This document shows positions 1 to 64,000 of a stretch of 64,000 nucleotides of DNA, piece after piece. Made by a program: the position numbers and the translations under genes. Position 1 is the first letter of the stretch. Every line of letters begins with the position of its first letter. The notes beneath the pieces are model-generated. The model did no database searches and was not told the origin of the DNA. It worked only from the letters and a program-made list of their open reading frames with translations. This DNA is from Candidatus Spongiisociaceae bacterium (GTDB taxonomy: Bacteria > Actinomycetota > Acidimicrobiia > Spongiisociales > Spongiisociaceae): contig CBDCOH010000002.1 of the NCBI GenBank assembly GCA_965219685.1, positions 3,936,001-4,000,000 of the forward strand, given 5' to 3'.

Positions 1-227
1 CCGGGGAGGGTCCGTTTCGCGATGTGGTGATGGACTACACCGTCCCCCAGGACCTGTTCGGACTGCCCGTGTGCGCGGTTCCCAACGGGCTGGACGACGA
101 CGGGCTCCCGCTGGGAATCCAGTTGACCGGCCCGGCCCTGTCCGAGAACACGGTGCTGGATGCAGCGGCAGGAGTCGCAGAACTCCTCGGAAGCCCCGGG
201 TTCCCACCTGTAGCATACGGGCGCTAG
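1..227 (+). CDS. Amidase-signature family protein, C-terminal part (5' end outside window)
   Basis: YTVPQDLFGLPVCAVP...GLPLGIQLTG...E.TVL is the typical amidase C-terminus. Confidence 0.85.
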   Translation, partial: GEGPFRDVVMDYTVPQDLFGLPVCAVPNGLDDDGLPLGIQLTGPALSENTVLDAAAGVAELLGSPGFPPVAYGR

Positions 228-248
228 CGATCACGATCGGGGAATCTC

Positions 249-1079
249 TTGCCGGTTGTTGCACTGAACACGGGCGTTGACCTCTACTACGAGTGGCACG
301 GCGCCGCCGATGGCCCGCCGGTCGTGTTCGTGCGCGGTACGGGCGCCGACGGATCCCGATGGCTTCCCCAGGTGGAGGAGTACCAGCATCGCTACCGGTG
401 CCTGATCTTCGACAATCGCGGGTCGGGAAGGAGTTCCGCTCCCCCAGGTCCCTACTCGGTCCCGATGATGGTGGACGACACGATCGCCCTCCTGGACCAC
501 CTCGAAATCGCCACCTGCCACCTGTCCGGCATGTCTCTCGGCGGCGCGATCGCGCTCAGGCTGGCCATCGACTTCCCCGAGCGGGTGACGACCCTGCAAC
601 TCCACGGCGCCTGGGCGAAGACCCACGGCTACGCCAAGATGTACCTGTCGCTGCTCGGGCGGTTTCTGGAGGAGGGTGGTCTGGACTTCTACTACGAGGC
701 CGCGCTGCTCTACCTGTTCCCGCCCGACTTCCTCACCGAGCATTACGACCTCGCGCAGGAGATCCTGGCGCGGATGAAGGCCAACTCGTCACCAATCGAC
801 GGGCTTGCCGGACAGATCGCAGCCAACCTGACGCATGACGAGGCCGACCGCCTGTCCCTCGTCAGGGCGCCCACGCTCGTAACGGTGGGGGAACTCGACA
901 TGTGCCTGCCGCCGTTCTTCAGCCGTGAACTCGCCGACGGGATCCCCGACGCGGAGCTCGTGGTTTTCCCCGGCGGGTCGCACCTGTTCGGGATGCAGGA
1001 TCCGGCCACCTTCAACCGGGTGACGCTTGACTGGCTGGCAAGGCAGCAGGGAACAGCCGCTGCGGGTACCGGTGGGTGA
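249..1079 (+). CDS. Alpha/beta hydrolase (enol-lactonase/RutD/NicD-like)
   Basis: DNRGSGRS, GMSLGG nucleophile elbow, GELD acid, GSH catalytic His. Confidence 0.9.
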   Translation: MPVVALNTGVDLYYEWHGAADGPPVVFVRGTGADGSRWLPQVEEYQHRYRCLIFDNRGSGRSSAPPGPYSVPMMVDDTIALLDHLEIATCHLSGMSLGGAIALRLAIDFPERVTTLQLHGAWAKTHGYAKMYLSLLGRFLEEGGLDFYYEAALLYLFPPDFLTEHYDLAQEILARMKANSSPIDGLAGQIAANLTHDEADRLSLVRAPTLVTVGELDMCLPPFFSRELADGIPDAELVVFPGGSHLFGMQDPATFNRVTLDWLARQQGTAAAGTGG

Positions 1080-1677
1080 GGGGTTTCCTGCCGGGGAGTC
1101 CGGTTTGGAAGGGCGCCGCACAAGGATCCTGGCCATACCCGGCAGTCTCAGGAGGGCCTCTTACAACCGGAAGTTGCTCGAGGCCGCGAAGCGGCTGGCG
1201 CCGGCTGCTGTCGAAGTCGACATCTACGACGACGGGATGCGGATTCCGCTGTTCAACGAGGACTCCGAGGGAGACCTGACGCCACAGCCGGTGCTGGAGT
1301 TGCGCATCAGGATCCGCTCGGCCGACGCCGTGCTCATCGCGTCTCCCGAGTACAACGGCAGCATCACGGGTGTGCTGAAGAACCTGATCGATTGGGCGTC
1401 GCGCCCGTACGGCCGGTCTGCCTTCGAGGGCAAACCCGTGTCGGTGGTGGGTGCGAGCCCATCCCGGTTCGGCGCTCAGAGGTCCCAGGAAACCGCGATC
1501 GCGGTCCTCGGGAGTGCCGGGGCGAGGGTCGTCGGAGGTCCGCATCCGGTCAAGCAAGTCTTCTCCCTGGTCGACCCGGACGGGTGTATAAGCGATGAAG
1601 CAACCCTCAAGATGCTTCAGGGCGTGTTGGACGGGTTGGCCGCAGATGCCATGGCTTCCCCGGAAGGAGGTTCCTGA
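1072..1677 (+). CDS. NADPH-dependent FMN reductase
   Basis: GSLRRASYN and PEYNGSITGVLKNLIDW motifs; GTG start overlaps upstream stop. Confidence 0.9.
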   Translation: MGEGFPAGESGLEGRRTRILAIPGSLRRASYNRKLLEAAKRLAPAAVEVDIYDDGMRIPLFNEDSEGDLTPQPVLELRIRIRSADAVLIASPEYNGSITGVLKNLIDWASRPYGRSAFEGKPVSVVGASPSRFGAQRSQETAIAVLGSAGARVVGGPHPVKQVFSLVDPDGCISDEATLKMLQGVLDGLAADAMASPEGGS

Positions 1678-1772
1678 GCGGCCCGGTGCCGGCGGGTCCG
1701 GAAACACGATCGACTCGGCCATCGCCACTTCCGGCAGCGCCTTGCAGGTGGCTGCCGGTCGCGGGTGGTTTC

Positions 1773-2909
1773 TCAGCGGAGGAGGGCGATGCCCAGGAAC
1801 GGCACCGCGATGAACACTCCCACCACATAGGCAACGGCCAGCAGGCGCCGCTCGACCGCCACCCTGGCAAGGGTCTCAGCCCCCCGGATCGGGATCTCCC
1901 GGAGGACTGCGATCGGGTAGAGCAGCAGGATCCCGGCGATGTTGAACAACGTGTGGACCAGAGCGATCGTGAGCGCTTCGGGGCGGCTGGTCGCCAGAGC
2001 CGCCAGCAATGCCGTGATCGTGGTCCCGACATTGGCACCGAGGGTCACCGGGTAGATGTTGCGTAGCGAGAGAACCCCTGCGGCGGCCAGCGGGATCAGC
2101 ATCGACGTGGTGATGCTCGATGACTGCACCGAGATCGTGACCGCCACCCCTACCAGCAGGGCGACCATGCCGCTGCCTTTGCCGAGAGCCGTGTTCAGGG
2201 ACTGCTCGACGCGGGCCGCCACGAGTCGGCGCATGTTCTTGGTCACCAGCGCGAGTGCGAGCAACACGGCCGCGATCCCACAGACGACCATCAGCGTGCC
2301 GAGCACGTTGCCGTCCGCCCCGACGTTGCCCCACAGATCCTTGAGCCAGCCGACTGGTTCCTTGACCAGGGCCTTCACAGGGCTTTTCCACTCGGTTCCG
2401 GCCGAACCGACCAGGGGCTCGCTGACGCGTTCGGCGAGATTCGAGATGAAGCCGGTGAGCAGCTCCAGCGGCAGCAGGATCGCGACGACCACCACGTTGA
2501 AGAAGTCGTGGACTGTCGCCGCCTCGAAGGCCCGCCTGAACTCGAACGACCGCCTCACATGGCCGAGCGATACCAGCGTGTTGGTTACCGTCGTGCCGAT
2601 ATTGGCGCCCATCACCATCGGAACGGCGTGCTCGAAACCCAGCACACCCGAGGCCACGAGACCGACGATGACCGAAGTGCTGGCGGACGATGACTGCACC
2701 AGCACCGTTCCCAGAATCCCCACGAAGATCCCGGCTAGCGGGTTCCTGACGCTGGAGAAGAGGTTCTCCTGGATATCAGCCCCCAGCAGGCCGATGCCGG
2801 ACTCGAGAGACGACACGCCCACGAGGAACACATAGATAAGACCGATCACGAGACCCGCCCTAACCGGCGGCGGTATCAAGCGATCCTCCGCGCGAGCCGG
2901 GATCGTCAT
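1773..2909 (-). CDS. Na+/phosphate cotransporter (NptA family)
   Basis: Two QSSS repeats and GANIGTT/GANVGTT motifs; multi-TM. Confidence 0.92.
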   Translation of the reverse strand: MTIPARAEDRLIPPPVRAGLVIGLIYVFLVGVSSLESGIGLLGADIQENLFSSVRNPLAGIFVGILGTVLVQSSSASTSVIVGLVASGVLGFEHAVPMVMGANIGTTVTNTLVSLGHVRRSFEFRRAFEAATVHDFFNVVVVAILLPLELLTGFISNLAERVSEPLVGSAGTEWKSPVKALVKEPVGWLKDLWGNVGADGNVLGTLMVVCGIAAVLLALALVTKNMRRLVAARVEQSLNTALGKGSGMVALLVGVAVTISVQSSSITTSMLIPLAAAGVLSLRNIYPVTLGANVGTTITALLAALATSRPEALTIALVHTLFNIAGILLLYPIAVLREIPIRGAETLARVAVERRLLAVAYVVGVFIAVPFLGIALLR

Positions 2910-2979
2910 GTAGTTGAGATCGTCATGTGGTTGAGAGCGTCCTAGGCGGCAGGAAGATTGTACTCGGCTGTCCGGCCGG

Positions 2980-3133
2980 GTGGTGAGTGGGGAGTGGTGA
3001 GTGGTGAATGGTGAGTGGTGAATGGTGAGTGGTGAATGGTGAATGGTGAATGGTGAATGGTGAATGGTGAATGGTGAATGGTGAATGGTGAATGGTGAGT
3101 GGTGAATGGTGAATGGTGAATGGTGAATGGTGA
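2980..3133 (+). repeat. Heptamer tandem array (TGGTGAA/TGGTGAG)n, about 20 units
   Basis: Read directly from the sequence. Confidence 0.97.
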
Positions 3134-3199
3134 ACTAAGAATCTCTTACAATAACATGTATGAGTGATACATGCTATACACTTAATCAGCCACTAGCCC

Positions 3200-3278
3200 A
3201 CCGGCAACCGGCAACCGGCAACCGGCATCCGGCAACCGGCAACCGGCATCCGGCAACCGGCAACCGGCATCCGGCAAC
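3200..3278 (+). repeat. Heptamer tandem array (CCGGCAA/CCGGCAT)n, about 11 units
   Basis: Read directly; abuts the TAG stop of the amidohydrolase gene. Confidence 0.97.
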
Positions 3279-4513
3279 TAGACGGTTCTCCCCTGGGTGT
3301 CCTTGTGGATGCGGCCGCCTTTGATCACGCCCACGATCCGGGCGGGGTCGGCCAGGACCCCTATCTCGTCCAGGGGCCGGCCCTCCACCAGGATCAGGTC
3401 GGCCTCTTTACCCACTTCGACGGTGCCGATCCGGTCGGCCATGTAGAAGAGTTCGGCGTTACCCGTGGTGGCGGTGGCGATCGCTTCGGCCGGGCTCATG
3501 AACTTGGCCTTGTTGGGCAATTCCCGGCCGCGCCTGTCCTGCAGGGGGCCGACGATATCGGAGCCCGAACCGACCTTGACCCCGGTCTCTCCCATGATCT
3601 CGATGCTCCGGCCCACTTCGGTCTCGACCGCTTGGAGCTTGCTGAGCTGTGACGGGGTGAGGCCGGCATGCTCCGGATCCGCGAGAAGGTCGTACTTCAC
3701 CGCCAGGGTGACCACTGCGAAGGCATCGGACTCCACGATCTGGCGGGCGGCGTCCTCGTCGAGGATGCTGGCGTGCTCTATGGAACGGATCCCCGCCGAC
3801 AGGGCCCGGCGGATGGCGTCGGAGGTGTGGCAGTGGGCGAGCACGTAGGTGTGCCAGTCGGCCGCCGCCTCCACCGCGGCCCGTAGTTCCGCGTAGCTGA
3901 ACTGGAGGCTGTCGAACGGATCCGTGGGGGAGAGGACCCCGCCGGAACTGAACACCTTTATCTGGGTGGCGCCTTTCCTCAACTGCTCACGGGCCGCACG
4001 CCTCACCTCGTCGGCCCCGTCGACTATCTCCGGGGTGGCCGACAGCCCGGGGATGCTCCCCCGCGGATGCTCGATGTGATGGGCGGGTCGCAGGTCTCCG
4101 TGCCCGCCGGTCTGGGACAGGACGGAGCCCGACGGGAGGATGCGGGGCCCGTCGATGACGCCCTGTTCCACCAGGCGCGCCCAGTGGGGGTCGAGTCCGC
4201 CCGCGTCCCGCACGGTGGTGAAGCCCTCCTGGAGGGTGTTCTCGATGATGCGCCGGACCGTGAACACGTAGTCGATCCAGGGCAGGTCACCGATGCCGCC
4301 TGCCGGAGAGACCAGGCCCATGTGGACATGGGCGTCGGTGAGTCCGGGCATCAGCGTCAGGCCCGTGGCGTCGATGACCCGATCCGGGGAACTCCCCGCC
4401 CCGGGGCCGATACCGCTGATCAGCGACCCGGATACAGCCACATCCGTGCTCGCCTGCGGGGCGGCCCCGGTGCAGTCCAGCAGTTCGGCGCCGCGGATTA
4501 CGAGGCTGGTCAT
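3278..4513 (-). CDS. Metal-dependent amidohydrolase (Xaa-Pro dipeptidase-like)
   Basis: MPGLTDAHVH, GFTTVRDAGG, GGHGD, SIEH, GSD; ATG at 4513 overlaps the upstream stop (ATGA). Confidence 0.92.
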   Translation of the reverse strand: MTSLVIRGAELLDCTGAAPQASTDVAVSGSLISGIGPGAGSSPDRVIDATGLTLMPGLTDAHVHMGLVSPAGGIGDLPWIDYVFTVRRIIENTLQEGFTTVRDAGGLDPHWARLVEQGVIDGPRILPSGSVLSQTGGHGDLRPAHHIEHPRGSIPGLSATPEIVDGADEVRRAAREQLRKGATQIKVFSSGGVLSPTDPFDSLQFSYAELRAAVEAAADWHTYVLAHCHTSDAIRRALSAGIRSIEHASILDEDAARQIVESDAFAVVTLAVKYDLLADPEHAGLTPSQLSKLQAVETEVGRSIEIMGETGVKVGSGSDIVGPLQDRRGRELPNKAKFMSPAEAIATATTGNAELFYMADRIGTVEVGKEADLILVEGRPLDEIGVLADPARIVGVIKGGRIHKDTQGRTV

Positions 4514-5562
4514 TGGTCGCTTCCTTCCTGGTAGTCGAGTCGCAACTCGGGTATGACGAAGTTCCCCCTGTCGATGACCTGGAGGTCGTCCACCCATATC
4601 GAGTGGTTGCGGGTCCCGATGTCGAAGTGGAACGGAGCCCGGTTCTCGCCGCCGAGGGTCCTCATGAAGTTGGCGCCGAAAGCGATGAGCATGTTGCCGT
4701 AGTAGCTCTCGACGTCCATCACTCCGCCACCCTCCCAGTAGCGAAGACCGAGGGCGTTCCAATTGGCCCGGTGCTCGTATCCCCACCCGATGTGGGATAC
4801 GCCGTAGCAGCGCTCGTCCCGGGGCGCCTCGAAGTGATCCCGGGCGAGCCGGGCGTCGGTCCCCCCGTCGATGGAGACGATGCTCCCCTCCCGGAGTTCC
4901 ATCCTGATCGGCGACATCACGTACCGGCCGAGATTGATGAGGCAGTCGCCCTCGTCCAGTACCAGGGTGCCCTCCGCCGAATGCTCCAACGGCGCCACCA
5001 CCACCTGTCCCGACGGCCAGTGGTCCCAGCGTCCCGGCGTGTCCGTATACCCGTACTGGGTCATGACCGGCCGTCCCGCGTAGCTCACGGCCAGATCGGT
5101 ACCGGCCTCGGATTCGAGGTGCAGGGTGGTGCCGGCCTGCAGCAGCGCTTCGCTGACCTCCGCCCGGCGCCGGATCTCGGGGATCGGGAACATGCGGCGG
5201 AGCATGTCCTCGGGTTCCAGGAGCATGAGCGTGCGCGCCCCGGCGTCGAGGGCCGCGTTGTGAGCGTCGCTGTAGATCCACTCCGTGGTGGGCGTTGCCA
5301 CGACCAGATCGGATCCCTTCCAGGCGTCGATGATGGCCTGTGACTTCATCCAGCTCTCGTCGGCCGCCACCACGATCTGGAAGTACTCGGCGCCCAGCAC
5401 GCGCGCCGCGGCGGCCAGCGCGATGCTGTACACCTGGTTGCTCATGGTGTCGGTGAACCCGAGCACAGTCTCGCCGGGCCGCACGTCGCACAGTTCCAAG
5501 TGGTCCCTGAAGAGCGGGACCAGCTCCGCTCCGGCCGCGGATGTGGTTGGGACTCGACGCAT
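4510..5562 (-). CDS. nicX: NicX-like 2,5-dihydroxypyridine 5,6-dioxygenase (M29-fold), copy 1
   Basis: YGYTDTPGRWDHWPSG, SAEGTLVLD.GD, YGVSHIGWG, HFD match NicX motifs including His/His/Asp iron ligands; substrate unproven. Confidence 0.75.
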   Translation of the reverse strand: MRRVPTTSAAGAELVPLFRDHLELCDVRPGETVLGFTDTMSNQVYSIALAAAARVLGAEYFQIVVAADESWMKSQAIIDAWKGSDLVVATPTTEWIYSDAHNAALDAGARTLMLLEPEDMLRRMFPIPEIRRRAEVSEALLQAGTTLHLESEAGTDLAVSYAGRPVMTQYGYTDTPGRWDHWPSGQVVVAPLEHSAEGTLVLDEGDCLINLGRYVMSPIRMELREGSIVSIDGGTDARLARDHFEAPRDERCYGVSHIGWGYEHRANWNALGLRYWEGGGVMDVESYYGNMLIAFGANFMRTLGGENRAPFHFDIGTRNHSIWVDDLQVIDRGNFVIPELRLDYQEGSDQ

Positions 5563-5654
5563 CGGTCGACTGCCTTCTCGGGCTGCTGCGGGCGTATACT
5601 ATGTCCGATGTTGAGGGCCGCTGTCCTTCGCTCCGTAACCTCCCTGCCCGCGGG

Positions 5655-6698
5655 ATGAGCCTGCGGTTCGGCCTCATCGGTACGGGGGGAGGGGGCCACC
5701 TCTTCGCCGGCGCGCTGGCCGGCCGTCCCGGCAGGGCGCGCCTGGTTTCGGTCTGCTCCCGCAACCGGGAGAAGGCGACTGCCTTCGCCGCCATATACGG
5801 AGTTACCGAGGTGTTCACCGACTGGCGCGAGTTGATCCGGTCGGACGTCGACGCAGTGTGCGTGGCGTCGCCCACCGGCGACCACGCCCGGATGACCATC
5901 GGGGCCGCCGCCCGAGGACTCCACGTGCTGACCGAGAAGCCCATAGCCGCGTCCGTGGCCGAGACCGACCGGATGATCGAGGCCTGCGAGCGGGCGGGGG
6001 TGACCCTGGGCTGCATCTACATGTACCGCTTCATGGACATCGCTCTGCGGATGAAGGAGGCGGTGACCGGGGGACTTATCGGCCAACCCCTGATCGCCGA
6101 GTGAACCGGGCTGTTCTACCGCGACCAGCCCTACTACGACTCCGGCGCCTGGCGGGGCAGATGGGAGACGGAGGGAGGCGGCTCGCTGGTCACCCAGACC
6201 AGCCACACCCCTGGACCTGATGGTATGGATGCTCGGCGACGTGGACTCGGTGGCCGGCTTCTACAGCACGTCACCTCTCCACCGGATCGAGGTGGAGGAC
6301 TCCACCCTGGGAGTGCTGCGGTTCGCCAACGGATCCCTCGCCACGGTGGTCAGCACCACCGCGGCCGTCAATCCCGCGCCCCGCAGGCTCACGATCCGCG
6401 GAACCCTCGGGACGGTGGGTCTGGTGGACGAGGAACTGGTCAGTGGGACGTGCCCGGGGGCCCGTCGCCCGAGATCGAGGAGCTGATGAATTCGGGACCG
6501 GTCGACCGGGGGAATACCCTGACCATGGCCGGCTACGCCGATCCCACCTTCCACTACCTCCAGATGGAGGACTTCGTGGCCGCGGTGGAGGAGGGACGCC
6601 CCCCGCTGGTGGACGGATGGGAAGGCCGGAGGACCACCACCGTGATGGAGGCCCTCTACGAATCCTCCCGCCGGGGCGAGGTGGTCAAGCCCGGCTGA
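5655..6698 (+). pseudogene. Gfo/Idh/MocA oxidoreductase, disrupted
   Basis: GLIGTG, HVLTEKP, WRG..E.EGGG..HT.DL motifs; in-frame TGA at 6102-6104, +1 shift near 6210, -1 shift near 6440. Confidence 0.85.
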
Positions 6699-6714
6699 CA
6701 CAAGCCCGAGCGAG

Positions 6715-6850
6715 GCTCAAGAATTGGTGTCGGCGGCGCTGGCGAACGCCGAGGACGCCTACGCCGCGGTGGTGGAGACATACGAGGATCAAGGGCATAC
6801 CCTGCCATCGGGCATCTACCTGGACAACGCGGATGGCCCAGTCCTGCAAG
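6715..6850 (+). pseudogene. HicB-like antitoxin fragment
   Basis: AALANAEDAYAAVVETYEDQGHTLP resembles the HicB EALANA.EA...G..LP segment; no 5' end. Confidence 0.5.
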
Positions 6851-6855
6851 TGTTC

Positions 6856-7119
6856 TTACGCGACAGCAAGCGCTTTGACCGGCTTGAGCGCCTCGGACAT
6901 GAGGGCTAGGTCGTCGCTTTCGATCCCGTCGACGGAAACCCCGTGGCTGACTGCTAGGAACTCGTAGGCGAAGACACGACCTGCTTGGTCGAGGTGGGCA
7001 ATCCGTGTCTCGTCGAGGCGCTGTCCTCCGGCCTCCCCTCCGGAAGGCGGGCGGATAGCCACGAAGATGGCGTCCGCTTCGGAGTCGTAGCGAACCTGCA
7101 TCCGGACGGTTCCTTTCAT
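6856..7119 (-). CDS. DUF2283-family protein (putative antitoxin)
   Basis: VRYDSEADAIFV...LDQAGRVFAYEFL. Confidence 0.8.
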   Translation of the reverse strand: MKGTVRMQVRYDSEADAIFVAIRPPSGGEAGGQRLDETRIAHLDQAGRVFAYEFLAVSHGVSVDGIESDDLALMSEALKPVKALAVA

Positions 7120-7361
7120 AGAGCAACCCAGTAGACCGTGATCACGATAGCCGGTTCACGGCTGGCGGAGAGCACCACATGAAGGACACGGTCGCCTACC
7201 ACTGCGCGGTATTCGTGCGCGGTGTGACCAACGATACGGAGTTCGGGAGCGGCCAGCACTGCGTCAACCATCTTCTGGGCAATGCCCTGCTCGGCCATCC
7301 GCCTGCGGGCATGGTGACTGTAGGAAAGCTGAATCCGCAGGTTCTTACGATACCTTACCAA
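7116..7361 (-). CDS. DUF4258-family protein (RelE-like putative toxin)
   Basis: YSHHARRRMAEQGI...IVITVY; ATGA overlap with the DUF2283 gene. Confidence 0.8.
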   Translation of the reverse strand: MVRYRKNLRIQLSYSHHARRRMAEQGIAQKMVDAVLAAPELRIVGHTAHEYRAVVGDRVLHVVLSASREPAIVITVYWVAL

Positions 7362-7443
7362 TAACTACAACTCGTATTCAGAAGCAAGCATCAAGGCGAG
7401 ACGGACTATCCGTACCCGTGTCTTCGGCGGCCGAACACTGGGC

Positions 7444-8472
7444 TCAGGGTGCGCTGCCTCCGGCTGCGGGGATGAAGAACCCCTCTCCCAGGGGGTCGTG
7501 CTTGTCGAGCACCAACTGGTTGAAGCCGGTTATGTAGGCCGAGCCGGTGATGGTGGGGATGATCGCCCTCCGCCCCGATACTTCTGTCTCGGCTTCGACC
7601 GTGCCGGTGAACATGGTGTTGAGCACGCTCTCGTGCACGAACGTGTCCCCTACTCCCAGTTCGCCCCTCGCGTGATGCCAGGCCATGCGGGCGCAACTCC
7701 CGGTCCCGCACGGAGAGCGGTCGAAGCCCAGGCCGGTGGAGGTGGCGAGGTTCTGGCCGTCGGCGCCCGGGCTGCTAGGTGGCCCGACGTACAGCAATTG
7801 GTCCACCCGGTCCGGGGCTCCGTGGGGGAGGTCGGTCCGATCCCGGAGTGCGCCGTTCACCGCCAGCCGGATGCGATGGCTGAGAGCAACGAGGCTCGGC
7901 ACGGTCTCCACCGCGATCGGCAGACCGGCCTGCTCGATCCGGACCAGGGCGAACCAGAGGCCGCCGAAGGCGATGTCCACCTCGATCGGGCGACCGTCGA
8001 CCTCCACCTCGAGCCCGGTCATCCCCACCCAGGAGGGCACTCCCTCGAAGGTGACCGACTTGACCTTGGTTCCCTCGATCCGCGCCTCGGCCACCACCAG
8101 GCCGCTCAGGGTTTCCACCGCCACTCTGGTCACGGGTTCCACCGGCTGGATCCTGAACATCTCCACCAGGCTGGTGATGGTCCCGATCAGGGCGTGGCCG
8201 CACATGGTCAGCGAGCCGAGCGCGGAGAGGACCAGCATGGAGAGGTCCGCATCCGGATGGATCGGCGGCAGGGGCAGGACGGCGTGCCACGGGGCATGCC
8301 CGCGCGGCTCCCCGACCAGCATCCTCGCCAGATCCGAATGGTTGGCCACGAGATCCGCTTCCATCTCCTCCAGGGTCTCGCCCTCCAGTTCCGGGAACCC
8401 GTCGGTCACCACCCGGGTGGGTTCTCCCGCGGTGTGGGAGTCGATCACGTGAAAACGTCGGATGAAGGCCAT
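7444..8472 (-). CDS. Proline racemase / hydroxyproline 2-epimerase family
   Basis: DSHTAGEPTR, MCGH and DRSPCGTG (Cys/Cys dyad). Confidence 0.93.
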   Translation of the reverse strand: MAFIRRFHVIDSHTAGEPTRVVTDGFPELEGETLEEMEADLVANHSDLARMLVGEPRGHAPWHAVLPLPPIHPDADLSMLVLSALGSLTMCGHALIGTITSLVEMFRIQPVEPVTRVAVETLSGLVVAEARIEGTKVKSVTFEGVPSWVGMTGLEVEVDGRPIEVDIAFGGLWFALVRIEQAGLPIAVETVPSLVALSHRIRLAVNGALRDRTDLPHGAPDRVDQLLYVGPPSSPGADGQNLATSTGLGFDRSPCGTGSCARMAWHHARGELGVGDTFVHESVLNTMFTGTVEAETEVSGRRAIIPTITGSAYITGFNQLVLDKHDPLGEGFFIPAAGGSAP

Positions 8473-8559
8473 CGGTGGGGGCTCCCGGTCCGGGCAGGTG
8501 CTGAAACGCGCTAGATTCTAGGCTGTTTTACACCCACCCCCGCAGAGGTAAAAGGAACA

Positions 8560-10116
8560 ATGGGAAAGATCACCTATGCCACCATGTCGGCCGACGACCC
8601 GGCTCTCCACCGGGCCTACGACGAGGGACTGGCCGCCGCCACCTCCCGGATCGGGCAGACACATCCGCTGCTGATCAACGGAGAGAAGCGGTACACAGGC
8701 GAGACTTTCACCGAGCGGTCCCCGATCGACTCGGACCTGGTGGTGGGGATCTACTCGCAGGCTTCCGATGACGACGTCGACGAGGCCGTCGCCGTCGCCG
8801 GTGCCTTCCAGCCCGAGTGGGAGGCGACTCCATGGCGGGAGAGACTGGCCATCATCCGGCGGGCGGCGGAGATCGTGGATGAGGAGACCCCCACCCTCGC
8901 CGGGTTCCTCACTCTGGAGGTCGGGAAGAACCGGCTCGAGGCGCTGGGAGACGTCTCCGAGGCGGTGGCTTTCATCGACTACTACTGCGACCGTCTCGAG
9001 GAGTCCGACGGGATGTCGACCGCCATGGGACAGTACGGGGTGGGGGACACCAACCATTCGGTGCTGCGACCCTGGGGGGTGTGGGCGGTCATCTCGCCCT
9101 TTAACTTCCCCCTCGCCCTGGTCGCCAGCCCCACGTCGGCGGCTCTGCTGACCGGCAACACCGTGGTGCTGAAGCCGTCCAACACCGGCGCCCTCGGCTC
9201 GCTGCTGCTGGCTGACATCTACTCCCGGGCCGGGCTGCCCTCAGGCGCCCTGCAAGTGGTGACCGGGGGTGATGGAGCGGGTGACCGTCTCGCCCATCAT
9301 GACGACGTGGACGGGGTCACCTTCACCGGCTCCTACGACGTCGGGATGTACCTCTACCGGACGGTGGCCACCGGTCGGCCCAAGCCGGTGGTCTGCGAGA
9401 TGGGCGGCAAGAACCCCGCAGTGGTGGCGGCCTCAGCCGATCTGGACCTGGCCGCCGAAGGGGTGATGCGGGCCGCCTTCGGGCTCTCCGGGCAGAAGTG
9501 CTCGGCCAACTCCCGGGTGTATGTGGAGCGGCCCGCCTTCCGGGAGTTCCTGGACCTGCTCACCGAGAAGACCGACGAGATCCTCCTGGGCGACCCTCGC
9601 GATCGCGAGACCTTCCTGGGACCGGTGATCGACGGGGAGGCGGTGGACCGTTTCCGCTCGGCGGTGGAAGCCGTGAGAGAAGCCGGGGGCGAGGTGCTCT
9701 CCGGGGGCGAGGTGGTCACGGACGGTGACCTGGCCAGGGGCAACTTCGTGCAGCCCACGGTGGTGACCGCACCCGAGGACACCTGGATCTGGGAGAAGGA
9801 ACTGTTCGTACCGTTCGTGGCGGTGAGCGCGGTGGACTCCCTCGAGGAGGGGATCGACAAGGCCAACGACACGATCTTCGGGCTCACGGCCGGGGTCTTC
9901 GCAGGCACCGACGAGGAGGTCGATCTGTTCTTCCAGCGGATCCAGGCCGGGGTCGTGTACGCCAACCGCAGAGCCGGGTCAACCACCGGTGCGTGGCCGG
10001 ACATCCAGCCCTTCGGAGGTTGGAAGGGTTCGGGCACCTCGGGTGCCGGCAGCGGCGGTCCCTGGTACATGCGCTCCTACGTACGCGAGCAGGCCCGCAC
10101 CCTGATAAGAGAGTGA
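8560..10116 (+). CDS. Aldehyde dehydrogenase, P5C (glutamate semialdehyde) dehydrogenase-like
   Basis: ISPFNFP, FTGS, EMGGKN, GQKCSA, TGAWPDIQPFGGWKGSG. Confidence 0.88.
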   Translation: MGKITYATMSADDPALHRAYDEGLAAATSRIGQTHPLLINGEKRYTGETFTERSPIDSDLVVGIYSQASDDDVDEAVAVAGAFQPEWEATPWRERLAIIRRAAEIVDEETPTLAGFLTLEVGKNRLEALGDVSEAVAFIDYYCDRLEESDGMSTAMGQYGVGDTNHSVLRPWGVWAVISPFNFPLALVASPTSAALLTGNTVVLKPSNTGALGSLLLADIYSRAGLPSGALQVVTGGDGAGDRLAHHDDVDGVTFTGSYDVGMYLYRTVATGRPKPVVCEMGGKNPAVVAASADLDLAAEGVMRAAFGLSGQKCSANSRVYVERPAFREFLDLLTEKTDEILLGDPRDRETFLGPVIDGEAVDRFRSAVEAVREAGGEVLSGGEVVTDGDLARGNFVQPTVVTAPEDTWIWEKELFVPFVAVSAVDSLEEGIDKANDTIFGLTAGVFAGTDEEVDLFFQRIQAGVVYANRRAGSTTGAWPDIQPFGGWKGSGTSGAGSGGPWYMRSYVREQARTLIRE

Positions 10117-10293
10117 ATGGTGAATGGTGAATGGTGAATGGTGAATGGTGAATGGTGAATGGTGAATGGTGAATGGTGAATGGTGAATGGTGAATGGTGA
10201 ATGGTGAATGGTGAATGGTGAATGGTGAATGGTGAATGGTGAATGGTGAATGGTGAATGGTGAATGGTGAATGGTGAATGGTGAATGGTGAAT
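10113..10293 (+). repeat. Perfect heptamer array (GTGAATG)n, about 26 units
   Basis: First unit supplies the ALDH TGA stop. Confidence 0.98.
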
Positions 10294-10339
10294 AAGAATA
10301 GCTAATACTAGCCTACCTGGTCACCAGATGGTATTCCTT

Positions 10340-10407
10340 AACCGGCCACCGGCCACTAACTAGCCACAAGCCACAAACCATTCACCATTCACGACTCACC
10401 ATTCACT
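10340..10407 (+). repeat. Degenerate C/A-rich heptamer array (CCGGCCA, CCACAAG, CCATTCA), inverted partner of 10113-10293
   Basis: CCATTCA is the reverse complement of TGAATGG; lies between convergent genes, possible hairpin terminator. Confidence 0.85.
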
Positions 10408-11596
10408 ACAAATGATCCAGGCTCCTGTCCACGAAGGTGCGGTCGGTTGAGAAGGGCGAGTCCTCTATCCGGGCGGTGATCAGGTCCGCCAGGATCCTTC
10501 CCCCGGCCGGGGAGCACATGATGCCGTGCCCGGAGTATCCGGTGTTCACCCACAGGCCCTCGACCGGGGTCTGTCCGATCAGAGGACGGTGGTCGGGGGT
10601 CATCGTGTACTGCCCGGAGTGAACGATCCAGGAGAACTCCCCGGCTCTCCAGGCCTCGCCCCAGAAGGGACTGATCCGCGCCGCCGCTTCCGAACGGGAG
10701 GGATCCAGCACCCGGAAGGCCATGTCGTGGTCGGGAGCGACATCCTCAACGGGTTCCCGGCCCGGCCCGCGAGGAGCGGCGTCGAGCACATGGGCTCCCG
10801 AGAGGACGGGCCGCCAGTGCACCCCCGTGTCGTCGTCAATGGTCATCGGGGCGTCGGGCGGCACCCGGGCCAGTTCTGGAACCACCACCTTGTGGCGCGG
10901 CTTCACCTCCAGCGGGAGATCCACCCCTGCGAGAGCGGCCAGCCTGGCGGTGAAGGGTCCTGCGGCGATCACCACCTGCTCGGCCCGTATGTCTCCCCGG
11001 TCGGTGCCCACATCGAAGCCTCCCGAGGAGGGGAGATCCCGGAGGGACACCACCCGGCACGAGGTGTGGAGAGGGGCTCGCGACGCCCTCAGCAGACCGA
11101 GTGTCAGGGCCCTGGGATCGACGAAACCGTCCCCAGCCCGGAAGCGGGCCTGGACCACGTCAGGGCTGAGGTAAGGGAACCTGCGGCGGGCTTCGTCGCC
11201 CCCGAGTATCTCGATGTCGGTCTGCCCCCAGGAATGCTGGAGAGCCACGATCCGCCGCTGCTCCGTGGCCCGCTCCGCGGAGGTGGTCGCCCATACGTAT
11301 CCCGGCTGGCGGACCCCCAGCGGGCGGGAGTCCTGGCCGGTGATCGCGGTGAAGTCGAGGATCAGGTCGACCGACTCCCGCACCAATTCGGTCTCCTCCG
11401 GGTTGTCGAACTGGAGGCGGAAGGCGCCGGTGGCCACGGGTGTGGTGAGGGCGGCGGGGACGGGCAGGGCCTCCAGGACCACCGGTGACAGCCCGGCCCG
11501 GGCCGCCCAGAACGCAGTGGACGCCCCCGCCACCCCGGCGCCGACGATCACCAACTCCGCGCCGGCCGGGACGGTGCCTTCAACGTTGGACAGCAT
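10406..11596 (-). CDS. FAD-dependent oxidoreductase (sarcosine oxidase beta / proline dehydrogenase-like, DAO family)
   Basis: GAGVAG, IAAG, YTMTPDHRPLIG, GYSGHGIM; ATG at 11596. Confidence 0.9.
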   Translation of the reverse strand: MLSNVEGTVPAGAELVIVGAGVAGASTAFWAARAGLSPVVLEALPVPAALTTPVATGAFRLQFDNPEETELVRESVDLILDFTAITGQDSRPLGVRQPGYVWATTSAERATEQRRIVALQHSWGQTDIEILGGDEARRRFPYLSPDVVQARFRAGDGFVDPRALTLGLLRASRAPLHTSCRVVSLRDLPSSGGFDVGTDRGDIRAEQVVIAAGPFTARLAALAGVDLPLEVKPRHKVVVPELARVPPDAPMTIDDDTGVHWRPVLSGAHVLDAAPRGPGREPVEDVAPDHDMAFRVLDPSRSEAAARISPFWGEAWRAGEFSWIVHSGQYTMTPDHRPLIGQTPVEGLWVNTGYSGHGIMCSPAGGRILADLITARIEDSPFSTDRTFVDRSLDHL

Positions 11597-11770
11597 CCGG
11601 ACAAAGGTAGTGCGCGTTCGGCTACCGACAAAGGGGTTTCGTTCCGCCGCGGCAGGGGGGACCCCGGCCCGTGCTGCCGGTCGATGCCCTAAAGGTCGGT
11701 TGCAGCGCGCCAACCCGCTTGCACGGGTCTCGAGCAGCCTCGCGGGAACGGGATGTGACATGATCTTGAC

Positions 11771-12952
11771 ATGATGAGCGAGACCGGTCCGGCGGCGATC
11801 AGGCGTGGCCGCGCGACACCCGGCCGTGAAACGGAGCCGATAGTCGAGATCGACGATCTCGAACTGGTGGACCACCATTGCCATGGCGTGAGCGCTGCCC
11901 CCCTGGACTACGAGGCCTTCGTGTCGTTTCTGACCGAAGGTGGCAGAGAGATGTTGGGAGCCATCGACCCGATGGCCACCCCGCTCGGCCTGGCCGTCCG
12001 ATCCCTCTGCGCGCCGGTTCTCGACATCGATCCGCGTGCGCCGATCGAGGAGTACATGGAGTGCCGGTCGGCGCTCGGGGAACTCGAGGTGGGCCGGCGA
12101 ATGCTGGCGGCTTCGGGCCTGGGCGACCTGCTCATCGACACCGGCTACCTCCCCGATCAGGTGCTGAGTCCAGCGGGCATGGACCGGCTGGGCCGGTTCA
12201 GGACCTCCGAGATCGTCCGGATCGAGTCGGTCGCCGAGGAGGTCTTCTCATCGGTGGGCAGCGGAGCGTTCATCGACGAGTTCCCTCGAGCGCTCGCCGA
12301 TCGAGCCCGCCGCGCGGTCGGACTCAAGTCCATCGTCGCGTACCGGGCCGGTCTGGATCTCGACGCGGCCCGTCCGGTCACCCGAACAGTCTCAGGTTCG
12401 CTGGCTAGTTGGAGCCCGGGCAGCCGCATCGCGGATCCGGTGCTGCTTCGCCACTGCCTGTGGGTCGGGGTGGACACGGCCGAGGAGTTGGGTATGCCGA
12501 TCCAGATCCACAGCGGCTTCGGCGATCGCGACCTGGATCTGTGGCGCGCCGACCCCACCCGTTTCACCCCATGGCTACGCCGTATCCCGTCGTCGGTGAA
12601 GATCTGCTTCCTCCACTGCTGGCCCTACCACCGCCAAGCCGCGTACCTGGCCGCGGTGTATCCCAACGTCTACGTGGACACGGGTGCGCTCAACACCCAT
12701 GCCGCCCTCGGCTACGGACGCATCCTGGCCGAAACACTCGAGGTGGCGCCGTTCGAGAAGGTGCTGTACTCCAGCGACGCACTCGGCGTTCCCGAGCTCT
12801 ACTACGTCGGGGCGGTGCGGTTCCGCAGGGCGCTGGCCTCGCTGCTCGGCGACTGGCGCCGGCGCGGCTTCTGCTCCCACGCGGACGCAGTCGAGATCGC
12901 CACGGCCATAGGGCGGGACAACGCTCGGAGGGTCTACCGGCTAGGCGAGTGA
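11771..12952 (+). CDS. Amidohydrolase_2 family (FluG N-terminal-like)
   Basis: VDHHCH, GLKSIVAYR.GL, QIHSGFGD, LHCWPY, YSSD. Confidence 0.9.
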   Translation: MMSETGPAAIRRGRATPGRETEPIVEIDDLELVDHHCHGVSAAPLDYEAFVSFLTEGGREMLGAIDPMATPLGLAVRSLCAPVLDIDPRAPIEEYMECRSALGELEVGRRMLAASGLGDLLIDTGYLPDQVLSPAGMDRLGRFRTSEIVRIESVAEEVFSSVGSGAFIDEFPRALADRARRAVGLKSIVAYRAGLDLDAARPVTRTVSGSLASWSPGSRIADPVLLRHCLWVGVDTAEELGMPIQIHSGFGDRDLDLWRADPTRFTPWLRRIPSSVKICFLHCWPYHRQAAYLAAVYPNVYVDTGALNTHAALGYGRILAETLEVAPFEKVLYSSDALGVPELYYVGAVRFRRALASLLGDWRRRGFCSHADAVEIATAIGRDNARRVYRLGE

Positions 12953-12995
12953 GCTGATCCCTCGGGAGACATCCCAACGAGGCGGGCGCCGATTA

Positions 12996-13030
12996 CCAAC
13001 TAGCAACTACCAACTACCAACTACCAACTA
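12996..13030 (+). repeat. Heptamer array (CCAACTA/GCAACTA)n, about 5 units
   Basis: Read directly; contains the TAG stop of the SpoIID gene on the minus strand. Confidence 0.9.
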
Positions 13031-15127
13031 AGCACCAAGGTCGAGAGCGCGGACGAGGAAGGTGGCCATCTGACCCCGGGTCACGGGCCGCTCCGGGCAG
13101 TAGAGGAACGGCTCGGAGCTGCAGCCGACGGTGACACCGGCCGCGGCCAGCGCGTCGATGTCGGCCTCGTTGAAGGTGCCCCCGGTGTCGTCGAATCCGG
13201 CCGATCCCGCAGGAGGCAGATCGAACGCCCGGACCAGGAAGGTGGCCATCTGCGCTCTGGTGACCGGCCGGTCCGGGCAGTACCGGAGCGGTTCGCTGCT
13301 GCAACCCGCGGTCACCTCGAGATCCGCCAGGCGCTCCACGTAGCTTGCCCACCATTCGCCAGGGTCGACATCCTCGAATCGGGTCTCCTCCACCGGAGAC
13401 GGCGAAGCCTGGTCGAGCACCCGGGTCATCCACACCGCCATCACCGAACGGAGGAGAGGTTCGCCAGGGCAGATCACCAGATCGCCGCACTCAGTACCTT
13501 CCAGCACACCCGCCCCGGCGAGCCGGTTGATCGACGGTTCGTGAACGCTGCCGTTGTCGTCGTCGAAGTGGTCCGACTCCGGGGGCTGGTCGGGGTCCTG
13601 ACCCTCATCCCCGCCGCCGTTGTCATCGTCGTCGCCGTTGCCGCTGTCCTCGCTGTCACCGTCGCCCGGGGTGAGATCCTCGGGGATGTCGGTCGGAGGA
13701 GGAGCCATGCCGTCGATGGCGGTGATGTTGGAGGACTTGAGACCCAGCCCGAGTCGCAGTCCGTCTCCGGACACGGTGACCGACACGGGTTCGCCACCGT
13801 TTACGCCGCGAAACAGGACCTGGGTGGGCGAGGACACGGACGCTCTCGCCTCGAGGACCGCCGCGGTGACCTCGTCCCAGCCCAGCCAGTCCGCGACATG
13901 CGCTGCGCTCACCCGTTTCTCCCAGGAGGCGTGCGGGTTGCCCACCGCCGGGTCGATGTCCCAAGGATCGGCGACCGGCCTCAGGTAGGGCCACTCGCGG
14001 GCCGACGTATTGCCGTTCCGGACGGTGCGGAACCCGTACACGTTGCTGCGGGTGATCCCACCCGAAGAAGCGGAGAAGAACGTCTGGATGACCCCGCCCC
14101 TCGTGACCTTCTCCCACTCGTCGCCGAAGTAGGTGAGGACCCGGTCCCTGGTCGCCTCCACGCCGTCGACCCACGGCTGCCCGGCCGACCGGGCCTCCTT
14201 CGCCCACCCGATGTAGTTGATGTCCCGCCAGCTGTCGTACAGATGGCACCAGCACCTGTCCTTGCGGGAGGAGCTGATCCCCGGGTCCTCGTCCGGGTCG
14301 GCGGGCCGCGGCCCGGTCTCCGACTGGAAGAAGTTGAAGGCGGCGTACGAGCGGGCCGTGACCGCCTGGGCCTCGTTCACCCCCGGGGCCGTCCAGTCGT
14401 CGGGAAGTTCGGCGACACCCCTCAGGTAGTCCTCGAGCCCGACCGCTAGAACCACGTGGAATCCCACCTCGACCGGGTCGTCCCGGATCTTCAACTCCCC
14501 GTGGCGGTACTCGCACTCCTCGCTGGCCCGGACCACGCACAGCTTGTTCCTGTCCTCGCCGTGACGGAGCCGGACCCCCTTGGCGTCGGGCCACGAGATG
14601 GCCGCCCGGCAGCCACCCGCCGTCCCCTGCAGCTGTCCTCCGTGGAAGAACCCGCACTCACCGGGGCCGAGGCGGCGGAACTCCCACCGCTCACCCGACT
14701 GCGGATGCTCCGGCTTCGGACAGGGACCCTCCCCGTCGCCGGCCAGGCACAGATCCACCGGACCGCCCACCGCGGTGAACTCCAGCAGGGTGACCTGGGA
14801 GCCCAGGTTCACCCACAGCGGTTTGTCCAGCGTGTACAGCAGGTCGTTGGGGAGGGAGAGATCCGCCAGGGAGGCCGGTTCCGAACCGGGGAAGTAATGA
14901 GCCGCTATCTCCTCGCCCGGCTTGGCCGGATCCGCCAGCGCCTGCCCACGAGCCCCCCACTGGCCCATACCGACACCATGGCCCCATCCCGCGCCTTCGA
15001 AGTCGAACCCGGGAGTGTGGTGAGCAACGGCGGCAACCGCGGGGAACAGCCCCACCAGAACCGCCACGAGCATCAACCTCCGGAACACCCGAGAAGTGTA
15101 GGAGCGATCCGTCGAGAACCGGAGCAT
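13028..15127 (-). CDS. Secreted SpoIID/LytB-domain protein with C-terminal SLH repeats
   Basis: GAGWGHGVGMGQWGA, EDYLRGVAE, AQAVTARSYA; repeated F.D...CP.RPVTR.QMATFLVRA; exact start uncertain. Confidence 0.9.
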   Translation of the reverse strand: MLRFSTDRSYTSRVFRRLMLVAVLVGLFPAVAAVAHHTPGFDFEGAGWGHGVGMGQWGARGQALADPAKPGEEIAAHYFPGSEPASLADLSLPNDLLYTLDKPLWVNLGSQVTLLEFTAVGGPVDLCLAGDGEGPCPKPEHPQSGERWEFRRLGPGECGFFHGGQLQGTAGGCRAAISWPDAKGVRLRHGEDRNKLCVVRASEECEYRHGELKIRDDPVEVGFHVVLAVGLEDYLRGVAELPDDWTAPGVNEAQAVTARSYAAFNFFQSETGPRPADPDEDPGISSSRKDRCWCHLYDSWRDINYIGWAKEARSAGQPWVDGVEATRDRVLTYFGDEWEKVTRGGVIQTFFSASSGGITRSNVYGFRTVRNGNTSAREWPYLRPVADPWDIDPAVGNPHASWEKRVSAAHVADWLGWDEVTAAVLEARASVSSPTQVLFRGVNGGEPVSVTVSGDGLRLGLGLKSSNITAIDGMAPPPTDIPEDLTPGDGDSEDSGNGDDDDNGGGDEGQDPDQPPESDHFDDDNGSVHEPSINRLAGAGVLEGTECGDLVICPGEPLLRSVMAVWMTRVLDQASPSPVEETRFEDVDPGEWWASYVERLADLEVTAGCSSEPLRYCPDRPVTRAQMATFLVRAFDLPPAGSAGFDDTGGTFNEADIDALAAAGVTVGCSSEPFLYCPERPVTRGQMATFLVRALDLGA

Positions 15128-15221
15128 CCTCACCAGGGCCGGCCGAACCGGACTCCTGACCGCCGACCGGTCGACAACGCCAACCCGCCTGGGAAGCCAT
15201 GACCATGCAAGACGGAGCCCC

Positions 15222-15956
15222 GTGGCTAGCCTGACACTGTGGCCCGTGCATGGGAAACCAGATGGAGGGGATGTGTCCGGCTACCACGTTGATCTGACAG
15301 GGCGTTTCCAGGCTGCCCTAGCTGGATGCTACGACGCGCGGCGTGCAGCCGCACTGTCGGGCGTGCCGGTGTCGACCGTGTACTACTGGGCACGCAACGA
15401 GGTGGTGGTGCCCAGCGTGTCGCCCACCAGACAGAAGCTGTGGTCCTACGCGGACCTGATGGCGCTCCGCATCGTTTACTGGCTCCGCCACCCGAAACCC
15501 GGCCAGGCGGGTGTTGTACCTGCGAGTCCCATGCCCCAGGTGAGGGAGGCTTTGGAGGAACTGGAGGACCGCGGGCTCGACATCTGGGCCGAGAAGCCCC
15601 ATGGATCGGGAACGCCACTGCGGGTGAACATCGACGGAATGGTGTATCTCGCCGATGGCTGGACGGCCGGTACCCATGGCCAGCTGTCGCTCGTGCCGAT
15701 GCTCGATCTGCTCGGCCCGTTCGGGATGGGAGACCAGCACGGTCCGGACCTGATCCGTCCCCGGCCCAGCCTCCGGATCGTGCCCGGCAAGGTTTCCGGC
15801 GAACCGCATCTGGTCGGTTCCCGGATAACCACCAGATCGGTGGCTGCGCTCCACCGGCGCTTCGGGGAGTTGGCACCGGTGGCGGCCCTGTACCCCGAAG
15901 CCCCTCCCGAAACGATCGAACAGGCGATTGACCTCGAGCACTCGCTCGCCGCGTGA
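15222..15956 (+). CDS. MerR-like HTH + DUF433 antitoxin (VapB45-like)
   Basis: AAALSGVPVSTVYYW, WSYADLMALR, PGKVSGEPHLVGSRI; start uncertain. Confidence 0.85.
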   Translation: MASLTLWPVHGKPDGGDVSGYHVDLTGRFQAALAGCYDARRAAALSGVPVSTVYYWARNEVVVPSVSPTRQKLWSYADLMALRIVYWLRHPKPGQAGVVPASPMPQVREALEELEDRGLDIWAEKPHGSGTPLRVNIDGMVYLADGWTAGTHGQLSLVPMLDLLGPFGMGDQHGPDLIRPRPSLRIVPGKVSGEPHLVGSRITTRSVAALHRRFGELAPVAALYPEAPPETIEQAIDLEHSLAA

Positions 15957-16474
15957 CCGGACTCGCTCTGGACCACAACTTCCCCCAACCGATCCTGGCA
16001 GCCCTGTCCGAATGGCTCGGAGACATCGATCTGCTCCCCATAGGGCACATAGATCGCCGACTCACGAACCTCGGGGACAGGGAACTCGTCCTCGCTCTCC
16101 ACCAGCTCGGCTACAAAGGACTGGTCACGAACAACTACAGGATGCTCCAGAACCCGGTTGAACTGGCCGCAATCATCAAGACCGGACTATCCATATTCGC
16201 CATAGAAGGTCTGGGAGACGACCCGATCCGAGCCACAGGTGCTCTGCTCCTGGACCTTCCATCAGCGGTGAACGCCGTGGAGGCCGGCAGACCCGGCGTA
16301 TTCCGGCTGCGCCCGCGCGCGCCGCGGCCCAAAGATCCATGGGAGTTGCTCAGGGAGTTAGCGCACCGCCGGAACGAGGACGTTGGCGATCTCTACCGGC
16401 GGGTCGTGGTATCCGAGGAAGAACTGACCACTCCGGTATTGGATCCCGGCCGGAGCGAACTGGACGCTTTCTGA
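15953..16474 (+). CDS. PIN-like toxin (DUF5615/VapC45-like)
   Basis: LALDHNFP...DRELV...LVTNN; GTGA overlap with the antitoxin. Confidence 0.75.
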   Translation: MTGLALDHNFPQPILAALSEWLGDIDLLPIGHIDRRLTNLGDRELVLALHQLGYKGLVTNNYRMLQNPVELAAIIKTGLSIFAIEGLGDDPIRATGALLLDLPSAVNAVEAGRPGVFRLRPRAPRPKDPWELLRELAHRRNEDVGDLYRRVVVSEEELTTPVLDPGRSELDAF

Positions 16475-16605
16475 GGAGGTTCCCATCCTCGACAGGTGTC
16501 CTCGCCGGGCAGATCAGGCTCCCAAGTGATCGCCACCACACCGCTCCCGGTATCGAACACCCGTCTCAAGGCATGGTCAAAAAAATATGACTACAATCTG
16601 AGATC

Positions 16606-16896
16606 ATGACGAATCCGAACATCTCTCCTAGGGAACGCGCGGTGCCTGCCGGGGAGTTCAAGACGAACTGCCTGCGTCTGATGGACGAGGTGCAGGAGAC
16701 CGGAAGGGTGATTGTCGTAACCAAGCACCGCCGGCCGGTCGTGCGCGTGAGCCCATTCCGCGACGAGCCACCAAGCCTGGTCGGGTCATGTAAGGGTCAG
16801 TTGCGGATCATCGACGACATCGACAGCGAGCCCGCCATCCCGGCAGATGACTGGGAGATGCTCTCCGATCCGGGACTCGGCCAAGACCGATCGTGA
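16606..16896 (+). CDS. Phd/YefM antitoxin
   Basis: AGEFKTNCLRLMDEV...VVTKHRRPV. Confidence 0.9.
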   Translation: MTNPNISPRERAVPAGEFKTNCLRLMDEVQETGRVIVVTKHRRPVVRVSPFRDEPPSLVGSCKGQLRIIDDIDSEPAIPADDWEMLSDPGLGQDRS

Positions 16897-16915
16897 CTCA
16901 TCAGGCGTCCCGCCG

Positions 16916-17347
16916 GTGACCCTGCTGCTGGACACCAACGTCCTGCTGCGGCTCTTGCTCGACAGCCGCCACATCGGCGAAGCCTTCAAGGAGGAGGTCG
17001 AGTCGGGCCTCGTTGGCGGCGACATAGCGGTCTCCACGATGACGTGGGTGGAGATAACGCGCCTGCACCATCACGGGCGTATCGACCTGGGATGCCACCC
17101 CGGCGTATGGCGCCACGAGCGGCTGCGGTCAGGCCTGCAGGAGATCCCCGTCGATGGTGACGTGGCCGTCGAGTCCGTGCTGCTGATGAACACCGGATTC
17201 CACAGCGACCCTGCCGACCAGTTGATCGTCGCCACTGCCATGCTCGCAGGGATGCGCCTCGCCACGACCGACCGGAGGATCATCGGTTGGGCACGGCGAA
17301 CCCGGCTGCTTCCGCTTGCGGACCCGACGACCCGAACCCGGCGGTAG
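16916..17347 (+). CDS. vapC: VapC PIN-domain toxin
   Basis: LLLDTNVL, STMTWVE, HSDPADQLIVATA, LATTD. Confidence 0.9.
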   Translation: MTLLLDTNVLLRLLLDSRHIGEAFKEEVESGLVGGDIAVSTMTWVEITRLHHHGRIDLGCHPGVWRHERLRSGLQEIPVDGDVAVESVLLMNTGFHSDPADQLIVATAMLAGMRLATTDRRIIGWARRTRLLPLADPTTRTRR

Positions 17348-17486
17348 AGCGATCCCGAGGGCACGGTAGACCGCGCGACGCGTTCGGACCGCCATCCGGC
17401 AGACACTCCACCACGTGGCCGGAGCCTCCGGCAGGAGCCGGCAGCCCATGGAGTATGGCAAATGACCCGAGCCAAAGCTAACAGCA

Positions 17487-17536
17487 GGCTACCAACTATT
17501 AACTACCGACTACCGACTAGGAACTAATCATCTAGG
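17487..17536 (+). repeat. Degenerate heptamer array (CTACCAA/CTACCGA) ending in CTAGGAACTAATCATCTAG
   Basis: The same terminal 19-mer recurs at about 24478-24497. Confidence 0.75.
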
Positions 17537-17583
17537 GTTACCCGGTCCCCTCAGCCCGACGAGAGAACAGTCGAGGAACACCC

Positions 17584-18144
17584 ATGGCCGATACACCCTG
17601 CCCCGCGGAGGACGGATCCAGTCCACTCCGCCGCAAGTTCCGGAGACCTCCGCCGATGTGCATCGATGCTTCCAAGGCCTACACCGCGGTGATGGAAACG
17701 TCGATGGGGTCGATCACCATCGAACTCGACGCCGCCGCCGCTCCCCGCACCGTGAACAACTTCGTGGTGCTGGCCCGCTACCACTACTACGACAACGTGA
17801 TCTTCCACCGCATCATCAAGGGGTTCGTCTGCCAGGGCGGCGATCCCACCGGTACGGGTCGGGGCGGGCCCGGCTACCGCTTCGCCGACGAGCTACCCAC
17901 GCCGGGAAGCTACCAACTCGGCTCGCTGGCCATGGCCAACGCCGGGCCGAACACCAACGGCAGCCAGTTCTTCATCATCAGCGGCCCCGACGGCACGCGG
18001 CTCCCGCCGCTCTACGCGCTGTTCGGCAAGGTGGTGGCGGGCCTGGACGTGGTGGACGCGATGCAGAAGGTCGCGACCGACCGCAACGACCGCCCGCTGA
18101 CCGACGTGACGATCAACTCGGTGACGATCACGGAGTCGGACTGA
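17584..18144 (+). CDS. Cyclophilin-type peptidyl-prolyl isomerase
   Basis: FHRIIKGFVCQGGDPTGTGRGGPGY, MANAGPNTNGSQFFI. Confidence 0.96.
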   Translation: MADTPCPAEDGSSPLRRKFRRPPPMCIDASKAYTAVMETSMGSITIELDAAAAPRTVNNFVVLARYHYYDNVIFHRIIKGFVCQGGDPTGTGRGGPGYRFADELPTPGSYQLGSLAMANAGPNTNGSQFFIISGPDGTRLPPLYALFGKVVAGLDVVDAMQKVATDRNDRPLTDVTINSVTITESD

Positions 18145-18239
18145 CCCCGACCCGGCGCTGCATGCTCGGGTCACACGCACCACTCCACACGAAGCCTGCT
18201 CCGGTGCCACGCCCGGCGTTGACCCCTGGACGAGTGACT

Positions 18240-18486
18240 CCGAGGGATGTGACCGAGTCGACCGTACTCTACGATCGCTAAACGACGCTGTACAACACAT
18301 CTGCAACTCGTTATACATCTGTTCCTGGACCCGGGAGCCCCGGCTGCCGTTTTGTGAAGTGTCCCCCTCGGTGTAAGCGCGAGACCTAAACAGCACTATG
18401 AAGAATAGCTTACAGAATCTGATCACATGCTAACATCAACCAACAACTAGCAACTAGCAACTAGCAACTAGCAACTAGCAACTAGA
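18240..18486. repeat. About 200-bp dispersed non-coding element, copy 1, plus (CAACTAG)n tail
   Basis: Colinear similarity to 24252-24497 (CGACCGTACTCTACGATCG, ATCTGTTCCTGGAC, GAGACCNAAACAG). Confidence 0.85.
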
Positions 18487-18538
18487 CGGCTTGGTACAGT
18501 GACCGAGCCCCCGATGGATCGAAGGAGCACCCCTGACC

Positions 18539-19258
18539 GTGCCGACCCCTGCATCTTCCTCCCGCCACATCGCGCTGCTCGTCGACGGTGACAACGCCCA
18601 GCCGTCACTTATAGAGCCCATCCTGAGCGAGGTGGCAAAACACGGTGTGATAACCACTCGGCGCATCTACGGCGACTGGACCATGCCGGAGATGTCCGGC
18701 TGGAAGAAAGGGCTGCAGACCTATGCGATCCAACCCATCCAGCAGTTCCGCTACACGAAGGGCAAGAACGCTACCGACAGTGCGCTGATTATCGATGCCA
18801 TGGACCTGCTCCACACCGGAGCGGTGGACGGGTTCTGCATAGTGTCCAGCGACAGTGACTACACCCGGCTGGCCACACGGATCCGTGAACAGGGTCTCTT
18901 CGTCATGGGGATAGGCCGCCGGCGGACACCGAGTTCACTGGTGAACGCATGCGAGGTGTTCGTCTACACCGAGAACCTCGTACAGCCGGACGGATCCTCC
19001 CGAGAGCAGCTCACATCGAAACAGCGCTCGGAGTGGGTCACCACCATGGGTCTTGCCATAGACGCCGTCCTGCAGGAGGATGGTTGGGCGAATCTCGGCG
19101 AGGTCGGCGCCCAGATAGGCAAGCTGGATCCTGCTTTCGACTCCCGTACCTATGGATTCTCACGGATGTCCCTGCTCGTCAAGTCCCGACCCGACGTCCT
19201 GCAGACCGAGGAGAGGATGATCGGTGGCCAGGCACAGATCTACATCAAGAGAGCGTGA
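18539..19258 (+). CDS. NYN-domain protein with C-terminal OST-HTH/LOTUS
   Basis: LLVDGDN, RRIYGDW, KGKNATDSALIIDAMD, SSDSDYT, FDSRTYG. Confidence 0.93.
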   Translation: MPTPASSSRHIALLVDGDNAQPSLIEPILSEVAKHGVITTRRIYGDWTMPEMSGWKKGLQTYAIQPIQQFRYTKGKNATDSALIIDAMDLLHTGAVDGFCIVSSDSDYTRLATRIREQGLFVMGIGRRRTPSSLVNACEVFVYTENLVQPDGSSREQLTSKQRSEWVTTMGLAIDAVLQEDGWANLGEVGAQIGKLDPAFDSRTYGFSRMSLLVKSRPDVLQTEERMIGGQAQIYIKRA

Positions 19259-19294
19259 GTCAGTTGTTAGTTACTAGTTGCTAGCCGTTAGTTA
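19256..19294 (+). repeat. Degenerate G/T-rich heptamer array (TAGTTGC-like)
   Basis: Starts at the NYN stop; inverse of the (CAACTAG)n array upstream of the same gene. Confidence 0.7.
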
Positions 19295-19402
19295 TGGAGT
19301 GACGGGCGGACTCTCGGCCGATTTCGACAATCGCCAGCGTCGCCTGCGCCGGCACGTCTAGGATCACCGTGCGACACCAACCCCAGCTTTCCTTGGAGAC
19401 CC

Positions 19403-20233
19403 ATGGCGATCCTCTTGGCTGCCCTGACGTCGGTCTTCTACGGGGTGTTCGACTTCGCCGGCGGGATGGCCACCCGCCGGGTCCATGTCTTCGCGGTTGC
19501 GTTCTGGTCCAACCTCACGGGCCTGCTGCTCTCGGGTGTCATAGCCTTCATCTACCACCAGGTGTTCGGGGCGACCGTCACCGTCTCCGACCTGGCCTGG
19601 GGGGCATTGAGCGGCGTGGCGGCGGTCGCCGGGGTGGTCTTCTACTTCGAGGGCCTGGCAAAGGGCCAGATGGCGGTGGTCGCCCCGGTATCCGCCATCA
19701 CCCTGGCGTTGGTCCCCTTCATGTTCGGGTTCCTGACCGGAGAACGCTACGCCGTGCTGGCGTGGATAGGCGTCGCGTGTGCTGCCCCTGCCTTGTGGCT
19801 GACTGTCTCGACGCCAACCCGTGTGGACCGGCCGGGGAAAGCGATCTACGGTCTCGGAGCCGGTCTGGGTTTCTCCCTGATGTTCATTGGCCTCGCGCAG
19901 GTCTCGGGCGAGGCCGGGATGTGGACGCTGATCCCCTTCAAGTGCGCCAGCGTCGCCGCAGCGGGGTTCCTAGTCAGGGTGCAGGGTGTCCCACTCGGCC
20001 TGCCGAGGAAGAACCTTCTCCTGGCGCTCGCCGCCGGGGGTTCCGTGCTGGCCAACCTCACCTACCTGCTGGCGGTGCGCTTCGGGCCGCTGGGACTCGT
20101 GGCGGTGGCGTCGTCGCTCTACCCGGCGGTGGTGGCCGTCATGGCCTTCCTGGTCTTCAAGGAGAAGGCGCCTCCCCAACGCATCGCTGGTCTCCTGCTG
20201 TCCCTGGTAGCCCTGTCCCTGATCGCCCTCTGA
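19403..20233 (+). CDS. EamA/DMT family transporter
   Basis: About 10 TM helices; YGVFDFAGG, SSLYPAV...LVFKE. Confidence 0.88.
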   Translation: MAILLAALTSVFYGVFDFAGGMATRRVHVFAVAFWSNLTGLLLSGVIAFIYHQVFGATVTVSDLAWGALSGVAAVAGVVFYFEGLAKGQMAVVAPVSAITLALVPFMFGFLTGERYAVLAWIGVACAAPALWLTVSTPTRVDRPGKAIYGLGAGLGFSLMFIGLAQVSGEAGMWTLIPFKCASVAAAGFLVRVQGVPLGLPRKNLLLALAAGGSVLANLTYLLAVRFGPLGLVAVASSLYPAVVAVMAFLVFKEKAPPQRIAGLLLSLVALSLIAL

Positions 20234-20368
20234 ACCGATCCGGTCCTCTGCCGGACCGTGGAGAAAAGGCAATCCGCCGGGACTATGTTCCGGTTCCGCG
20301 CGCATCCATGCAGAGCCGGAGTCCGGATCATCGGGAACCCGCAGCCCGGCCGGCGCCGTCCAAGAACC

Positions 20369-21871
20369 ATGAAGACCACACATGCCCCCATCCGAGCCCT
20401 GATAGCACTGGTTGCGGTCGTCGCCATCCTGGCGGGCGCCTGCAGCACCGAACCGACCGCTAGCCCGATAGACGAAGGTGGCCTGACCGCCGCGCCGACC
20501 ACAACGTCGTCACCGCCGGCCGATCCCGGACCCGAACCGCGCGTGGAGGACGATGACCCTCCGGAAGCCGGCGACGGGTGGATCGGCGGCGAGCCCGACT
20601 GGGACGGCGGCGACACGTCCGAGGAGTCATCCGCCGAGTACGAGGTGATGGCCGAGGAGGCTGCGGCGGACGAGGTGATGGTGGAACCGGAGATGGCGGA
20701 AGAGGCCGCAGCCGTCGACGTGACCGCTGCCCCCGCGGCAGAGGCCGCATCGGACGACGATTACCTGACGGAGGACGACGTGGCCTTCGAGTCCGATCAA
20801 CCGCAGGCGAAGCTCACCGGCGGGTCGATCGACGACAACGAACGCTTCGAGGACTACCTGGCCTACCGCGCCGACTTCTTCGGCCTGGGGATCCCCGTGC
20901 GCGATCTCGACCCCTCCGGGCGCATCGTGGTGACGGTCACCGGCCAGGACGGCCTTCCTGCCGCCCATGCCGAGGTCGTCGTGGCCGGGGAAGGGCTGGA
21001 GGTGAGCCTGCGGACCACCGCCGACGGCACGGTGCGCTTCCACCCCGAGGCGTACGAGGCCGGCGCCGGGCCGTTCACCGTGTCCGCCGGCAGTGCGAGC
21101 ACCACGGCCACCCGGGGCCAGGACGTCACCCTCGAGACCTCCCTGCCCACCGCCGCGGGCGAGACGGTCGCTCTCGACGTCCTGTTCCTCCTCGACGCCA
21201 CCGGCTCGATGGAGGACGAGATCCACCAGCTCAAGATCACCATCGACGAGGTGGCCCAGCGCATCCACCGGCTCCCCGGCGACGTGGACGTGCGCCTGGG
21301 CATGACCCTGTACCGCGACGAGGGCGACGCATTCCTAACCTCGACGTTCGACCTCACCCCCGACGTCGAGGCCTTCGCAGAGGCTCTCGCGGAGGTCGTG
21401 GCCGCCGACGGCGGCGACTATCCGGAAGCCCTCGACGAGGCGCTCGCCGCCGCCCTGTCTCAGCCGTCGTGGCGCTCACCCTCCGACACGGTCCAACTGG
21501 TCTTCCTGGTGGCCGACGCGCCCCCTCAGATCCTGCGGCAGGTGCCCGTGCCCTACACCGATTCGATGCGCGATGCAGCCGGCCGGGGCATCAAGATCTT
21601 CCCGGTGTCATCGTCCGGAACCGACGACCAGGCCGAGTTCGTGTTCCGCCAACTCGCCCAGTTCACCGGCGCCCGCTACGTGTTCCTCACCTACGGAGCC
21701 GGAGGCCGCGCCACCGGCGAATCCACCGACATCGACCAACGCGACTACGAGGAACTCTCCCTCGACGACCTCATAGTGCGACTGGTAGCCGAGGAACTTG
21801 CCGCCCTGGCAAGCCCGACAGATCCGGAACCCACCGCCGAGCCATCCGAGACATCCGAAGACGACCAGTGA
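20369..21871 (+). CDS. Lipoprotein with acidic linker and VWA domain
   Basis: LAGAC lipobox; DVLFLLDATGSM MIDAS; GGDYPEA. Confidence 0.9.
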   Translation: MKTTHAPIRALIALVAVVAILAGACSTEPTASPIDEGGLTAAPTTTSSPPADPGPEPRVEDDDPPEAGDGWIGGEPDWDGGDTSEESSAEYEVMAEEAAADEVMVEPEMAEEAAAVDVTAAPAAEAASDDDYLTEDDVAFESDQPQAKLTGGSIDDNERFEDYLAYRADFFGLGIPVRDLDPSGRIVVTVTGQDGLPAAHAEVVVAGEGLEVSLRTTADGTVRFHPEAYEAGAGPFTVSAGSASTTATRGQDVTLETSLPTAAGETVALDVLFLLDATGSMEDEIHQLKITIDEVAQRIHRLPGDVDVRLGMTLYRDEGDAFLTSTFDLTPDVEAFAEALAEVVAADGGDYPEALDEALAAALSQPSWRSPSDTVQLVFLVADAPPQILRQVPVPYTDSMRDAAGRGIKIFPVSSSGTDDQAEFVFRQLAQFTGARYVFLTYGAGGRATGESTDIDQRDYEELSLDDLIVRLVAEELAALASPTDPEPTAEPSETSEDDQ

Positions 21872-22019
21872 AGCAACCGAGCCCCCCGTTCACGGTATGA
21901 CCCGGTTCCTGGCGGACTCCGAAGCAGGCGAGATGACCGTAACCATCACCCATCGACCGGGTTTCCCGGAACCTGATCAGGAAGGGCCGCGGGTTCAACC
22001 GATCCTGACCATCGTTGCC

Positions 22020-22370
22020 AAGCGTAGAATCTGGCTGCTGCTGCCGACGAACGAACGGCGATCATCCACGCCATGAACCCTTGCAAGAGACCCTTGAAGG
22101 GTTGGTGGATCGAATGAGCAGGACAATGGAGGTACGGGCGAAGGCTCTGGAGGACTGGGCTGATCGCGTGGACCCGGCCGAGCTCAGGTTGGCCGACACC
22201 GAGGTGCTGCGGAGAATCGCTGCGCCGGCCCAGCGGCGCTCCGAGATCGAGGACGATCTGACCGCAGCAGTTCGCTCCGCGCGCCGGGCTCAGCACACTT
22301 GGTAAGAGATCGGAGCGATGCTCGGCGTTTCCAAGCAGGCCGCCCAAAGAACGTACGTGTCGAAGACATC
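22020..22370 (+). pseudogene. Ruined toxin 3' end plus HTH antitoxin
   Basis: ...AIIHAM toxin tail, then MSRTME...ARRAQHTW*EIGAMLGVSKQAAQ with in-frame TAA at 22303. Confidence 0.65.
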
Positions 22371-22781
22371 GGCGTGGTCCGCTGCCGACTGACGACGGAC
22401 GCCACCGTCGAACCGCCGCACTCACCGCCAGGCAGGCAGAGGCTGTCGAGTCGGACGGATGGATTTGCACGCGACCGCAGTGACCCGCCGGTTCCCTCCC
22501 CGTTCGGTCGCGGGCGAACGTGACGGTCGATCAGCACTCCCGCGCTCTAATCCACAATTTCTCACGCCGATAATCTCTGTTTCTCAGGACACCAAGCCGT
22601 GTTTTCGCCGCCACTGGCGGCTCGTCACCGCGGTTGCCAGCAACACGGCATCCCCGCGCCGGCATGAGCCGTGTTCTTGCGAACGTCTAGCCTCGGAACG
22701 GTGAGCGCCAGCGTCCGTTGAGGAAGCGGGGCGCGGCGAGTGGGCGTCAGTGGCTGCCACGCGGGCCGCCGAATAGTTGGT

Positions 22782-23105
22782 TCAGAGTCCGGTCAAGTCG
22801 GCTATGAGCTCTCGAATCTGTTGCAGCGCGACGGCTCCGATGTTCGTGCCCGTCGTGTCGACGACGCGGTCAACGCTGGTGGTCGTCGGCAGGTGCGCCT
22901 GGCCGACGCCGAAGCCGACGACATCAACCTCGCTCAACCATCCTCGCCGCGTGGTCGTGCAGGGTACGACCACGATCGCGTGTTGCCGGAACACGAGCAC
23001 GTCATCGGAAGTGACGATGATGGCCGGACGGACGAACCCAGGCTCGCCCCGCGACGGCGCCCCGAAATCGCAGCGGACTACATCACCCGCTCGCACCGGC
23101 GACAT
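22782..23105 (-). CDS. mazF: PemK/MazF toxin
   Basis: GDVVRCDFG.PSRGEPGFVRPAIIV...VVPCTT. Confidence 0.9.
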   Translation of the reverse strand: MSPVRAGDVVRCDFGAPSRGEPGFVRPAIIVTSDDVLVFRQHAIVVVPCTTTRRGWLSEVDVVGFGVGQAHLPTTTSVDRVVDTTGTNIGAVALQQIRELIADLTGL

Positions 23106-23304
23106 CGCTCGCAGACGCGTCGAGCACCGCCTTGTCGTCAGCATCGAGTGGGGCGCTTGCGAGCTGAGCACCGATGATGCGACGACGCTCCCGTCGCACC
23201 AGCTTCGCGATCTGTGCGTCGAAGGTGAGCCCCTCACGGTCGGCGAGCTCGCGGAGAGCGTCCCGCGTCCGCACTGAGACCTTGATAGTGGTCGACTTGG
23301 GCAT
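23083..23304 (-). CDS. Ribbon-helix-helix antitoxin cognate to MazF
   Basis: STTIKVSVRTRDALRELA; GGTATGCC direct repeat (23300-23319) at the start may be an operator. Confidence 0.8.
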   Translation of the reverse strand: MPKSTTIKVSVRTRDALRELADREGLTFDAQIAKLVRRERRRIIGAQLASAPLDADDKAVLDASASDVAGASG

Positions 23305-23395
23305 ACCTAGAGGCATACCACTCGCTCCCGGTACAAGCCGATATGGTCGAGCCTCAGGCTTCGAACAACACGCGGCAGTGGCGTGTCTGAGTGAT

Positions 23396-24193
23396 TCACA
23401 TGTCCCCTGCAGGTAGTCGAACCCGGCGGCAGGTCAGATGGGTGTGTTGACCGAGCGACGCGAAGGGTTCGGACCGACAGACCGCCTTCTCCAGTTCTAT
23501 GAGCTGAGCGAGCGCCTGGGGTCCACCCAGTTTGTCGACCACGTGATCGTGGAAGATCCGGATGCCCGCCCTCGCATTCACTTCCAGATCCTGCTCTTCG
23601 AGCCAGGAAACCACCATCTCGTTGTCCAGGGCGGTCGCACCTTCCCCCCACCCCCGCCTGCTCGGGCCGGTCCGGTAGTCCGCGAGGGCGGCTCCGAAGT
23701 CACCGGCGAGGGTTCGCTTGAGGAGCGAAGCGAAGCGGTTGTAGAACATCAGGGATAACTGACCTCCCGGCTTCACCAGGCGTGCCAGGTCTCCAACGGC
23801 AGAGCTCGGATCGTCGAGCCACTCGAGGACCGCATGACACAGAACCAGATCGAACCTCTCGTCCGCGACGTTCGCGTACCCCTGAATCGACATGTGGCGG
23901 AGGTCGATTGCGCCGGTGACTCCGGCCTCGGCGGCTCTCAAAGCCGCCTTGGAGAGCATCTCGTCGGAGACGTCGCACAGGACCACTGAATGGCCCAGTC
24001 CGGCCAGGCGCACCGCCATGTGACCGGATCCACCTCCGGCGTCGAGAATTCGCATCGGCTGATCAGCCAGGGCCGGCACATCTTCGTTCAGCACGCTCCA
24101 GAGGACGGCAAGCCTGACGGCGCCCTTCGTGGATCCATAGATGTCGGATTCGAACTCGTTAGCGATCCCATCGAAGCTGACATCACCCAACAT
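23396..24193 (-). CDS. cmoM: SAM-dependent methyltransferase, SmtA/CmoM family
   Basis: FDGIANEF...IYGSTKG, LDAGGGSG, CHAVLEW, LSLMFYN, GIRIFHD, EPF.SLG. Confidence 0.8.
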   Translation of the reverse strand: MLGDVSFDGIANEFESDIYGSTKGAVRLAVLWSVLNEDVPALADQPMRILDAGGGSGHMAVRLAGLGHSVVLCDVSDEMLSKAALRAAEAGVTGAIDLRHMSIQGYANVADERFDLVLCHAVLEWLDDPSSAVGDLARLVKPGGQLSLMFYNRFASLLKRTLAGDFGAALADYRTGPSRRGWGEGATALDNEMVVSWLEEQDLEVNARAGIRIFHDHVVDKLGGPQALAQLIELEKAVCRSEPFASLGQHTHLTCRRVRLPAGDM

Positions 24194-24251
24194 GGATCAC
24201 CTCACTTCCCCACTGCTCCCCCTCGATGCGTTCTTCCCTAGACGAGTAGTG

Positions 24252-24497
24252 CCGAGGGATCTGACCCGAAGCGACCGTACTCTACGATCGTTACACAACG
24301 CTGCACAAACACATCTGTACCTCGTGTGTATCTGTTCCTGGACTCGGACCCCGGGGCTGCCACTTCGTGAAGAGCCTCCCGCGGCGAAAAGGGAGACCCA
24401 AACAGTTCCATGGAGGATGTAAAATGATTCAATCTAATGTTAACCACCGATCACCAACTAACAACTATAGACTACCAACTAGGAACTAATCATCTAG
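24252..24497. repeat. About 200-bp dispersed non-coding element, copy 2, plus C/A-rich heptamer tail
   Basis: Homologous to 18240-18486. Confidence 0.85.
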
Positions 24498-24580
24498 TGT
24501 TCCCGGCCCGTCGAGTCGGCTATCAACCGCTGCGAGCAACTCGCCGATCCGGTCAGCAGTCAGTTTCCGGTTCTTGGAGT

Positions 24581-24988
24581 TCAATCCCAGGGGAGCCACC
24601 AGTCGGGGGTACCTTTGTCGAGCACTCGAAGGTGAAACCAGACCCTATGAACGGCACACGATGCGGCTGCGGGCTTCCGCACCCACCCCCCACAGGGCCT
24701 GTCGAAGGGTACATCGAATGGGATCACGTCGGTATCCGCGCGGTGGCTGAGCACCCAGTCCGGCACGGTCACGCCGTCGCGGTCTGCCAGGCAGTGAACG
24801 ACCGCCGAGATCGCGGGCAGCAGCATCTGGTCGTCTCCGTCACAGGAAGGAGCCTCGGCGACCAGTGCGGCCCGGTCCCTGGCAACATTCCAGTCCCGGA
24901 TGAACTGCAGGGCCCGGTAGGGGCTCAACCCGAGTCGAAGATCGAGGGCTCGGCCAATCTCTACCGGCTCCCAACGGAGACGGATCAA
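24581..24988 (-). CDS. Hypothetical protein, possibly an antitoxin C-terminal fragment
   Basis: LVAEAP...AVVHCLA.RDG..VPDW resembles HTH-antitoxin C-terminal domains; 5' end doubtful. Confidence 0.45.
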   Translation of the reverse strand: MIRLRWEPVEIGRALDLRLGLSPYRALQFIRDWNVARDRAALVAEAPSCDGDDQMLLPAISAVVHCLADRDGVTVPDWVLSHRADTDVIPFDVPFDRPCGGWVRKPAAASCAVHRVWFHLRVLDKGTPDWWLPWD

Positions 24989-25016
24989 CCTTGCAAGGCA
25001 ATCGGCGGACTCGGGC

Positions 25017-25409
25017 TTAGCTGTTCGGGACTTCGAAAGAGAACCAGTCGCCGGCCATCTTCAACACACCGCGTTGGATGATGTCACGGCCGTTCAGGAC
25101 GTCGTGATCGGGCCAGCCGGCGTGTGCTTCGAACGCCCACAGACGGAACGGCCGTAGCTCCTCACCCAGTACGAGGCTCATGACGATGCGATGCACGCGG
25201 TGGTCTCTGATCCCACTCACGGTATGAAGGGGCTGGATCAGCCTTGTGCGCAGGTCTAGGCGGTCGGCAACCTGCGGTGGAATCACGGAGATGCTCGCTC
25301 CGGTATCGAGGAGACCGTTCGCCTCGACTTCATCGCCGACTCCGAAGGGGGCGACACGGACTGGGATGAGTGCGCCGACTCGCAGATCATAGGAACCGCT
25401 AAACAACAC
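25017..25409 (-). CDS. Retropepsin-like (clan AA) aspartic protease
   Basis: LLDTGASISVIP ... VLNGRDII. Confidence 0.85.
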   Translation of the reverse strand: MLFSGSYDLRVGALIPVRVAPFGVGDEVEANGLLDTGASISVIPPQVADRLDLRTRLIQPLHTVSGIRDHRVHRIVMSLVLGEELRPFRLWAFEAHAGWPDHDVLNGRDIIQRGVLKMAGDWFSFEVPNS

Positions 25410-25671
25410 GCGAGTACCAGCCGAGGTCTACAGCTGTCTGGTCTCGCACTTCCTGGACAGAAAACCGCTCGTCGGGATACGTGTTCATGCCATCGTCGTA
25501 GGCGCTGTCCAGCGACTCGTACACAGCGATGACCCGGCCATCGCGCAGCAGTACCGACTTACCGGGGTCGGTTGTGAGGAGTCCGGGCAGATGTCTGTCG
25601 CAAAAGATCCTGTAGTTGTTGAGGGCCTGTTCTGCGGCCTCTTCCCGTGTCAGCACTCCGGTACTCCCCAT
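25399..25671 (-). CDS. Small DUF5678-like protein coupled to the protease
   Basis: GKSVLLRDGRVI..YES..SAY..G...Y...FSVQEV; overlaps the protease start. Confidence 0.7.
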   Translation of the reverse strand: MGSTGVLTREEAAEQALNNYRIFCDRHLPGLLTTDPGKSVLLRDGRVIAVYESLDSAYDDGMNTYPDERFSVQEVRDQTAVDLGWYSRVV

Positions 25672-25735
25672 TCCTCCCAGGCTGTAACCGACAATAGCAG
25701 TTGTCTATACATACTAGTATGGTTTTTTGACACGC

Positions 25736-27180
25736 TCACTCGAAGCGGCATGACCACGGCAAGGTCGGGCACGGTGTCCACGCATCCATCAGCGCGCTCC
25801 GGGAGGGTGCGGCTTCGATCCTCCCTGCGGGTGACCAGGCCGGGCTGTAGGCACCCCCAGCCAGCAGCCAGGATCCGGAACCCGCGACATCCACCACCCA
25901 CACCTCGGACTCGCCGTCGCATGTGGTGGAGTAGGCCAAACGGTCCCCGTCGGGTGACCATGCCAGAGCCCAACCGAAGTCGCCGGTCACCGGAAGGCGG
26001 TTGCTGCCGTCGGGATCCATCACCGTTACCGTCTTGTTCGTATAGGCGATCTGGTCCCCGCCCGGAGACCACACCGGACTCCAACCTATGGCCAGCCGTC
26101 GGGCGCACGCGCCTTCAGGATCCATCACTCAGACCTCGTTGGTGAAGTCGTCTGATCTTTCGAAGGCGATGCGGTTCCCGTCCGGAGACCAGCCCAGGTT
26201 CAGATCGCCGTAGCTGGAGTTCGGTCGCCAGTCGTAGGTGAGCCGCCGCCGGACACCGCTATCCGTTGCCGCCACCCAGACCGCCCCGCCATGCCCGGAG
26301 TAGGCGATGACGCGCTTGTCCGGTGACCAGGCGGGTTCCGAACCCCTGAGAGCCATCCGCCGGGCACCGGAGCCGTCCATGCCCATCACCCAGAGCCCCC
26401 TACCGCCCCCATCCGACCTGGTGTATGCGATCTGCCTCCCGTCCGGAGACCACACCGGTCCCGACCCGTCGGCGATCATCCGGTGACCGGCCGCATCCGC
26501 CACTCAAATCTCAGGCACGTTCTCGACATATCTGGTGTAGGCGATGCGCTTCCCGTCCGGCGACCACGCGGGATCCGATCCGGCGTCGGCGAGCAGCCGG
26601 GCGTCGGCGCCGTCCGAGCCCATCGTCCAGATCCCTCCGTCGTTGTAGGCGATCCGGGACCCGTCCGGGGACCACACCGGACCCCAACCCTCGGTCAGCG
26701 GTTGCCGGTTGGTGCCGTCCGCGTCCGCCACCCAGACCCCACCGCCATCCAACTCCTCGTGGGCGATGCGCTTCCCCTCGGGCGACCACTCCGGATTCGA
26801 ACCCTTCGCCAGCGGTTGCCGGTTGGTGCCGTCCGCGTCCATCACCCAGGTCCCACCGTCATCCAACTCTTCGTAGGCGATGCGTTTCCCCTCGGGCGAC
26901 CACTCCGGGCTAGAGCCGCTGGCGGCCACCCGCTCCGGGTTGGTGCCGTCCGCGTCGGCCGCCCAGATTCCGGCCGAGCCGGCATCCGGTCTCTCCCTGT
27001 TGTAGACGACAGTCCCGGAACCGAAAGCAGCCGTATCCCCCACCGGGACGGAAGTGTCGCCAGCCCTTTCCGGCGGACACGCGTCCTTGCCCGCCGCGCC
27101 ATCGGGCACCCCCACCAACCATCCCACCATCGTTGAGGCGGCCAGGAACCCAGCGAGCCATCTACAGCCAGGCTGCAGAA
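25736..27180 (-). pseudogene. TolB-like PD40 beta-propeller protein, disrupted
   Basis: About 9 P.WSPDG..IAY repeats; in-frame TGA at 26504 and 26129 replace repeat Trp; start lost at the junction with the ATPase. Confidence 0.88.
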
Positions 27181-27184
27181 TGCG

Positions 27185-28557
27185 TCCACACCGCTCTCAG
27201 TGAGCGATAGAACATGTCGCGATGCCCTGATTGTTCCGCCCGTCGAGACCAGGTTCAGTACTGCGATTGCCTTGACAAGTCGGTCTTCCGCTGGGGTGAG
27301 ACCATGGGAATCTCGGATCCGGACGGCTATTTCGGTCCAGCGGCTTGAGTGCTGTGCACCGATGCCGTTTGAAACGAAGTAGTCATAGACTGTCGCGAGG
27401 CCAACGGACGGCAGATGAGCCCCAGCCTGCCACTCGTGGGAGGTTAGGAACGATGAAGCGCTTCTGGAGTCAGGCCCTGCGAGGAACGAGAAGAGCGTCC
27501 TTTCGTGTTGCCCGTAGCGGCTGCACAACTCGGGGAGGACGAGAGCGGACAGAGGATGCAGGGGGTAGCAGGCAGCTATCCCTTGCGGTGTTGCTAGGTC
27601 ACCAACGCCAAGTGACCGTATCGCTTCGACATACCGCCCAGCCCACTGGTCAATCCGTTCTCGCAGCCTTGGGTCCGTGATCTCGAAAACGGTTCGAATG
27701 AGAGCGCGGGTTTGTGCTGGGGACTCAACAAAGGCTATGTCCTCGAACCGACCCTGGACCTTGGCCCACTCCCGACGCTGCGGTATGTCAGCGCCTCCGA
27801 GGTAGTCCTCGAAGGAGAGGTGCTGGAGCGTCAGCACGAAGATAGGAAGGCCAGCGGTGCTTTGGCCGGCCTCTGCCAACTGTTGGAGTAAGTATGGGTC
27901 AGCGTCAACGCCGTCGCGGAACGCTTCGAGGTTCTTACCGAACTCGTCGATGATCAACAGCAGCGGGGACTCTTCAGCAAGGCACCTGGCAATCTCGATG
28001 AGTGCTACGGGTGACGGACCGGACCGACGGGGGTCGTTGTCGGCGACATCTTCCAACGCTCCCCGGAGAGCGTCAGCAGCGGCGAAAGCTCCGCTTGAGG
28101 GGATCTCGCCGAATCTACGGAGAACGGCTGTGTGGAGTGCCCGAAGGATGGTGTGGCTGAGCGGTTCGCGCTCCGCGGTTACCAGTCCGCTAGAGAATCC
28201 TGACCTGTTGGTTTCGTAACGTTGATGGGCTTCACGCACCAGATTCCCCACAGCTGGGGATGTTTTGCCAACCAGGTCCAGCGCTAGGTGGCGGGTATCG
28301 GGAGGAGTGTTCCCGAACGCTGCGTCGAGGAGGAGCGCAAGCGATGACTTCCCTGATCCGTAGGGACCGGTAAGCGACCACGCCCCACCAGCCGGACCAG
28401 AGGCGGCGGCATGAGCGATCCTCTCTACTACGTCGAGGGCACGAGCGGTTACAACATATCCTTCAAGTGGCTCCGCACGCGTCGCGTCGCGCACCAGGTT
28501 GGCTGACCGAGCGAACCGCCCCGTCACAGCAACGCTTCCGGTCAGGGAAGGCATCAT
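27185..28557 (-). pseudogene. sspC: SspC-like P-loop ATPase, C-terminally truncated
   Basis: RFARSANL.RD, LTGPYGSGKSS, LIIDEFGK, EWAKVQGRF, CYPLHP, QHERTLFSFL; runs into TolB sequence after about 457 aa. Confidence 0.75.
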
Positions 28558-29621
28558 CGCCCGCCCATCGCCACGGGGGTACGACCGTACAGTTTGCGCA
28601 TCGCTTCGCTCGGGTTACGTCCGAGGCCCAATTCTTCCAAGAGATCGTCATCCACGGGTTGGTCCCCGTGATGGCCTGCCCGCACAACCGGCGGTTCAGC
28701 TTGGTAGTAATCGTTTAGTACTTCGACAGCGATCCGAGTCGGATCGGCACGCCACGACAGTTGCGAGACTCCGGTCGGTGTGATGAGGTCAACAGTGTCG
28801 GACCTTTCTAAGACAGGTTCCAAAGCCTGCTGAAGCTCGGCTTCTGTGAGCTTGAACACCCTTCCGGGTGCGCCCGATTCGTACGCCAACCGGCTCAGCG
28901 TCACTGTGTTACCACTAGTGCCGGTCCGGGCGACGTAGTCAAGCGCCGTGTAGCAGACAACCGCCGATGGCAGGCTGGGTTTTGGGCCGAGCGTGAATCG
29001 GAACCGTCCGGTAGCTTCTGAAACTTCGATCAGGTTCAGTTCCCGCAGCGGGCAATCCAAGATGTCGTCGATGCTTGTACGGGCCGAGCGTACCGGCGGA
29101 CCATAGGTCCGCAACAAGGCTCGCACGTCCTTCTTCCGAGATGTAGGATGCGGCATCTTCCAAGACGACACAGCCTCGAGGTGGGTTTCGATAGCCAGGT
29201 CGAGGTCAGCATCTTCGAACTCGACTGCGTCGAAGTTGTTGAACGCCAGCCACCAGACCGGCAATCTCGAGGGCGGTGCCATCAACAGCCAGTGCAAGAG
29301 CCACAACGTTCCCGGATCCTCCATGAAGCGATCCCATCCCATCTCCCCGAACAGGGCATGACCCATACGAGTAGGTATGATGCCGGGCGAGCGCCGGTTC
29401 GGTGCCTTCGGGTCCTCGACCAACAACTTGGCCGCGAGACCCCAGAAACGAATCGACCGAACCATGTTCTTGCCCACCCCGATCAGCACAGGCGCTTCAT
29501 GCTGACTGAACACAGCCGGATCCCTCGCCGCCGAAGCGTACGCCTTGCGGAACCACCCGTAACGAGGGTGGAACGTCTCATGACGAGCGAACATAGGCAG
29601 GGCTGCGTCAACAAGCCGCAT
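28554..29621 (-). CDS. sspB: DUF4007 protein (SspB-like nicking endonuclease)
   Basis: FARHETFHPRYGWFRKAY, GVGKNMVRSIRFW, D.FMEDPGTLWLLHW. Confidence 0.85.
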   Translation of the reverse strand: MRLVDAALPMFARHETFHPRYGWFRKAYASAARDPAVFSQHEAPVLIGVGKNMVRSIRFWGLAAKLLVEDPKAPNRRSPGIIPTRMGHALFGEMGWDRFMEDPGTLWLLHWLLMAPPSRLPVWWLAFNNFDAVEFEDADLDLAIETHLEAVSSWKMPHPTSRKKDVRALLRTYGPPVRSARTSIDDILDCPLRELNLIEVSEATGRFRFTLGPKPSLPSAVVCYTALDYVARTGTSGNTVTLSRLAYESGAPGRVFKLTEAELQQALEPVLERSDTVDLITPTGVSQLSWRADPTRIAVEVLNDYYQAEPPVVRAGHHGDQPVDDDLLEELGLGRNPSEAMRKLYGRTPVAMGGR

Positions 29622-30795
29622 CGATGTCCTCTCCGTAGGTCATACGACGAACATACGACACGGCAGTGACAGTCCTCTCAACCGCTGCATCGATGTCGTC
29701 GGGGGTCGTGAACCGGCCCAGGCTATACCTGATCGACTCGAACGCTGCGTCACGGTCGAGGCCCATCGCCACGAGCACCCCGGACGGTTCGATCGAACCA
29801 GAGCTACAAGCACTACCCGCCGACACCGCCACCGGGTCCATATTCACCAGGACAGCATCCGCGTCGGCACCTGCGAATCGTATGTTCGTGGTGTTCGGTA
29901 GTCGGCGTGTGGTGTCCCCGTTCTCATACATCTCTGGAACACGTTGCTGGAGAACACGTACTAGCCGATCTCGAAGCTGGCAGACCCGGCTGGATTCCTC
30001 GACGTGTTCGTCCGAGGCGATACGGGCCGCTGCGCCGAACCCCACCACCCCCGCAACGTTGATCGAACCTGACCGTAGCCCACGCTCGTGACCGCCGCCA
30101 TGGATGAGTGGGCACAAGCGTTCCATGCCACGACGTGTCCCGACCAGCGCACCCACCCCACCCGGACCGCAGATCTTGTGGCCGCTGAACGAAACCAGAT
30201 CCGCTCCGACAACGTCGAGCTCGAAACCGAGACGTCCCACCAACTGCGTTATGTCGCAGTGGAACAAGCCACCATATCGATGGACCTGTTCAGCGATCCC
30301 CGCCACCGGGTTCAACACGCCCGTCTCGCTGTTCGCTGCCACCGCGCATACCAGGAGCACATCCGGCCCCATCATGTCCCCCACCACGTCCGGATCCACG
30401 AAGCCTCCAGCGGTAACAGGAATCATTTCGACTTTCGCCAGGCCCTGTGCAGCCATCCAGCGCGCTGGTTCAAGAACCGACGCGTGTTCAGCCTCCGACA
30501 CCAGCACCCGTGACCGGCTGTCCTCCTTCCCTTCGACAATTCCGCGCAGGACGAGGTTGTTCGCCTCGGTCGCCCCGGCCGTGAACACCACCCGACCAGC
30601 CCTACCACCAACCAAGCCAGCGACCTGATCCCGTGCCTCCCGAACCATGGCAGCCTGGCGCCGCCCAAAACGATGCGCTGACGAGGCATTTCCCAAGCCT
30701 CCAACAAGGAGCGGCATCATCGCGTCGAGGACCCGCGGATCGAGCGGTCCGGATCCGTTGTAGTCGAGATACACCTCGGTCACAATGTGCTCCAC
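29608..30795 (-). CDS. Cysteine desulfurase (IscS/SspA/DndA-like)
   Basis: VYLDYN, SGHK PLP lysine, GGGHERGLRSG, SAGSACSS catalytic Cys; coupled to DUF4007. Confidence 0.93.
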   Translation of the reverse strand: MEHIVTEVYLDYNGSGPLDPRVLDAMMPLLVGGLGNASSAHRFGRRQAAMVREARDQVAGLVGGRAGRVVFTAGATEANNLVLRGIVEGKEDSRSRVLVSEAEHASVLEPARWMAAQGLAKVEMIPVTAGGFVDPDVVGDMMGPDVLLVCAVAANSETGVLNPVAGIAEQVHRYGGLFHCDITQLVGRLGFELDVVGADLVSFSGHKICGPGGVGALVGTRRGMERLCPLIHGGGHERGLRSGSINVAGVVGFGAAARIASDEHVEESSRVCQLRDRLVRVLQQRVPEMYENGDTTRRLPNTTNIRFAGADADAVLVNMDPVAVSAGSACSSGSIEPSGVLVAMGLDRDAAFESIRYSLGRFTTPDDIDAAVERTVTAVSYVRRMTYGEDIDAAC

Positions 30796-31018
30796 CCTAC
30801 AAAGAAGCCGAATGGACCGCCGACACTACACGACACCGGATCCCTGCAGTCCGAACGCTCCCGATCAGCCTCAGCAACGAGACCGAACACCCCTAGCCCT
30901 GACCAGCGGGACGGGTCGATGCCCCGGCTGTCCAGTGCCCACCGAAGCGGCGGCCGCGGCTTCGGAATCGGCCGGCTCCGCACTCCACTCTGTCCCCTTT
31001 CCATTAAGAGATGTCGGC

Positions 31019-32203
31019 TCAGAGCCTGTTTGGGTTGGATGACCACGGGCCTATGAACTGGAGGACTCCCTCCAGTTGCTCAACCAGCCTGTCGTAGGTC
31101 TGCATCCTGATCCGCTCCTTCTCGTGAAGCTCGCGGCGTAAGGCCCTCGCCGCGGGTCGGAGCTTCCCCCGCCGCCCGATCAGCACGACCGCTTCAGCCC
31201 GTAGTTCGATATCGGGAAGGCAGATCCCTGTGTCAGGGTCCAAGTCCCGCGCCTGGTGAAGGTTGGCTCCAATCCATCGCCGCCAATCGTTAATCTGTTC
31301 GACGCCCTTACGAGCGTAAGAGTCGAACTGGTTGGTCTTCTTCAGGGTCACACGGGAGTGGGGGGTCTCGAGTTCCACCAATATCCAGCGGATACCGTTC
31401 GAGTCAATATCTGCAAGCAGGAAGTCAGCGACGTAACGGCCGCCGAAGCGGACCTTCGGACGACAGTACCGCGACGGGCCTCGGACGAGTGAGGCCAGCA
31501 GCTGCGGGCGACGCTCGAGCAGCTCCTGGATCGGTTTCTCGCTGTCGGCCTCGTCAAGAACGTGGCGCAGCTCCTCTATGTCCTCCGCGCTTGCTTCTTG
31601 GGTCACGGCGTAGGGCTCCAGGGCTGCCAACTTTGCCCGTGAGACCGTCGAGGTAGCTGACCGCTCCGCCGCGCGGTTCCTGGCCAGTTTCCGCGCTCGA
31701 GCGCTTCTCTCCGATGTGTCGCCGTGTCGGGCAACCATGGTCAGCTGGTCGGGCCACGCCTGCGCGCCGCGCCCGCCGGCGAAGTACACCTTCCCGTCGT
31801 CCCCGATCGAGGACACCACTTCGTACTGGTCGTTGGATGAGTGCCATGACACAACATCGCCCGTCGCCAGACGGAGTTCACTAAGCCGATGCATCCGGTC
31901 CGCTAACAGGAAGAACTGTATCCATGCGTGGGCTTCTCCGTAGCTGTCAACCGTGGGTGTTGCAACAGACGCCGCCTTAGCCAGGTCCACCAGCCACTCG
32001 TGCTGCCCATTGCTGATTCCATTCGGAACAACCCCGAGGCGGATGTCCACAGCCGTACGCACCCGAGCTTCAGCCACCACCCGCGGCAAGGTCCTGGGAA
32101 TCTCGACTCCTACAACTCCCGCAAACGTCCGCAGATCGTCGTCACAGTCCCCAATCATGCGGCGTATCGCCTTTACCGCACCCTCCCAACTGGAGTGGAC
32201 CAT
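31019..32203 (-). CDS. sduA: Shedu-type (DUF4263) nuclease with about 200-aa N-terminal domain
   Basis: SEKPIQELLE...ADFLL...LVELETP...GVEQINDWRRW...LIGRR...QTYDRL; RBS GGGAGG before ATG 32203. Confidence 0.82.
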   Translation of the reverse strand: MVHSSWEGAVKAIRRMIGDCDDDLRTFAGVVGVEIPRTLPRVVAEARVRTAVDIRLGVVPNGISNGQHEWLVDLAKAASVATPTVDSYGEAHAWIQFFLLADRMHRLSELRLATGDVVSWHSSNDQYEVVSSIGDDGKVYFAGGRGAQAWPDQLTMVARHGDTSERSARARKLARNRAAERSATSTVSRAKLAALEPYAVTQEASAEDIEELRHVLDEADSEKPIQELLERRPQLLASLVRGPSRYCRPKVRFGGRYVADFLLADIDSNGIRWILVELETPHSRVTLKKTNQFDSYARKGVEQINDWRRWIGANLHQARDLDPDTGICLPDIELRAEAVVLIGRRGKLRPAARALRRELHEKERIRMQTYDRLVEQLEGVLQFIGPWSSNPNRL

Positions 32204-32238
32204 CAAACCCTCCCGAGTAGAACGACCAGTAAGACTTT

Positions 32239-32634
32239 CTACCGCCGCCGACCACCGAAGGCTGAGATGAGGACGATGATCCCGACCGCCACCAACAGAA
32301 CCCAGGTCAAGACACGTAGTATCTGAATGAGGACGGGAGCCAGTGCGATGACCGTCAAGAACATGCCACCCAGCACCGGAGCGATAGCACCGCCCTCGTA
32401 CCCATGGCTGGCATTCACCCACGCCCGCCACAAGAACGCGCCGGAGAACGCGGCCAAAGCGACCATGAGGACAGCCAGTTGCCAACCCCCGGGAAACGTC
32501 AGCAGGTCACGGGCAAAAACCCAATCCCACCGGTGCTGAGACCACCACACAAGCGACAGCAGCGCGTTGACACCTGAGAGCACTAACCCGACTCGGGCGG
32601 CCAAGTTCCGAGGTGTTGACACATAGAAAGTCAA
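32239..32634 (-). CDS. Small 3-4 TM membrane protein
   Basis: Hydrophobic helices, basic C-terminus; co-oriented just upstream of Shedu. Confidence 0.6.
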   Translation of the reverse strand: MTFYVSTPRNLAARVGLVLSGVNALLSLVWWSQHRWDWVFARDLLTFPGGWQLAVLMVALAAFSGAFLWRAWVNASHGYEGGAIAPVLGGMFLTVIALAPVLIQILRVLTWVLLVAVGIIVLISAFGGRRR

Positions 32635-32912
32635 GCTACATCCTTCCCATCGAACTACGGTAAACTACATAAATGAGATTATAGCTTGTAGTGGTAATAG
32701 TGGTGTACCGGTTGCCCACCTCACCACTCCTTAGGCGTCGGTGGCGCATGACGCTCCACGGGGTACCGAGGCACCCTGTACCCTCAGGCTCGAACTAGCG
32801 CTAGACCTTCCGTGTTCGTGCACTCCATACCTGACGCCTTATACCAGCGGATGAGGGAGACCAGCCGCCTCCCATGGCCTGGCAGGCGCTCCGGTTGGCG
32901 TTTCCAGGCCGA

Positions 32913-33856
32913 TCAGAAGAGGACAGCCTGTTCCGGGCGCGAGCCTCCCTCGTCCTCGGATAGAGGGCCGTCGAGGATGTTCCGGAGTTGGGATACGGCG
33001 GTGATGGGGGCGGCCCCCATGCCAGCGAGAGCTTCGTTTCCGGGGCCCTCGTCGAGGCCTCGCCAGACGGCCACCTGGCAGTACCGGCCCTTCAATGCTT
33101 CCGTTGCCCCTGACTACGTGCCGCCCGAACCTTTGTCGGCCGCTACCGCTACGGTCACATCTGAGAGGGCGTAGATGAGCTTGTTGCGGCCCATCGCCTT
33201 GCCGACCGAGAACGGGGAGTCCGGTGCGTGAGGTGTACAGATGACTGTCCGGTCGTCGTGAACGGCTCGGCGGACGCCCGGGGATCTCAGGGTCCGGGAG
33301 AGCGAGTGGGCCGGGACGCCGATCACGGTTCTCCCCGCCTCGAAAGCCGCGTTCATGGCCAGTTGATCCACCCTCGCGCTGCACCCGAGATGAGCGGTAC
33401 ATCCAGCGAAGCGGCTTGCCTGCCGAGCGCTGCGGCGACTCGGGCGCCCTCGTCGCTCACGTTGCGGCTCCCCACGACTCCGACACCTCCTTCGTCGAGG
33501 AGTTCCAGGGCCCCGGCGGCGTGGAGTATCGCCGGCGCCTTCCGTCCGAGGTTGGTGCGGAGCTGCTGCGGGTAGGAGTCGCCGAACGGTGTGGGCGTGG
33601 CTATCCCGGACTGGTCGAGCCGCTCCAAGTCGAAGGCCATTGCGGTAGCCCTCGCCAGCAGGCCGGCCACCCGGCCCGTCATGTCCGCTGCCAACCCGGA
33701 GCCCGCTAGATCGTCCTCGGTCATATCGAGAAGACCGGCCGGGTTACCGACTGCATCGACCAGCTTCCAGACCTGTAGAGCCGTGAGCGGTCTGGTTCCG
33801 TCGCTCGCCATCCGGCTCACGAGGAGGATGGCGGCCAGCGCGTCGTCGCTCCTCAT
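32913..33856 (-). pseudogene. DprA/Smf-like protein (PsyrA/RqlI-like), disrupted
   Basis: YP..L...LG..AP, GVVGSR, ISGAARG|VD, AMGRNKLIYAL, GGT*SGA.EAL; frameshift near 33372, TAG at 33114. Confidence 0.85.
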
Positions 33857-34049
33857 CGCACCGACCTCCCCGCCGTACTGGCCAGAGAGCAAAAGGATAC
33901 ACCGGGCCGTATCCGGCCTCCTGGAGCAACCCACCGATCACCGTCATCCTCCAGCGCTAGTCCACGATGTCATCCACCAGCAACACGGTGCCGGCCTCGT
34001 CGGTGAGGCGGCGGAGCAGTACAAGGGCCTCCTGTCCGATCTCATGCAT
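33853..34049 (-). pseudogene. Internally deleted RecQ-PRTase (PsyrT/RqlH-like), copy A
   Basis: MHEIGQEALVLLRRLTDEAGTV (same start as the RecQ at 37351) joined directly to the PRTase tail LLVDDIVD*RW.MTV.G.LL.EAG.GPVYPFAL. Confidence 0.75.
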
Positions 34050-34077
34050 GCCGATCCCCGTGCGCCGCCTTCGGGTC

Positions 34078-34223
34078 GAGGGTCCACCACGCAGAAGTCA
34101 TCGTCCTCAAAGGCCAAGCTACCCACTAAAAGGCAGACGAAAGGAGGCCATCCAGCGACCAACCCCCTAGACCGCGCAGTTTTCAACCGGCCAAACCCGC
34201 GCAATTTCCGACCGGCCTTGACA
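34078..34223 (-). mobile_element. IS21-like terminal fragment
   Basis: Minus strand begins TGTCAAGGCCGG...GGCCGGTTGAAAACTGCGCGG; inverted homolog of 44558-44700; no transposase. Confidence 0.65.
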
Positions 34224-34626
34224 GATTTCACCAGTGGTCATGACAGGGGCCCCGGGGGCTCCGGGGAGAGTTCAGGCAGGTTGAGGAGCTCACCCGACGT
34301 ACACACACTCACCTGCCCTTTGACCTCGACTGCTCCCCCAAGGGGCCAGTCGATGGATCTCTGCCCAATCATGCAAATCGCCGGACGCGAGCGCAACACT
34401 CGCGCAACAGTAAGTTCCAGGCCCGTCCAGCGATCCCGGCCCACGGTAGCGATCACCGAAAGCGGCCGCTGTTATCACGACCGTGGCTTTGGTCATGTGT
34501 TGCGGGGTGGCAGGTGCGTGCCCTGGGAACTGCTGGGTGGCCGAGTGGTCTAGGTCGTCACCGATTCCACCAACTGCCCGCCACCGTGCTTATAATATTT
34601 TTCTATGTCGTTGCTTATATTTTTCC

Positions 34627-35247
34627 ATGCTTGAGGTCGGGACTGAAGGCCACTTCCGGGAGGCTCTCAGCCAGGGGGACCGTGCCGCCGTTTTACTCGT
34701 GGCTCTGGAGGTTGCAACCGAGCAGGCCCACGACGCCGCCCTGGACTGGGGATTCATCCTGCCGCGGACTGAACCGGTCGTCGCGTTCGACTTCGCTGTT
34801 ACTCTCATGGAACCCTTCGAGCAGTCTGATGGCGTAGAGCGGAAGGAATCGAAAGGCCAGTATCTTTGGATCGTTGACACTCTCTACGGCCTTCGAGTGA
34901 AGAAACTGGACCATAACTACCGATCATCGAACCACTATTCTCAGCAGCAGGAGTTGATCAGCCAGCAGAAACCCTTGCCTGGCTTCCCTGACCTCGTTTA
35001 CGTTACGGTGGGAGCTGTCCACGATTCATCCGACCTCGTCACCGGATTCGCGGCAGTTAAGTACTTGGCGGGACCGATGGGCACGCAGAGAGTCGAATGG
35101 GTCGTTGACCTGCGTGACCTCGCCGCGGGCGGGACGGTCCCCACAGTTCCAGTCTTGCCTATAGAACCGGCAGCGCCTGTGGCACCGGCGGTCTTGTTAC
35201 CGAAGAGGGTTCCCGACCGTATGCGGGAAGGCGATCAGCGGGAGTGA
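34627..35247 (+). CDS. Hypothetical protein, putative toxin partner of XRE-IrrE
   Basis: 206-aa ORF after TATAAT (34591); stop 4 nt before the XRE-IrrE start. Confidence 0.7.
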   Translation: MLEVGTEGHFREALSQGDRAAVLLVALEVATEQAHDAALDWGFILPRTEPVVAFDFAVTLMEPFEQSDGVERKESKGQYLWIVDTLYGLRVKKLDHNYRSSNHYSQQQELISQQKPLPGFPDLVYVTVGAVHDSSDLVTGFAAVKYLAGPMGTQRVEWVVDLRDLAAGGTVPTVPVLPIEPAAPVAPAVLLPKRVPDRMREGDQRE

Positions 35248-35251
35248 TCCG

Positions 35252-36391
35252 GTGGAACCAAGGCTGATCACTCTCGCCAGGGTCGGTTCCGGACTTACGC
35301 AGATTCATCTGGCGAAGAAGCTCGGGGTTAGTCAGTCCTTCATCTCACAAGTGGAGCACGGAGAACGGAACCTTCCCACAGCTTTATTTCCGGGTTTCTG
35401 TGAAGCGTGCGACGTTCCCAGCTCGTTCCTGCGGAGCGGCCGACTCCCTCCAGACGATTCGGTCGCAGCAATGGTACATCGGAAGATGAATACTCTCCCG
35501 GCAAAACCTTACAATCTCGCGAACGCTCAGGTCAAGATGCGTGTTCTTGAAATAGACGCACTGTTCACCGAGATAGACGTCATAGCATCACTCCAGATGC
35601 CACATGTTCCGGCAGGGATTGGACCTATTGACGCGGCGGCCCTTCTACGCCGTGCTTGGCGTGTTCCTTCCGGGCCCCTGCCGAACCTTGTCGATCTTGT
35701 GGAGAGCGCCGGCGTTCCTGTGGTCCTCATGGACTGCTTCCACCCAAAGCAGTCCGCAACCGCGCATAGAGGCACATGGGTCGAGTGGATGATCGCACTC
35801 AATAGCTCACACCCGGCCAGCCGATTACGCTTCACGTTGGCGCACGAAGTCGGTCATATCATCATGCGACATGAGGCAACCACACCACTGGACCCGTACG
35901 CAGGTGCTTCGATCGAGAAACAGGCTGATATGTTCGGCGCTGAACTACTGATGCCGACAGCAGACGCCCGGCGTGAGCTCCGCACTGTGACTTTCAAACG
36001 GCTTGTCTTTCTTAAGCAGCGGTGGAAGGTCTCGGTCGCGTTTCTCATTCGCCGTGCTCTAGAGGTCGGGAGAATCCTACCTGAGCAGCGAACACGCTAT
36101 GAGATCGAACTCAGTACACAGCCCGGCGGTCGGAGACGAGAGCCCGCGGAGTTCGAGCCTGAAACGCCGACCCTCATCCGAAGAATGATCAACACACTCG
36201 GACAGACCGGTATGTCGAAGGAACAGATAGCTGATCTTGTTGGTATGACCGAAGAGCGACTTCGGACTGTCTACCTGCGTGAACCGTGCCGGCCTCGGCT
36301 TCTACCCAGCAGAGATACAGACCGTGTAGTGGTCGAGTTACCACCCCCGGCCTTCAGAGGGCAGTCTCCGAGTACCTCCTCCAGTGCGTAA
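35252..36391 (+). CDS. XRE HTH + ImmA/IrrE (DUF955) Zn metallopeptidase (RmrA-like)
   Basis: LTQIHLAKKLGVSQSFISQVEHG; RFTLAHEVGH (HExxH); EKQADMFGAELLMP. Confidence 0.92.
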   Translation: MEPRLITLARVGSGLTQIHLAKKLGVSQSFISQVEHGERNLPTALFPGFCEACDVPSSFLRSGRLPPDDSVAAMVHRKMNTLPAKPYNLANAQVKMRVLEIDALFTEIDVIASLQMPHVPAGIGPIDAAALLRRAWRVPSGPLPNLVDLVESAGVPVVLMDCFHPKQSATAHRGTWVEWMIALNSSHPASRLRFTLAHEVGHIIMRHEATTPLDPYAGASIEKQADMFGAELLMPTADARRELRTVTFKRLVFLKQRWKVSVAFLIRRALEVGRILPEQRTRYEIELSTQPGGRRREPAEFEPETPTLIRRMINTLGQTGMSKEQIADLVGMTEERLRTVYLREPCRPRLLPSRDTDRVVVELPPPAFRGQSPSTSSSA

Positions 36392-36597
36392 CTGTCGAGC
36401 TACGTGTTAACAGCGAACGTCGGTGAGGGCGTTGAGGAGTCTGTCAGTGCCTGAGCACACCGAATAGGATCGGCAGCCCGCACGTCACCGTGGCATTGTG
36501 ACCCACCAACTAACATGTGTCGCAGAGGGCTGACTTGACATCTATCTAACTCGCAGGCGGAGAACACTCTCACGGGGTACGAATCGCCCTTCCGATT

Positions 36598-37351
36598 CAG
36601 GCAGTAGATGACACCCGTGCCTTCGAGGCGGGGGACGACCTGTGCGAGCCAGGCCATGCGCTCTCGCGGTGAAGGCATCGGGAGCACATGGAGCCGCAGG
36701 CCCTCGCGGCCCAGAGGACCTCGAAGCGGCACGAGCCCGGAACCGAGCTGGTCCCGGATGTCCTCCACGACGCGGTCGTTGGCAGCAGTGGCGGTGCAAC
36801 AGAGTACGGGCACGCCCCGGGGCAGCAGATCCAGAACCCTGACGATGCGGCGGTAGTCGGGACGGAAATCGTGCCCCCAGTCGGAGATGCAGTGAGCCTC
36901 GTCCACGACTAGCAGGCCGCTGCGCCGACCTACCTCGGGCAGCACTTCGGTGCGGAACTTCTGGTTGGCGAGCCGTTCGGGGGAGATCAGCAGAAGGTCG
37001 ACCCGCCCGGCTTCGACGCCCTCCTCCACCTCCTCCCATTCGTCTCGGTTGGCGCTGTTTGATGGTGGCGGCTCGCACCCCCATGCCTTCCGCCGCCTCG
37101 ATCTGGTTGCGCATCAGCGCCAGAAGCGGCGAGACCAGCAGCGTCGGCCCCGCCCCCTGATCGCGCAGCAGCCGGGTGGCGATGAAATACACGGCGCTCT
37201 TCCCCCACCCGGTCCGCTGTACGAGAAGTACTCTCTGGCGGTTTTGCACCAGTGCCTGGATCGCCTCCAGCTGGTGCGGACGGAACACGGCGCCGGCCTT
37301 GCCGGTTAGCCGGCCGAGTAGCGCCAGTGCCTCCTGTTCGATCTCATGCAT
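36598..37351 (-). pseudogene. RecQ-like helicase (PsyrT/RqlH-like), copy B, 5' half
   Basis: QRTGWGKS, SPLLALMRNQ, DEAHCISDWGHDFRPDY, TAT, G.IYCL then breaks off; +1 frameshift near 37058. Confidence 0.88.
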
Positions 37352-37689
37352 GCCGAGCCCCGTGCATTGCGTTCGGGTCAAGGTAGCCGTCGCCTGCGAT
37401 ATGATCGTGCGGAGCCTTGGCCCGATGGCCGGTTGCCACATTCTCCGCAATAGGCTCCCGGAGTTCGCCCGCCACGACGGACTCCGCAACGGCGGCAGCC
37501 CATGGACGGCGTCCGTGATCGTCGGCTCACCCGTCGCGTATTTTGGAAGCGATCACATCGTTGTCCGCTGTGCGGAACCGGCGCACGATGGCATGGTCGT
37601 GGTCCGCGGCCTGGTGGAGACGGTGGACTCCGAGGAACGGGTACCGGGTGCTACATCCGTGCCAGGGCGGTTCCGGTCCTGGCTATCCC

Positions 37690-37830
37690 GGGGCTTCGCG
37701 ATACCGGGGCGGCACACCGGCCGGTCGGCTGTAGCGTGGGTGCGGCTATGACCTCGTCCAGGTCATCCCGTCCGACTGCTTGGTATCGGCCCGTAGCCGT
37801 TCCCGAAGATCTGGACGCCACGGGGGCATG
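37690..37830 (+). repeat. Direct repeat of 40965-41105 (5' fragment of antitoxin gene)
   Basis: MTSSRSSRPTAWYRPVAVPEDLDA versus MSPSRSSRPTARYRSVAVPDDVDA, with upstream DNA also conserved. Confidence 0.85.
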
Positions 37831-37957
37831 AGAGTTTGTACCGAGGCTGCTTGTGGCTGTCTGAGATAGCCACGACGTCCATTAAGCAAGGATCAGGGTC
37901 CGTGATACGGACACGTTTCTTTTCCGACTATTGGGATCCTGCGTTTGAGTGCTGACC

Positions 37958-38803
37958 TCACTTCCACTCTCCTGCCGCAGCAGTATCCGGCTCTGTTATG
38001 CTTCTTGTTGTCTTGATCTTGGGATCTACCACGGACTTAATCGCACGATAGAACATCAGGATGACTATGAGTACGATATCGATAAGTGCCACGTTAACGG
38101 GAGACAATCTCGTACCGTATTCTCTGATCCACACAGCCATTATAATTGCGACAATAGTAAAGCCGACAGTTACCCATCTACGCTGGCCGTAGGCTCGCCG
38201 CCCTTGTCGCCGCCTGAAGTACTCTCCCCTTAGTGCTTTCTGGGCGTTGTCATCTGAAGACAGCCTGTAGCTGACTATATCCCAAAGTGTGTAGAGCATG
38301 AAAGACAGGCATACCAGGTAGACTTCTGGCCGAGCATCGGCCTCAGATAAGGACGCCTCTGCTACCCTTATCAACAAGAAATACACGAACACCATTGCCA
38401 CGTCAAGTAAGAACTGTATGAAAGGCTTATTGAAGAACCTCACCCGCAGCTTGGGCAGATTGACACTTGTATAGTATCCAATCGCGCTCGTGACCGTAAG
38501 TGCTGTTGCTACGAATAAGTGCGTCAATGTAACGTAACGGCTACCTAGTACCTCTGTCACCCGGGCTCGACTCAGAATATCACTCTCGTATCGAGAGTCA
38601 GATACCGATGAAGTAGGTAGCTCTCGAAAAATAGGCAGTAGTTGGTCAGCCACTTCGATCGCCAGCTGGCCAATGACAAGGGCGAAGAGAAACCCAGTAA
38701 CCGCCACACCTGTCTGTGTCTTTGCCCTCTCTGGCTGGACACAAAAACAGCGAGAATACCAGATACAAGCATGGTGTTTGATGACACGCATCTGGTGTTT
38801 CAT
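37958..38803 (-). CDS. Multi-pass (about 6 TM) membrane protein of unknown function, low GC
   Basis: 281-aa ORF; ATG 4 nt after the HAD stop. Confidence 0.8.
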   Translation of the reverse strand: MKHQMRVIKHHACIWYSRCFCVQPERAKTQTGVAVTGFLFALVIGQLAIEVADQLLPIFRELPTSSVSDSRYESDILSRARVTEVLGSRYVTLTHLFVATALTVTSAIGYYTSVNLPKLRVRFFNKPFIQFLLDVAMVFVYFLLIRVAEASLSEADARPEVYLVCLSFMLYTLWDIVSYRLSSDDNAQKALRGEYFRRRQGRRAYGQRRWVTVGFTIVAIIMAVWIREYGTRLSPVNVALIDIVLIVILMFYRAIKSVVDPKIKTTRSITEPDTAAAGEWK

Positions 38804-38807
38804 GTTA

Positions 38808-39506
38808 TCACCCTGAGGACGCGAGCCTCTCCAGAGCACAGGGCAGGTGATCCAATGATGTCAGCCGGATAACTCCCTTAGGCACGTTCAGGTGTATACG
38901 GCTCTCATACTGCCAAGTTGGCCTTTCGATCCAGACTGCCTGCAGACCACATTCTATGGCAGGCATGATATCCCACTCTATACTATTACCAACCGAAACG
39001 GCTACTGACGATGACACAGACAGTAAATCGCACATGGCACGAAAGGATGCGGCGGTCTTTCGCTCGACAATTGCTATAGCACGGAAGTGTTCAACAAGTC
39101 CTGACTGGCGAATCCGTTCGTGTTGGATGTTACGGTCGCCTTTCGTGAGCAATCCCAAGTGATAGTTTACATGTAACGCAGACAGCACTTCGTGGACGTG
39201 CGGAATAAGTTCTGCCTTATTTTGGAAAACGGCTATGCTCAAGCGATAAATCCGCTTCTCGGCCTCCGCATCGTAATGAGGCGCGAGCAGACGGAAAGCT
39301 ATTACCGAAGACGTTGGGAATCTCTGCGGGGCAAACCCAAGCTGTGTGACTCGCTCAAGGTCAATCTCTCGCTGGAGTTTTCTCCACAGATGCCCATCGA
39401 GTCCCCGTCGCTCGACTTCACGTTGCGCGTCATCAAGTGCCCTCTCATAGAGAGTCTCTGTTCTCCACAATGTATCGTCGGCATCAAAAATGATGGCACG
39501 TGTCAT
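38808..39506 (-). CDS. HAD-superfamily hydrolase, low GC
   Basis: IFDADDTLW (I), LLTKGD (II), K (III), VGNSIEWDI (IV). Confidence 0.92.
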   Translation of the reverse strand: MTRAIIFDADDTLWRTETLYERALDDAQREVERRGLDGHLWRKLQREIDLERVTQLGFAPQRFPTSSVIAFRLLAPHYDAEAEKRIYRLSIAVFQNKAELIPHVHEVLSALHVNYHLGLLTKGDRNIQHERIRQSGLVEHFRAIAIVERKTAASFRAMCDLLSVSSSVAVSVGNSIEWDIMPAIECGLQAVWIERPTWQYESRIHLNVPKGVIRLTSLDHLPCALERLASSG

Positions 39507-40470
39507 ATTTCGTTCCCTTACCCTTCGGAGGGTACTAGCGGGGCGGGTTGTGACCTCGATCGTAGCGGCAACACCGTGTGGCTGGGCGACTCGTGGATTT
39601 TGGGGCTTGTACTGGTCGGCGTGGGGTCACGTTACGGGATGCCGAGGGCTGCGTAGTTGTTGGGGTTGATGAATCCGCGGGCGACGCGTTGCAGGAGGTT
39701 GTTGATGCCATCGATTGGTTCGTTGGCGGCTCGTCTGCGAGCGGTAGGTCCGAGGGCGCGTGGAGATGTCGTCTTATGCTTCTCACGGTGCGAAGAGGCT
39801 CCAAGCGGGCTTGCTGGAGCGTTCGAACCAGAGGCCTATTGCGTTGTGGTGGGCATCTGGTGCTGCCAGATGATGCCGTTACCGCCTCGTCATCGGCCGA
39901 GGCTCGCGGAGTCCTGGTGCCCCCTTGATGACATTGCTAGGTCGATCTTGCGGGGGAGAGGGTGTTGCAGGGGCCGTGGTCGGCTTCCGATAAGTGTGGT
40001 GTCGGTTGGCCTGCCGCGAACGCGTCGCAGGCGCCGGTCGTGTCCACCGGTCGATGTCCGTCCGGGCCGGAATGTGGGTCACGTCGGTAGCTGTGGTGAC
40101 CACGCCCCCAACGTGGCCGAGCTTCACGGCGGCGATCCGATTCCGAGCGCCGGCCGCTACGTAGTCCCGGGCCGCTTGCTCGTGGTCCGGCCCGGCTAGG
40201 CGTCGCTCTCCAGTGCGCTGGGGAGGAAGGCGGTGCAATCTGCTGTGAGGTCGGTGTGGGCATCCGGGTCGGTCGCTTGAGCCTGCAGCTGGGCCATTAA
40301 CAACGTCTTGATCATCGTGCCGGGGAGGGCGCCGCTGGCCTGACGTCGTCGATGCCGACGCGCAGGGTGCCTCCGAGCGGTGAGCGACTGCTGATAGTGG
40401 CGGGACGAGGACACTTATCGCGACCTGTGATCAGCCGGATCCCAGGGCGACACGCCGCCTCCGACGGGAG

Positions 40471-40815
40471 TTACCGAGCAGAGAGTTCGAGTTCAACGTA
40501 TCGGGAGAAGTCACGTCCTGAATGAAGGTCTCTAAAGCGACTTATGTCTATTTCAAGATCGATAACATCCTTGTCTGATCGATATCTGAAGGCATCACCT
40601 TCTAGAGCACCTGGCGGGCACTTCAGCCAGATCAAGCTGCCGTCCTCCCTTTTGAGGACAATGTGCAGGCCCCTGCCAACTATCTTCCGAGGTATGTGTA
40701 GCCACCAGACTGGCTTTGATTTGTTGACGTTAGCGAAACGGGTGTTCTGATGGTTCAGCAACGTATGGCGGATATGAGAATTGATGCGTCCTATTGCATC
40801 CTGTTTGTCTGGCAC
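40471..40815 (-). CDS. Hypothetical protein, low GC
   Basis: 114-aa ORF with globular composition in an AT-richer patch. Confidence 0.55.
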   Translation of the reverse strand: MPDKQDAIGRINSHIRHTLLNHQNTRFANVNKSKPVWWLHIPRKIVGRGLHIVLKREDGSLIWLKCPPGALEGDAFRYRSDKDVIDLEIDISRFRDLHSGRDFSRYVELELSAR

Positions 40816-41022
40816 CGTGGGTCGCAGCCTTCCTAGTTCGGTCGTAGCTTGTTAACTCAGAGTACTGCTGGGGGCGGCCGTCTTATGCCGTCGGGCGCCG
40901 AACAGGCACCGTCTTCCTGCCGTGCTGGCCCGAGCAGGAGATACACCGGCCAGCAGGCTCTCCCCGAGCTTCGGGATGCCGTGGGGGCACACCGGCCTGC
41001 CAGCGGTAGCATGGGTGCGGCC

Positions 41023-41349
41023 ATGAGTCCGTCTAGGTCATCCCGTCCGACTGCCCGGTACCGGTCCGTAGCCGTTCCCGACGATGTCGACGCCCCGGGG
41101 GCGGTCAAAGCGAGCGGGAGGGCCGTGTTGCCGTTCCATGTCCGTTGGAGTGGTGATCGGGTGTACGACCTCGACGACGAGGCGGATCGCAAGTCGGTGT
41201 ACAGGCAGGTTTTGTCACATGGCCTTGCCGAGGATGTCCGCCGGTTCATACGGGTTCAGGAGCTTGCCCGTCTGTGGGACCGGATGGTGCTGCCGTCGTA
41301 TGTGAGGGATGTGCGGGGACCATGGCTACGCCGGCGCGGTCTCATATAG
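41023..41349 (+). CDS. Small protein resembling antitoxins of actinobacterial nucleotidyltransferase TA pairs (partner absent)
   Basis: LPFHVRWSG...YDLDD...VY.QVL.HG...DVRRFI...L..LW..MVLP..VR. Confidence 0.65.
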   Translation: MSPSRSSRPTARYRSVAVPDDVDAPGAVKASGRAVLPFHVRWSGDRVYDLDDEADRKSVYRQVLSHGLAEDVRRFIRVQELARLWDRMVLPSYVRDVRGPWLRRRGLI

Positions 41350-41361
41350 AGGAGCGACGCG

Positions 41362-41660
41362 GCGCCCTGGATCACTTGGCTCTCGGCAGGAAGTGGCCTC
41401 CGAAGCTGTCCAAGGCCCTCTGCCCGACCCGCTCACTCAAGACTCTGATGGCTTAGGGGTCCGGGACTCGGGTGATCCACCGCGTCGAGAACCTCTTCGG
41501 CCTAATGCCCAACCACCGTTGCACCATGTGGATGGGGAGGACTTTCCCGAGGTGGCCCGCCTCTACCTGCGGGCGGATGCTCTGTTCGTAATCTCTTTGC
41601 CCAAGCGGCTTTCATGCCTGGGGGCGGGGGGAAGGTGCCTTCGTATCCGGTTGCCGCATG
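41362..41660 (-). pseudogene. Degraded paralog of the 50705-50995 small gene plus first codons of its protease partner
   Basis: Shares CGAAGCTGTCCAAGGCCCT.TGCCCGACCCGCTCACTCAA, GCGTCGAGAACCTCT, CTGCGGGCGGATG and CCCTGGATCAC. Confidence 0.8.
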
Positions 41661-41718
41661 CTTCCCGCTTCCGAGGCGGCTGACGTATCCGTGCTCTCTG
41701 GCCAGGATGCTCCGGGTA

Positions 41719-41735
41719 GTTACAGTCCTGGTAAC
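41719..41735. promoter_or_regulatory. Inverted repeat GTTAC-N7-GTAAC, putative operator
   Basis: Ends 9 nt before ATG 41745. Confidence 0.5.
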
Positions 41736-41744
41736 ATTCTGGGT

Positions 41745-42539
41745 ATGGCAAGCGGCGAGGTCTTTCCGAACGCCCCGTTGGCGCTCGTGGTGGCCGAGGT
41801 ACGTTACCCGCCCGTTTCCGACGGCGCCCTCGCCATGCCGGTCTACCGCCGTATCAGGAACCTGCTCGGCAGCGGCTGGGTGATACACAATGCCACTGAA
41901 CAGACCTTCGAGGCTGGAGTGGACGCGGATGGGCCGCGGGCTTCCTTGAGGTCAGAGAAGTACAGCCGGATCACGTCGAGGCAAAGAACACGGATCATCA
42001 CGGCCAAGCCCTCGAACTTCACAGTCGAGGTCGTGGACTACTCGGGCTTCCCCGACTTTCGCGATCTACTCGTGCGGGCCGGGCAAGCCGTCGAGAACGT
42101 ATTGCATCCCGAAGGGGTCGTTCGGGTCGGGCTCCGGTATATCAACGAGATTTCCGTGCCTGACCAGGTACCCGACTGGGGTGCCTGGCTTCATCCGTCC
42201 CTCATCGCGCCGGAACCGCCTCGCGAGTTGACCCTGACCGAATGGACGGGAACAGCGCGCTATCAAATGGCTTCGGATCGGTTCCTGGTCCTGCGTTACG
42301 GACCGTCGGTCGGACCGGTGGTATCACCAGAGGGTCCGCTGAGGCGTTCCCGTCTGCCCGAGGGACCGATCTTCGTGCTGGATTTCGATAGTTTCTGGCA
42401 ACCCGACGACATCCCGGAGTTCACGAGCGAACGGATAGGCAAGGTTGCCGACCGACTGCACCGCCCGCTGCGAGGTCTGTTCGACCACTTGTGCCAACCG
42501 AACCTGCAAGACGTCTTCAGAAAGGACCTGTTGCTATGA
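41745..42539 (+). CDS. TIGR04255 family protein
   Basis: FPNAPLALVVAEVRY, RVGLRYINEI, FVLDFD. Confidence 0.85.
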   Translation: MASGEVFPNAPLALVVAEVRYPPVSDGALAMPVYRRIRNLLGSGWVIHNATEQTFEAGVDADGPRASLRSEKYSRITSRQRTRIITAKPSNFTVEVVDYSGFPDFRDLLVRAGQAVENVLHPEGVVRVGLRYINEISVPDQVPDWGAWLHPSLIAPEPPRELTLTEWTGTARYQMASDRFLVLRYGPSVGPVVSPEGPLRRSRLPEGPIFVLDFDSFWQPDDIPEFTSERIGKVADRLHRPLRGLFDHLCQPNLQDVFRKDLLL

Positions 42540-43189
42540 CCGTACAGACGGCCCTTTACGACGAGCCTACGGAAGCGACAGCCCTCGCCCCGCTTCGCAT
42601 CGTGGAGAGAACCCGGCCATCTGACGTTGACATCCTGGCTAACGAGGTGGGGGCTCTGCGGTCCGATGTCGGCCTTCTTTCCGAGGATGTCGCACGAGTC
42701 CATGGTGATTCGCTGCGGCTCCAGCTTGACTATCGCGCCGACACCGTCGCCAAGAGGTCGCCTGTGCGCCTGCTCGACGAGCTCGCTCATTGGGGGTTCT
42801 CCTGGACTTCGGTCGCGCGGGTCCTGGGCGTGTCGATCCCTGCTGTTCGGAAATGGCGCCAGGGGAATCCTCTGTCCGGCGAGAACCGGCGGAACCTCGC
42901 CCGGTTGGTGGCCTTCGTGGACCTGCTCCACGAGGACTATCTGATCAGCGATGGCGCATCATGGTTGGACATGCACCTGGCCGAGTCGAGCTTTACCGGA
43001 ATCGACGTTATGGCTGCCGGACACGCCCACGAACTGATGCAGTATGCAGCCGGGCACATCAGCTCTCGGGATCTCTTGGACGTCACCATCCCGACCTGGG
43101 GAGACACTCTGGACGATCGTTTCGAAGTCTATGTGGCGCCTGACGGAGAGCGCGCCATCCGGATGCGGGCTGAGGGCGAGAGGGGGTGA
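42536..43189 (+). CDS. Coiled-coil + XRE-like HTH protein (putative antitoxin/regulator)
   Basis: FSWTSVARVLGVSIPAVRKWRQG; ATGA overlap. Confidence 0.8.
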   Translation: MTVQTALYDEPTEATALAPLRIVERTRPSDVDILANEVGALRSDVGLLSEDVARVHGDSLRLQLDYRADTVAKRSPVRLLDELAHWGFSWTSVARVLGVSIPAVRKWRQGNPLSGENRRNLARLVAFVDLLHEDYLISDGASWLDMHLAESSFTGIDVMAAGHAHELMQYAAGHISSRDLLDVTIPTWGDTLDDRFEVYVAPDGERAIRMRAEGERG

Positions 43190-43860
43190 GCCTCGAGCCG
43201 GCTGCCGAACCGTTCCGGCTCTATACGGCTACCGGCCCCGAAGTCAGCATGTACCGTCCGCTCTTCACCGGAGATATCTTCTCCAATGTCGAGATTCCGG
43301 GCGTGGGCCGCTCGCCCGCCATCGTGATCGGGCATCCCTGCTCGTTCCGAGGCAGGAACGCCCAGCTCGCAGAACGCACACCCGTCGCCTCGGTAGAGCC
43401 TCATCAACCGGTGCCGGCGCAGCAGTGGTCGATGGGATACTTCAACCGGCTGCCCCTCCCGGGTTTGCCGCTGGAAGGATCGTTCCATGTCGCCTGGCTC
43501 GACCGATTCGGTCTGGCCCTCACCAGCGGCCTCACCGCGACAAGCCGCGTGGCGTGTCTTTCGCACGCCGGGATCAACCAGCTGCAACAAAGACTGGTCT
43601 TCCACCAGACCCGGCTTGACATCCCGACCGCGACATTCCACAAGGCCTTCGATCACACCTACGAAGAGGCGGAGCTCCTGGAAGATTGGGCTACGGAGCT
43701 CGGCAGTGCCGACGAATCCACCGTGGCAGCATTCGAGTCCTGGATCCGCGCGGGCGATCCCAACCTGCAATCCCTCTTGAGAGACCCGCAAGCGCGAGCA
43801 CACGTTCGACGCACGATGAGAGAGGAGATCAGCCGGAGGAAAGCGGACACCTGGCGATAA
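43186..43860 (+). CDS. Hypothetical protein with PemK/MazF-like pattern (putative toxin)
   Basis: TGDIF...AIVIGHPC...PVASV...RVACLS...LQQRLV.HQTR; GTGA overlap; fold call is inference. Confidence 0.7.
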   Translation: MSLEPAAEPFRLYTATGPEVSMYRPLFTGDIFSNVEIPGVGRSPAIVIGHPCSFRGRNAQLAERTPVASVEPHQPVPAQQWSMGYFNRLPLPGLPLEGSFHVAWLDRFGLALTSGLTATSRVACLSHAGINQLQQRLVFHQTRLDIPTATFHKAFDHTYEEAELLEDWATELGSADESTVAAFESWIRAGDPNLQSLLRDPQARAHVRRTMREEISRRKADTWR

Positions 43861-44089
43861 CGCAAGCAAGCCCTACTCCCTCCTGGAGGCTTGAAGCCGA
43901 TCGGAAGAGAGCGACCTGTCAGGGGCGCGAACTCTCCTCGTTGTCGGATTGGGGGCTGTGGACGATGTTACGGAGTCGGGAAACGCCGGGCCGGTGAACT
44001 GAGAGGTTCGTTTAGCAGCGTAAAGCTGTCAGACTATATAGCAGTCTAGAAGTGTCAACGGCCTGAGTCGGTTGGTAACTGCTCTGAAC

Positions 44090-44439
44090 GCCGCCGAGAT
44101 CGTCGACCACCACTAGGGAAGAACGCACCATGACTGTGACCCACACACCCGCTGAGGCCTTCCCCCCGGGCGAGTACCTGCGCGACGAGTTGGGAGAACG
44201 GGGATGGACCGTCACCGAGTTCGCCGGAGATCATCGGCCGGCCCGTGGAGGCGCTATCGGAGGTACTTGACGCCGAGAAGGCGGTCACGCCCGATACGGC
44301 GCGGTCGTTCTCCGAAGCCCTAGGCACCAGCGCGGAACTATGGCTCAACCTCCAGCTCTCCTACCGGTTGCACCGGCGCCGCTCGGCTACTGACCGCAGT
44401 GAACCCACCCCAGGTCGCCGGTCGGGCTCGGCTCCGTGA
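44090..44439 (+). pseudogene. higA: HigBA remnant: higB 3' tip plus frameshifted higA
   Basis: AEIVDHH* then AEAFPPGEYLRDEL.ERGWT..EFA|EIIGRP...LGTSAELWLNLQ; +1 shift near 44226. Confidence 0.8.
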
Positions 44440-44532
44440 CTCAGTAGTCCGCGCGGGCAACTTGGACTCGAACACCTTCGGACTGGATACACCCCGCCCG
44501 CTCGGCGATGACGGCGAGTCTCGAAGGGGACT

Positions 44533-44700
44533 GTGGCTTTCAACCGGCCTCGACAAGTGTCAAGGCCGGTTGGATGTTGCGCGGTTTTGGCCGGTCGAAA
44601 ACTGCGCGGTCTAGTGGGTGGCCTCCTTTCGTTTGCCTCGGAATCGGGAGCTTTGTTCTTTGAGAACGATGACATCAGCGTGGTGGACCAGCCGGTCGAC
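44533..44700. mobile_element. IS21-like abutted end-to-end junction
   Basis: ...TTTCAACCGGCCTCGACA | AG | TGTCAAGGCCGGTTGG... (44555/44558). Confidence 0.65.
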
Positions 44701-44724
44701 AGGGGCTGCGATAGGATCGTTGTG

Positions 44725-45261
44725 ATGACCGATCGGCCTCTAGACATCGGTGGATTCCGGAACTGGGCTCTGGGGAACCTCGTCGACAACGCCACCAGAG
44801 GGGTGTTCGCGGAGTGGCTGGTCGGGAAGGCACTCGGCGTCATCGACGACGGCGACACTCGAGTCGAGTGGGACTCGGTCGATCTGCGGTACGGGGATCT
44901 CAAGATCGAGGTGAAGGCCTCTGGTCTCAGTCAGAGTTGGAGTCCTCGCAACCGGTCGACGCCGAGCTTCGGGATCGCTCCCCGCAAGATGGCTTGGGAC
45001 GCGGCTACCAACGCGTCGGAGAGTTTCGATCCGCCCAGGCGGGTTGCTGACGTGTACGTGTTCTGTCTTCACCATGCGGTGCCGGCGGACAACGAGAACG
45101 TCGCTGATCCGGCTCATTGGACCTTCTGGGTGATCCCGACCGTGAGGCTCAACGACCGGCTCGGCGCCCAGCAGACCGTACGGGTGTCAACGCTCAACAG
45201 CCTCGCGGCGCCGGTGGGTTGGTGCGAACTGCGAGACGTCGTAGACCTTTGCGGCGGGTGA
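44725..45261 (+). CDS. PD-(D/E)XK restriction-endonuclease-like protein
   Basis: NATRGVFAEWLV...WDSVDL...KIEVKAS...ADVYVFC. Confidence 0.72.
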   Translation: MTDRPLDIGGFRNWALGNLVDNATRGVFAEWLVGKALGVIDDGDTRVEWDSVDLRYGDLKIEVKASGLSQSWSPRNRSTPSFGIAPRKMAWDAATNASESFDPPRRVADVYVFCLHHAVPADNENVADPAHWTFWVIPTVRLNDRLGAQQTVRVSTLNSLAAPVGWCELRDVVDLCGG

Positions 45262-45361
45262 GCATTCTGGTCGAACGCTTCCTGGTCCCCGCGACCATCG
45301 AGCATCGTGGTGTGCTGGAGTAGGGTCTTAGAGGCTTGAAGCGACTCTTCAGGGGTGAGGT

Positions 45362-46381
45362 TTGATGGTTGGTCGGTGGCGCGTGCTCGTGGTGCTGGTG
45401 GTGTCTGCTGTTGTCGCGGCGGCTTGTGCGGATGGGGACGATTCCGAGCCGGTGATGCTCAGTCTCGGGTATCCGTTCGCGGCCGATCACCCGCTGCGTC
45501 TGAAGGTCCTCGACCCGTGGGCGGAGGACGTTCGGGAAGCTACCGGCAACACCGTGGGAGTGGAGTTCCACCCCGAACAGGGTCTCAGCACCGCGGCGGA
45601 GACCTACGCGAACGTGGTAGCGGGCGGCCAGGACATCGGATGGGCATTGCAGGGGTATTCGCCAGGACGGTTCCCGGCCACCGGCGTGGTGGAGATGCCC
45701 TTCGTGTTCGGCAGCGCTGCGGAAGGCACCGCCGCACTGTGGGCCTTGTACGAGGAGTTCGAGGCCTTCCGTGGCGAGTACTCCGACGTGAAGGTGCTGG
45801 GTCTGTGGACTACCGGCCCGGGTGACTTGTGGCTGGTGGACGGCACCGCGTCGGCTGTGGCCGACATAGCGGGGCTCACCCTGCGGTCGCCGAGCCCCGT
45901 ACAGGCCGCGGTGATCAGAGCCCTGGGTGCTGTCCCTGTGACCATGGCCGCTCCTGACATGCGGGCCGCTATCGACGCCGGCGAGATCGACGGCTTGTTG
46001 ACAGTTGACACGGCACTGGCCACCCACAACCTGGTCGGTGTGATCGAGAGCGGCACCGAGTGCCGGTGCTACGTCCTCGCATCGTTCCTGGTGATGAACC
46101 TCGACACGTGGAACGATCTGTCACCGGACCAGCAGGCGGCCGTAGACGATGTGTCCATCAGGACCGTTTCCGCCGCCGCAGCTAGCTTCTACGACCGGGC
46201 CAGCATCACCGCATCCCAGGAGAACGCGGAAGCCGGGATCGTCAAGGTCCCGCTCGACGATGACCAACTGGAGGAGTGGAAGCAAGCCACCCGCACCGTT
46301 GTCGACGGCTGGGTCGACAGCAACTCCGGCTTCGACGCCCGGGCCATGTACGAGCGCATGCTGGAACTGGCAGCCGGCTAG
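45362..46381 (+). CDS. TRAP transporter solute-binding lipoprotein (DctP family), orphan
   Basis: Lipobox AAAC; GYSPGRFP..VVEMPF; LRSP; LGAVPV.M; GEIDG. Confidence 0.9.
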   Translation: MMVGRWRVLVVLVVSAVVAAACADGDDSEPVMLSLGYPFAADHPLRLKVLDPWAEDVREATGNTVGVEFHPEQGLSTAAETYANVVAGGQDIGWALQGYSPGRFPATGVVEMPFVFGSAAEGTAALWALYEEFEAFRGEYSDVKVLGLWTTGPGDLWLVDGTASAVADIAGLTLRSPSPVQAAVIRALGAVPVTMAAPDMRAAIDAGEIDGLLTVDTALATHNLVGVIESGTECRCYVLASFLVMNLDTWNDLSPDQQAAVDDVSIRTVSAAAASFYDRASITASQENAEAGIVKVPLDDDQLEEWKQATRTVVDGWVDSNSGFDARAMYERMLELAAG

Positions 46382-46397
46382 CGCCACACCGCTTCCA

Positions 46398-46529
46398 CGG
46401 ATCATCACGGACTTCCTGATCGGAGCCCGCGCCCTCGCGACGGTCGCCGGTCCGCGGTCGCGGGGGGGTACCAGAGTCGCCCAAGCCGTCTACCAGGCAG
46501 TATGGGCTGGGGCCGAACCCCGGGGCTGA
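46398..46529 (+). pseudogene. Chimeric remnant: PIN fragment fused to cbiZ 3' end
   Basis: RIITDFLIGA.AL then GPRSRGGTRVAQAVYQAVWAGAEPRG*, compare the C-terminus of 55807-56457. Confidence 0.65.
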
Positions 46530-46640
46530 TAGCGTCTGCAGCGCCAGTCAGGCCGGCCCCGCAATCACGTCCGCCTCTCCGGGATCGTCACGCTCCAGCC
46601 GATCCGGGGCTGCCTTTCAGGCTTCGCTGCCTTAGTCGCC

Positions 46641-47609
46641 TCAGGCGGCGTACCAGCCGGCGCCTATGAGGGTGCCGTCGACATCGATGGCCCAGAAGCG
46701 CATCGTGTCGGGGCCGCCGGCTCCGGCAGGGTTGTCCTCGGCGGTGATCCAGGCACCTTCGGGGGTGGCATTGCGGACTGCCGGTCCCAGAAGGTCCTCG
46801 ATGTCGGTTCCGATGAGCCGGGGGTCTATGTGGGTCAGGATCTCGCCATCGGGAGTAGCGATGATTCCCGTGAAGTACCCGTCGAAGATGTCGGCGTTGT
46901 TGTAGTACTCCGCGGTCGGTATGAGGCCCACGGAGATGCCCTGGGGATCGTTGTAGAACTCGAGGATGGCCTCCAGCCCGCCTGTCCGGAAGTGCACGGC
47001 CGACTCGGCGATGAGCTGCGGCAGGAACTCCTCGGTGTTGATGTACCAGCCCGAGACGAACAGCAGCCCGTCATGGCGGACGGCCCAGGCGTTCTTCAGC
47101 TCGAACGCTCCCTTATCACCGAGGGCCCCCTCGGCGGGGTTCACGTACACGTAGGGCACCCAGCGGCCATTCTCGGTGGCGGCGAGCATCTCGGGACCGA
47201 AGTCGTAGCCGTTGATGTCGGTGCCCACCCAGCCGTTGACGTCCAGCCCCAACCGGTCGGGGTCGGGATGGCCGATCACGATGTCGTTCCCGTCGATGAT
47301 GAACACGTACCACTCGTCATCGATGCTGGCCGGGCTGTTGTAGTGGGCGAGCGTGGCGTCCAAGCCGTCGGCCTCGTAGCGGGCGATGGCCTGGTCCACG
47401 ACGAACTTCGTGTAGGCCGCGGGATCGGACTTCGGCGGCGCCGGCATGCCAGCGCTCGCGTCGGGTTGCTCGGTGACGGACATCTCGGGGAGTTCGGAGG
47501 GCGCCTCGTCGGCATCATCGCCACAGCCCGTTCCGAGGAGCAACCCGGCGGCCACGATGGCGCCGACCGCGAATACGCGCCTGCTCATCTTCGGATCAGA
47601 ACCAGTCAA
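46641..47609 (-). CDS. Lipoprotein with tandem Cache-like domains
   Basis: LGTGC lipobox; YVFIID....IGHP...LG...D.NG..FG.EM...G.WV.Y..NP...K. Confidence 0.8.
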   Translation of the reverse strand: MTGSDPKMSRRVFAVGAIVAAGLLLGTGCGDDADEAPSELPEMSVTEQPDASAGMPAPPKSDPAAYTKFVVDQAIARYEADGLDATLAHYNSPASIDDEWYVFIIDGNDIVIGHPDPDRLGLDVNGWVGTDINGYDFGPEMLAATENGRWVPYVYVNPAEGALGDKGAFELKNAWAVRHDGLLFVSGWYINTEEFLPQLIAESAVHFRTGGLEAILEFYNDPQGISVGLIPTAEYYNNADIFDGYFTGIIATPDGEILTHIDPRLIGTDIEDLLGPAVRNATPEGAWITAEDNPAGAGGPDTMRFWAIDVDGTLIGAGWYAA

Positions 47610-47623
47610 CAGGACAACCGGCG

Positions 47624-48703
47624 CTACAGGCCACCGGCCACGACCGCGCTCGTCGCGGCGCTGGTCAGGATCTCCTGGTTGCCGGCGTCATCGACGAACG
47701 TCACGCGTACACGGAGCTCCTTGTCCACATCGGATACTTGCACCGTGTAGGTGGAGTTCGTGGCTCCCTCGATTACGGTGTCGCGGCTCGACAGCCATTG
47801 GTAGAGGAAGATGGCATCGGTGAGGCCGTCCGCGTCAGCAATGCCGGACGTGTCGGCCGTCAGGGTCTCACCCACCTGCGCCGTTCCGCTGATCGTCGGC
47901 GCGCCTGTCGCCTCCGAGTTCGGCGGCGCCGTCGTGGTCGTGGTGGTGGTGCCGAACGACGGAGCGGGCACCGTGCAGCTGAGGTTGTTGAGTTGGCGCG
48001 TCGTGCCGTCGTTGAATGTCGCGGTCCCCGACAAGTTCCAGGGGCCCTGGGCAACCGAAGTGAACTCTGTCCAGAAACTGCCCGAGGACTCGGCGTATCT
48101 CAGGTGGCTCACCCTCGGATATCCCGAGGGATGCTCCAGGGTGACTTCGAAGTAGCGCGTGCCCTCCGCAGCATCCAGCGTCACCCGGACCGTTGCCGAG
48201 GACGTGGTGCACGAGAGGGTCCCGGCCCAGCCCGACGACGGCGCGGTCGTAGTGGTCGCGGCGGTCGTGGTAGTCGTGCCCGCTGTGGTGGTCGTCGCCT
48301 CGGTGACCGTGCAGGTCCGATCCCCGAACTGGATCCACGAGCCGTCGGTGGTCTGCTTGACCACCCACACGTTGTAGGTGCCGATGGGCAGTGAGGAGAA
48401 CGTCACGGAGGCAGTCCCCAATCGGCTCCCCCAGGCCAGAATCTGCGACGTCTCGGTCCCGTCCTTCGACACGAACGCCTCGTACCGGAACGCGTTCCCC
48501 TCGCCGCTCCACGACATCTGGAGGCTGGACGCACCCGCCGTACACGTCACGCTGCCGGACGCCTGCGTCCCGGATGCCAGAAACAACCCGGACACGAGGA
48601 CCAGGACGAGCACCGCGGTCACGATGTGGCCGCGACGGGTTCTTGTTTCAGCTTGATCCATTCGAACAGTGTAAAGATTGCATGGCACTACACCAACACG
48701 CAT
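47624..48703 (-). CDS. Secreted protein with Fn3/Ig-like domains and Thr-rich linkers
   Basis: Signal peptide; poly-T linkers; ATGAPTISGTAQVGETLTADTSGIADADGL...YQW module. Confidence 0.8.
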   Translation of the reverse strand: MRVGVVPCNLYTVRMDQAETRTRRGHIVTAVLVLVLVSGLFLASGTQASGSVTCTAGASSLQMSWSGEGNAFRYEAFVSKDGTETSQILAWGSRLGTASVTFSSLPIGTYNVWVVKQTTDGSWIQFGDRTCTVTEATTTTAGTTTTTAATTTTAPSSGWAGTLSCTTSSATVRVTLDAAEGTRYFEVTLEHPSGYPRVSHLRYAESSGSFWTEFTSVAQGPWNLSGTATFNDGTTRQLNNLSCTVPAPSFGTTTTTTTAPPNSEATGAPTISGTAQVGETLTADTSGIADADGLTDAIFLYQWLSSRDTVIEGATNSTYTVQVSDVDKELRVRVTFVDDAGNQEILTSAATSAVVAGGL

Positions 48704-48762
48704 ATGTCGGTTATGTGAAGGAGTCGGGCGGCCACCGGGCGCACCCCGGCGTCGGGCGGGAG

Positions 48763-49287
48763 TTAGATCCGCTCCGACTTCACGACGACGGTTCTCGCCA
48801 TCCGGTCGTGCCAGCCCTGATTGCTGTCGCTCACGAGGATCGAGACAAGGGTGAGAACGCTGGTGATCGCCAGTATCAGGAACCGCCCGATGGACTTGCC
48901 CCAGCCGGGAAGGCCTCCTCGATCGGTCTCCACAACCTCCAAGCCGACCATCCGCTTGCCCAAAGTCTTACCCCGAGTAGCGGTCAGTAACGGTTCATAA
49001 ATGACCATTACGACAGGAGGGAGCAGCAACGGCCAGGTGATCAGCTGGATGATCAGAATCAGCGCGGCGAACTCCTCGTTCTCGTCGACCCGTATCACGC
49101 CGGTAAAGGTGAGCACCAGTAATACGAGGAATATGGCCGCCGACAGGACCCCGTAGTCCAGGAACCTCGCCGCCAGCCTGCTACCGATGCCGGGCAGCCT
49201 CCGGCGCTCGCCCGTACCCAAGGTGACCCATCCCGACGATGACTCCGGCGTGGCTCCGGGACCGCCCGGTTCGAACTCCTCCGTCAC
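48763..49287 (-). CDS. RDD family membrane protein
   Basis: RLAARFLD...GKTLGK.MVGL.VV...QGWHDRMA.TVVV. Confidence 0.92.
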   Translation of the reverse strand: MTEEFEPGGPGATPESSSGWVTLGTGERRRLPGIGSRLAARFLDYGVLSAAIFLVLLVLTFTGVIRVDENEEFAALILIIQLITWPLLLPPVVMVIYEPLLTATRGKTLGKRMVGLEVVETDRGGLPGWGKSIGRFLILAITSVLTLVSILVSDSNQGWHDRMARTVVVKSERI

Positions 49288-49339
49288 TTCTGGCCTTTCA
49301 CGCCGTGACCAGGAGCGATACCGCTGCTGTCCATGACCG

Positions 49340-49663
49340 CTACCCGACCACGAACAAGTCGTCCAGCAACCAGCCGATCAGCAGGACGAGGAAGACAAGC
49401 AGCACGATGAACAACACCGCGGTCACTATCGAAACGATCATGCCGGTGGTTGCCAACCGGCGAAATCGTTGGGTGCGACTCCTGCCGATCAGGGACAGCA
49501 CCAGCCCCGAGACCCACAGAATCGCCCCGGCCGCCAGCAAGAATCCGGCAACGCTATCTGGGACGTCGTCCGAGAACGACACCAGGAACATCAGGACTGT
49601 GACCAGCACGACCGCTCCAGAGCAGACGAACCCGGCAACCGCAATGCGATCTCCGCGAGTCAT
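49340..49663 (-). CDS. Small 3-TM membrane protein
   Basis: Three hydrophobic segments, co-oriented with RDD. Confidence 0.6.
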   Translation of the reverse strand: MTRGDRIAVAGFVCSGAVVLVTVLMFLVSFSDDVPDSVAGFLLAAGAILWVSGLVLSLIGRSRTQRFRRLATTGMIVSIVTAVLFIVLLVFLVLLIGWLLDDLFVVG

Positions 49664-50336
49664 GACCGGCCGCCTGCTGAAGGTCCATTCATAGTTGCAT
49701 CCTACGTGGTGACGGGGAAGTGTTCGGCGAGGGTGCTTATTAGTCCTTCCGCCACCACACCGTGCAGTGTCGCCCCATCCGGTCCCCTACGTGTAGGCGG
49801 CCGTCCTTCTCGGTGACCCGGGGCTCCAGAGGGGCCGCAACTCGTGAAGCCGGGCTAGCGGCAGGGTCACCCGTTGCCCGTAGAAGCCGATGATCTCGTC
49901 CCAGTCCTCGAACCACAGCATCACCGGTCGTTCCCACCGTTCCACACTGGGGCGGACATCGAGTTCCTCCATGATCACGGCCACCAGGTCTTCGACCGAC
50001 GGACCGAGGTGCGATCACGAGGACGGATCACCGGCACTACCGACCTCGACACCACCGAGCCAGCCGTCTGCGAACTTCCCGTGGCTTCTGGCGCTTCATG
50101 ACTCTGATCGGAGGTCCGGGTCTTCAACCGCTGGCCAACGTTGGCGTTCTACGCTGACGGCGCACCAGTCCGAGCGGAACGCTTCCGGGTCGTCGGTGCT
50201 GTGCCGTTACCAAGTCCTTCGGGTCCGGTGGCCACAACGTCGCCTCGATCCTGAGGCCGCGCAGACTTGTCGGGAGTTGGGCGGTTCCGGTGCTCGTCAG
50301 AGGAGAAGAAGAGGCTCGCGGAAGATCGAGATCAAG

Positions 50337-50708
50337 CTACTCCATCGCCTGGACGAGCACTGGGCAGCCGTCCCTGATCTCCACATGCAGGCTGTGGCCA
50401 TCCAGCAGGCGCATACCTACCAGCGGGGTGGTGCCGGCCACATTGACTCTGATGCGTTTCTGGCGGCCATCCCACAGCACCGAGCCGTAGTGAACGTCGA
50501 AGCTCACTTCGGAACCGTCGGCCATGAACGCCCGGCCAGTGCTGGCAAAGGGAAGGCCAGGGCCCGTTACCAATCGCGGCGGCAGCGTCATATACCCGTT
50601 GAAGCCGGTATCGATCACGGCTTCTATCTCCCGGGTCTGCCCCGCCGAACCTTGCACTGTGAGGGTTAAGACGGGTTCGTAGGCGGCGTTCACCGCCCCC
50701 TGGATCAC
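50337..50708 (-). CDS. Clan AA aspartic protease (AF_0612-like)
   Basis: AVIDTGFNGYMTLP...LVGMRLL. Confidence 0.9.
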   Translation of the reverse strand: MIQGAVNAAYEPVLTLTVQGSAGQTREIEAVIDTGFNGYMTLPPRLVTGPGLPFASTGRAFMADGSEVSFDVHYGSVLWDGRQKRIRVNVAGTTPLVGMRLLDGHSLHVEIRDGCPVLVQAME

Positions 50709-50995
50709 TCAGCTCCTGGCAGGAAACGGCCCCCGAAGCTGTCCAAGGCCCTGTGCCCGACCCGCTCACTCAATACGTTGACCGCTCCGGGGTGCTTCGC
50801 TCCCAGATAATCCACTGCGTCGAGAACCTCTACGCCTATGGCCCAACTGCCGCTGTCCACGTCGATGGCGACGACTTCCCCGCGGTGGTCCGCCTCCACC
50901 TGCGGGCGGATGTCCCGTTCGTAGATCTCCTTGCCCAAGCGGGCTGTCTCTTCGCTGGGGTGGCGGGACGGCACCGTCGTCTCCGGTTCCCGCAA
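50705..50995 (-). CDS. Small DUF5678-like protein coupled to the protease
   Basis: GKEIYERDIRPQVE.DH.G.VVAIDVDSG.W; GTGA overlap. Confidence 0.8.
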   Translation of the reverse strand: MREPETTVPSRHPSEETARLGKEIYERDIRPQVEADHRGEVVAIDVDSGSWAIGVEVLDAVDYLGAKHPGAVNVLSERVGHRALDSFGGRFLPGAE

Positions 50996-51009
50996 GGCTT
51001 CCTCCTTCT

Positions 51010-51603
51010 ACTGGGGCGGGGTATCTACGACGTGGCCGAGGTAGCCCGGATAGTCCGGAGGCACCCCGACACGGTCGCGCGTTGGACGCGGGGCACCGAT
51101 CCCCTGCACATGTGGAGAGTGACCGGATCATCTTCTTCCTCGACCTGATCAGCCTTTGGGTGATATCCGAGTTGATCAGGCGTGGCGTTCCGCGACCGGA
51201 GATCAGGGCAGGAGGGGAGTACGTGGCCGAGAACCTCGGTACGAGATACCCGTTCGCCCACCAGGATATGGCCACTGTGGGCGCCGGTTTCTTCGGCAGG
51301 TTCAAGGAATGGGTCGACGTGGGCAAGGGTGGTCAGGGGTCCTTCCCGGCGGTGATCGAAGAGTTGCTAAGTCCGATCGAATTCGGTCCCGACCTTCACG
51401 CATCCATCTGGCGGCCGGCGAAGGGCGTGTGGCTCAACCCCGAAGTCCAAGCAGGCGCACCGTGCCTTGATGGAACCCGGGTCCCCACAAGCGCGATAGC
51501 TGACCTCCAAGCCGCGGGCGACCACGTCGAGGACATCGCGGACGATCTGACCCTGAATATGGCACAGGTCCGCGCTGCCCTGCAGTATGAACTCGCTGCC
51601 TGA
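51010..51603 (+). pseudogene. HTH + DUF433 antitoxin, frameshifted and 5'-truncated
   Basis: GIYDVAEVARIV..HPDTV.RW | F.DLISL...NPEVQAGAPCLDGTRVP; shift near 51108. Confidence 0.75.
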
Positions 51604-52116
51604 AGGTCGAAGGCAACGCCGTAGACCTCCCGATCTCGTCTCCTATTCGATGAGAACCTTCCGTGGCGAGTAGCCAGCGCTCTGCGGGAACTCGGCTACA
51701 ACGTGAGTTATGTAGGGAATGAGCAAGACGGGACTCCTCCGCGGGGCTCCTCCGACCAGACGATCATCGACCAGGCCCGAACCACCAACCAGATAGTGGT
51801 CACGTCGAATCACGACATGATCCTGCTCTGCCTCGAACAACCGCAGCCGGTGATCTGGTTGGATCCGCACGGGCGCAAGATCACTCGGGATGAGATGGTC
51901 ATACTTGTGTTCCAAGCGGCACATATATGGGAAGAGATGTTGCAGAGCGCGATCGGACCGGTATGCATCCGGACCCTACGAACCAAGAACGAGAGATTGT
52001 CGGTCGAGCGCGCTGTCCACCTGGTGCGACAGCGTATGAGGCGGATTGCAGCTAGGAAGCGACGGGGACCAAAGCCCAAGCCACTCGGACCGCTGTTCGA
52101 CTCCACCTCCGGATGA
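51587..52116 (+). pseudogene. DUF5615/PIN-like toxin, frameshift near 5' end
   Basis: LLFDENLP...SDQTII...VVTSNHD; ATG 51587 out of frame by one base near 51636. Confidence 0.7.
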
Positions 52117-52232
52117 TCACCTGCGTATGGCGGGTAGGCCATGCCCTCTGTTCGGCGCTGGATGTGCGATCAATGTAAGCTTCGCGGCCCTAGATCTTGA
52201 ACTCGGTACGTGTCGGAACAGGAGACCACAGC

Positions 52233-53963
52233 ATGGTCTCACGACTGGGATCAGTCCCGGAATCTCCGGGAGAAGGCAGTCCCGAGGAGGACACGCCCCT
52301 TCCGCGCGAGGCGGTTCATACGGAGATCGAGGCGAAGTTCCTGATCGAAGACACCCCACACGTCACAGATCTGATCGACTCTCTCGGCTCGTATGACGTG
52401 GAGTCGGCCTGGGCCGCCGACATCGTGGATGACTACTGGGACACTCCCGGCTGGCATCTCTACAGGGCGGGGTGGACGTACCGGTGGCGGGACCGCTCGG
52501 GGGACAAGATCATGACCCTGAAGTCCCGCGAGCTACGGGACGGGTTGGTGCAGAAGCGCCGGGAGGTCGAACGGCGGGTCCCGGCGTTTCCGCAGGACGG
52601 CAGCCACCCTCTGGTTGCCGAGCACGTCGCCGACCGGTCCGGCGGTCTCGGCTCGGGGGACTTGCGGGAGCTCTTCCGCGTGCAGACGCACCGTCGCCTC
52701 TTCGACATCCGGCTGGCCGATGGTGCCCTGGTGGAACTGGGGATCGATCGGACGACCATCACCACCGACGGGCCGGTCAAGAAGCTGGCGCCGGGCCGCA
52801 TGACGTTCGTGGAGCTGGAGATAGAGCTGAAGGAGGGCCACGAGGAGTCGCTGCGGCAACTGGCCGCGGAGCTACAGCAACGATTCGGCCTCCTGACCGC
52901 CCGTCTCAGCAAGTTCGAACGGGGATTGCAGACCACGGGTCTGTCGCCCCCGCGGGCTTCCCGGACGGTGTTGCCGGCGAGCACCCCGTTCGCGCGGATG
53001 TTGCGGGAACGGGCGCCGGCGCCGGCCGATCCGGCCATCCACCTGGCGTACGGCCGCTTGTTCGAGCAGTTCGAGGAGATGATCATCCAGGAGCCCAGAG
53101 CCTGGGAGGGCCTCGACCCCGAGGGGGTGCACAAGATGCGGGTGGCAACTCGGCGCCTCCGTTCCGCATTGCGAGCCTTCAAGAAGGTGCTGCCCGCCTC
53201 GATCCGTTCCTTCAACGGCGAGTTCAAGTGGCTCGCGGCCGCTCTCGGTGGGGTGCGGGATCTCGACGTCGCCATGGGGAATCTCCCGCACTTCCTGTCC
53301 GGGATCCCGCCGAAGGACGCTGCGCACTTGAACGCCTACCAGCAGTATCTGGCCGATCGGTGGCAGGAGGAGCGGAGACGCCTGCTGGCCTGCCTGACCT
53401 CCCGGCGATACGGGCGGCTGAAGGCGGGATTCGCCGGATCGCTTGAAAGGGGTCCTTCCGCGCGCACCATGGAGACGTTGGGTTCGATCACGATCGGCGA
53501 CGCCGCCCAGCTGCTGATAGGCAAGCGCTACCGGGTTGTGCTGCGCCGTGGCCGCGGCATCACATCCGTGTCCGGCGATGAGTCGCTCCATGCCCTGAGG
53601 ATCCAGTGCAAGCGGCTGCGTTACCTCCTCGAGTTCTTCCGGCCGACCTATGGCGGGTTGCTCAAAGCGGACATCACGCGGCTGAAGAAACTCCAGGACG
53701 TGCTGGGCGACTTCCAGGACGCGTGCGTTGCCGGCCAGTTTCTCCGCCACTACGCCGAAGGCCTACCCATGCGCACCAGCAACCGGGGCCAGCTCCTCGC
53801 ATTGGGCCAGTTGATCGGCAGCCAGGACCACCGGGCTGCGAGGTGCCGGGCCGACTTCGCACTGGCGTGGGAGCGTTTCGATTCCACCGGTGCCCCGACC
53901 GTAGTCCTCACTCGCTTGGCAGACAGTCGGGAGGGGGTCACCCACGAAACTCACCCGAGGTAA
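52233..53963 (+). CDS. CYTH + CHAD domain protein (polyphosphate-binding/phosphatase)
   Basis: EIEAKF, ELEIELK; VHKMRVATRRLRS, LG.VRDLDV, LH.LRI.CK.LRY, LQDVLG.FQD; start uncertain. Confidence 0.92.
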   Translation: MVSRLGSVPESPGEGSPEEDTPLPREAVHTEIEAKFLIEDTPHVTDLIDSLGSYDVESAWAADIVDDYWDTPGWHLYRAGWTYRWRDRSGDKIMTLKSRELRDGLVQKRREVERRVPAFPQDGSHPLVAEHVADRSGGLGSGDLRELFRVQTHRRLFDIRLADGALVELGIDRTTITTDGPVKKLAPGRMTFVELEIELKEGHEESLRQLAAELQQRFGLLTARLSKFERGLQTTGLSPPRASRTVLPASTPFARMLRERAPAPADPAIHLAYGRLFEQFEEMIIQEPRAWEGLDPEGVHKMRVATRRLRSALRAFKKVLPASIRSFNGEFKWLAAALGGVRDLDVAMGNLPHFLSGIPPKDAAHLNAYQQYLADRWQEERRRLLACLTSRRYGRLKAGFAGSLERGPSARTMETLGSITIGDAAQLLIGKRYRVVLRRGRGITSVSGDESLHALRIQCKRLRYLLEFFRPTYGGLLKADITRLKKLQDVLGDFQDACVAGQFLRHYAEGLPMRTSNRGQLLALGQLIGSQDHRAARCRADFALAWERFDSTGAPTVVLTRLADSREGVTHETHPR

Positions 53964-54952
53964 CTTCCGCGCTCCGCCTGGCGCTTGCCCGGGACAGGAC
54001 GCGGGCCGCTTCATGTACTTGGCCGTCGCATATGCATGATCGGTCAGGGTAAGACGATCCGGGACCCGGATCGGTAGGTATGTTGGGCGACGACCCCAAC
54101 GCTTACCATCCGATCGGGCCTGCGAGCCGGTTGGTCTCCATCGGAGGCCGCTATGAAGGCGATCACGCCTTTGCCGTCGTGTCGCCGATGGCGGACCCGG
54201 GGACCCAGGCTTTGTCTCGATGACGGTCCCGATGTCCTTGACAGGCTCTGCACGCCTTACGACCGGGTGGGGGCAGGCGAATCCACACCTGGAAGATCCC
54301 TCGGCGCTCGGTGGCTCCCGGCCTCGTTATATGGTTCCTCTGCGCGCTAGGGGCCACCGATAGGTATTACCCAAAGGCGGTCATCCATCCCTGACGGGAC
54401 CGTCCGGCGTGCAGGGCCGCTCCGGCATGGAAAGAGGCGTCTAGCAGGCATGCCCGAAGGAAACTATGCGATTCGCGCTACTTGAACTATGTGATTCGCG
54501 CCGCCGGGCACCATGAGATCCGCCTCCTCGCGTCAGCCGAAGGACCAAACCGGCCATGACAGGTAGCAGCGGCCGGTTCCCGGTTTCAGGTGGAGTTCGG
54601 CCCAATCCGCCAGCGCCTCTCCGAACTCGCGGATGGCCACTTCCGCAGTAGACACAGAAGCCCAAGCGCAGCGGCAGGCAGGGACCGCGGCGAAGTAGGC
54701 GGCAGGATCGCAGTCTCCACTTCGACCGTGCGCGATCGCTCTCCGGCCCTTCGAGCCTTCTTGTTACTACCAGAGTCGCTAGTTTGTATTACTGTATAGT
54801 TATGAACTATCGGTAAAGTAGCAGAACAGCCATGGTGAAGGTATGAAGGGTAAGTGGCTCGGAAGACGTGATCTGACGGCCGGACCGTGGGGAGGTCCGA
54901 ACCGGCGTTGGCGCGCAAGCGTCGCTGCCGTCGCGACGAAGGAGGGTGCGGC

Positions 54953-55378
54953 ATGACAGAGGTTCGGGTGGGAGAAGACATGCTGCGAAGGGCTCACGCG
55001 GTCCTGACCCGTGCGTACACGGAGATGTACGAACTCCTCAATGAGATAGTCCCGCCCTCGACAATGCCCGTCCCGGCGGATCGGGACATGCCGGCACGTT
55101 CACTATCGCAGGAGACCATTACCGCGTTCACGGTGGTCAAATCGGCATACGATGCCGTTGAGAACGCCCAACTGCAACTGTCGCGTCTGCGCCATGAAAG
55201 ACCACCGAACGGGAACGAACGAGGGAGACGCGCCAACCGGCTACTCACCCTCCTGGGTTCTCGACCGGCGATAACTCGCAACGAGGTGAAAGACCTCCTC
55301 GAATGGGACGACAGTGCCGTGGACGAGGCTATCCACGACTTGGCGGAGTTGCGCAGCGAGCCCGCGGCCACCCTATGA
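54953..55378 (+). CDS. Hypothetical protein with possible C-terminal wHTH
   Basis: GGAGGG RBS; LL.LLGSRPAITRNEVKDLLEWDDSAVDEAIHDL. Confidence 0.55.
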   Translation: MTEVRVGEDMLRRAHAVLTRAYTEMYELLNEIVPPSTMPVPADRDMPARSLSQETITAFTVVKSAYDAVENAQLQLSRLRHERPPNGNERGRRANRLLTLLGSRPAITRNEVKDLLEWDDSAVDEAIHDLAELRSEPAATL

Positions 55379-55614
55379 TCACCGAGATCCCCGCGCACGT
55401 AGTCTGGGCCCTATGGATCACGGCCGGAGGCACGGTGGCGGACGTGGTGATTCGGTTGATAGGGCATCGGAGCAAGGCCGCCTTGAACTATGCCCAGGCG
55501 AGGCAAGCATCCTCGCAGGCGGCTTTGAACCAGGAGCAAGCCAAGCTGTTGGGTCAACAAGTCAGTTCAGCAATCGCTGCAGAGCTACGCGAAAAGACCC
55601 AGGACCAGCGTTAA
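55375..55614 (+). CDS. Small single-TM + coiled-coil protein
   Basis: ATGA overlap; N-terminal hydrophobic helix then Q/A-rich helix. Confidence 0.55.
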   Translation: MITEIPAHVVWALWITAGGTVADVVIRLIGHRSKAALNYAQARQASSQAALNQEQAKLLGQQVSSAIAAELREKTQDQR

Positions 55615-55806
55615 CCCTGGCTGTTCGTGCCCTTAATCCACAGCTATCACCGCGACACCTCCTAACAGTCATGACCCGTCCCGTCCGCCACCATCAATCA
55701 CCGGGCCCCAGGGCCGGGGAAAGAATCAGTCACTGGCGGAGGAGCCGGCTTTCCTTCATCACTGTGGCCGTATCCGGCCTATCCGCGCACCTCTAGCCTG
55801 GATGCA

Positions 55807-56457
55807 ATGAAGGCAGACAGCTTGAGCGATCGGGTTGTCCCGTATCGGGTACCGGCCTCGTCCGGTCATCATGGTGTGCTTGTGTGGGAGTGGCCCGAGG
55901 CCGTGGATGGGCTGTCCTCGGCACCGGTGGGGGGTGGTCTCGTCCGGGCTGGGTGGGCGCTCAACATCGGTGTGGATTCGGACTACGGCCGCACCGACCT
56001 GTCCAACCACGTCCGGGAGGTCGTGGGGGAACTCGGCCTGCGCGGCGAGGGGGTCGGGATGTTCACCGCGGTTGACCTGAGCCGCGTGACCACTGCCTGC
56101 TGCGAGGGTGTGTCGGTTGACGCCACCGTGGGTATCAGCCATCCGACCTGGGCCGCCGATCCGGCTGCCGGGGACCCGGCCGGCGCCGCCGGGACGATCA
56201 ACGTGGTCGTGCAGGTGCCGGTGGCCCTCGATCCTGGAGCGGCGGTCAACGCCGTCATGACAGCTACCGAAGCCAAGGTCCAGGCTCTGGGAGATCGCCG
56301 TGTTGCGGGCACCGGCACGGCTACCGACGCACTGTTGGTGGTGTGGCCCAGGCGGGGTGCATCCGAGCGGTTCGCTGGCCCCCGGTCGAGATGGGGATCG
56401 AGGATCGGCCGGGCGGTGTATGAAGCGGTCTGGGCAGGGGCCGGCCCCCGGGACTGA
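55807..56457 (+). CDS. cbiZ: Adenosylcobinamide amidohydrolase
   Basis: SSAPVGGG, GMFTAV, ATVG, GTIN, TATEAK, GTGTATDA, GPRS.WG. Confidence 0.9.
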   Translation: MKADSLSDRVVPYRVPASSGHHGVLVWEWPEAVDGLSSAPVGGGLVRAGWALNIGVDSDYGRTDLSNHVREVVGELGLRGEGVGMFTAVDLSRVTTACCEGVSVDATVGISHPTWAADPAAGDPAGAAGTINVVVQVPVALDPGAAVNAVMTATEAKVQALGDRRVAGTGTATDALLVVWPRRGASERFAGPRSRWGSRIGRAVYEAVWAGAGPRD

Positions 56458-56644
56458 CGATGGCCGGCAGGCCGGCCAGGGCGAATCCTGTTCTTCCCGG
56501 TTCCTTAGGCGGGCCTTCACCCGCCGGGAAGCGCAGTCGTTCGGTACCGCGGGTCGCGTGGTTGGTCGGTGTGGCGGGGGTGCGATGCGGCGTCGATACT
56601 GGTCCGGAGCACGCCGCCCCCAGCGCAGAGCGTCCACGATCGAA

Positions 56645-57112
56645 CTAGCGAGGCTCCGTCCGTGGCGCCGGAATGAGCCGGACCAGGGGAATCTCCCGCT
56701 CGGTGCGCGCCTGGTACCGGGCATAGCGAGGGGCGCTGGCGATCCGAGCCTCCCAGACAGCCTCCCGCTCGTCACCGGTGAGCGTCCTGGCCTTCGCCGC
56801 GAAGACCCGCTTGCGGTCCTGGACTACCACGTCGGGGTTGGCCCGCAGATTGTGATACCAGGCCGGGTGATGCCGGGCGCCGCCGAAGGACCCCACTACC
56901 ACCATCGATTCGCCGTCGGGCAGGTAGCTGAGGCAGACCGCGTGCGGCTTGCCGGACCGGCGGCCGATGGTGCGCAGGATGATGCACGGCATCCCGTCGG
57001 CGGAGCCGCCGAGCCTGCCGCCGGTCAACCTGTACAGAAGGATGTGCGTGCGCGAGATCGACGGGATGAGCCACTCGGGTGGTGTCCAGTCCCTGAAGCG
57101 TGTGATGCCCAT
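56645..57112 (-). CDS. F420-dependent (deazaflavin) nitroreductase family
   Basis: L.TIGRRSG..., GS.GG..HHPAWYHNL.ANP, YQARTEREIP. Confidence 0.93.
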   Translation of the reverse strand: MGITRFRDWTPPEWLIPSISRTHILLYRLTGGRLGGSADGMPCIILRTIGRRSGKPHAVCLSYLPDGESMVVVGSFGGARHHPAWYHNLRANPDVVVQDRKRVFAAKARTLTGDEREAVWEARIASAPRYARYQARTEREIPLVRLIPAPRTEPR

Positions 57113-57367
57113 CCTCCCGCCTCGTCCCCACCGCGGAGACATGCAGATCCGTCAAGCGTAACCATCGGGAGTCTCGGTCCATGAGCCTGCCCGGACCGGC
57201 CCGCCGGGACCGTGCACCCCTCGCCGTGTGCGGTTGCCGCGCGGTCGCTTCCTCCTGACCCACCGGGCCCTCGTGCCTGTCCCGGCGCCCTCGAACTCGC
57301 GGGGAACGGGGAGCCGGTGTGGCCGGGCGGGTACGATGCAGGCCCGAGCCCGAGAAGGAGAAGGCCG

Positions 57368-58408
57368 TTGCGCAGAGTCCCCACCACGTCCGCCGCGGGC
57401 GCGGAGTTGGTACCGATGTTCAAGGACCACATGGAGTTGTGCGGGGTCGGCCCCGGGCAGACGGTCATGGCCTTCACCAACACCCAGAGCAACCCGGCCT
57501 ACGTCACCGCCCTCATGGGAGCGGTGAAGGTGCTGGGTGGTGACTTCTTCCAGATCGTGGTGGCCGCCGACGACTCCTGGATGAAGTCGCGCACCATCGT
57601 CGAGGCTTGGAAGGGCTGCGACCTGGTGGTGGGGTTCCTGGCCAGCATGGGGTCCCACTGGATCTACTCCGACGCCCACGACGAGGCTCTGGAGGCGGGA
57701 GTCAGGACGTTGATGATCGAGGAGCCCGAGGATCACCTGCGCAGGCTCTTCCCGATTCCCGCCATCCGCGAGCGCGGGGAGGCCAGCGTCAGGTACATGG
57801 GGGAGTCCGACACGATGAGGGTCTGGTCCGAGGCCGGCACCGACCTCACGGTTCGATTCACGGGCCGGCCGCTCGGGTGCCAGTACGGGTACACCGACAA
57901 GCCCGGGCGCTGGGACCACTGGCCGTCGGGGCAGTGCGCGGTGGCGCCGCTGGAGGACTCTGCGGAGGGCACGCTGGTGGTGGACGCCGGGGATGCGCTG
58001 CTGCCGATGGGCAAGTACGTGGAGCAGCCGATCCGCATGGAGATACGGGGAGGAAGCATCGTCTCCATCGACGGCGGCGGCGATTCCCGGCTGCTGAAGG
58101 ACTTCTTCGAGCTTCCCGGGGACGAGCAAGCATACGGCGTTTCGCACATCGGGTGGGGTTACGAGCACCGGGCCAACTGGAACGCCCTGGGACTCCGCTT
58201 CTGGGAAGGCGGGGGAGTGATGGACACCGAGAGCTACTACGGCAACATGCTGATCGCGTTCGGCGCCAACTTCTTCCGCAAGCTGGGCGGGGAGAACCGG
58301 GCCAACTTCCACTTCGACATCCCGACCCGCAACCACTCCGTCTGGGTCGGGGACCGCCAGATCATCGACCGGGGCAGCTTCGTGGTGCCCGGGTTCGAGC
58401 TCGAATAG
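57368..58408 (+). CDS. nicX: NicX-like dioxygenase, copy 2
   Basis: Close paralog of 4510-5562 with the same motifs; TTG start. Confidence 0.75.
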   Translation: MRRVPTTSAAGAELVPMFKDHMELCGVGPGQTVMAFTNTQSNPAYVTALMGAVKVLGGDFFQIVVAADDSWMKSRTIVEAWKGCDLVVGFLASMGSHWIYSDAHDEALEAGVRTLMIEEPEDHLRRLFPIPAIRERGEASVRYMGESDTMRVWSEAGTDLTVRFTGRPLGCQYGYTDKPGRWDHWPSGQCAVAPLEDSAEGTLVVDAGDALLPMGKYVEQPIRMEIRGGSIVSIDGGGDSRLLKDFFELPGDEQAYGVSHIGWGYEHRANWNALGLRFWEGGGVMDTESYYGNMLIAFGANFFRKLGGENRANFHFDIPTRNHSVWVGDRQIIDRGSFVVPGFELE

Positions 58409-58421
58409 CGGGGGGCCGGCC

Positions 58422-59177
58422 ATGCGACTCAAGAACAAGGTAGCGGTGATCACGGGGTCGTCCCGCTCCATCGGGCGGGCCATCGCCCTCGGCTACGGGC
58501 GGGAAGGCGCCAAGGTGGTGGTCAACTACCGGAGCGACGAGGAAGCGGCCAACTCCGCGGTGGCCGAGATCGAGGCGATGGGGTCGGAGGCCTTTGCGGT
58601 TCGAGCCGACACCTCGTCATCCGCGGACGTGAACGGGCTGATCGGCGCGGCTGTGAGTCGCTTCGGGCGGATCGACATCCTGGTGAACAACGCCGCCATC
58701 CTCATCCGGACCCCGTTCCTCGAGATCGAGGAGTCGGAATGGGACCGGATCATCGAGGTGAACCTCAAGGGGTTCTTCCTGTGCTCCCAGGCGGCCGCCC
58801 GCCAGATGGTCCGCCAGGGGGACGGCGGCATCATCATCAACATGTCCTCCGCCAGCGACACCCTGGCCGGCCGGAACCTCGCCCACTACTGCGTGGCCAA
58901 GGGAGGGGTGCGGATGCTCACCCGGCAGTTGGCCTTCGAGTTGGCGCCCCACGGGATCCGGGCCAACGCCATCGCGCCGGGACTCATCGAGACCGACATG
59001 AACCGTTCCGACCTGGCTGTTCCCGAGTTCCGCGAGTACCGGCTCTCCATGATCCCCCTCGGAATCATCGGAGTTCCCGAGGACATCGTGGGCGCGGCCG
59101 TGTTCCTGGCCTCCGAGGAATCCAGGATGGCCACCGGCTCCACCCTCTACCTCGACGCAGGCCAGACCATCGCGTGA
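58422..59177 (+). CDS. SDR family oxidoreductase
   Basis: TGSSRSIG, NNAA, YCVAK, PG.I.TD. Confidence 0.95.
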   Translation: MRLKNKVAVITGSSRSIGRAIALGYGREGAKVVVNYRSDEEAANSAVAEIEAMGSEAFAVRADTSSSADVNGLIGAAVSRFGRIDILVNNAAILIRTPFLEIEESEWDRIIEVNLKGFFLCSQAAARQMVRQGDGGIIINMSSASDTLAGRNLAHYCVAKGGVRMLTRQLAFELAPHGIRANAIAPGLIETDMNRSDLAVPEFREYRLSMIPLGIIGVPEDIVGAAVFLASEESRMATGSTLYLDAGQTIA

Positions 59178-59223
59178 GTGGTGAGTGGTGAGTGGTGAGT
59201 GGTGAGTGGTGAATGGTGAATGG
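59174..59223 (+). repeat. Heptamer array (GTGAGTG/GTGAATG)n, about 7 units
   Basis: First unit supplies the SDR TGA stop. Confidence 0.95.
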
Positions 59224-59339
59224 TTTCCACGGGTCCCCGTTTCCCAGTGCCGAGGTCGGGACTAACGGGATACGACGGGCGTAATACCGCCTAGACAACG
59301 CTTGGAAACCTAGAGTCTGAGCATGCGACGGAGGTATGG

Positions 59340-59996
59340 ATGTCGGATCTCATAGACGGGCTTTCTGAAGGATTGGCGAACGCAGGGGAGACGATTCTCT
59401 CCTTCCTACCGAGGCTGATAGGCGCCCTCGTAATCCTGGTGGTCGGCTGGCTGGTGGCCCGGCTGGTCCACAGGGTGTTCCAACGCGTGTTCAAGGTCGT
59501 GGGCCTCGACACCTTGCTGGAACGGGCGGGACTCTCGGAGCGGCTGCAGGCGGCGGGCTATACGGCTACAGACCTCGCCGCGAGAGCGATCTACTGGATA
59601 GCTCTGCTGGTGGTGTTCCTCCTTACGGCCGAGGCCCTAGACGTCGAGTACCTGAGCGACATCCTGACGGGACTGATCGGATACCTGCCCCTCGTGGTGG
59701 CGGCCCTTGTCATCGTCATCGTGGCGGCGGCGCTGGGTGCGTTCCTGGCCGAGCTGTCCACTCCGTGGTCGCAGGAACGCCACATACGGTGGCTACCGGC
59801 GACGGCGAGATGGGCCGTGATAGCCCTCGGGATGTTCGTCGCTCTCAACACCCTCAACATCGGCGAGGAGATCGTCAACACGCTCTTCATCGCCGTGGTC
59901 GGGACGGCGGGCGCCATCCTGGTGATCGCCTTCGGCGTGGGGGGGATCCCAGCAGCCAGGGAGTGGTGGAGCAGGGTGCTGCCCGACCGCGACTGA
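59340..59996 (+). CDS. TM-helix repeat membrane protein (CmpX/MscS N-terminal-like)
   Basis: FLPRLIGALVILVVGWLVA and YLP.VVAAL repeats; AFGVGG. Confidence 0.8.
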   Translation: MSDLIDGLSEGLANAGETILSFLPRLIGALVILVVGWLVARLVHRVFQRVFKVVGLDTLLERAGLSERLQAAGYTATDLAARAIYWIALLVVFLLTAEALDVEYLSDILTGLIGYLPLVVAALVIVIVAAALGAFLAELSTPWSQERHIRWLPATARWAVIALGMFVALNTLNIGEEIVNTLFIAVVGTAGAILVIAFGVGGIPAAREWWSRVLPDRD

Positions 59997-60138
59997 CCGG
60001 AATGCGGCCGTTCCCCGTGGACCCCCCGGCCGGGGAACGGCAGTCCCTCGCGGTGTCGCTGCCGTTGATGGGTGGTGGGGGGCGAGGGAGCCGCGGTTGG
60101 GTGAGCCGTATGCCGGCGGCCGATGGGTCGGATCGGCT

Positions 60139-60318
60139 CTACTGGTTGAGGACCACCGTGATGATAAGGCCGCCGACGAGGGTGACCCAGCCGACCACCC
60201 AGAGCGTGTGCTGGTTGATCCGGCGCTCCAAGGCTGCCACGGCTCGCTCGATCTTCGATTCGAGGCGCGCTTCTACCGCTGCGTCCTTGGCGTCCACGAG
60301 GGACTCGCTGACTGTCAT
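60139..60318 (-). CDS. 59-aa coiled-coil + C-terminal TM peptide (DUF1640-like), copy 1
   Basis: MTVSESLVDAKDAAVEARLESKIERAVAALERRINQHTLWVVGWVTLVGGLIITVVLNQ. Confidence 0.65.
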   Translation of the reverse strand: MTVSESLVDAKDAAVEARLESKIERAVAALERRINQHTLWVVGWVTLVGGLIITVVLNQ

Positions 60319-60817
60319 CGCCGCACCGCGGAGCTGATCAGCGGAGCAGGGGCGACTCCGACTTTCCAGGTCGATTGGGAAACGAACCTGGCATCGATTG
60401 AGTGTATTACCGCGGTGGGATTCCGACTCGTGGCCGGGCGGTTGCCGCGTCTCATCTCACCATCCCCAAGGTCTGACTTATGCCAATCTAGTCGCTATTC
60501 ACCGTTAGTCAACCATAGGTATGTCCTTCTCAGACGACCCCATTTCTTGATTGGCTCTTGATGACCCCTTTCCAATCCGCGCTTCATCGGAACAGATGGA
60601 GCATGCTCCGGAGGGACGTCCCCGATGGCTACGTGTCACCGGAGCAGGCCGAACAGGTCTACGGCGTCAAAGTGGACCCGGACGGAACCGCCACCCCAGT
60701 CCGCGTCGGGTTGGACCGCGGCTGAACACAGTTTGTCGCGGCTTGGGCCGGCTGGTGGGGGCCGGGGTGTTGTGGTTGGGTGAAGCGGGTGCCGGTGGCG
60801 GATCCGTCGGATCGTTC

Positions 60818-61018
60818 CTACTGGTTGAGGACCACCGTGATGATGAGGCCGCCGACGAGGGTGACCCAGCCGACCACCCATATCGTGTGCTGGTTGATAC
60901 GGTGTTCCATCTCGCCGAAACGCCGCTCGAGGGCTGCCACTGCTCGCTCGATCTTCGATTCGAGGTGTGCTTCTACCGCTGCGTCCTTGGCGTCCACGAG
61001 GGATTCGGTGACTGTCAT
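60818..61018 (-). CDS. 66-aa coiled-coil + C-terminal TM peptide, copy 2
   Basis: Same frame conserved with a 7-aa (one heptad) insertion. Confidence 0.7.
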   Translation of the reverse strand: MTVTESLVDAKDAAVEAHLESKIERAVAALERRFGEMEHRINQHTIWVVGWVTLVGGLIITVVLNQ

Positions 61019-61407
61019 CGCCGCACCGCGGAGCTGATCAGCGGAGCAGGGGCGACTCCGACTTTCCAGGTCGATTGGGAAACGAACCTGGCATCGATTG
61101 GGTGCATTACCGCGGTGGGATTCCGACTCGTGGCCGGGCGGTTGCTGTGTCTCATCTCACCATCCCCAAGGTCTGACTTATGCCAATCTAGTCGATATTC
61201 ACCGTTAGTCAACCATAGGTATGTCGCTCTCAGACGATCCCACTTCCTGATTGACTTTGATAACCCCTTTTCCAACCCGCGCTTCATCAGAAGAGACGGA
61301 CCATGCTCCGGAGAGATGTCCCCGACAGCTACGTGTCGCCGGAGCAGGCCGAACAGGTCTACGGCGTCAAAGTGGACCCGGACGGAACCGCCGCCAAAGT
61401 GCCGGCA

Positions 61408-61498
61408 ACTCACCATTCACCATTCACCATTCACCACTCACCATTCACCATTCACCACTCACCACTCACCACTCACCACTCACCACTCACCATCCACT
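61408..61498 (+). repeat. Heptamer array (CACCATT/CACCACT)n, about 12 units
   Basis: Reverse complement of the 59174-59223 array. Confidence 0.95.
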
Positions 61499-61540
61499 CG
61501 GTTATGATGGCCGTTCCCCCGATCGGAGTAGGAGGAGTCC

Positions 61541-62953
61541 ATGTCACGGAGAAACCGTGTATTTAGCTCGCGAGGAGGATCGCCACGCAAGTGGAGGTTC
61601 CTAGCGTTGCTGGCAGCCCTGTCGCTGGTTGCCTTCGCGTGCGGTGACGGCGGCGAGGCGGACGAGGCCGCCGCAGAAGCGGCTGCGGCGCAGGCTCAGG
61701 CTGCGGCTGCTGAGGCGGAGGCTTCTGCAGCGCAGGCCGCGGCAGAAGCGGCCCAGGCTGACGCCGATGCGGCTGCCGCGGCGCTGGAGCAGGCTCAAGC
61801 AGATCTGGAAGCTGCCCAGTCTTCGGCTGCCGAGGCTATGGAGGGTGACGAGGCTTCCCAGGCGGCGCTTGCCGAGGCGGAGGCTGCCCTCGAAGATGCC
61901 CAGATGATGGCCGAAGATGCCCAGATGATGGCCGAAGAAGCCATGGAGGGTGATGAGGCTTCCCAGGCGGCGCTTGCCGAGGCGGAGGCTGCCCTCGAAG
62001 AGGCCCAGATGATGCTCGACGAGGCGATGGCGGAGCCGGAGAGCAAGGGCACCATCGCGTTCAGCTACGGCAATGAGGGGTCTGGTATCTACCCGATCGT
62101 CGCCGATCCGGCCAGGCTGGAGGCTGAGAGGCGCGGTTACGAGTGGGTCGAGGGCTCGGCCAACGGTGACTGCGAGAAGCAGGTCCAGGACATGGAGGGC
62201 TTCGTGGCCGCCGGCGTCGACGCCATCGTGTTCCTCCCCTTGTGCGGTGTCGATCCGTACCTGCCCGTGGTCCAGTCGGCCAAGGATGCCGGGATCGTCA
62301 TAGTCGGCTACTCGACGGCTATCCCCGGTGGCGACTCGTCGATCGTCTACGCCAACATCGACGGAGCCCGTGCGGTGGCGGCCGAGGCTCTCCGCTGGTT
62401 GGAAGAGGACTTCACCGGTGACCCGGCGACCTTCTCCTGGGCGCTGTTCACCTTCGACCAGTGCGGTATGGCCTGCACCGACCGTACCGATCCGATCCGC
62501 CAGATCATCACCGAGGCGACCGGCGTGGCGCCCCTCGAGGCGGAGTCTGTTGCCGAGGCCAGCGGGCTGGAAGCGACGGAGACCTTCCTGCAGGCCGACC
62601 CGGGCCTCAACATGGTCATCGGGATCAACGACGCCGGAGCGCTCGGCGCCTATCAGGCGTTCGTGGCGCAGATCGAGCAGGACGGCAGGGACCCGGGTGA
62701 GGTCTTCGTCGGCGGAATGGACGGGCAGAACGAGGCCTTGGAACTGCTGGCCGGCGCCGATGAGTACGGCATCTACCGCGTCTCGGGCGCCTTGATCCTC
62801 GACCAGTTGGGCAAGGCGGTCGCAGACCTGCCCGCGAACATCCTGGAAGGGCAGCCGCCCACGAGCCTCGTGCTCAACTACGTGGCAATCACTCCGGGTA
62901 TGGCGAGCTTCGCGCAGCAGGTGCTGGACAACTACGCGGAATTCCTGGGCTAG
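61541..62953 (+). CDS. Sugar ABC transporter substrate-binding lipoprotein (RbsB-like) with Ala/Glu-rich stalk
   Basis: Lipobox AFAC; GVDAIV, A..AGI.IV, GINDAGALGA, VGGMDG. Confidence 0.9.
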   Translation: MSRRNRVFSSRGGSPRKWRFLALLAALSLVAFACGDGGEADEAAAEAAAAQAQAAAAEAEASAAQAAAEAAQADADAAAAALEQAQADLEAAQSSAAEAMEGDEASQAALAEAEAALEDAQMMAEDAQMMAEEAMEGDEASQAALAEAEAALEEAQMMLDEAMAEPESKGTIAFSYGNEGSGIYPIVADPARLEAERRGYEWVEGSANGDCEKQVQDMEGFVAAGVDAIVFLPLCGVDPYLPVVQSAKDAGIVIVGYSTAIPGGDSSIVYANIDGARAVAAEALRWLEEDFTGDPATFSWALFTFDQCGMACTDRTDPIRQIITEATGVAPLEAESVAEASGLEATETFLQADPGLNMVIGINDAGALGAYQAFVAQIEQDGRDPGEVFVGGMDGQNEALELLAGADEYGIYRVSGALILDQLGKAVADLPANILEGQPPTSLVLNYVAITPGMASFAQQVLDNYAEFLG

Positions 62954-63058
62954 ATCACCAGGTCAGGTATTCGGGGCGGTCGGCGAGTGGTGCGAGAACG
63001 CATGCTCGTCGGCCGCCTCGCTTGTTCAGGTGAAGATCATTAGCGGGATCGGGATCTG

Positions 63059-64000
63059 ATGCCCCGACGTGAGCCTGTGGGCCTGCGTTCGCGAGCCGCG
63101 TCCCTGTTGGGGGACAACCAGCAGGAGATCGCAGGTACCTGGGCCAAGATCCTGCGCAACGGGATCGTCGGGGCGCTGGTGGTCGAGGTCGTCTTCTTCG
63201 CCATCTTCTCGGACCGGTTCCTCACCGTGTCGAACTTCCGGCTGGTCCTGTTGCAGACCGCGGTCATCGCCACGCTCGCCATACCGAGCGCGCTGCTCCT
63301 GATGGCCGGGTACGTGGACTTTGCGATCGGTTCGATCACCGGCCTGTGTGCTGTTCTCCTCGGAAAGCTCTTGGGAACCATGGGGATCGTGCCCGCCCTG
63401 ATCATCACCGTGCTGATCGGCCTGGCGGTCGGCGCCGCGCAAGGGATCCTCTCCTCCCCGCTGGGGTTGTCCCCGATCGTGGTAACCCTGGGCTTCTTCA
63501 CGGGGGTTCGTGGAGTGGTGTTCGTCGTGAGCGAGGGACGGACGGCGTCCGGGTTCGGCGACACGTTCGCCATCATCGGTCGGGGTCGGGTCCGGTGGCT
63601 GGAGATACCCGTCCCGGTCGCCATTGCTGCGGTGACCGTGCTACTCGGTGCGATATTCCTCTACAAGACCAGATGGGGTCGCTACGTCGTGGCGATCGGC
63701 GTCAACGCGAGAGCGGCGTTCAGGGCAGGGATCAGGATCCAGGCGATTCCCGTTTACCTCTACATGGCCACGGGCGCGGGGAGCGCAGTGGGGGCAATGA
63801 TCCTTGTCTCGAGGCTCGACGCAGCGCCACCGCTCACGGGGGAGGGTCTCGAGTTGAACGTGCTCAGCGCGGTGCTGCTCGGCGGGGTGGCCTTCGGCGG
63901 CGGGCGGGGGTCGCTGGTCGGGGTGATTGCCGGTGTCCTGTTCGTCGGACTCCTGAACAACGGCCTCCTGCTGTTCGGTGTGGCCCCGTTCTGGTTCCGC
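63059..64000 (+). CDS. Sugar ABC transporter permease (RbsC-like), 3' end outside window
   Basis: FLTVSN, G.VDFAIGS, TRWGR.VVAIG.N..AA..AGI, ELNVLSAVLLGG..F.GGRG. Confidence 0.92.
   Translation, partial: MPRREPVGLRSRAASLLGDNQQEIAGTWAKILRNGIVGALVVEVVFFAIFSDRFLTVSNFRLVLLQTAVIATLAIPSALLLMAGYVDFAIGSITGLCAVLLGKLLGTMGIVPALIITVLIGLAVGAAQGILSSPLGLSPIVVTLGFFTGVRGVVFVVSEGRTASGFGDTFAIIGRGRVRWLEIPVPVAIAAVTVLLGAIFLYKTRWGRYVVAIGVNARAAFRAGIRIQAIPVYLYMATGAGSAVGAMILVSRLDAAPPLTGEGLELNVLSAVLLGGVAFGGGRGSLVGVIAGVLFVGLLNNGLLLFGVAPFWFR

Follow-up and report, generated by a model that had tools for sequence, protein, structure and literature searches.

Type II Metis joins MisB, a HAD phosphatase, with MisC, a transmembrane effector (bioRxiv 10.1101/2025.11.05.686725). 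In the accessible portion of that preprint, MisB is described as removing basal m6dAMP, and the domain-less transmembrane protein of type II as sensing m6dAMP (10.1101/2025.11.05.686725). MisC has, in the same portion, three transmembrane helices and a predicted octameric assembly, and the authors anticipate additional types, among them sensors of methylated cytosines or types with a DNA modifier of their own (10.1101/2025.11.05.686725). A second point of comparison is TMEM175. In the accessible text on these channels, helices 4-6 and the cytoplasmic loops are poorly conserved, and the role of the prokaryotic TMEM175 proteins is called unclear (PMC7176437).

The stretch of DNA analysed here (hereafter the window) comprises 64,000 nucleotides of a Candidatus Spongiisociaceae bacterium, and it holds a gene for a HAD phosphatase followed by a gene for a six-helix membrane protein. 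This pair is a conserved, previously undescribed two-gene operon resembling Metis; the accessible parts of the literature on anti-phage defence, prokaryotic TMEM175 and Metis contain no pairing of a HAD with a six-helix TMEM175-like protein. As far as type II Metis is described there, the two share the organization of a two-gene operon in which a PF13419 HAD with its catalytic Asp pair is combined with a membrane protein without a known domain. The pair in the window differs in that the HAD gene comes first and that no PADLOC model matches. The membrane protein, moreover, has six helices and a TMEM175-like fold, whereas MisC has three helices. This comparison is by description, and by that description the effectors are not homologous. 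Identity with the published type II Metis, as far as its accessible description goes, was rejected on this ground. The E. coli operon cited in the preprint as defending against T7 may be, as we assume, the "Hydrolase-3TM" system. The initial annotation had seen in the pair the sensor/effector logic of nucleotide-signalled abortive infection, and Metis, in the part of its description available, supplies a published precedent of a HAD phosphatase with a nucleotide-sensing effector.

Genomic setting of the gene pair

The features around the pair are listed in Table 1. The frames of the HAD gene and the membrane gene are both intact, and a gap of 4 nt (38804-38807) separates the HAD stop codon from the ATG of the membrane gene. 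The open reading frame of the membrane protein covers 37958-38839 on the minus strand; its homologues, however, start at the ATG at 38803 (MKHQ...). With 49-52% GC in a genome of 64-65% GC (window 0.642, chromosome 0.653), the pair agrees with the initial description of two intact, co-oriented and AT-rich genes 4 nt apart.

Table 1. Features of the locus in window coordinates
Feature	Coordinates	Strand	Remarks
Left 147-nt repeat copy, truncated start of small-gene homologue	37681..37827	+	83% identical to right copy
6-TM membrane protein, second gene of pair	37958..38803	-	281 aa; GC 0.493
HAD-IA phosphatase, first gene of pair	38808..39506	-	232 aa; GC 0.518
ISL3-type IS 3'-end remnant, 148 nt	39591..39738	-	85 nt upstream of HAD start
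Second low-GC gene, 114 aa	40471..40815	-	GC 0.49; conserved
Right 147-nt repeat copy, upstream region and first codons of intact small gene	40956..41102	+
Intact small gene (initially called an antitoxin)	41011..41349	+	112 codons/aa; precedes TIGR04255 gene
TIGR04255 family protein	41658..42539	+	115.7 bits against cut-off of 30; only genome copy (tblastn)

The genes near the pair showed that the proposed defence island is real. PADLOC identified SspA/B/C, SduA (Shedu), RmrA and fragments of PsyrT/PsyrA within 12 kb of the pair, and a PIN/Phd module is located at 16606-17344 of the window. Broken genes of the region are PsyrT, PsyrA and SspC, to which the truncated copy of the small gene is added. 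The host matches the DNA methyltransferase models PF00145 once and PF01555 seven times. The gene pair is of foreign composition and lies in this island. In our reading it was acquired by horizontal transfer and represents a conserved operon of two genes that travels on integrative/conjugative elements and landed here in a defence island.

The diverged direct repeats reported on both sides of the pair were found again, about 9 nt to the left of their first placement. The two copies, the only ones in the genome, align without gaps (BLAST E 1.8e-36). The right copy consists of about 55 nt of upstream sequence and the first 30 or so codons of the small gene, and the frame of the left copy runs into a stop codon at 37829-37831. 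Right after the left copy the GC content drops from 0.62-0.67 to about 0.50, and the low-GC DNA begins there. At 83% identity, and with a mosaic interval that contains no integrase, the repeats did not hold up as the boundaries of a cassette. Their origin as attachment sites or as a duplicated target was likewise rejected on the basis of 83% identity over 147 nt, an interval free of recombinase genes and its mixture of low- and high-GC DNA. The small-gene protein has no match in Pfam or NCBIfam, its only family match being a weak one to PADLOC DpdD (E 0.0015), and its Atlas matches were all hypothetical clusters from actinobacteria, about 113 aa long. The protein encoded at 40471-40815 has eight homologues (59-78% identity), none with a Pfam domain, and itself matches nothing in Pfam, NCBIfam or PADLOC.

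The remnant upstream of the HAD gene shares 76-78% identity with the ends found at five other genomic places. The transposase frame at four of these five places ends ...GINNLLQVLRRVAHGF..., and tblastn matched the remnant to the last 36 residues of an intact transposase copy (69% identity, E 3e-8). "ISL3" is the name that we take to go with this C-terminal motif. The initial annotation had suspected the loss of an upstream component at about 39520. Since the HAD gene is the first gene in the homologous pairs, with variable neighbours upstream, and since an ISL3 end remnant is found at this place, the loss of such a component finds no support. The remnant may have removed the promoter of the pair here. 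A scan of 39507-39600 for the sigma-70-type consensus, the one class covered, gave no promoter-like site. No RNA run is listed as holding the stretch; four runs of one sample hold it and are probably the data of the assembly itself.

The phosphatase and its linkage to the membrane gene

The first protein of the pair belongs to the HAD superfamily, with 47.2 bits against PF00702 (cut-off 26.4) and 42 bits against PF13419 (cut-off 23.8). The catalytic motifs of HAD enzymes are motif I (DxD), motif II (T/S), motif III (K) and motif IV (an acidic pair). In the alignment of 42 homologues D8, D10, T121, K150, N174 and D179 are invariant, and the first position of motif IV is N (GNSxxxD) and not D in all 42 sequences. 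The best NCBIfam matches, TIGR02253 (77.4 against a cut-off of 169.75) and the YjjG-like TIGR02254 (60.9 against 159.9), are both well under the cut-offs, and the protein is a member of neither family. It shares with these nucleotidases the HAD-IA architecture with a helical cap, and nucleotide-metabolism neighbours occur among its relatives; it forms, however, a separate clade with its own invariant W14, F63, Q128, W198 and E201. Ten loci with sister HADs that are not membrane-linked were examined; in 4 of them the HAD has PRK/uridine-kinase-family genes as neighbours, and in one a pseudouridine synthase. The uridine-kinase-family neighbours suggest that the substrate of the HAD would be a nucleotide, in line with the nucleotide-processing enzyme initially proposed. 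No PADLOC model matched the HAD even at E<=10. Phage records gave 3 matches and plasmid records 19, all at 32% identity or less, and the three plasmid records that were inspected are ordinary HADs with no annotated membrane partner.

Of 27 distinct loci, 22 have a HAD of one specific clade next to the membrane gene. The HAD gene immediately precedes the membrane gene, in the same orientation, in the window, in two other genome loci (L002 and L010) and in 17 of the 23 distinct metagenome loci; at one metagenome locus the two genes are split by a Mutator transposase, and at another they are convergent. The start and stop of the two genes abut or overlap in several loci, and matches to the two proteins fall on contigs of the same sizes (4014, 3347 and 708123). 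The linkage of the membrane-protein homologues to HAD genes, on which the initial annotation had staked its proposal, thus holds. In the phylogenetic analysis a branch with 100/99 support separates the 18 membrane-linked HADs from the 9 non-linked ones. On these sequences the pairing is conserved and the linked HAD clade has a single origin. The membrane gene occurs without a HAD in 4 of the 23 metagenome loci and in L011, and three of these genes look full length.

The membrane-protein family is sporadic, being found in 3 of 401 genomes of the phylum. Mobility genes lie near it in 7 of the 23 distinct loci (an integrase in four, a relaxase in one, a coupling protein and a transposase in one, and IS66 in one). 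The pair stands next to the integrase in L038, L050 and L057, and in L032 an integrase is near by. Adjacent DNA-modifier genes are a DNA methylase in L041 and a Mom-family gene in L010, and the neighbourhood in L002 is metabolic, with a luciferase-like monooxygenase, MFS and ABC genes. In L011 the family member has a cytidine deaminase next to it, which may be a housekeeping neighbour and is a lead only. The scans of metagenomes and viral contigs for the membrane family were made with a narrower alignment of 15 sequences (A7). In the viral contigs none of 31 pattern matches was confirmed, and the narrow alignment A2 gave nothing when run against the metagenomes. P0068 had no match in the phage or plasmid records, and the BFVD fold search gave nothing at E<=0.001.

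The fold of the membrane protein

Six hydrophobic helices were confirmed in the membrane protein both from the sequence and from an AF2 model with a pLDDT of 92.5; an earlier model from 8 sequences (pLDDT 56.7) was set aside. The protein has no Pfam match over the cut-off, no NCBIfam match and no PADLOC match even at E<=10. The Atlas search returned unnamed clusters only, and the search of the PDB sequences with the profile gave chance rows only (E >= 0.29). The wider family, at E<=1e-3 and with 50% clustering, has 471 representatives.

The initial annotation had likened the first helix loosely to TMEM175/LtrA-type channels. Of this likeness the TMEM175 part stood, in that CmTMEM175 was the best match in both fold searches, and the LtrA part did not. 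The top PDB match in VIA was 5vre_A (CmTMEM175), with Z 13.8 and an rmsd of 3.8 over 179/188 residues; the next row had Z 11.0, and chance helical bundles can reach a Z of about 14. Foldseek also ranked 5vre_A first (E 0.03, TM 0.27/0.35). Like the bacterial TMEM175 K+ channels (CmTMEM175, 5VRE; MtTMEM175, 6HD8), the protein has a single repeat of six transmembrane helices. In the wider family the acidic motif F[VI]D, with which helix 1 starts, and W..GYH, whose W and H end helix 2, are in register with the FSD and W/H motifs of TMEM175, and together with an Asn where helix 3 starts they align with the FSD/Trp74/His77/Asn95 network. The motif position in helix 1 is D in 48 of 80 rows of the wider family, mostly as F-[VI]-D. 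The FSD motif is absent from the window protein, which has A-V-T-G at the start of helix 1, and in its subfamily VTG and GYY replace F[VI]D and GYH. By the positive-inside rule both ends of the protein would be cytoplasmic, as in TMEM175. This family, unlike TMEM175, shows strong conservation of helices 4-6 and of the cytoplasmic loops, and many conserved polar residues are found within and at the ends of its helices.

Sequence comparison gave no significant relationship to TMEM175. The TMEM175 Pfam model PF06736 matched neither the membrane protein nor anything else in the genome, and hhalign against 17 TMEM175 sequences gave a probability of 4.7% (E 0.0086) and, in a further comparison, of 4.2%. 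As for LtrA, hhalign placed its helix-1 motif of the ELFFDLVFVFA type opposite F-V-D-x-LFALVV at a probability of 0.5%. The LtrA model PF06772 had no match in the genome, and it spans about 350 positions in contrast to the conserved core of about 170 in this family. The modelled fold suggests a channel-like protein of TMEM175-like fold, which would form an oligomeric pore. A complex prediction for the HAD and the membrane protein scored 0.00 with a mark of 0.32, that is "no answer", and is neutral either way.

Possible functions of the pair

The reading that we prefer, tentatively and at less than an even chance, is a Metis-like abortive-infection module in which the HAD would clear the basal level of a nucleotide signal, with the channel-like protein as effector. 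The HAD would be an active nucleotidase that holds a resting mononucleotide danger signal low. This signal would most plausibly be a modified (deoxy)nucleotide freed when a phage degrades the host DNA. The six-helix effector would share the fold of the tetrameric TMEM175 cation channels and have a cytoplasmic face that is conserved and positively charged. Once more signal arose than the phosphatase could remove, the effector would stop the infection, either by opening or by damaging the membrane in some other way. We infer ligand sensing and a defence phenotype of the pair along these lines. In favour of this reading are the conserved pairing, the well-supported branch of linked HADs, the invariant catalytic motifs, the nucleotide-related HAD relatives, the fold match with its motif register, the defence and mobility context, the sporadic distribution, the Metis precedent and the DNA methyltransferase matches of the host. 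The three HAD-less membrane genes that look full length fit poorly with an effector that would be toxic without its HAD. The metabolic neighbourhood of L002 also speaks against a Metis-like module, and so do the searches of viral contigs and of the phage and plasmid records, which gave no relatives. Further points on this side are the lack of a PADLOC match for either protein, the different helix number of MisC, the non-significant profile comparison with TMEM175, the missing F[VI]D/H pair in the subfamily of the window protein and the possible removal of the promoter. It seems unlikely to us that the pair belongs to a further Metis-like class, in which a modified mononucleotide from degraded host DNA would gate a channel of TMEM175 fold. 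The signal would then perhaps be a methylated pyrimidine nucleotide, given that the relatives of the HAD lean to pyrimidines; the HAD would filter out noise, and a DNA modifier may belong to some versions (the Mom-family gene of L010 or the methylase of L041). In that case a prokaryotic TMEM175-like fold would receive its first physiological role.

It is also conceivable, although rather doubtful, that the pair is metabolic cargo, a house-cleaning nucleotidase with an exporter or importer of a nucleoside or other solute or ion that serves detoxification or salvage without immunity. The likeness of the HAD to YjjG/TIGR02253 house-cleaning nucleotidases, the housekeeping contexts of the sister HADs beside uridine-kinase-family genes and the transporter-like polar residues in and at the ends of the helices all agree with such a function. 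The pair of L002 among MFS, ABC and monooxygenase genes and the L011 member beside a cytidine deaminase do so as well. A very sporadic family with recurrent integrase, relaxase and transposase neighbours is, however, not what metabolic cargo would lead one to expect. The foreign GC of the window pair in a defence island argues against it too, and the best structural match is a channel and not a known transporter fold.

The integrases beside the pair in three loci and near by in a fourth would suit a toxin-antidote or exclusion module of integrative elements. In such a module the HAD would restrain a membrane-damaging toxin, and the element would be stabilized or a second one barred without any sensing of phage. 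The coupling of the two genes is tight and the presumed antidote precedes the toxin, the window is rich in modules of the toxin-antitoxin type (RmrA, PsyrTA and PIN/Phd), and the HAD is the antidote in Metis too, as far as the preprint is accessible. Membrane genes that look full length and have no HAD are nevertheless hard to reconcile with this module, and the invariant catalytic residues argue for an enzyme acting on a small molecule rather than for an inhibitor that works by binding; we regard it as distinctly unlikely. There is, finally, a slight chance that the pair is a silent hitch-hiker in this genome, foreign DNA in nested insertions whose promoter was severed by an IS event and which is intact only because it is recent. 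The ISL3 end remnant close to the HAD start, the broken PsyrT, PsyrA and SspC with the truncated small-gene copy, and the lack of a sigma-70-type promoter-like site in the scanned interval are in accord with it. Both frames are intact, however, and keep all family-invariant residues, and the promoter scan covered the sigma-70-type consensus only.

If the Metis-like reading is true, HAD-guarded sensing of nucleotide danger signals would be coupled to no fewer than three unrelated effectors, namely a NAD-cleaving enzyme, a three-helix pore protein and a TMEM175-like channel. Metis-type immunity would then extend to Actinomycetota and soil metagenomes, and there would be a hint of what prokaryotic TMEM175-like proteins may do. 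A sizeable membrane family that has no Pfam or PADLOC entry would also gain a testable function. Even without a role in defence, the strict pairing of HAD and membrane protein would provide a handle on the substrate of both proteins.

Gene pair and the interval between the repeats

The HAD phosphatase gene and the six-helix membrane-protein gene are separated by 4 nt, measured from the HAD stop to the ATG at 38803, which was chosen as the membrane-gene start since its nearest homologues begin MK(H/P)Q. A Shine-Dalgarno-like stretch, GGGTGA, lies within the final HAD codons ahead of this ATG. The GC contents of the HAD and membrane genes are 0.518 and 0.493, whereas the values for the window and the chromosome are 0.642 and 0.653. 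The reading frames, the GC contents and the repeat alignment confirmed the observation, made in the initial annotation, of a HAD and membrane-protein pair between direct repeats.

The two 147-nt repeat copies are 83% identical without gaps (E 1.8e-36), and no third copy was found in the genome. Their identity of 83% ruled out a fresh duplication or attachment sites. No recombinase was found between the repeats. The stop of the left-copy frame coincides exactly with the fall in GC. We infer that the left copy would be what remains of another small-gene module, homologous to the intact one and overwritten on arrival of the low-GC DNA. The designation of the small protein as an antitoxin found no support; its sole family match is a weak PADLOC match to DpdD (E 0.0015), and its Atlas clusters are unnamed. 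The small gene is followed by a TIGR04255 gene (115.7 bits), a gene whose 232-aa product has a weak HTH match and one for a 224-aa protein with no family, all co-oriented (41011-43860, + strand); this run may represent a module not described so far.

Between the repeats lies a mosaic of low-GC and high-GC pieces. The insertion-sequence remnant retains only the last 36 codons of its transposase. At the four related places where the transposase frame was read, that frame ends in GINNLLQVLRRVAHGF, a motif which we take to be that of ISL3. An intact 408-codon ISL3-type frame is present at C2:2726524-2727747, an identical frame at a second place, and partial frames only at at least two further places. 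Judged from sequence, the 148-nt remnant beside the HAD gene is derived from this ISL3-type element. About 700 nt of high-GC DNA in the interval contains no convincing gene. The low-GC orf114 lies directly next to the region upstream of the small gene; it has eight homologues (59-78% identity, nearly all of 114 aa) and may be separate foreign cargo.

Features of the gene pair, the repeats and the surrounding region
Feature	Positions	Strand	Remarks
Phd/PIN	16606-17344		further small module
NYN-LOTUS protein	18539-19255		further small module
SspC	26845-28557	-	PADLOC; first 433 of 1104 profile positions only
SspB	28557-29621	-	PADLOC, 329 bits
SspA	29611-30795	-	PADLOC, 397 bits
Shedu SduA	31022-32485	-	PADLOC; 488 aa, C-terminal DUF4263/SduA_C domain
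PsyrA fragment	33353-33934	-	PADLOC
RmrA-like XRE-peptidase	35252-36391	+	PADLOC, 165 bits
PsyrT, two fragments	36403-37489	-	PADLOC; profile positions 3-99 and 109-252 of 689
Left repeat copy	37681-37827	+	cut-off small-gene start; frame stops 37829-37831
Low-GC pair	37958-39506	-	HAD and membrane gene
Membrane-protein gene	from ATG 38803 (longest frame from 38839)	-	281 aa, second of pair
HAD hydrolase gene	38808-39506	-	232 aa, first of pair
Insertion-sequence remnant	39591-39738	-	148 nt, 76-78% identity to five other genome places
orf114	40471-40815	-	GC 0.49, 114 aa, no known family
Right repeat copy	40956-41102	+	upstream region and first ~30 codons of intact small gene
Intact small gene	41011-41349	+	112 codons; precedes TIGR04255 gene
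DUF433/DUF5615	51082-52113		further small module
CYTH-CHAD protein	52197-53960		

Conservation of the pair and lineage of the HAD

The close family of the membrane protein is tiny, with six other proteins among 5.8 billion clusters and one locus in 185,579 species genomes. In that locus (L002, an Acidimicrobiales MAG), the membrane gene is preceded, at a distance of 28 nt, by a HAD 51% identical to that of the window. When 1.84 billion representatives were searched with a profile, a wider family emerged: 471 members at E<=1e-3, of which 196 reach <=1e-10 and 34 <=1e-30, with a common core at about profile positions 85-255. No Pfam family exceeded its cut-off in the 44 members scanned, except a C-terminal SHOCT in one. 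The nearest relatives outside the protein's own small group (P0006, P0007 and L002 7974-9035) have, at the C-terminus, an additional conserved domain of about 100 aa (...LPRE...GRYV...) that is absent from the window protein.

The wider family occurs in 3 of the 401 sampled phylum genomes, including that of the window. In G171 (L010, 6496-9633), an EEP-family nuclease/phosphatase, a HAD, the membrane protein and a Mom-family (DNA modification) protein follow one another with ends abutting or overlapping; this string may be a self-contained form of the system, equipped with its own DNA modifier. The G178 member (L011) is more distantly related and has no HAD; it follows a cytidine deaminase and adjoins a PIN/Phd pair. 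A metagenome scan gave 28 loci, reduced to 23 distinct ones by removing the near-identical L035, L043, L044, L053 and L056; all six frames of these loci were searched for HADs with an HMM built from 36 homologues of the window HAD. The HAD is directly upstream on the same strand in 17 of the 23 (three cut by the contig end), upstream with a Mutator transposase between in one (L046), adjacent and convergent in one (L032), and absent from four (L039, L049, L052 and L055, the last with a truncated membrane gene). Together with the window, L002, L010 and L011, this check of homologue neighbourhoods, proposed in the initial annotation, found an adjacent HAD of the window subfamily in 22 of 27 distinct loci. 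The HAD and membrane genes form a conserved operon. The idea that an upstream component had been lost at about 39520 was unsupported, related loci having the HAD first and variable upstream neighbours.

Residues D8, D10, T121, K150, N174 and D179 of the HAD are invariant in 42 aligned sequences, as are the subfamily-specific W14, F63, Q128, W198 and E201. Because the former six are invariant, we take the window HAD to be an active phosphatase. It belongs to no curated equivalog (77.4 vs 169.75 for TIGR02253, 60.9 vs 159.9 for YjjG), and its closest solved structures are uncharacterised structural-genomics HADs. This HAD subfamily is more widespread than the membrane protein: at E<=1e-25 it occurs in 21 of 401 genomes (a tally including the unpublished G148). 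Among ten HAD-subfamily loci examined for neighbours (L076 of G148 was not used), a PRK/uridine-kinase-family gene adjoins the HAD in four, all within a single family of the class (L078, L080, L081 and L082), and a pseudouridine synthase in one (L079); the remaining four loci yielded nothing informative. In a maximum-likelihood tree of 27 full-length HADs, without the partial HADs of L036, L037, L045 and L046, duplicates and L076, a 100/99 branch separates 18 membrane-linked HADs from 9 others, the bootstrap being not fully settled and the sampling non-neutral since the membrane-linked rows were found via the membrane protein. Because of this split, we read the pairing as having a single origin, out of a lineage of HADs that handle nucleotides.

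The membrane protein and TMEM175

Hydropathy analysis and the structural model agree on six helices, and by the positive-inside rule both ends would be cytoplasmic. The AlphaFold2 model from an 80-sequence alignment has a pLDDT of 92.5 and a pTM of 0.87. The initial annotation had noted a loose likeness of the first helix to TMEM175/LtrA-type channels. CmTMEM175 (5vre_A) was the top match both in Foldseek (E 0.03, TM 0.27/0.35) and in an independent fold search, in which residues 27-258 of the model gave Z 13.8 (rmsd 3.8 Å, 179/188 residues), although helical bundles can score about Z 14 without kinship; a designed protein came second (Z 11.0), and MtTMEM175 scored Z 8.2. Sequence profiles, however, did not confirm kinship to either family: hhalign gave probabilities of 4.7% and 4.2% against 17 TMEM175 sequences from genomes of the class and 0.5% against 16 LtrA sequences, and PF06736 and PF06772 have no match in the genome.

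In the wider family, helix 1 opens with G-x-x-F-[VI]-D-x-LFALVVG, helix 2 closes with SW[IV]GYH and helix 3 follows F-x-N. These motifs stand opposite the FSD, Trp/His and Asn of TMEM175, a register suggestive of likeness; the TMEM175 report (PMC7176437) describes these residues as a network holding helices 1-3 together. The helix-1 D and helix-2 H occur together in 43 of 80 rows, D only in 5, H only in 6 and neither in 26, the rows being related and the count thus not a statistical test. The window subfamily has VTG and GYY at the positions of the helix-1 and helix-2 motifs. Unlike TMEM175, the wider family keeps strongly conserved motifs at the cytoplasmic ends of helices 2, 5 and 6 (N-x-P...R-F-F-N, RR-x-VT and YR-x-x-K), which together could form a basic surface able to hold a phosphate-bearing ligand.

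Surroundings and possible function

The pair sits in a defence island that shows nested breakage. PsyrTA (RecQ-like helicase/DprA-like) is broken in two, with the PsyrA fragment 2.5 kb from PsyrT, whose N-terminal 250 residues are spread over two frames, and an RmrA-like module (34483-36391, + strand) sits between the pieces. SspA, SspB and SspC (26845-30795) are assigned by their profile matches as Ssp-type DNA phosphorothioation genes, of which SspC is probably truncated. No tRNA gene was found within the window. The interpretation of the initial annotation was partly supported and sharpened, as to the island and the conserved HAD pairing; the lost component and the antitoxin label found no support.

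The closest published logic is that of Metis. In its description (bioRxiv 10.1101/2025.11.05.686725), MisB, a HAD, clears basal m6dAMP by dephosphorylation, so that the effector fires only upon a phage degrading the methylated host genome, a catalytic MisB mutant keeps defence but is toxic, a membrane protein with no annotated domain, MisC, serves as the type II effector, and the authors expect more types, with methylated-cytosine sensing or their own DNA modifier. By description, the parts list is the same, a HAD phosphatase and a membrane protein; the putative effector of the pair, however, has six helices, versus three in MisC. The host encodes candidate DNA methyltransferases (one PF00145 and seven PF01555 matches), and the Ssp system adjoins the region of the pair. 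The favoured reading, though tentative, is that the pair is a Metis-like module.

Neighbours in other loci bear on the alternatives. Pfam was run on 86 of 119 ORFs of the metagenome loci, leaving out 27 membrane ORFs and six duplicate ORFs of L044/L056. Within short flanks, 7 of the 23 distinct loci have a mobility gene: phage-type integrases (L032, L038, L050, L057), a TrwC relaxase (L042), a coupling protein with a Mutator transposase (L046) and an IS66 transposase (L052). That the pair is a toxin and antidote which stabilises the element carrying it or keeps a second element out seems unlikely. Other adjoining genes encode a DNA methylase (L041), Lsr2 (L058), NUDIX and GntR (L033), NlpC/P60-SLT (L048), and XRE with a multiubiquitin domain (L050). 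As counter-context, the neighbours are metabolic in L002 and comprise a kinase, a PhyH dioxygenase and pirin in L047; a unit of nucleotidase and transporter is a less favoured, doubtful reading. It is most improbable that, in this genome, the pair is merely carried along in silence.

Follow-up and report, generated by a model that had tools for sequence, protein, structure and literature searches.

The region at positions 41745-43860 (+ strand) of the window, by which we mean the whole 64-kb stretch of an Acidimicrobiia genome that was analyzed, contained three intact, overlapping ORFs. The host belongs to the Acidimicrobiia and is no mycobacterium. Gene 1 (264 aa, 41745..42539) began at a homologue-backed ATG at 41745, with longer ORF starts also possible at 41658, and ended with the TGA stop at 42537-42539. 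Gene 2 (217 aa, 42536..43189) extended from ATG 42536 to a stop at 43189, and gene 3 (224 aa, 43186..43860) from GTG 43186 to a stop at 43860. Gene 2 shared 4-nt overlaps with both neighbors, ATGA with gene 1 (42536-42539) and GTGA with gene 3 (43186-43189), and the frames of all three genes were open throughout. The ORF and sequence check confirmed the coupled three-gene locus reported in a preliminary description of this DNA. When positions 41300-44400 were scanned, neither a terminator-like site after gene 3 nor a σ70 consensus promoter was found, and the 64-kb window held no tRNA genes. In metatranscriptome run X8, contigs partly covered each of the three genes in a relative with 90-97% identity, which gives a weak hint of cassette expression, DNA carry-over being possible. 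Small shares of the stretch were also matched in runs X6-X20 from sponge, coral, and marine sources, and no habitat inference was drawn from them.

The three genes recurred together elsewhere, as expected of the operon proposed earlier. All of them were present in 22/27 genome-contig loci; one of the remaining five lacked gene 1, one was truncated by a contig end, and three carried gene 3 fragments. Metagenome loci were selected by gene 1 (80 kept of 371 confirmed), and genes 2 and 3 were both found in 52 of the 55 with at least 1300 nt 3' of gene 1. Six of the seven IMG/VR contigs encoding a gene 1 relative had all three genes. The GenBank phage collection gave no match to gene 1 or gene 3, and an IMG/VR pattern scan based on the alignment of gene 3 yielded no confirmed match, the scan being insensitive since gene 3 on six contigs was reached via gene 1. 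The cassette was distributed over Acidimicrobiia, Thermoleophilia, and Actinomycetes with identity down to ~30%, and on the Rhodococcus pyridinivorans plasmid pNAPH it adjoined a MobF relaxase. None of the four genes flanking it in the window recurred in any other locus. The cassette is a self-contained, horizontally mobile unit of exactly three genes in many Actinomycetota.

The integrity of the genes was compared over 93 locus clusters. Gene 3 was intact in 55, divided between two reading frames in 8, and partial in a further 8, whereas gene 2 was intact in 73, split in 1, and partial in 4 through N-terminal divergence alone. The excess of broken gene 3 copies over broken gene 2 copies was significant (Fisher p = 0.014 with splits only; p = 3e-5 with gene 3 partials counted as broken, some of which possibly reflect divergence instead of breakage). 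Such preferential frameshift breakage of gene 3 is as expected of a toxin. The seeming intactness of gene 1 was biased because the metagenome loci had been chosen by this gene.

In the window, the intact cassette lay beside defense genes, some of them ruined, and this part of the initial reading held. SspB/SspA were located at 28554-30795 and Shedu SduA at 31019-32485, followed by a PsyrA remnant (33353-33934; 193 aa, aligned to positions 4-171 of the 398 in the model) and a PsyrT remnant (36400-37029; 209 aa, aligned to positions 109-252 of the 689 in the model). The defense-island setting was not supported at other loci. The flanks of 47 of these (149 ORFs) mostly encoded housekeeping functions such as ABC transporters, MFS, and thiolases, with defense genes scattered, and defense-island enrichment or a general contextual defense role is therefore unsupported. 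Flank matches to PADLOC mad3, mad8, and AriA were rejected as ABC-transporter ATPase cross-hits (shown for member 1). As the preliminary description had supposed, no already named system was matched: PADLOC-DB v2.0.0 contained no family at E ≤ 1 for any of the three proteins, and no paper covering the operon was found in searches on MazF, Xre, tripartite, or multidomain contexts. A literature search by TIGR04255 family names and ids found no paper naming the family of gene 1, and supplementary tables of defense-discovery papers (e.g. PMC13069673) may list such operons.

The product of gene 3 was recognizable by its fold and not by its sequence. It had no Pfam, NCBIfam, or PADLOC match at E ≤ 1 and none in PHROG, and a search of PDB sequences with the profile of its family (812 representatives at E ≤ 1e-3) gave chance-level matches only, with no MazF at E ≤ 10. 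Its AF2 model (pLDDT 94.3) consisted of a MazF/CcdB/Kid-fold domain (residues ~24-145) and a C-terminal helical domain (~148-223), the helices of which weakly resembled ParS and Xre antitoxin C-domains (Z 5.8-7.1). Foldseek ranked MazF first (E 7.3e-5, TMt 0.73-0.79). Residues 24-145 superposed on MazF, Kid, and the M. tuberculosis MazFs with Z 8.8-12.6, the extremes being Kid (Z 8.8) and S. aureus MazF (VIA; Z 12.6, rmsd 2.3 Å, 107/115 residues), and all eleven matches of the fold domain at Z ~8 or more were toxins of toxin-antitoxin systems. Seventeen positions were invariant in 33 sequences (Y13, R24, P25, G29, D30, H50, C52, R55, W81, R121, C124, Q135, R136, T142, R143, E161, and W168). 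A metal or redox site formed by H50, C52, and C124 is as conceivable as a MazF-type active site. No longer or fused forms of gene 3 were found in the search, which is weak evidence, and a 479-aa gene 2-gene 3 "fusion" (P0328) was discarded as an artifact made up of the N-terminal half of gene 2, an Arg/Pro-rich linker like frameshifted read-through, and then gene 3.

MazF/PemK toxins are single-domain proteins of ~110 aa with a MazE/Kis-type antitoxin partner. The locus resembles MazEF, Kid-Kis, and PemIK in the fold of its putative toxin and in having a putative antitoxin gene upstream of, and overlapping, the toxin gene. However, gene 3 does not match the Pfam PemK/MazF model, is about twice as long as MazF, carries the additional helical domain at 148-223, and has an invariant motif set of its own, while its partner is a 217-aa HTH protein not of the MazE/Kis type and the cassette includes an obligatory third gene. 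The claim that gene 3 is a MazF/PemK-like RNase thus stood for the fold, whereas its RNase activity is putative.

In the protein encoded by gene 2, the N-terminus was variable and resembled a coiled coil, residues ~75-115 formed an Xre-type HTH, and the C-terminal domain was conserved. Its Pfam matches, HTH_23 (E 5.7e-4) and Xre-like-HTH (E 0.065), were both under curated cut-offs; among the members of its family, HTH_23 was found in 16/20 and HTH_3 in 13/20. The best solved match of the family profile was the antitoxin MbcA (Rv1990c), aligned over the HTH and the helices after it (E 0.018, residues 82-171 versus 16-106 of 115), and a single-sequence search of PDB gave chance-level matches only. 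PF20432 scored E 0.065 (14 bits versus a cut-off of 25.8) and was detected in 2/20 members, and PF09722 was absent from the five families listed for gene 2 and from the member tally, of whose 35 families 25 were displayed. Atlas pointed to PF09722/PF20432 clusters with scores of 0.87-0.88, as leads only. The XRE-type assignment made earlier was therefore borne out as far as the HTH is concerned, but the likeness of gene 2 to MbcA and Xre antitoxins lay under significance thresholds. These resemblances, and those of the C-terminal helices of gene 3, connect the locus to the Xre-RES, MbcTA, and ParST systems. It differs from them in that all scores fell below the family thresholds, gene 2 has an additional N-terminal region of ~65 aa, and no RES-domain toxin was present, neither gene 1 nor gene 3 having a Pfam match at E ≤ 1.

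The region 5' to gene 1 had been described as a GTTAC-N7-GTAAC palindrome, and this sequence was indeed present at 41719-41735, 10 nt 5' of the ATG. It occurred as a single copy in the 64-kb window and in 0 of 100 shuffles (a post-hoc test of one exact pattern). However, only 2/18 compared upstream regions contained the exact palindrome, and several homologous upstream regions contained unrelated 5+5 inverted repeats; the palindrome was dropped as a candidate operator in favor of direct repeats. The sequence GGTTACAG was located immediately 5' of gene 1 in 16 other loci, 3 of which had it twice at a spacing of 12 nt. Pairs of [GA]GTT sites with 10-13 nt spacing were found in 11/20 upstream regions versus a shuffle mean of 0.8, and TANNNT was found 6-7 nt before the start codon in 13/20. 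In the window, positions 41719..41737 (+ strand) contained a GTTACAG half-site, which is the left arm of the palindrome. They also contained TGGTAACAT, which resembles an extended -10 box (TGnTAnnnT) and ends 7 nt 5' of the ATG. Across these regions, the conserved upstream element consists of GGTTACAG direct repeats, of which the palindrome is merely a local form, and a TANNNT box, and 41719..41737 is a putative operator and promoter for a leaderless mRNA.

Gene 1 was assigned to NCBIfam TIGR04255, as in the preliminary description, with a score of 116.2 bits (family cut-off, 30; E 2.1e-33) over positions 2-249 of the 252-position model, and a whole-genome search gave the same result. It had no Pfam or PADLOC match at E ≤ 1 and none in PHROGs, and sequence and profile searches of PDB returned chance-level matches only. 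Thirteen residues (R79, E95, Y99, R127, G129, R131, Y132, E135, W145, R184, D213, D215, and W218) were each kept in at least 120/125 sequences. Since conserved Arg, Glu, and Asp residues occupied strand positions i and i+2 (E18/R20, R127/R131/E135, and D213/D215), they would lie on one face of a sheet. The suggestion that TIGR04255 is chaperone-like was not supported. No SecB-like chaperone fold was among the matches listed for the AF2 model of gene 1 (pLDDT 93.3), which comprised guanidino kinases, AdoMetDC, TBP, and others; the best were guanidino-kinase domains with marginal Z 8.2-8.3. Similar to TAC and CmdTAC, the cassette has three co-transcribed genes, and its accessory TIGR04255 gene is joined to different downstream gene pairs; SecB-like chaperones likewise combine with different TA pairs. 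In contrast to these systems, the TIGR04255 protein is encoded by the first gene, is 264 aa long, has conserved charged residues of the sort seen in ligand or active sites, and finds its top folds among kinase, AdoMetDC, and TBP-type sandwiches.

With somewhat more belief than doubt, we interpret the region as a mobile three-gene operon, undescribed before, that functions in the manner of a three-part module of the type II toxin-antitoxin or abortive-infection kind. Gene 3 would be the effector, combining a MazF/CcdB-fold domain that has its own conserved residues (R24, D30, H50-P-C52, R55, R121, Q135-R136, and T142-R143) with the helical domain, and its target would most likely be RNA, as for MazF and Kid, and less likely gyrase, poisoned as by CcdB. 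Gene 2, the Xre/MbcA-like HTH protein, would be translated just ahead of gene 3 via translational coupling and would act as putative antitoxin and autorepressor, neutralizing gene 3 through binding and repressing the operon from the GGTTACAG repeats, which overlap the leaderless-type promoter. Gene 1 would be the third, obligatory partner, a proposed sensor or modifier that, with its conserved Arg/Glu/Asp-rich β-sheet face, may sense a trigger or control the gene 2-gene 3 pair, and would not be a SecB-type chaperone. The toxicity of gene 3, like any RNase activity or anti-phage role, is an inference. When the complex of genes 1, 2, and 3 was predicted and scored for gene 1 as partner, the ipSAE was 0.01 in both runs against a mark of 0.32, which has no bearing on binding either way.

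The contribution of gene 1 could be more direct than this. In an alternative of the type VII kind, which we hold to be unlikely, TIGR04255 would be an NTP-using enzyme with a guanidino-kinase/glutamine-synthetase-like fold that covalently neutralizes or activates the MazF-fold protein, and gene 2 would be a transcriptional regulator only. Guanidino-kinase catalytic domains consistently topped the fold matches of gene 1, led by the arginine kinase 4rf8_A (Z 8.3, 189 residues) and the protein arginine kinase McsB (Z 8.0-8.2), and scored ~1.5 Z above AdoMetDC and TBP (Z 6.3-6.7). However, Z ~8 is marginal, a level commonly reached by models without a true match, and the alignments covered 178-190 residues at rmsd 3.8-4.7 Å and 7-8% identity, with no Pfam match of gene 1 to a guanidino-kinase or any other family. 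The conserved Arg, Glu, and Asp on one sheet face would suit an enzyme, and the five invariant arginines and two invariant cysteines of gene 3 are possible targets of modification. On the other hand, the retention of gene 2 in 52/55 loci and its overlap with gene 3 represent the usual arrangement of an antitoxin gene.

Other TIGR04255-led cassettes also bear on this alternative. TIGR04255 was found in 20/301 Actinomycetota genomes, 4 of which had the gene 2 and gene 3 partners. In the other cassettes, TIGR04255 came first, the one or two small genes coupled downstream of it were unlike gene 2 and gene 3, and none of their products had a Pfam family. One group of cassettes (L043, L052, and L054) encoded GD...(I/V)LxQxCD proteins, and another (L040, L046, L047, L055, and L056) encoded a pair consisting of a WxxGWxxY protein and an LYR...SSxAF protein. 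In L054, TIGR04255 was followed directly by the GD...C[DS]-motif protein with the HTH gene absent between them, and a direct relation between gene 1 and the effector therefore fits that cassette better than our main model does; in L043, a 115-aa protein without an HTH match occupied the intervening position. The alignment of the gene 3 family with the third genes of L052, L054, and L043 by hhalign was weak (E 0.008-0.29), and their kinship is a lead whose sole basis is the common GD...C motif.

A different alternative leaves the toxin-antitoxin architecture unchanged and makes gene 3 CcdB-like, poisoning a protein target such as gyrase with no RNA cleavage; this too we judge improbable. Gene 3 falls in the CcdB fold class and aligned with the whole of CcdB (VIA; Z 10.6, rmsd 2.9 Å, 95/95 residues), but the MazF proteins scored higher (Z 11.0-12.6) and formed the bulk of the fold-match list. 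The loop between strands 1 and 2, which we take to be the site of the catalytic Arg in MazF, has only 3 residues in the model of gene 3, and a MazF-type active site is therefore not evident. Moreover, the most conserved stretch of gene 3, G129-I-N-x-L-Q-Q-R136 ... T142-R143, is located on the fold's C-terminal helix, presumably the element with which CcdB binds GyrA. Against a CcdB-like action, the five invariant arginines together with His, Asp, and Thr suit a phosphodiester-directed site, and the PDB sequence search found no sequence similarity of gene 3 to CcdB. From CcdAB as a whole the cassette differs further in its different partner, the extra domain, and the third gene. Least probable, and in our view quite doubtful, is the reading that the operon serves regulation or the handling of small molecules, with the MazF-fold protein acting as a harmless factor that binds nucleic acid or a ligand: the unmatched toxin family models, the mostly housekeeping flanks at other loci, and the enzyme-like appearance of gene 1 would agree with it, but the fold matches of gene 3 at Z ~8 or more were exclusively toxins, gene 3 is preferentially broken, and the cassette moves alone between unrelated contexts, including a plasmid and predicted viral contigs, and is therefore like selfish or defensive modules and unlike metabolic operons.

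Beyond the tripartite module that we favor, a broader and rather improbable reading may be drawn from the TIGR04255 cassettes as a group. TIGR04255 could be an unrecognized NTP-dependent enzyme or nucleotide sensor of the guanidino-kinase-like kind, serving as the common switch of polymorphic mobile cassettes whose varied small effectors (the MazF-fold GD...HPC family at this locus, the GD...CD proteins, and the LYR...SSxAF proteins) would be controlled by covalent modification. If true, this would represent a new enzyme-gated class of toxin or defense system.

Together, our results placed TIGR04255, a curated family with no assigned function, at the head of several conserved mobile cassettes, and showed that one of its subfamilies is nearly always accompanied by an HTH protein and a member of a new MazF/CcdB-fold family (812 representative clusters). 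If the cassette were merely a plasmid or prophage addiction module, it would still extend the type II toxin-antitoxin systems by a new variant with three parts. The cassette could offer a route to the function of three unannotated families at once, and to whether an enzyme-like third component can govern a MazF-fold toxin.

Three open reading frames span 41745-43860 on the forward strand of the window, C2:3936001-4000000 of a two-contig, 4.42-Mb assembly. These are gene 1 (41745-42539, +, 264 aa from the homologue-supported ATG), gene 2 (42536-43189, +, 217 aa), and gene 3 (43186-43860, +, 224 aa). All three frames were open, and were joined by an ATGA overlap between genes 1 and 2 and a GTGA overlap between genes 2 and 3, which bore out the intact, coupled operon claimed in the preliminary description. 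By its homologues, the genome belongs to Acidimicrobiia and not to Mycobacterium. The assignment of gene 1 to TIGR04255 was likewise confirmed, as it was a clear member of the family (116.2 bits versus a cut-off of 30). We lean towards the view that this cassette is a mobile tripartite toxin-antitoxin-like unit, in which a MazF/CcdB-fold effector (gene 3) and an Xre/MbcA-like antitoxin-repressor (gene 2) would be joined by TIGR04255 as an obligatory third part.

The three genes were found to be co-conserved. Gene 3 was present in 7 of 41 related genomes, and each of the 6 other full-length copies had gene 2 immediately upstream. A species-wide scan gave 27 loci. In 22 of them the complete cassette was present with its gene order kept; of the remaining five, one lacked gene 1, another ran off the end of its contig, and three were gene 3 fragments. 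Metagenome loci were chosen via gene 1 (80 kept of 371 confirmed), and among the 55 with enough downstream sequence, genes 2 and 3 were found in 52, gene 2 only in two, and neither in one. Of 7 predicted viral (IMG/VR) contigs encoding a relative of gene 1, 6 had the full cassette, and three of these six were near-identical. On the Rhodococcus pyridinivorans plasmid pNAPH it lay beside a MobF relaxase, with the RefSeq labels 'TIGR04255 family protein', 'transcriptional regulator', and 'hypothetical protein'. None of four neighbouring genes from the window recurred at any other locus, and therefore the mobile unit was exactly these three genes. The flanking ORFs of 114 aa (40471-40815, -), 166 aa (40849-41349, +; DpdD match at chance level, E 0.0015), and 242 aa (44533-45261, +) had no Pfam family and were not found beside the cassette elsewhere. 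On a Rhodococcus aetherivorans plasmid (NZ_CP130482.1), a partial relative of gene 3 (44610-45035, matching query residues 80-222) is separated by ~20 kb from a TIGR04255 gene (65236-66021), which suggests a cassette disrupted by insertion or rearrangement. Genome G006 has a C-terminal piece of gene 3 interrupted by in-frame stops (loci L008/L009/L036; C1, about 3898100-3898300), and its intact cassette (L003/L011) is ~7 kb away.

Gene 3 had been said to follow the secondary-structure pattern of MazF/PemK-like RNases. Searches of Pfam, NCBIfam, PADLOC, and PHROGs gave no match for it. The family is nevertheless real, with 109 clusters in the 90% database, every one unnamed or 'hypothetical', and 812 representatives at E <= 1e-3 among 1.84 billion, nearly always 215-250 aa in length. 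In the predicted structure (pLDDT 94.3, 33-sequence alignment), residues 24-145 shared the fold of S. aureus MazF (Z 12.6, rmsd 2.3 A, 107 residues), M. tuberculosis MazFs (Z 9.5-11.5), CcdB (10.6), and Kid (8.8), and Foldseek agreed with a MazF/CcdB-type fold. Unlike these proteins, gene 3 has an additional modeled helical domain (residues 148-223), which best matched the C-terminal parts of the ParS, Xre (RES-Xre), and VPA0769 antitoxins; at Z 5.8-7.1, a weak score for a helical segment, this is at most a hint. The residues invariant in 33 sequences (Y13, R24, P25, G29, D30, H50, C52, R55, W81, R121, C124, Q135, R136, T142, R143, E161, and W168) corresponded to no model that could be matched here, and the first hairpin loop of the model had only three residues. 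The modeled fold thus resembles that of MazF, whereas an active site of the MazF type is not evident.

Gene 2 had been taken for an XRE-type protein. Alone it gave only sub-threshold HTH matches (HTH_23, E 5.7e-4; Xre-like-HTH, E 0.065), but HTH_23 was detected in 16 of 20 family members and HTH_3 in 13 of 20. The best solved relative of the family profile was the antitoxin MbcA (Rv1990c; E 0.018), spanning the HTH and the following helices, and a language-model atlas gave leads to Xre_MbcA_ParS_C clusters (0.87-0.88).

A chaperone-like role had been proposed for TIGR04255. Pfam, PADLOC, and PHROG searches with gene 1 gave no match, and its model (pLDDT 93.3, 44-sequence alignment) was a two-layer sandwich made of a beta-alpha-beta4-alpha unit and, after it, a degenerate copy of that unit. 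In both structural rankings the top places went to guanidino-kinase catalytic domains, with Z 8.3 for arginine kinase (189 residues) and Z 8.0-8.2 for McsB; AdoMetDC and TBP came next (Z 6.3-6.7). Since a Z of ~8 is common for models without a true match, according to the structure tool's own note, we regard the predicted kinase likeness as a lead. R79, E95, Y99, R127, G129, R131, Y132, E135, W145, R184, D213, D215, and W218 were nearly invariant, each occurring in no fewer than 120 of 125 sequences. This is a charged and aromatic set, and several of its residues alternated along strands and therefore would face one side of the sheet. Such a pattern would be typical of a ligand-binding or active site rather than of a passive chaperone, and no chaperone-like fold was among the matches listed.

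TIGR04255 was present in 20 of 301 evenly sampled Actinomycetota genomes, and genes 2 and 3 adjoined it in only four of the 20, including the genome of the window; the others had different small downstream genes, often overlapping. In three loci the downstream protein began with GD[IVF]...(I/V)LxQxCD, recalling the GD...HPCS motif of gene 3 (L054, 2484-3062; L043, 589-1131; L052, 2750-3637). An HTH gene was present in L052, another small gene in L043, and neither in L054. Judged from these motifs, gene 3 and the GD...CD proteins may form a wider effector superfamily. The L054 and L043 proteins also had a Y(R)E..SQ.FA.F..R(I/V)GLP C-terminal motif in common. A second conserved triad (loci L040, L046, L047, L055, and L056) consisted of TIGR04255, a ~165-180-aa WxxGWxxY protein, and a ~120-160-aa LYR...SSxAF protein, the last of which might be a toxin of another kind. 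Further TIGR04255-led arrangements existed, and no Pfam family was found for any of the variant partners. In this Actinomycetota sample, TIGR04255 thus acts as a fixed component to which different partners are joined. An IMG/VR contig of GC 0.44 (L066) carried a distant TIGR04255 gene, then overlapping 169-aa and 141-aa genes and a 408-aa ORF; the family is therefore not confined to Actinomycetota.

Gene decay was compared in 93 clusters, obtained from 116 loci at ~95% identity of the gene 2 region. Gene 2 served as the comparison, being similar in length to gene 3 and having no part in locus choice; the intactness of gene 1 was biased by the way the metagenome loci were found. Gene 3 was intact in 55 clusters; another 8 had it broken across two frames, and a further 8 had a partial or truncated copy. 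Gene 2 was split in one, and its four 'partial' cases were full-length ORFs with a divergent N-terminus. Among these clusters, which are still related to one another, the difference gave a Fisher p of 0.014 for splits alone and 3e-5 with partial gene 3 matches counted as broken, some of which may be divergence. The more frequent splitting of gene 3 would be a sign of toxicity.

Upstream, the GTTAC-N7-GTAAC palindrome reported earlier was present at 41719-41735 and was its sole copy in the window, but the perfect form was kept in only 2 of 18 upstream regions compared (the window and locus L013). Conserved instead was GGTTACAG, which in close relatives sits ~27 nt ahead of the start codon and in L112, L119, and L123, three loci that are more distant, is present twice at a spacing of exactly 12 nt. 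Pairs of [GA]GTT sites spaced 10-13 nt occurred in 11 of 20 upstream regions versus 0.8 expected. In 13 of 20 regions, the window included (TGGTAACAT-N7-ATG), a TANNNT box preceded the start codon by 6-7 nt; in four others (L024, L030, L033, and L035) a GGAGG-type ribosome site took its place. By analogy with known actinobacterial promoter architecture, we infer a putative leaderless-type promoter overlapped by a putative repeat operator. Contigs of one metatranscriptome run partly covered genes 1, 2, and 3 of a relative (90-97% identity) and had the same variants as a DNA run of that sample; they are compatible with transcription of that cassette, and DNA carry-over would fit too.

The 'defence island with ruined neighbours' held for this locus. 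The cassette lies 9-15 kb from an intact SspB (DUF4007) and an SspA/DndA-like cysteine desulfurase (28554-30795, -; PADLOC SspB E 5e-99, desulfurase E 2e-119), part of an Ssp-type phosphorothioation defence system, and from a 488-aa protein with the Shedu SduA C-terminal nuclease domain (31019-32485, -; Pfam SduA_C E 4.8e-12, PADLOC SduA E 1.5e-20). At the same distance are PsyrA (33353-33934, -, 193 aa, positions 4-171 of the 398-position model) and PsyrT (36400-37029, -, 209 aa, positions 109-252 of 689), truncated remnants of a PsyrTA-type pair and the ruined neighbours in question. The description did not extend to 47 other loci, whose flanks (149 ORFs) held mainly transporters and metabolic enzymes, with scattered defence genes (one type I-U Cas set, methyltransferases, HEC-01, SspH, MkoA, DrmD, and HmaA), two integrases, and two transposases. 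A GC trough in the window (38000-39000; 0.496 versus 0.64 for the window), adjoined by a HAD-family hydrolase gene (38808-39506, -), may be an insertion boundary.

A search of PADLOC-DB v2 with all three proteins found nothing resembling the cassette, and TIGR04255 was not named in the main text of any paper in the literature searched. As an effector, gene 3 would act by cutting RNA or by poisoning a protein, and TIGR04255 would sense, modify, or neutralise. The biological role of the cassette may be phage defence or the stabilisation of mobile elements. The cassette is of real experimental value.
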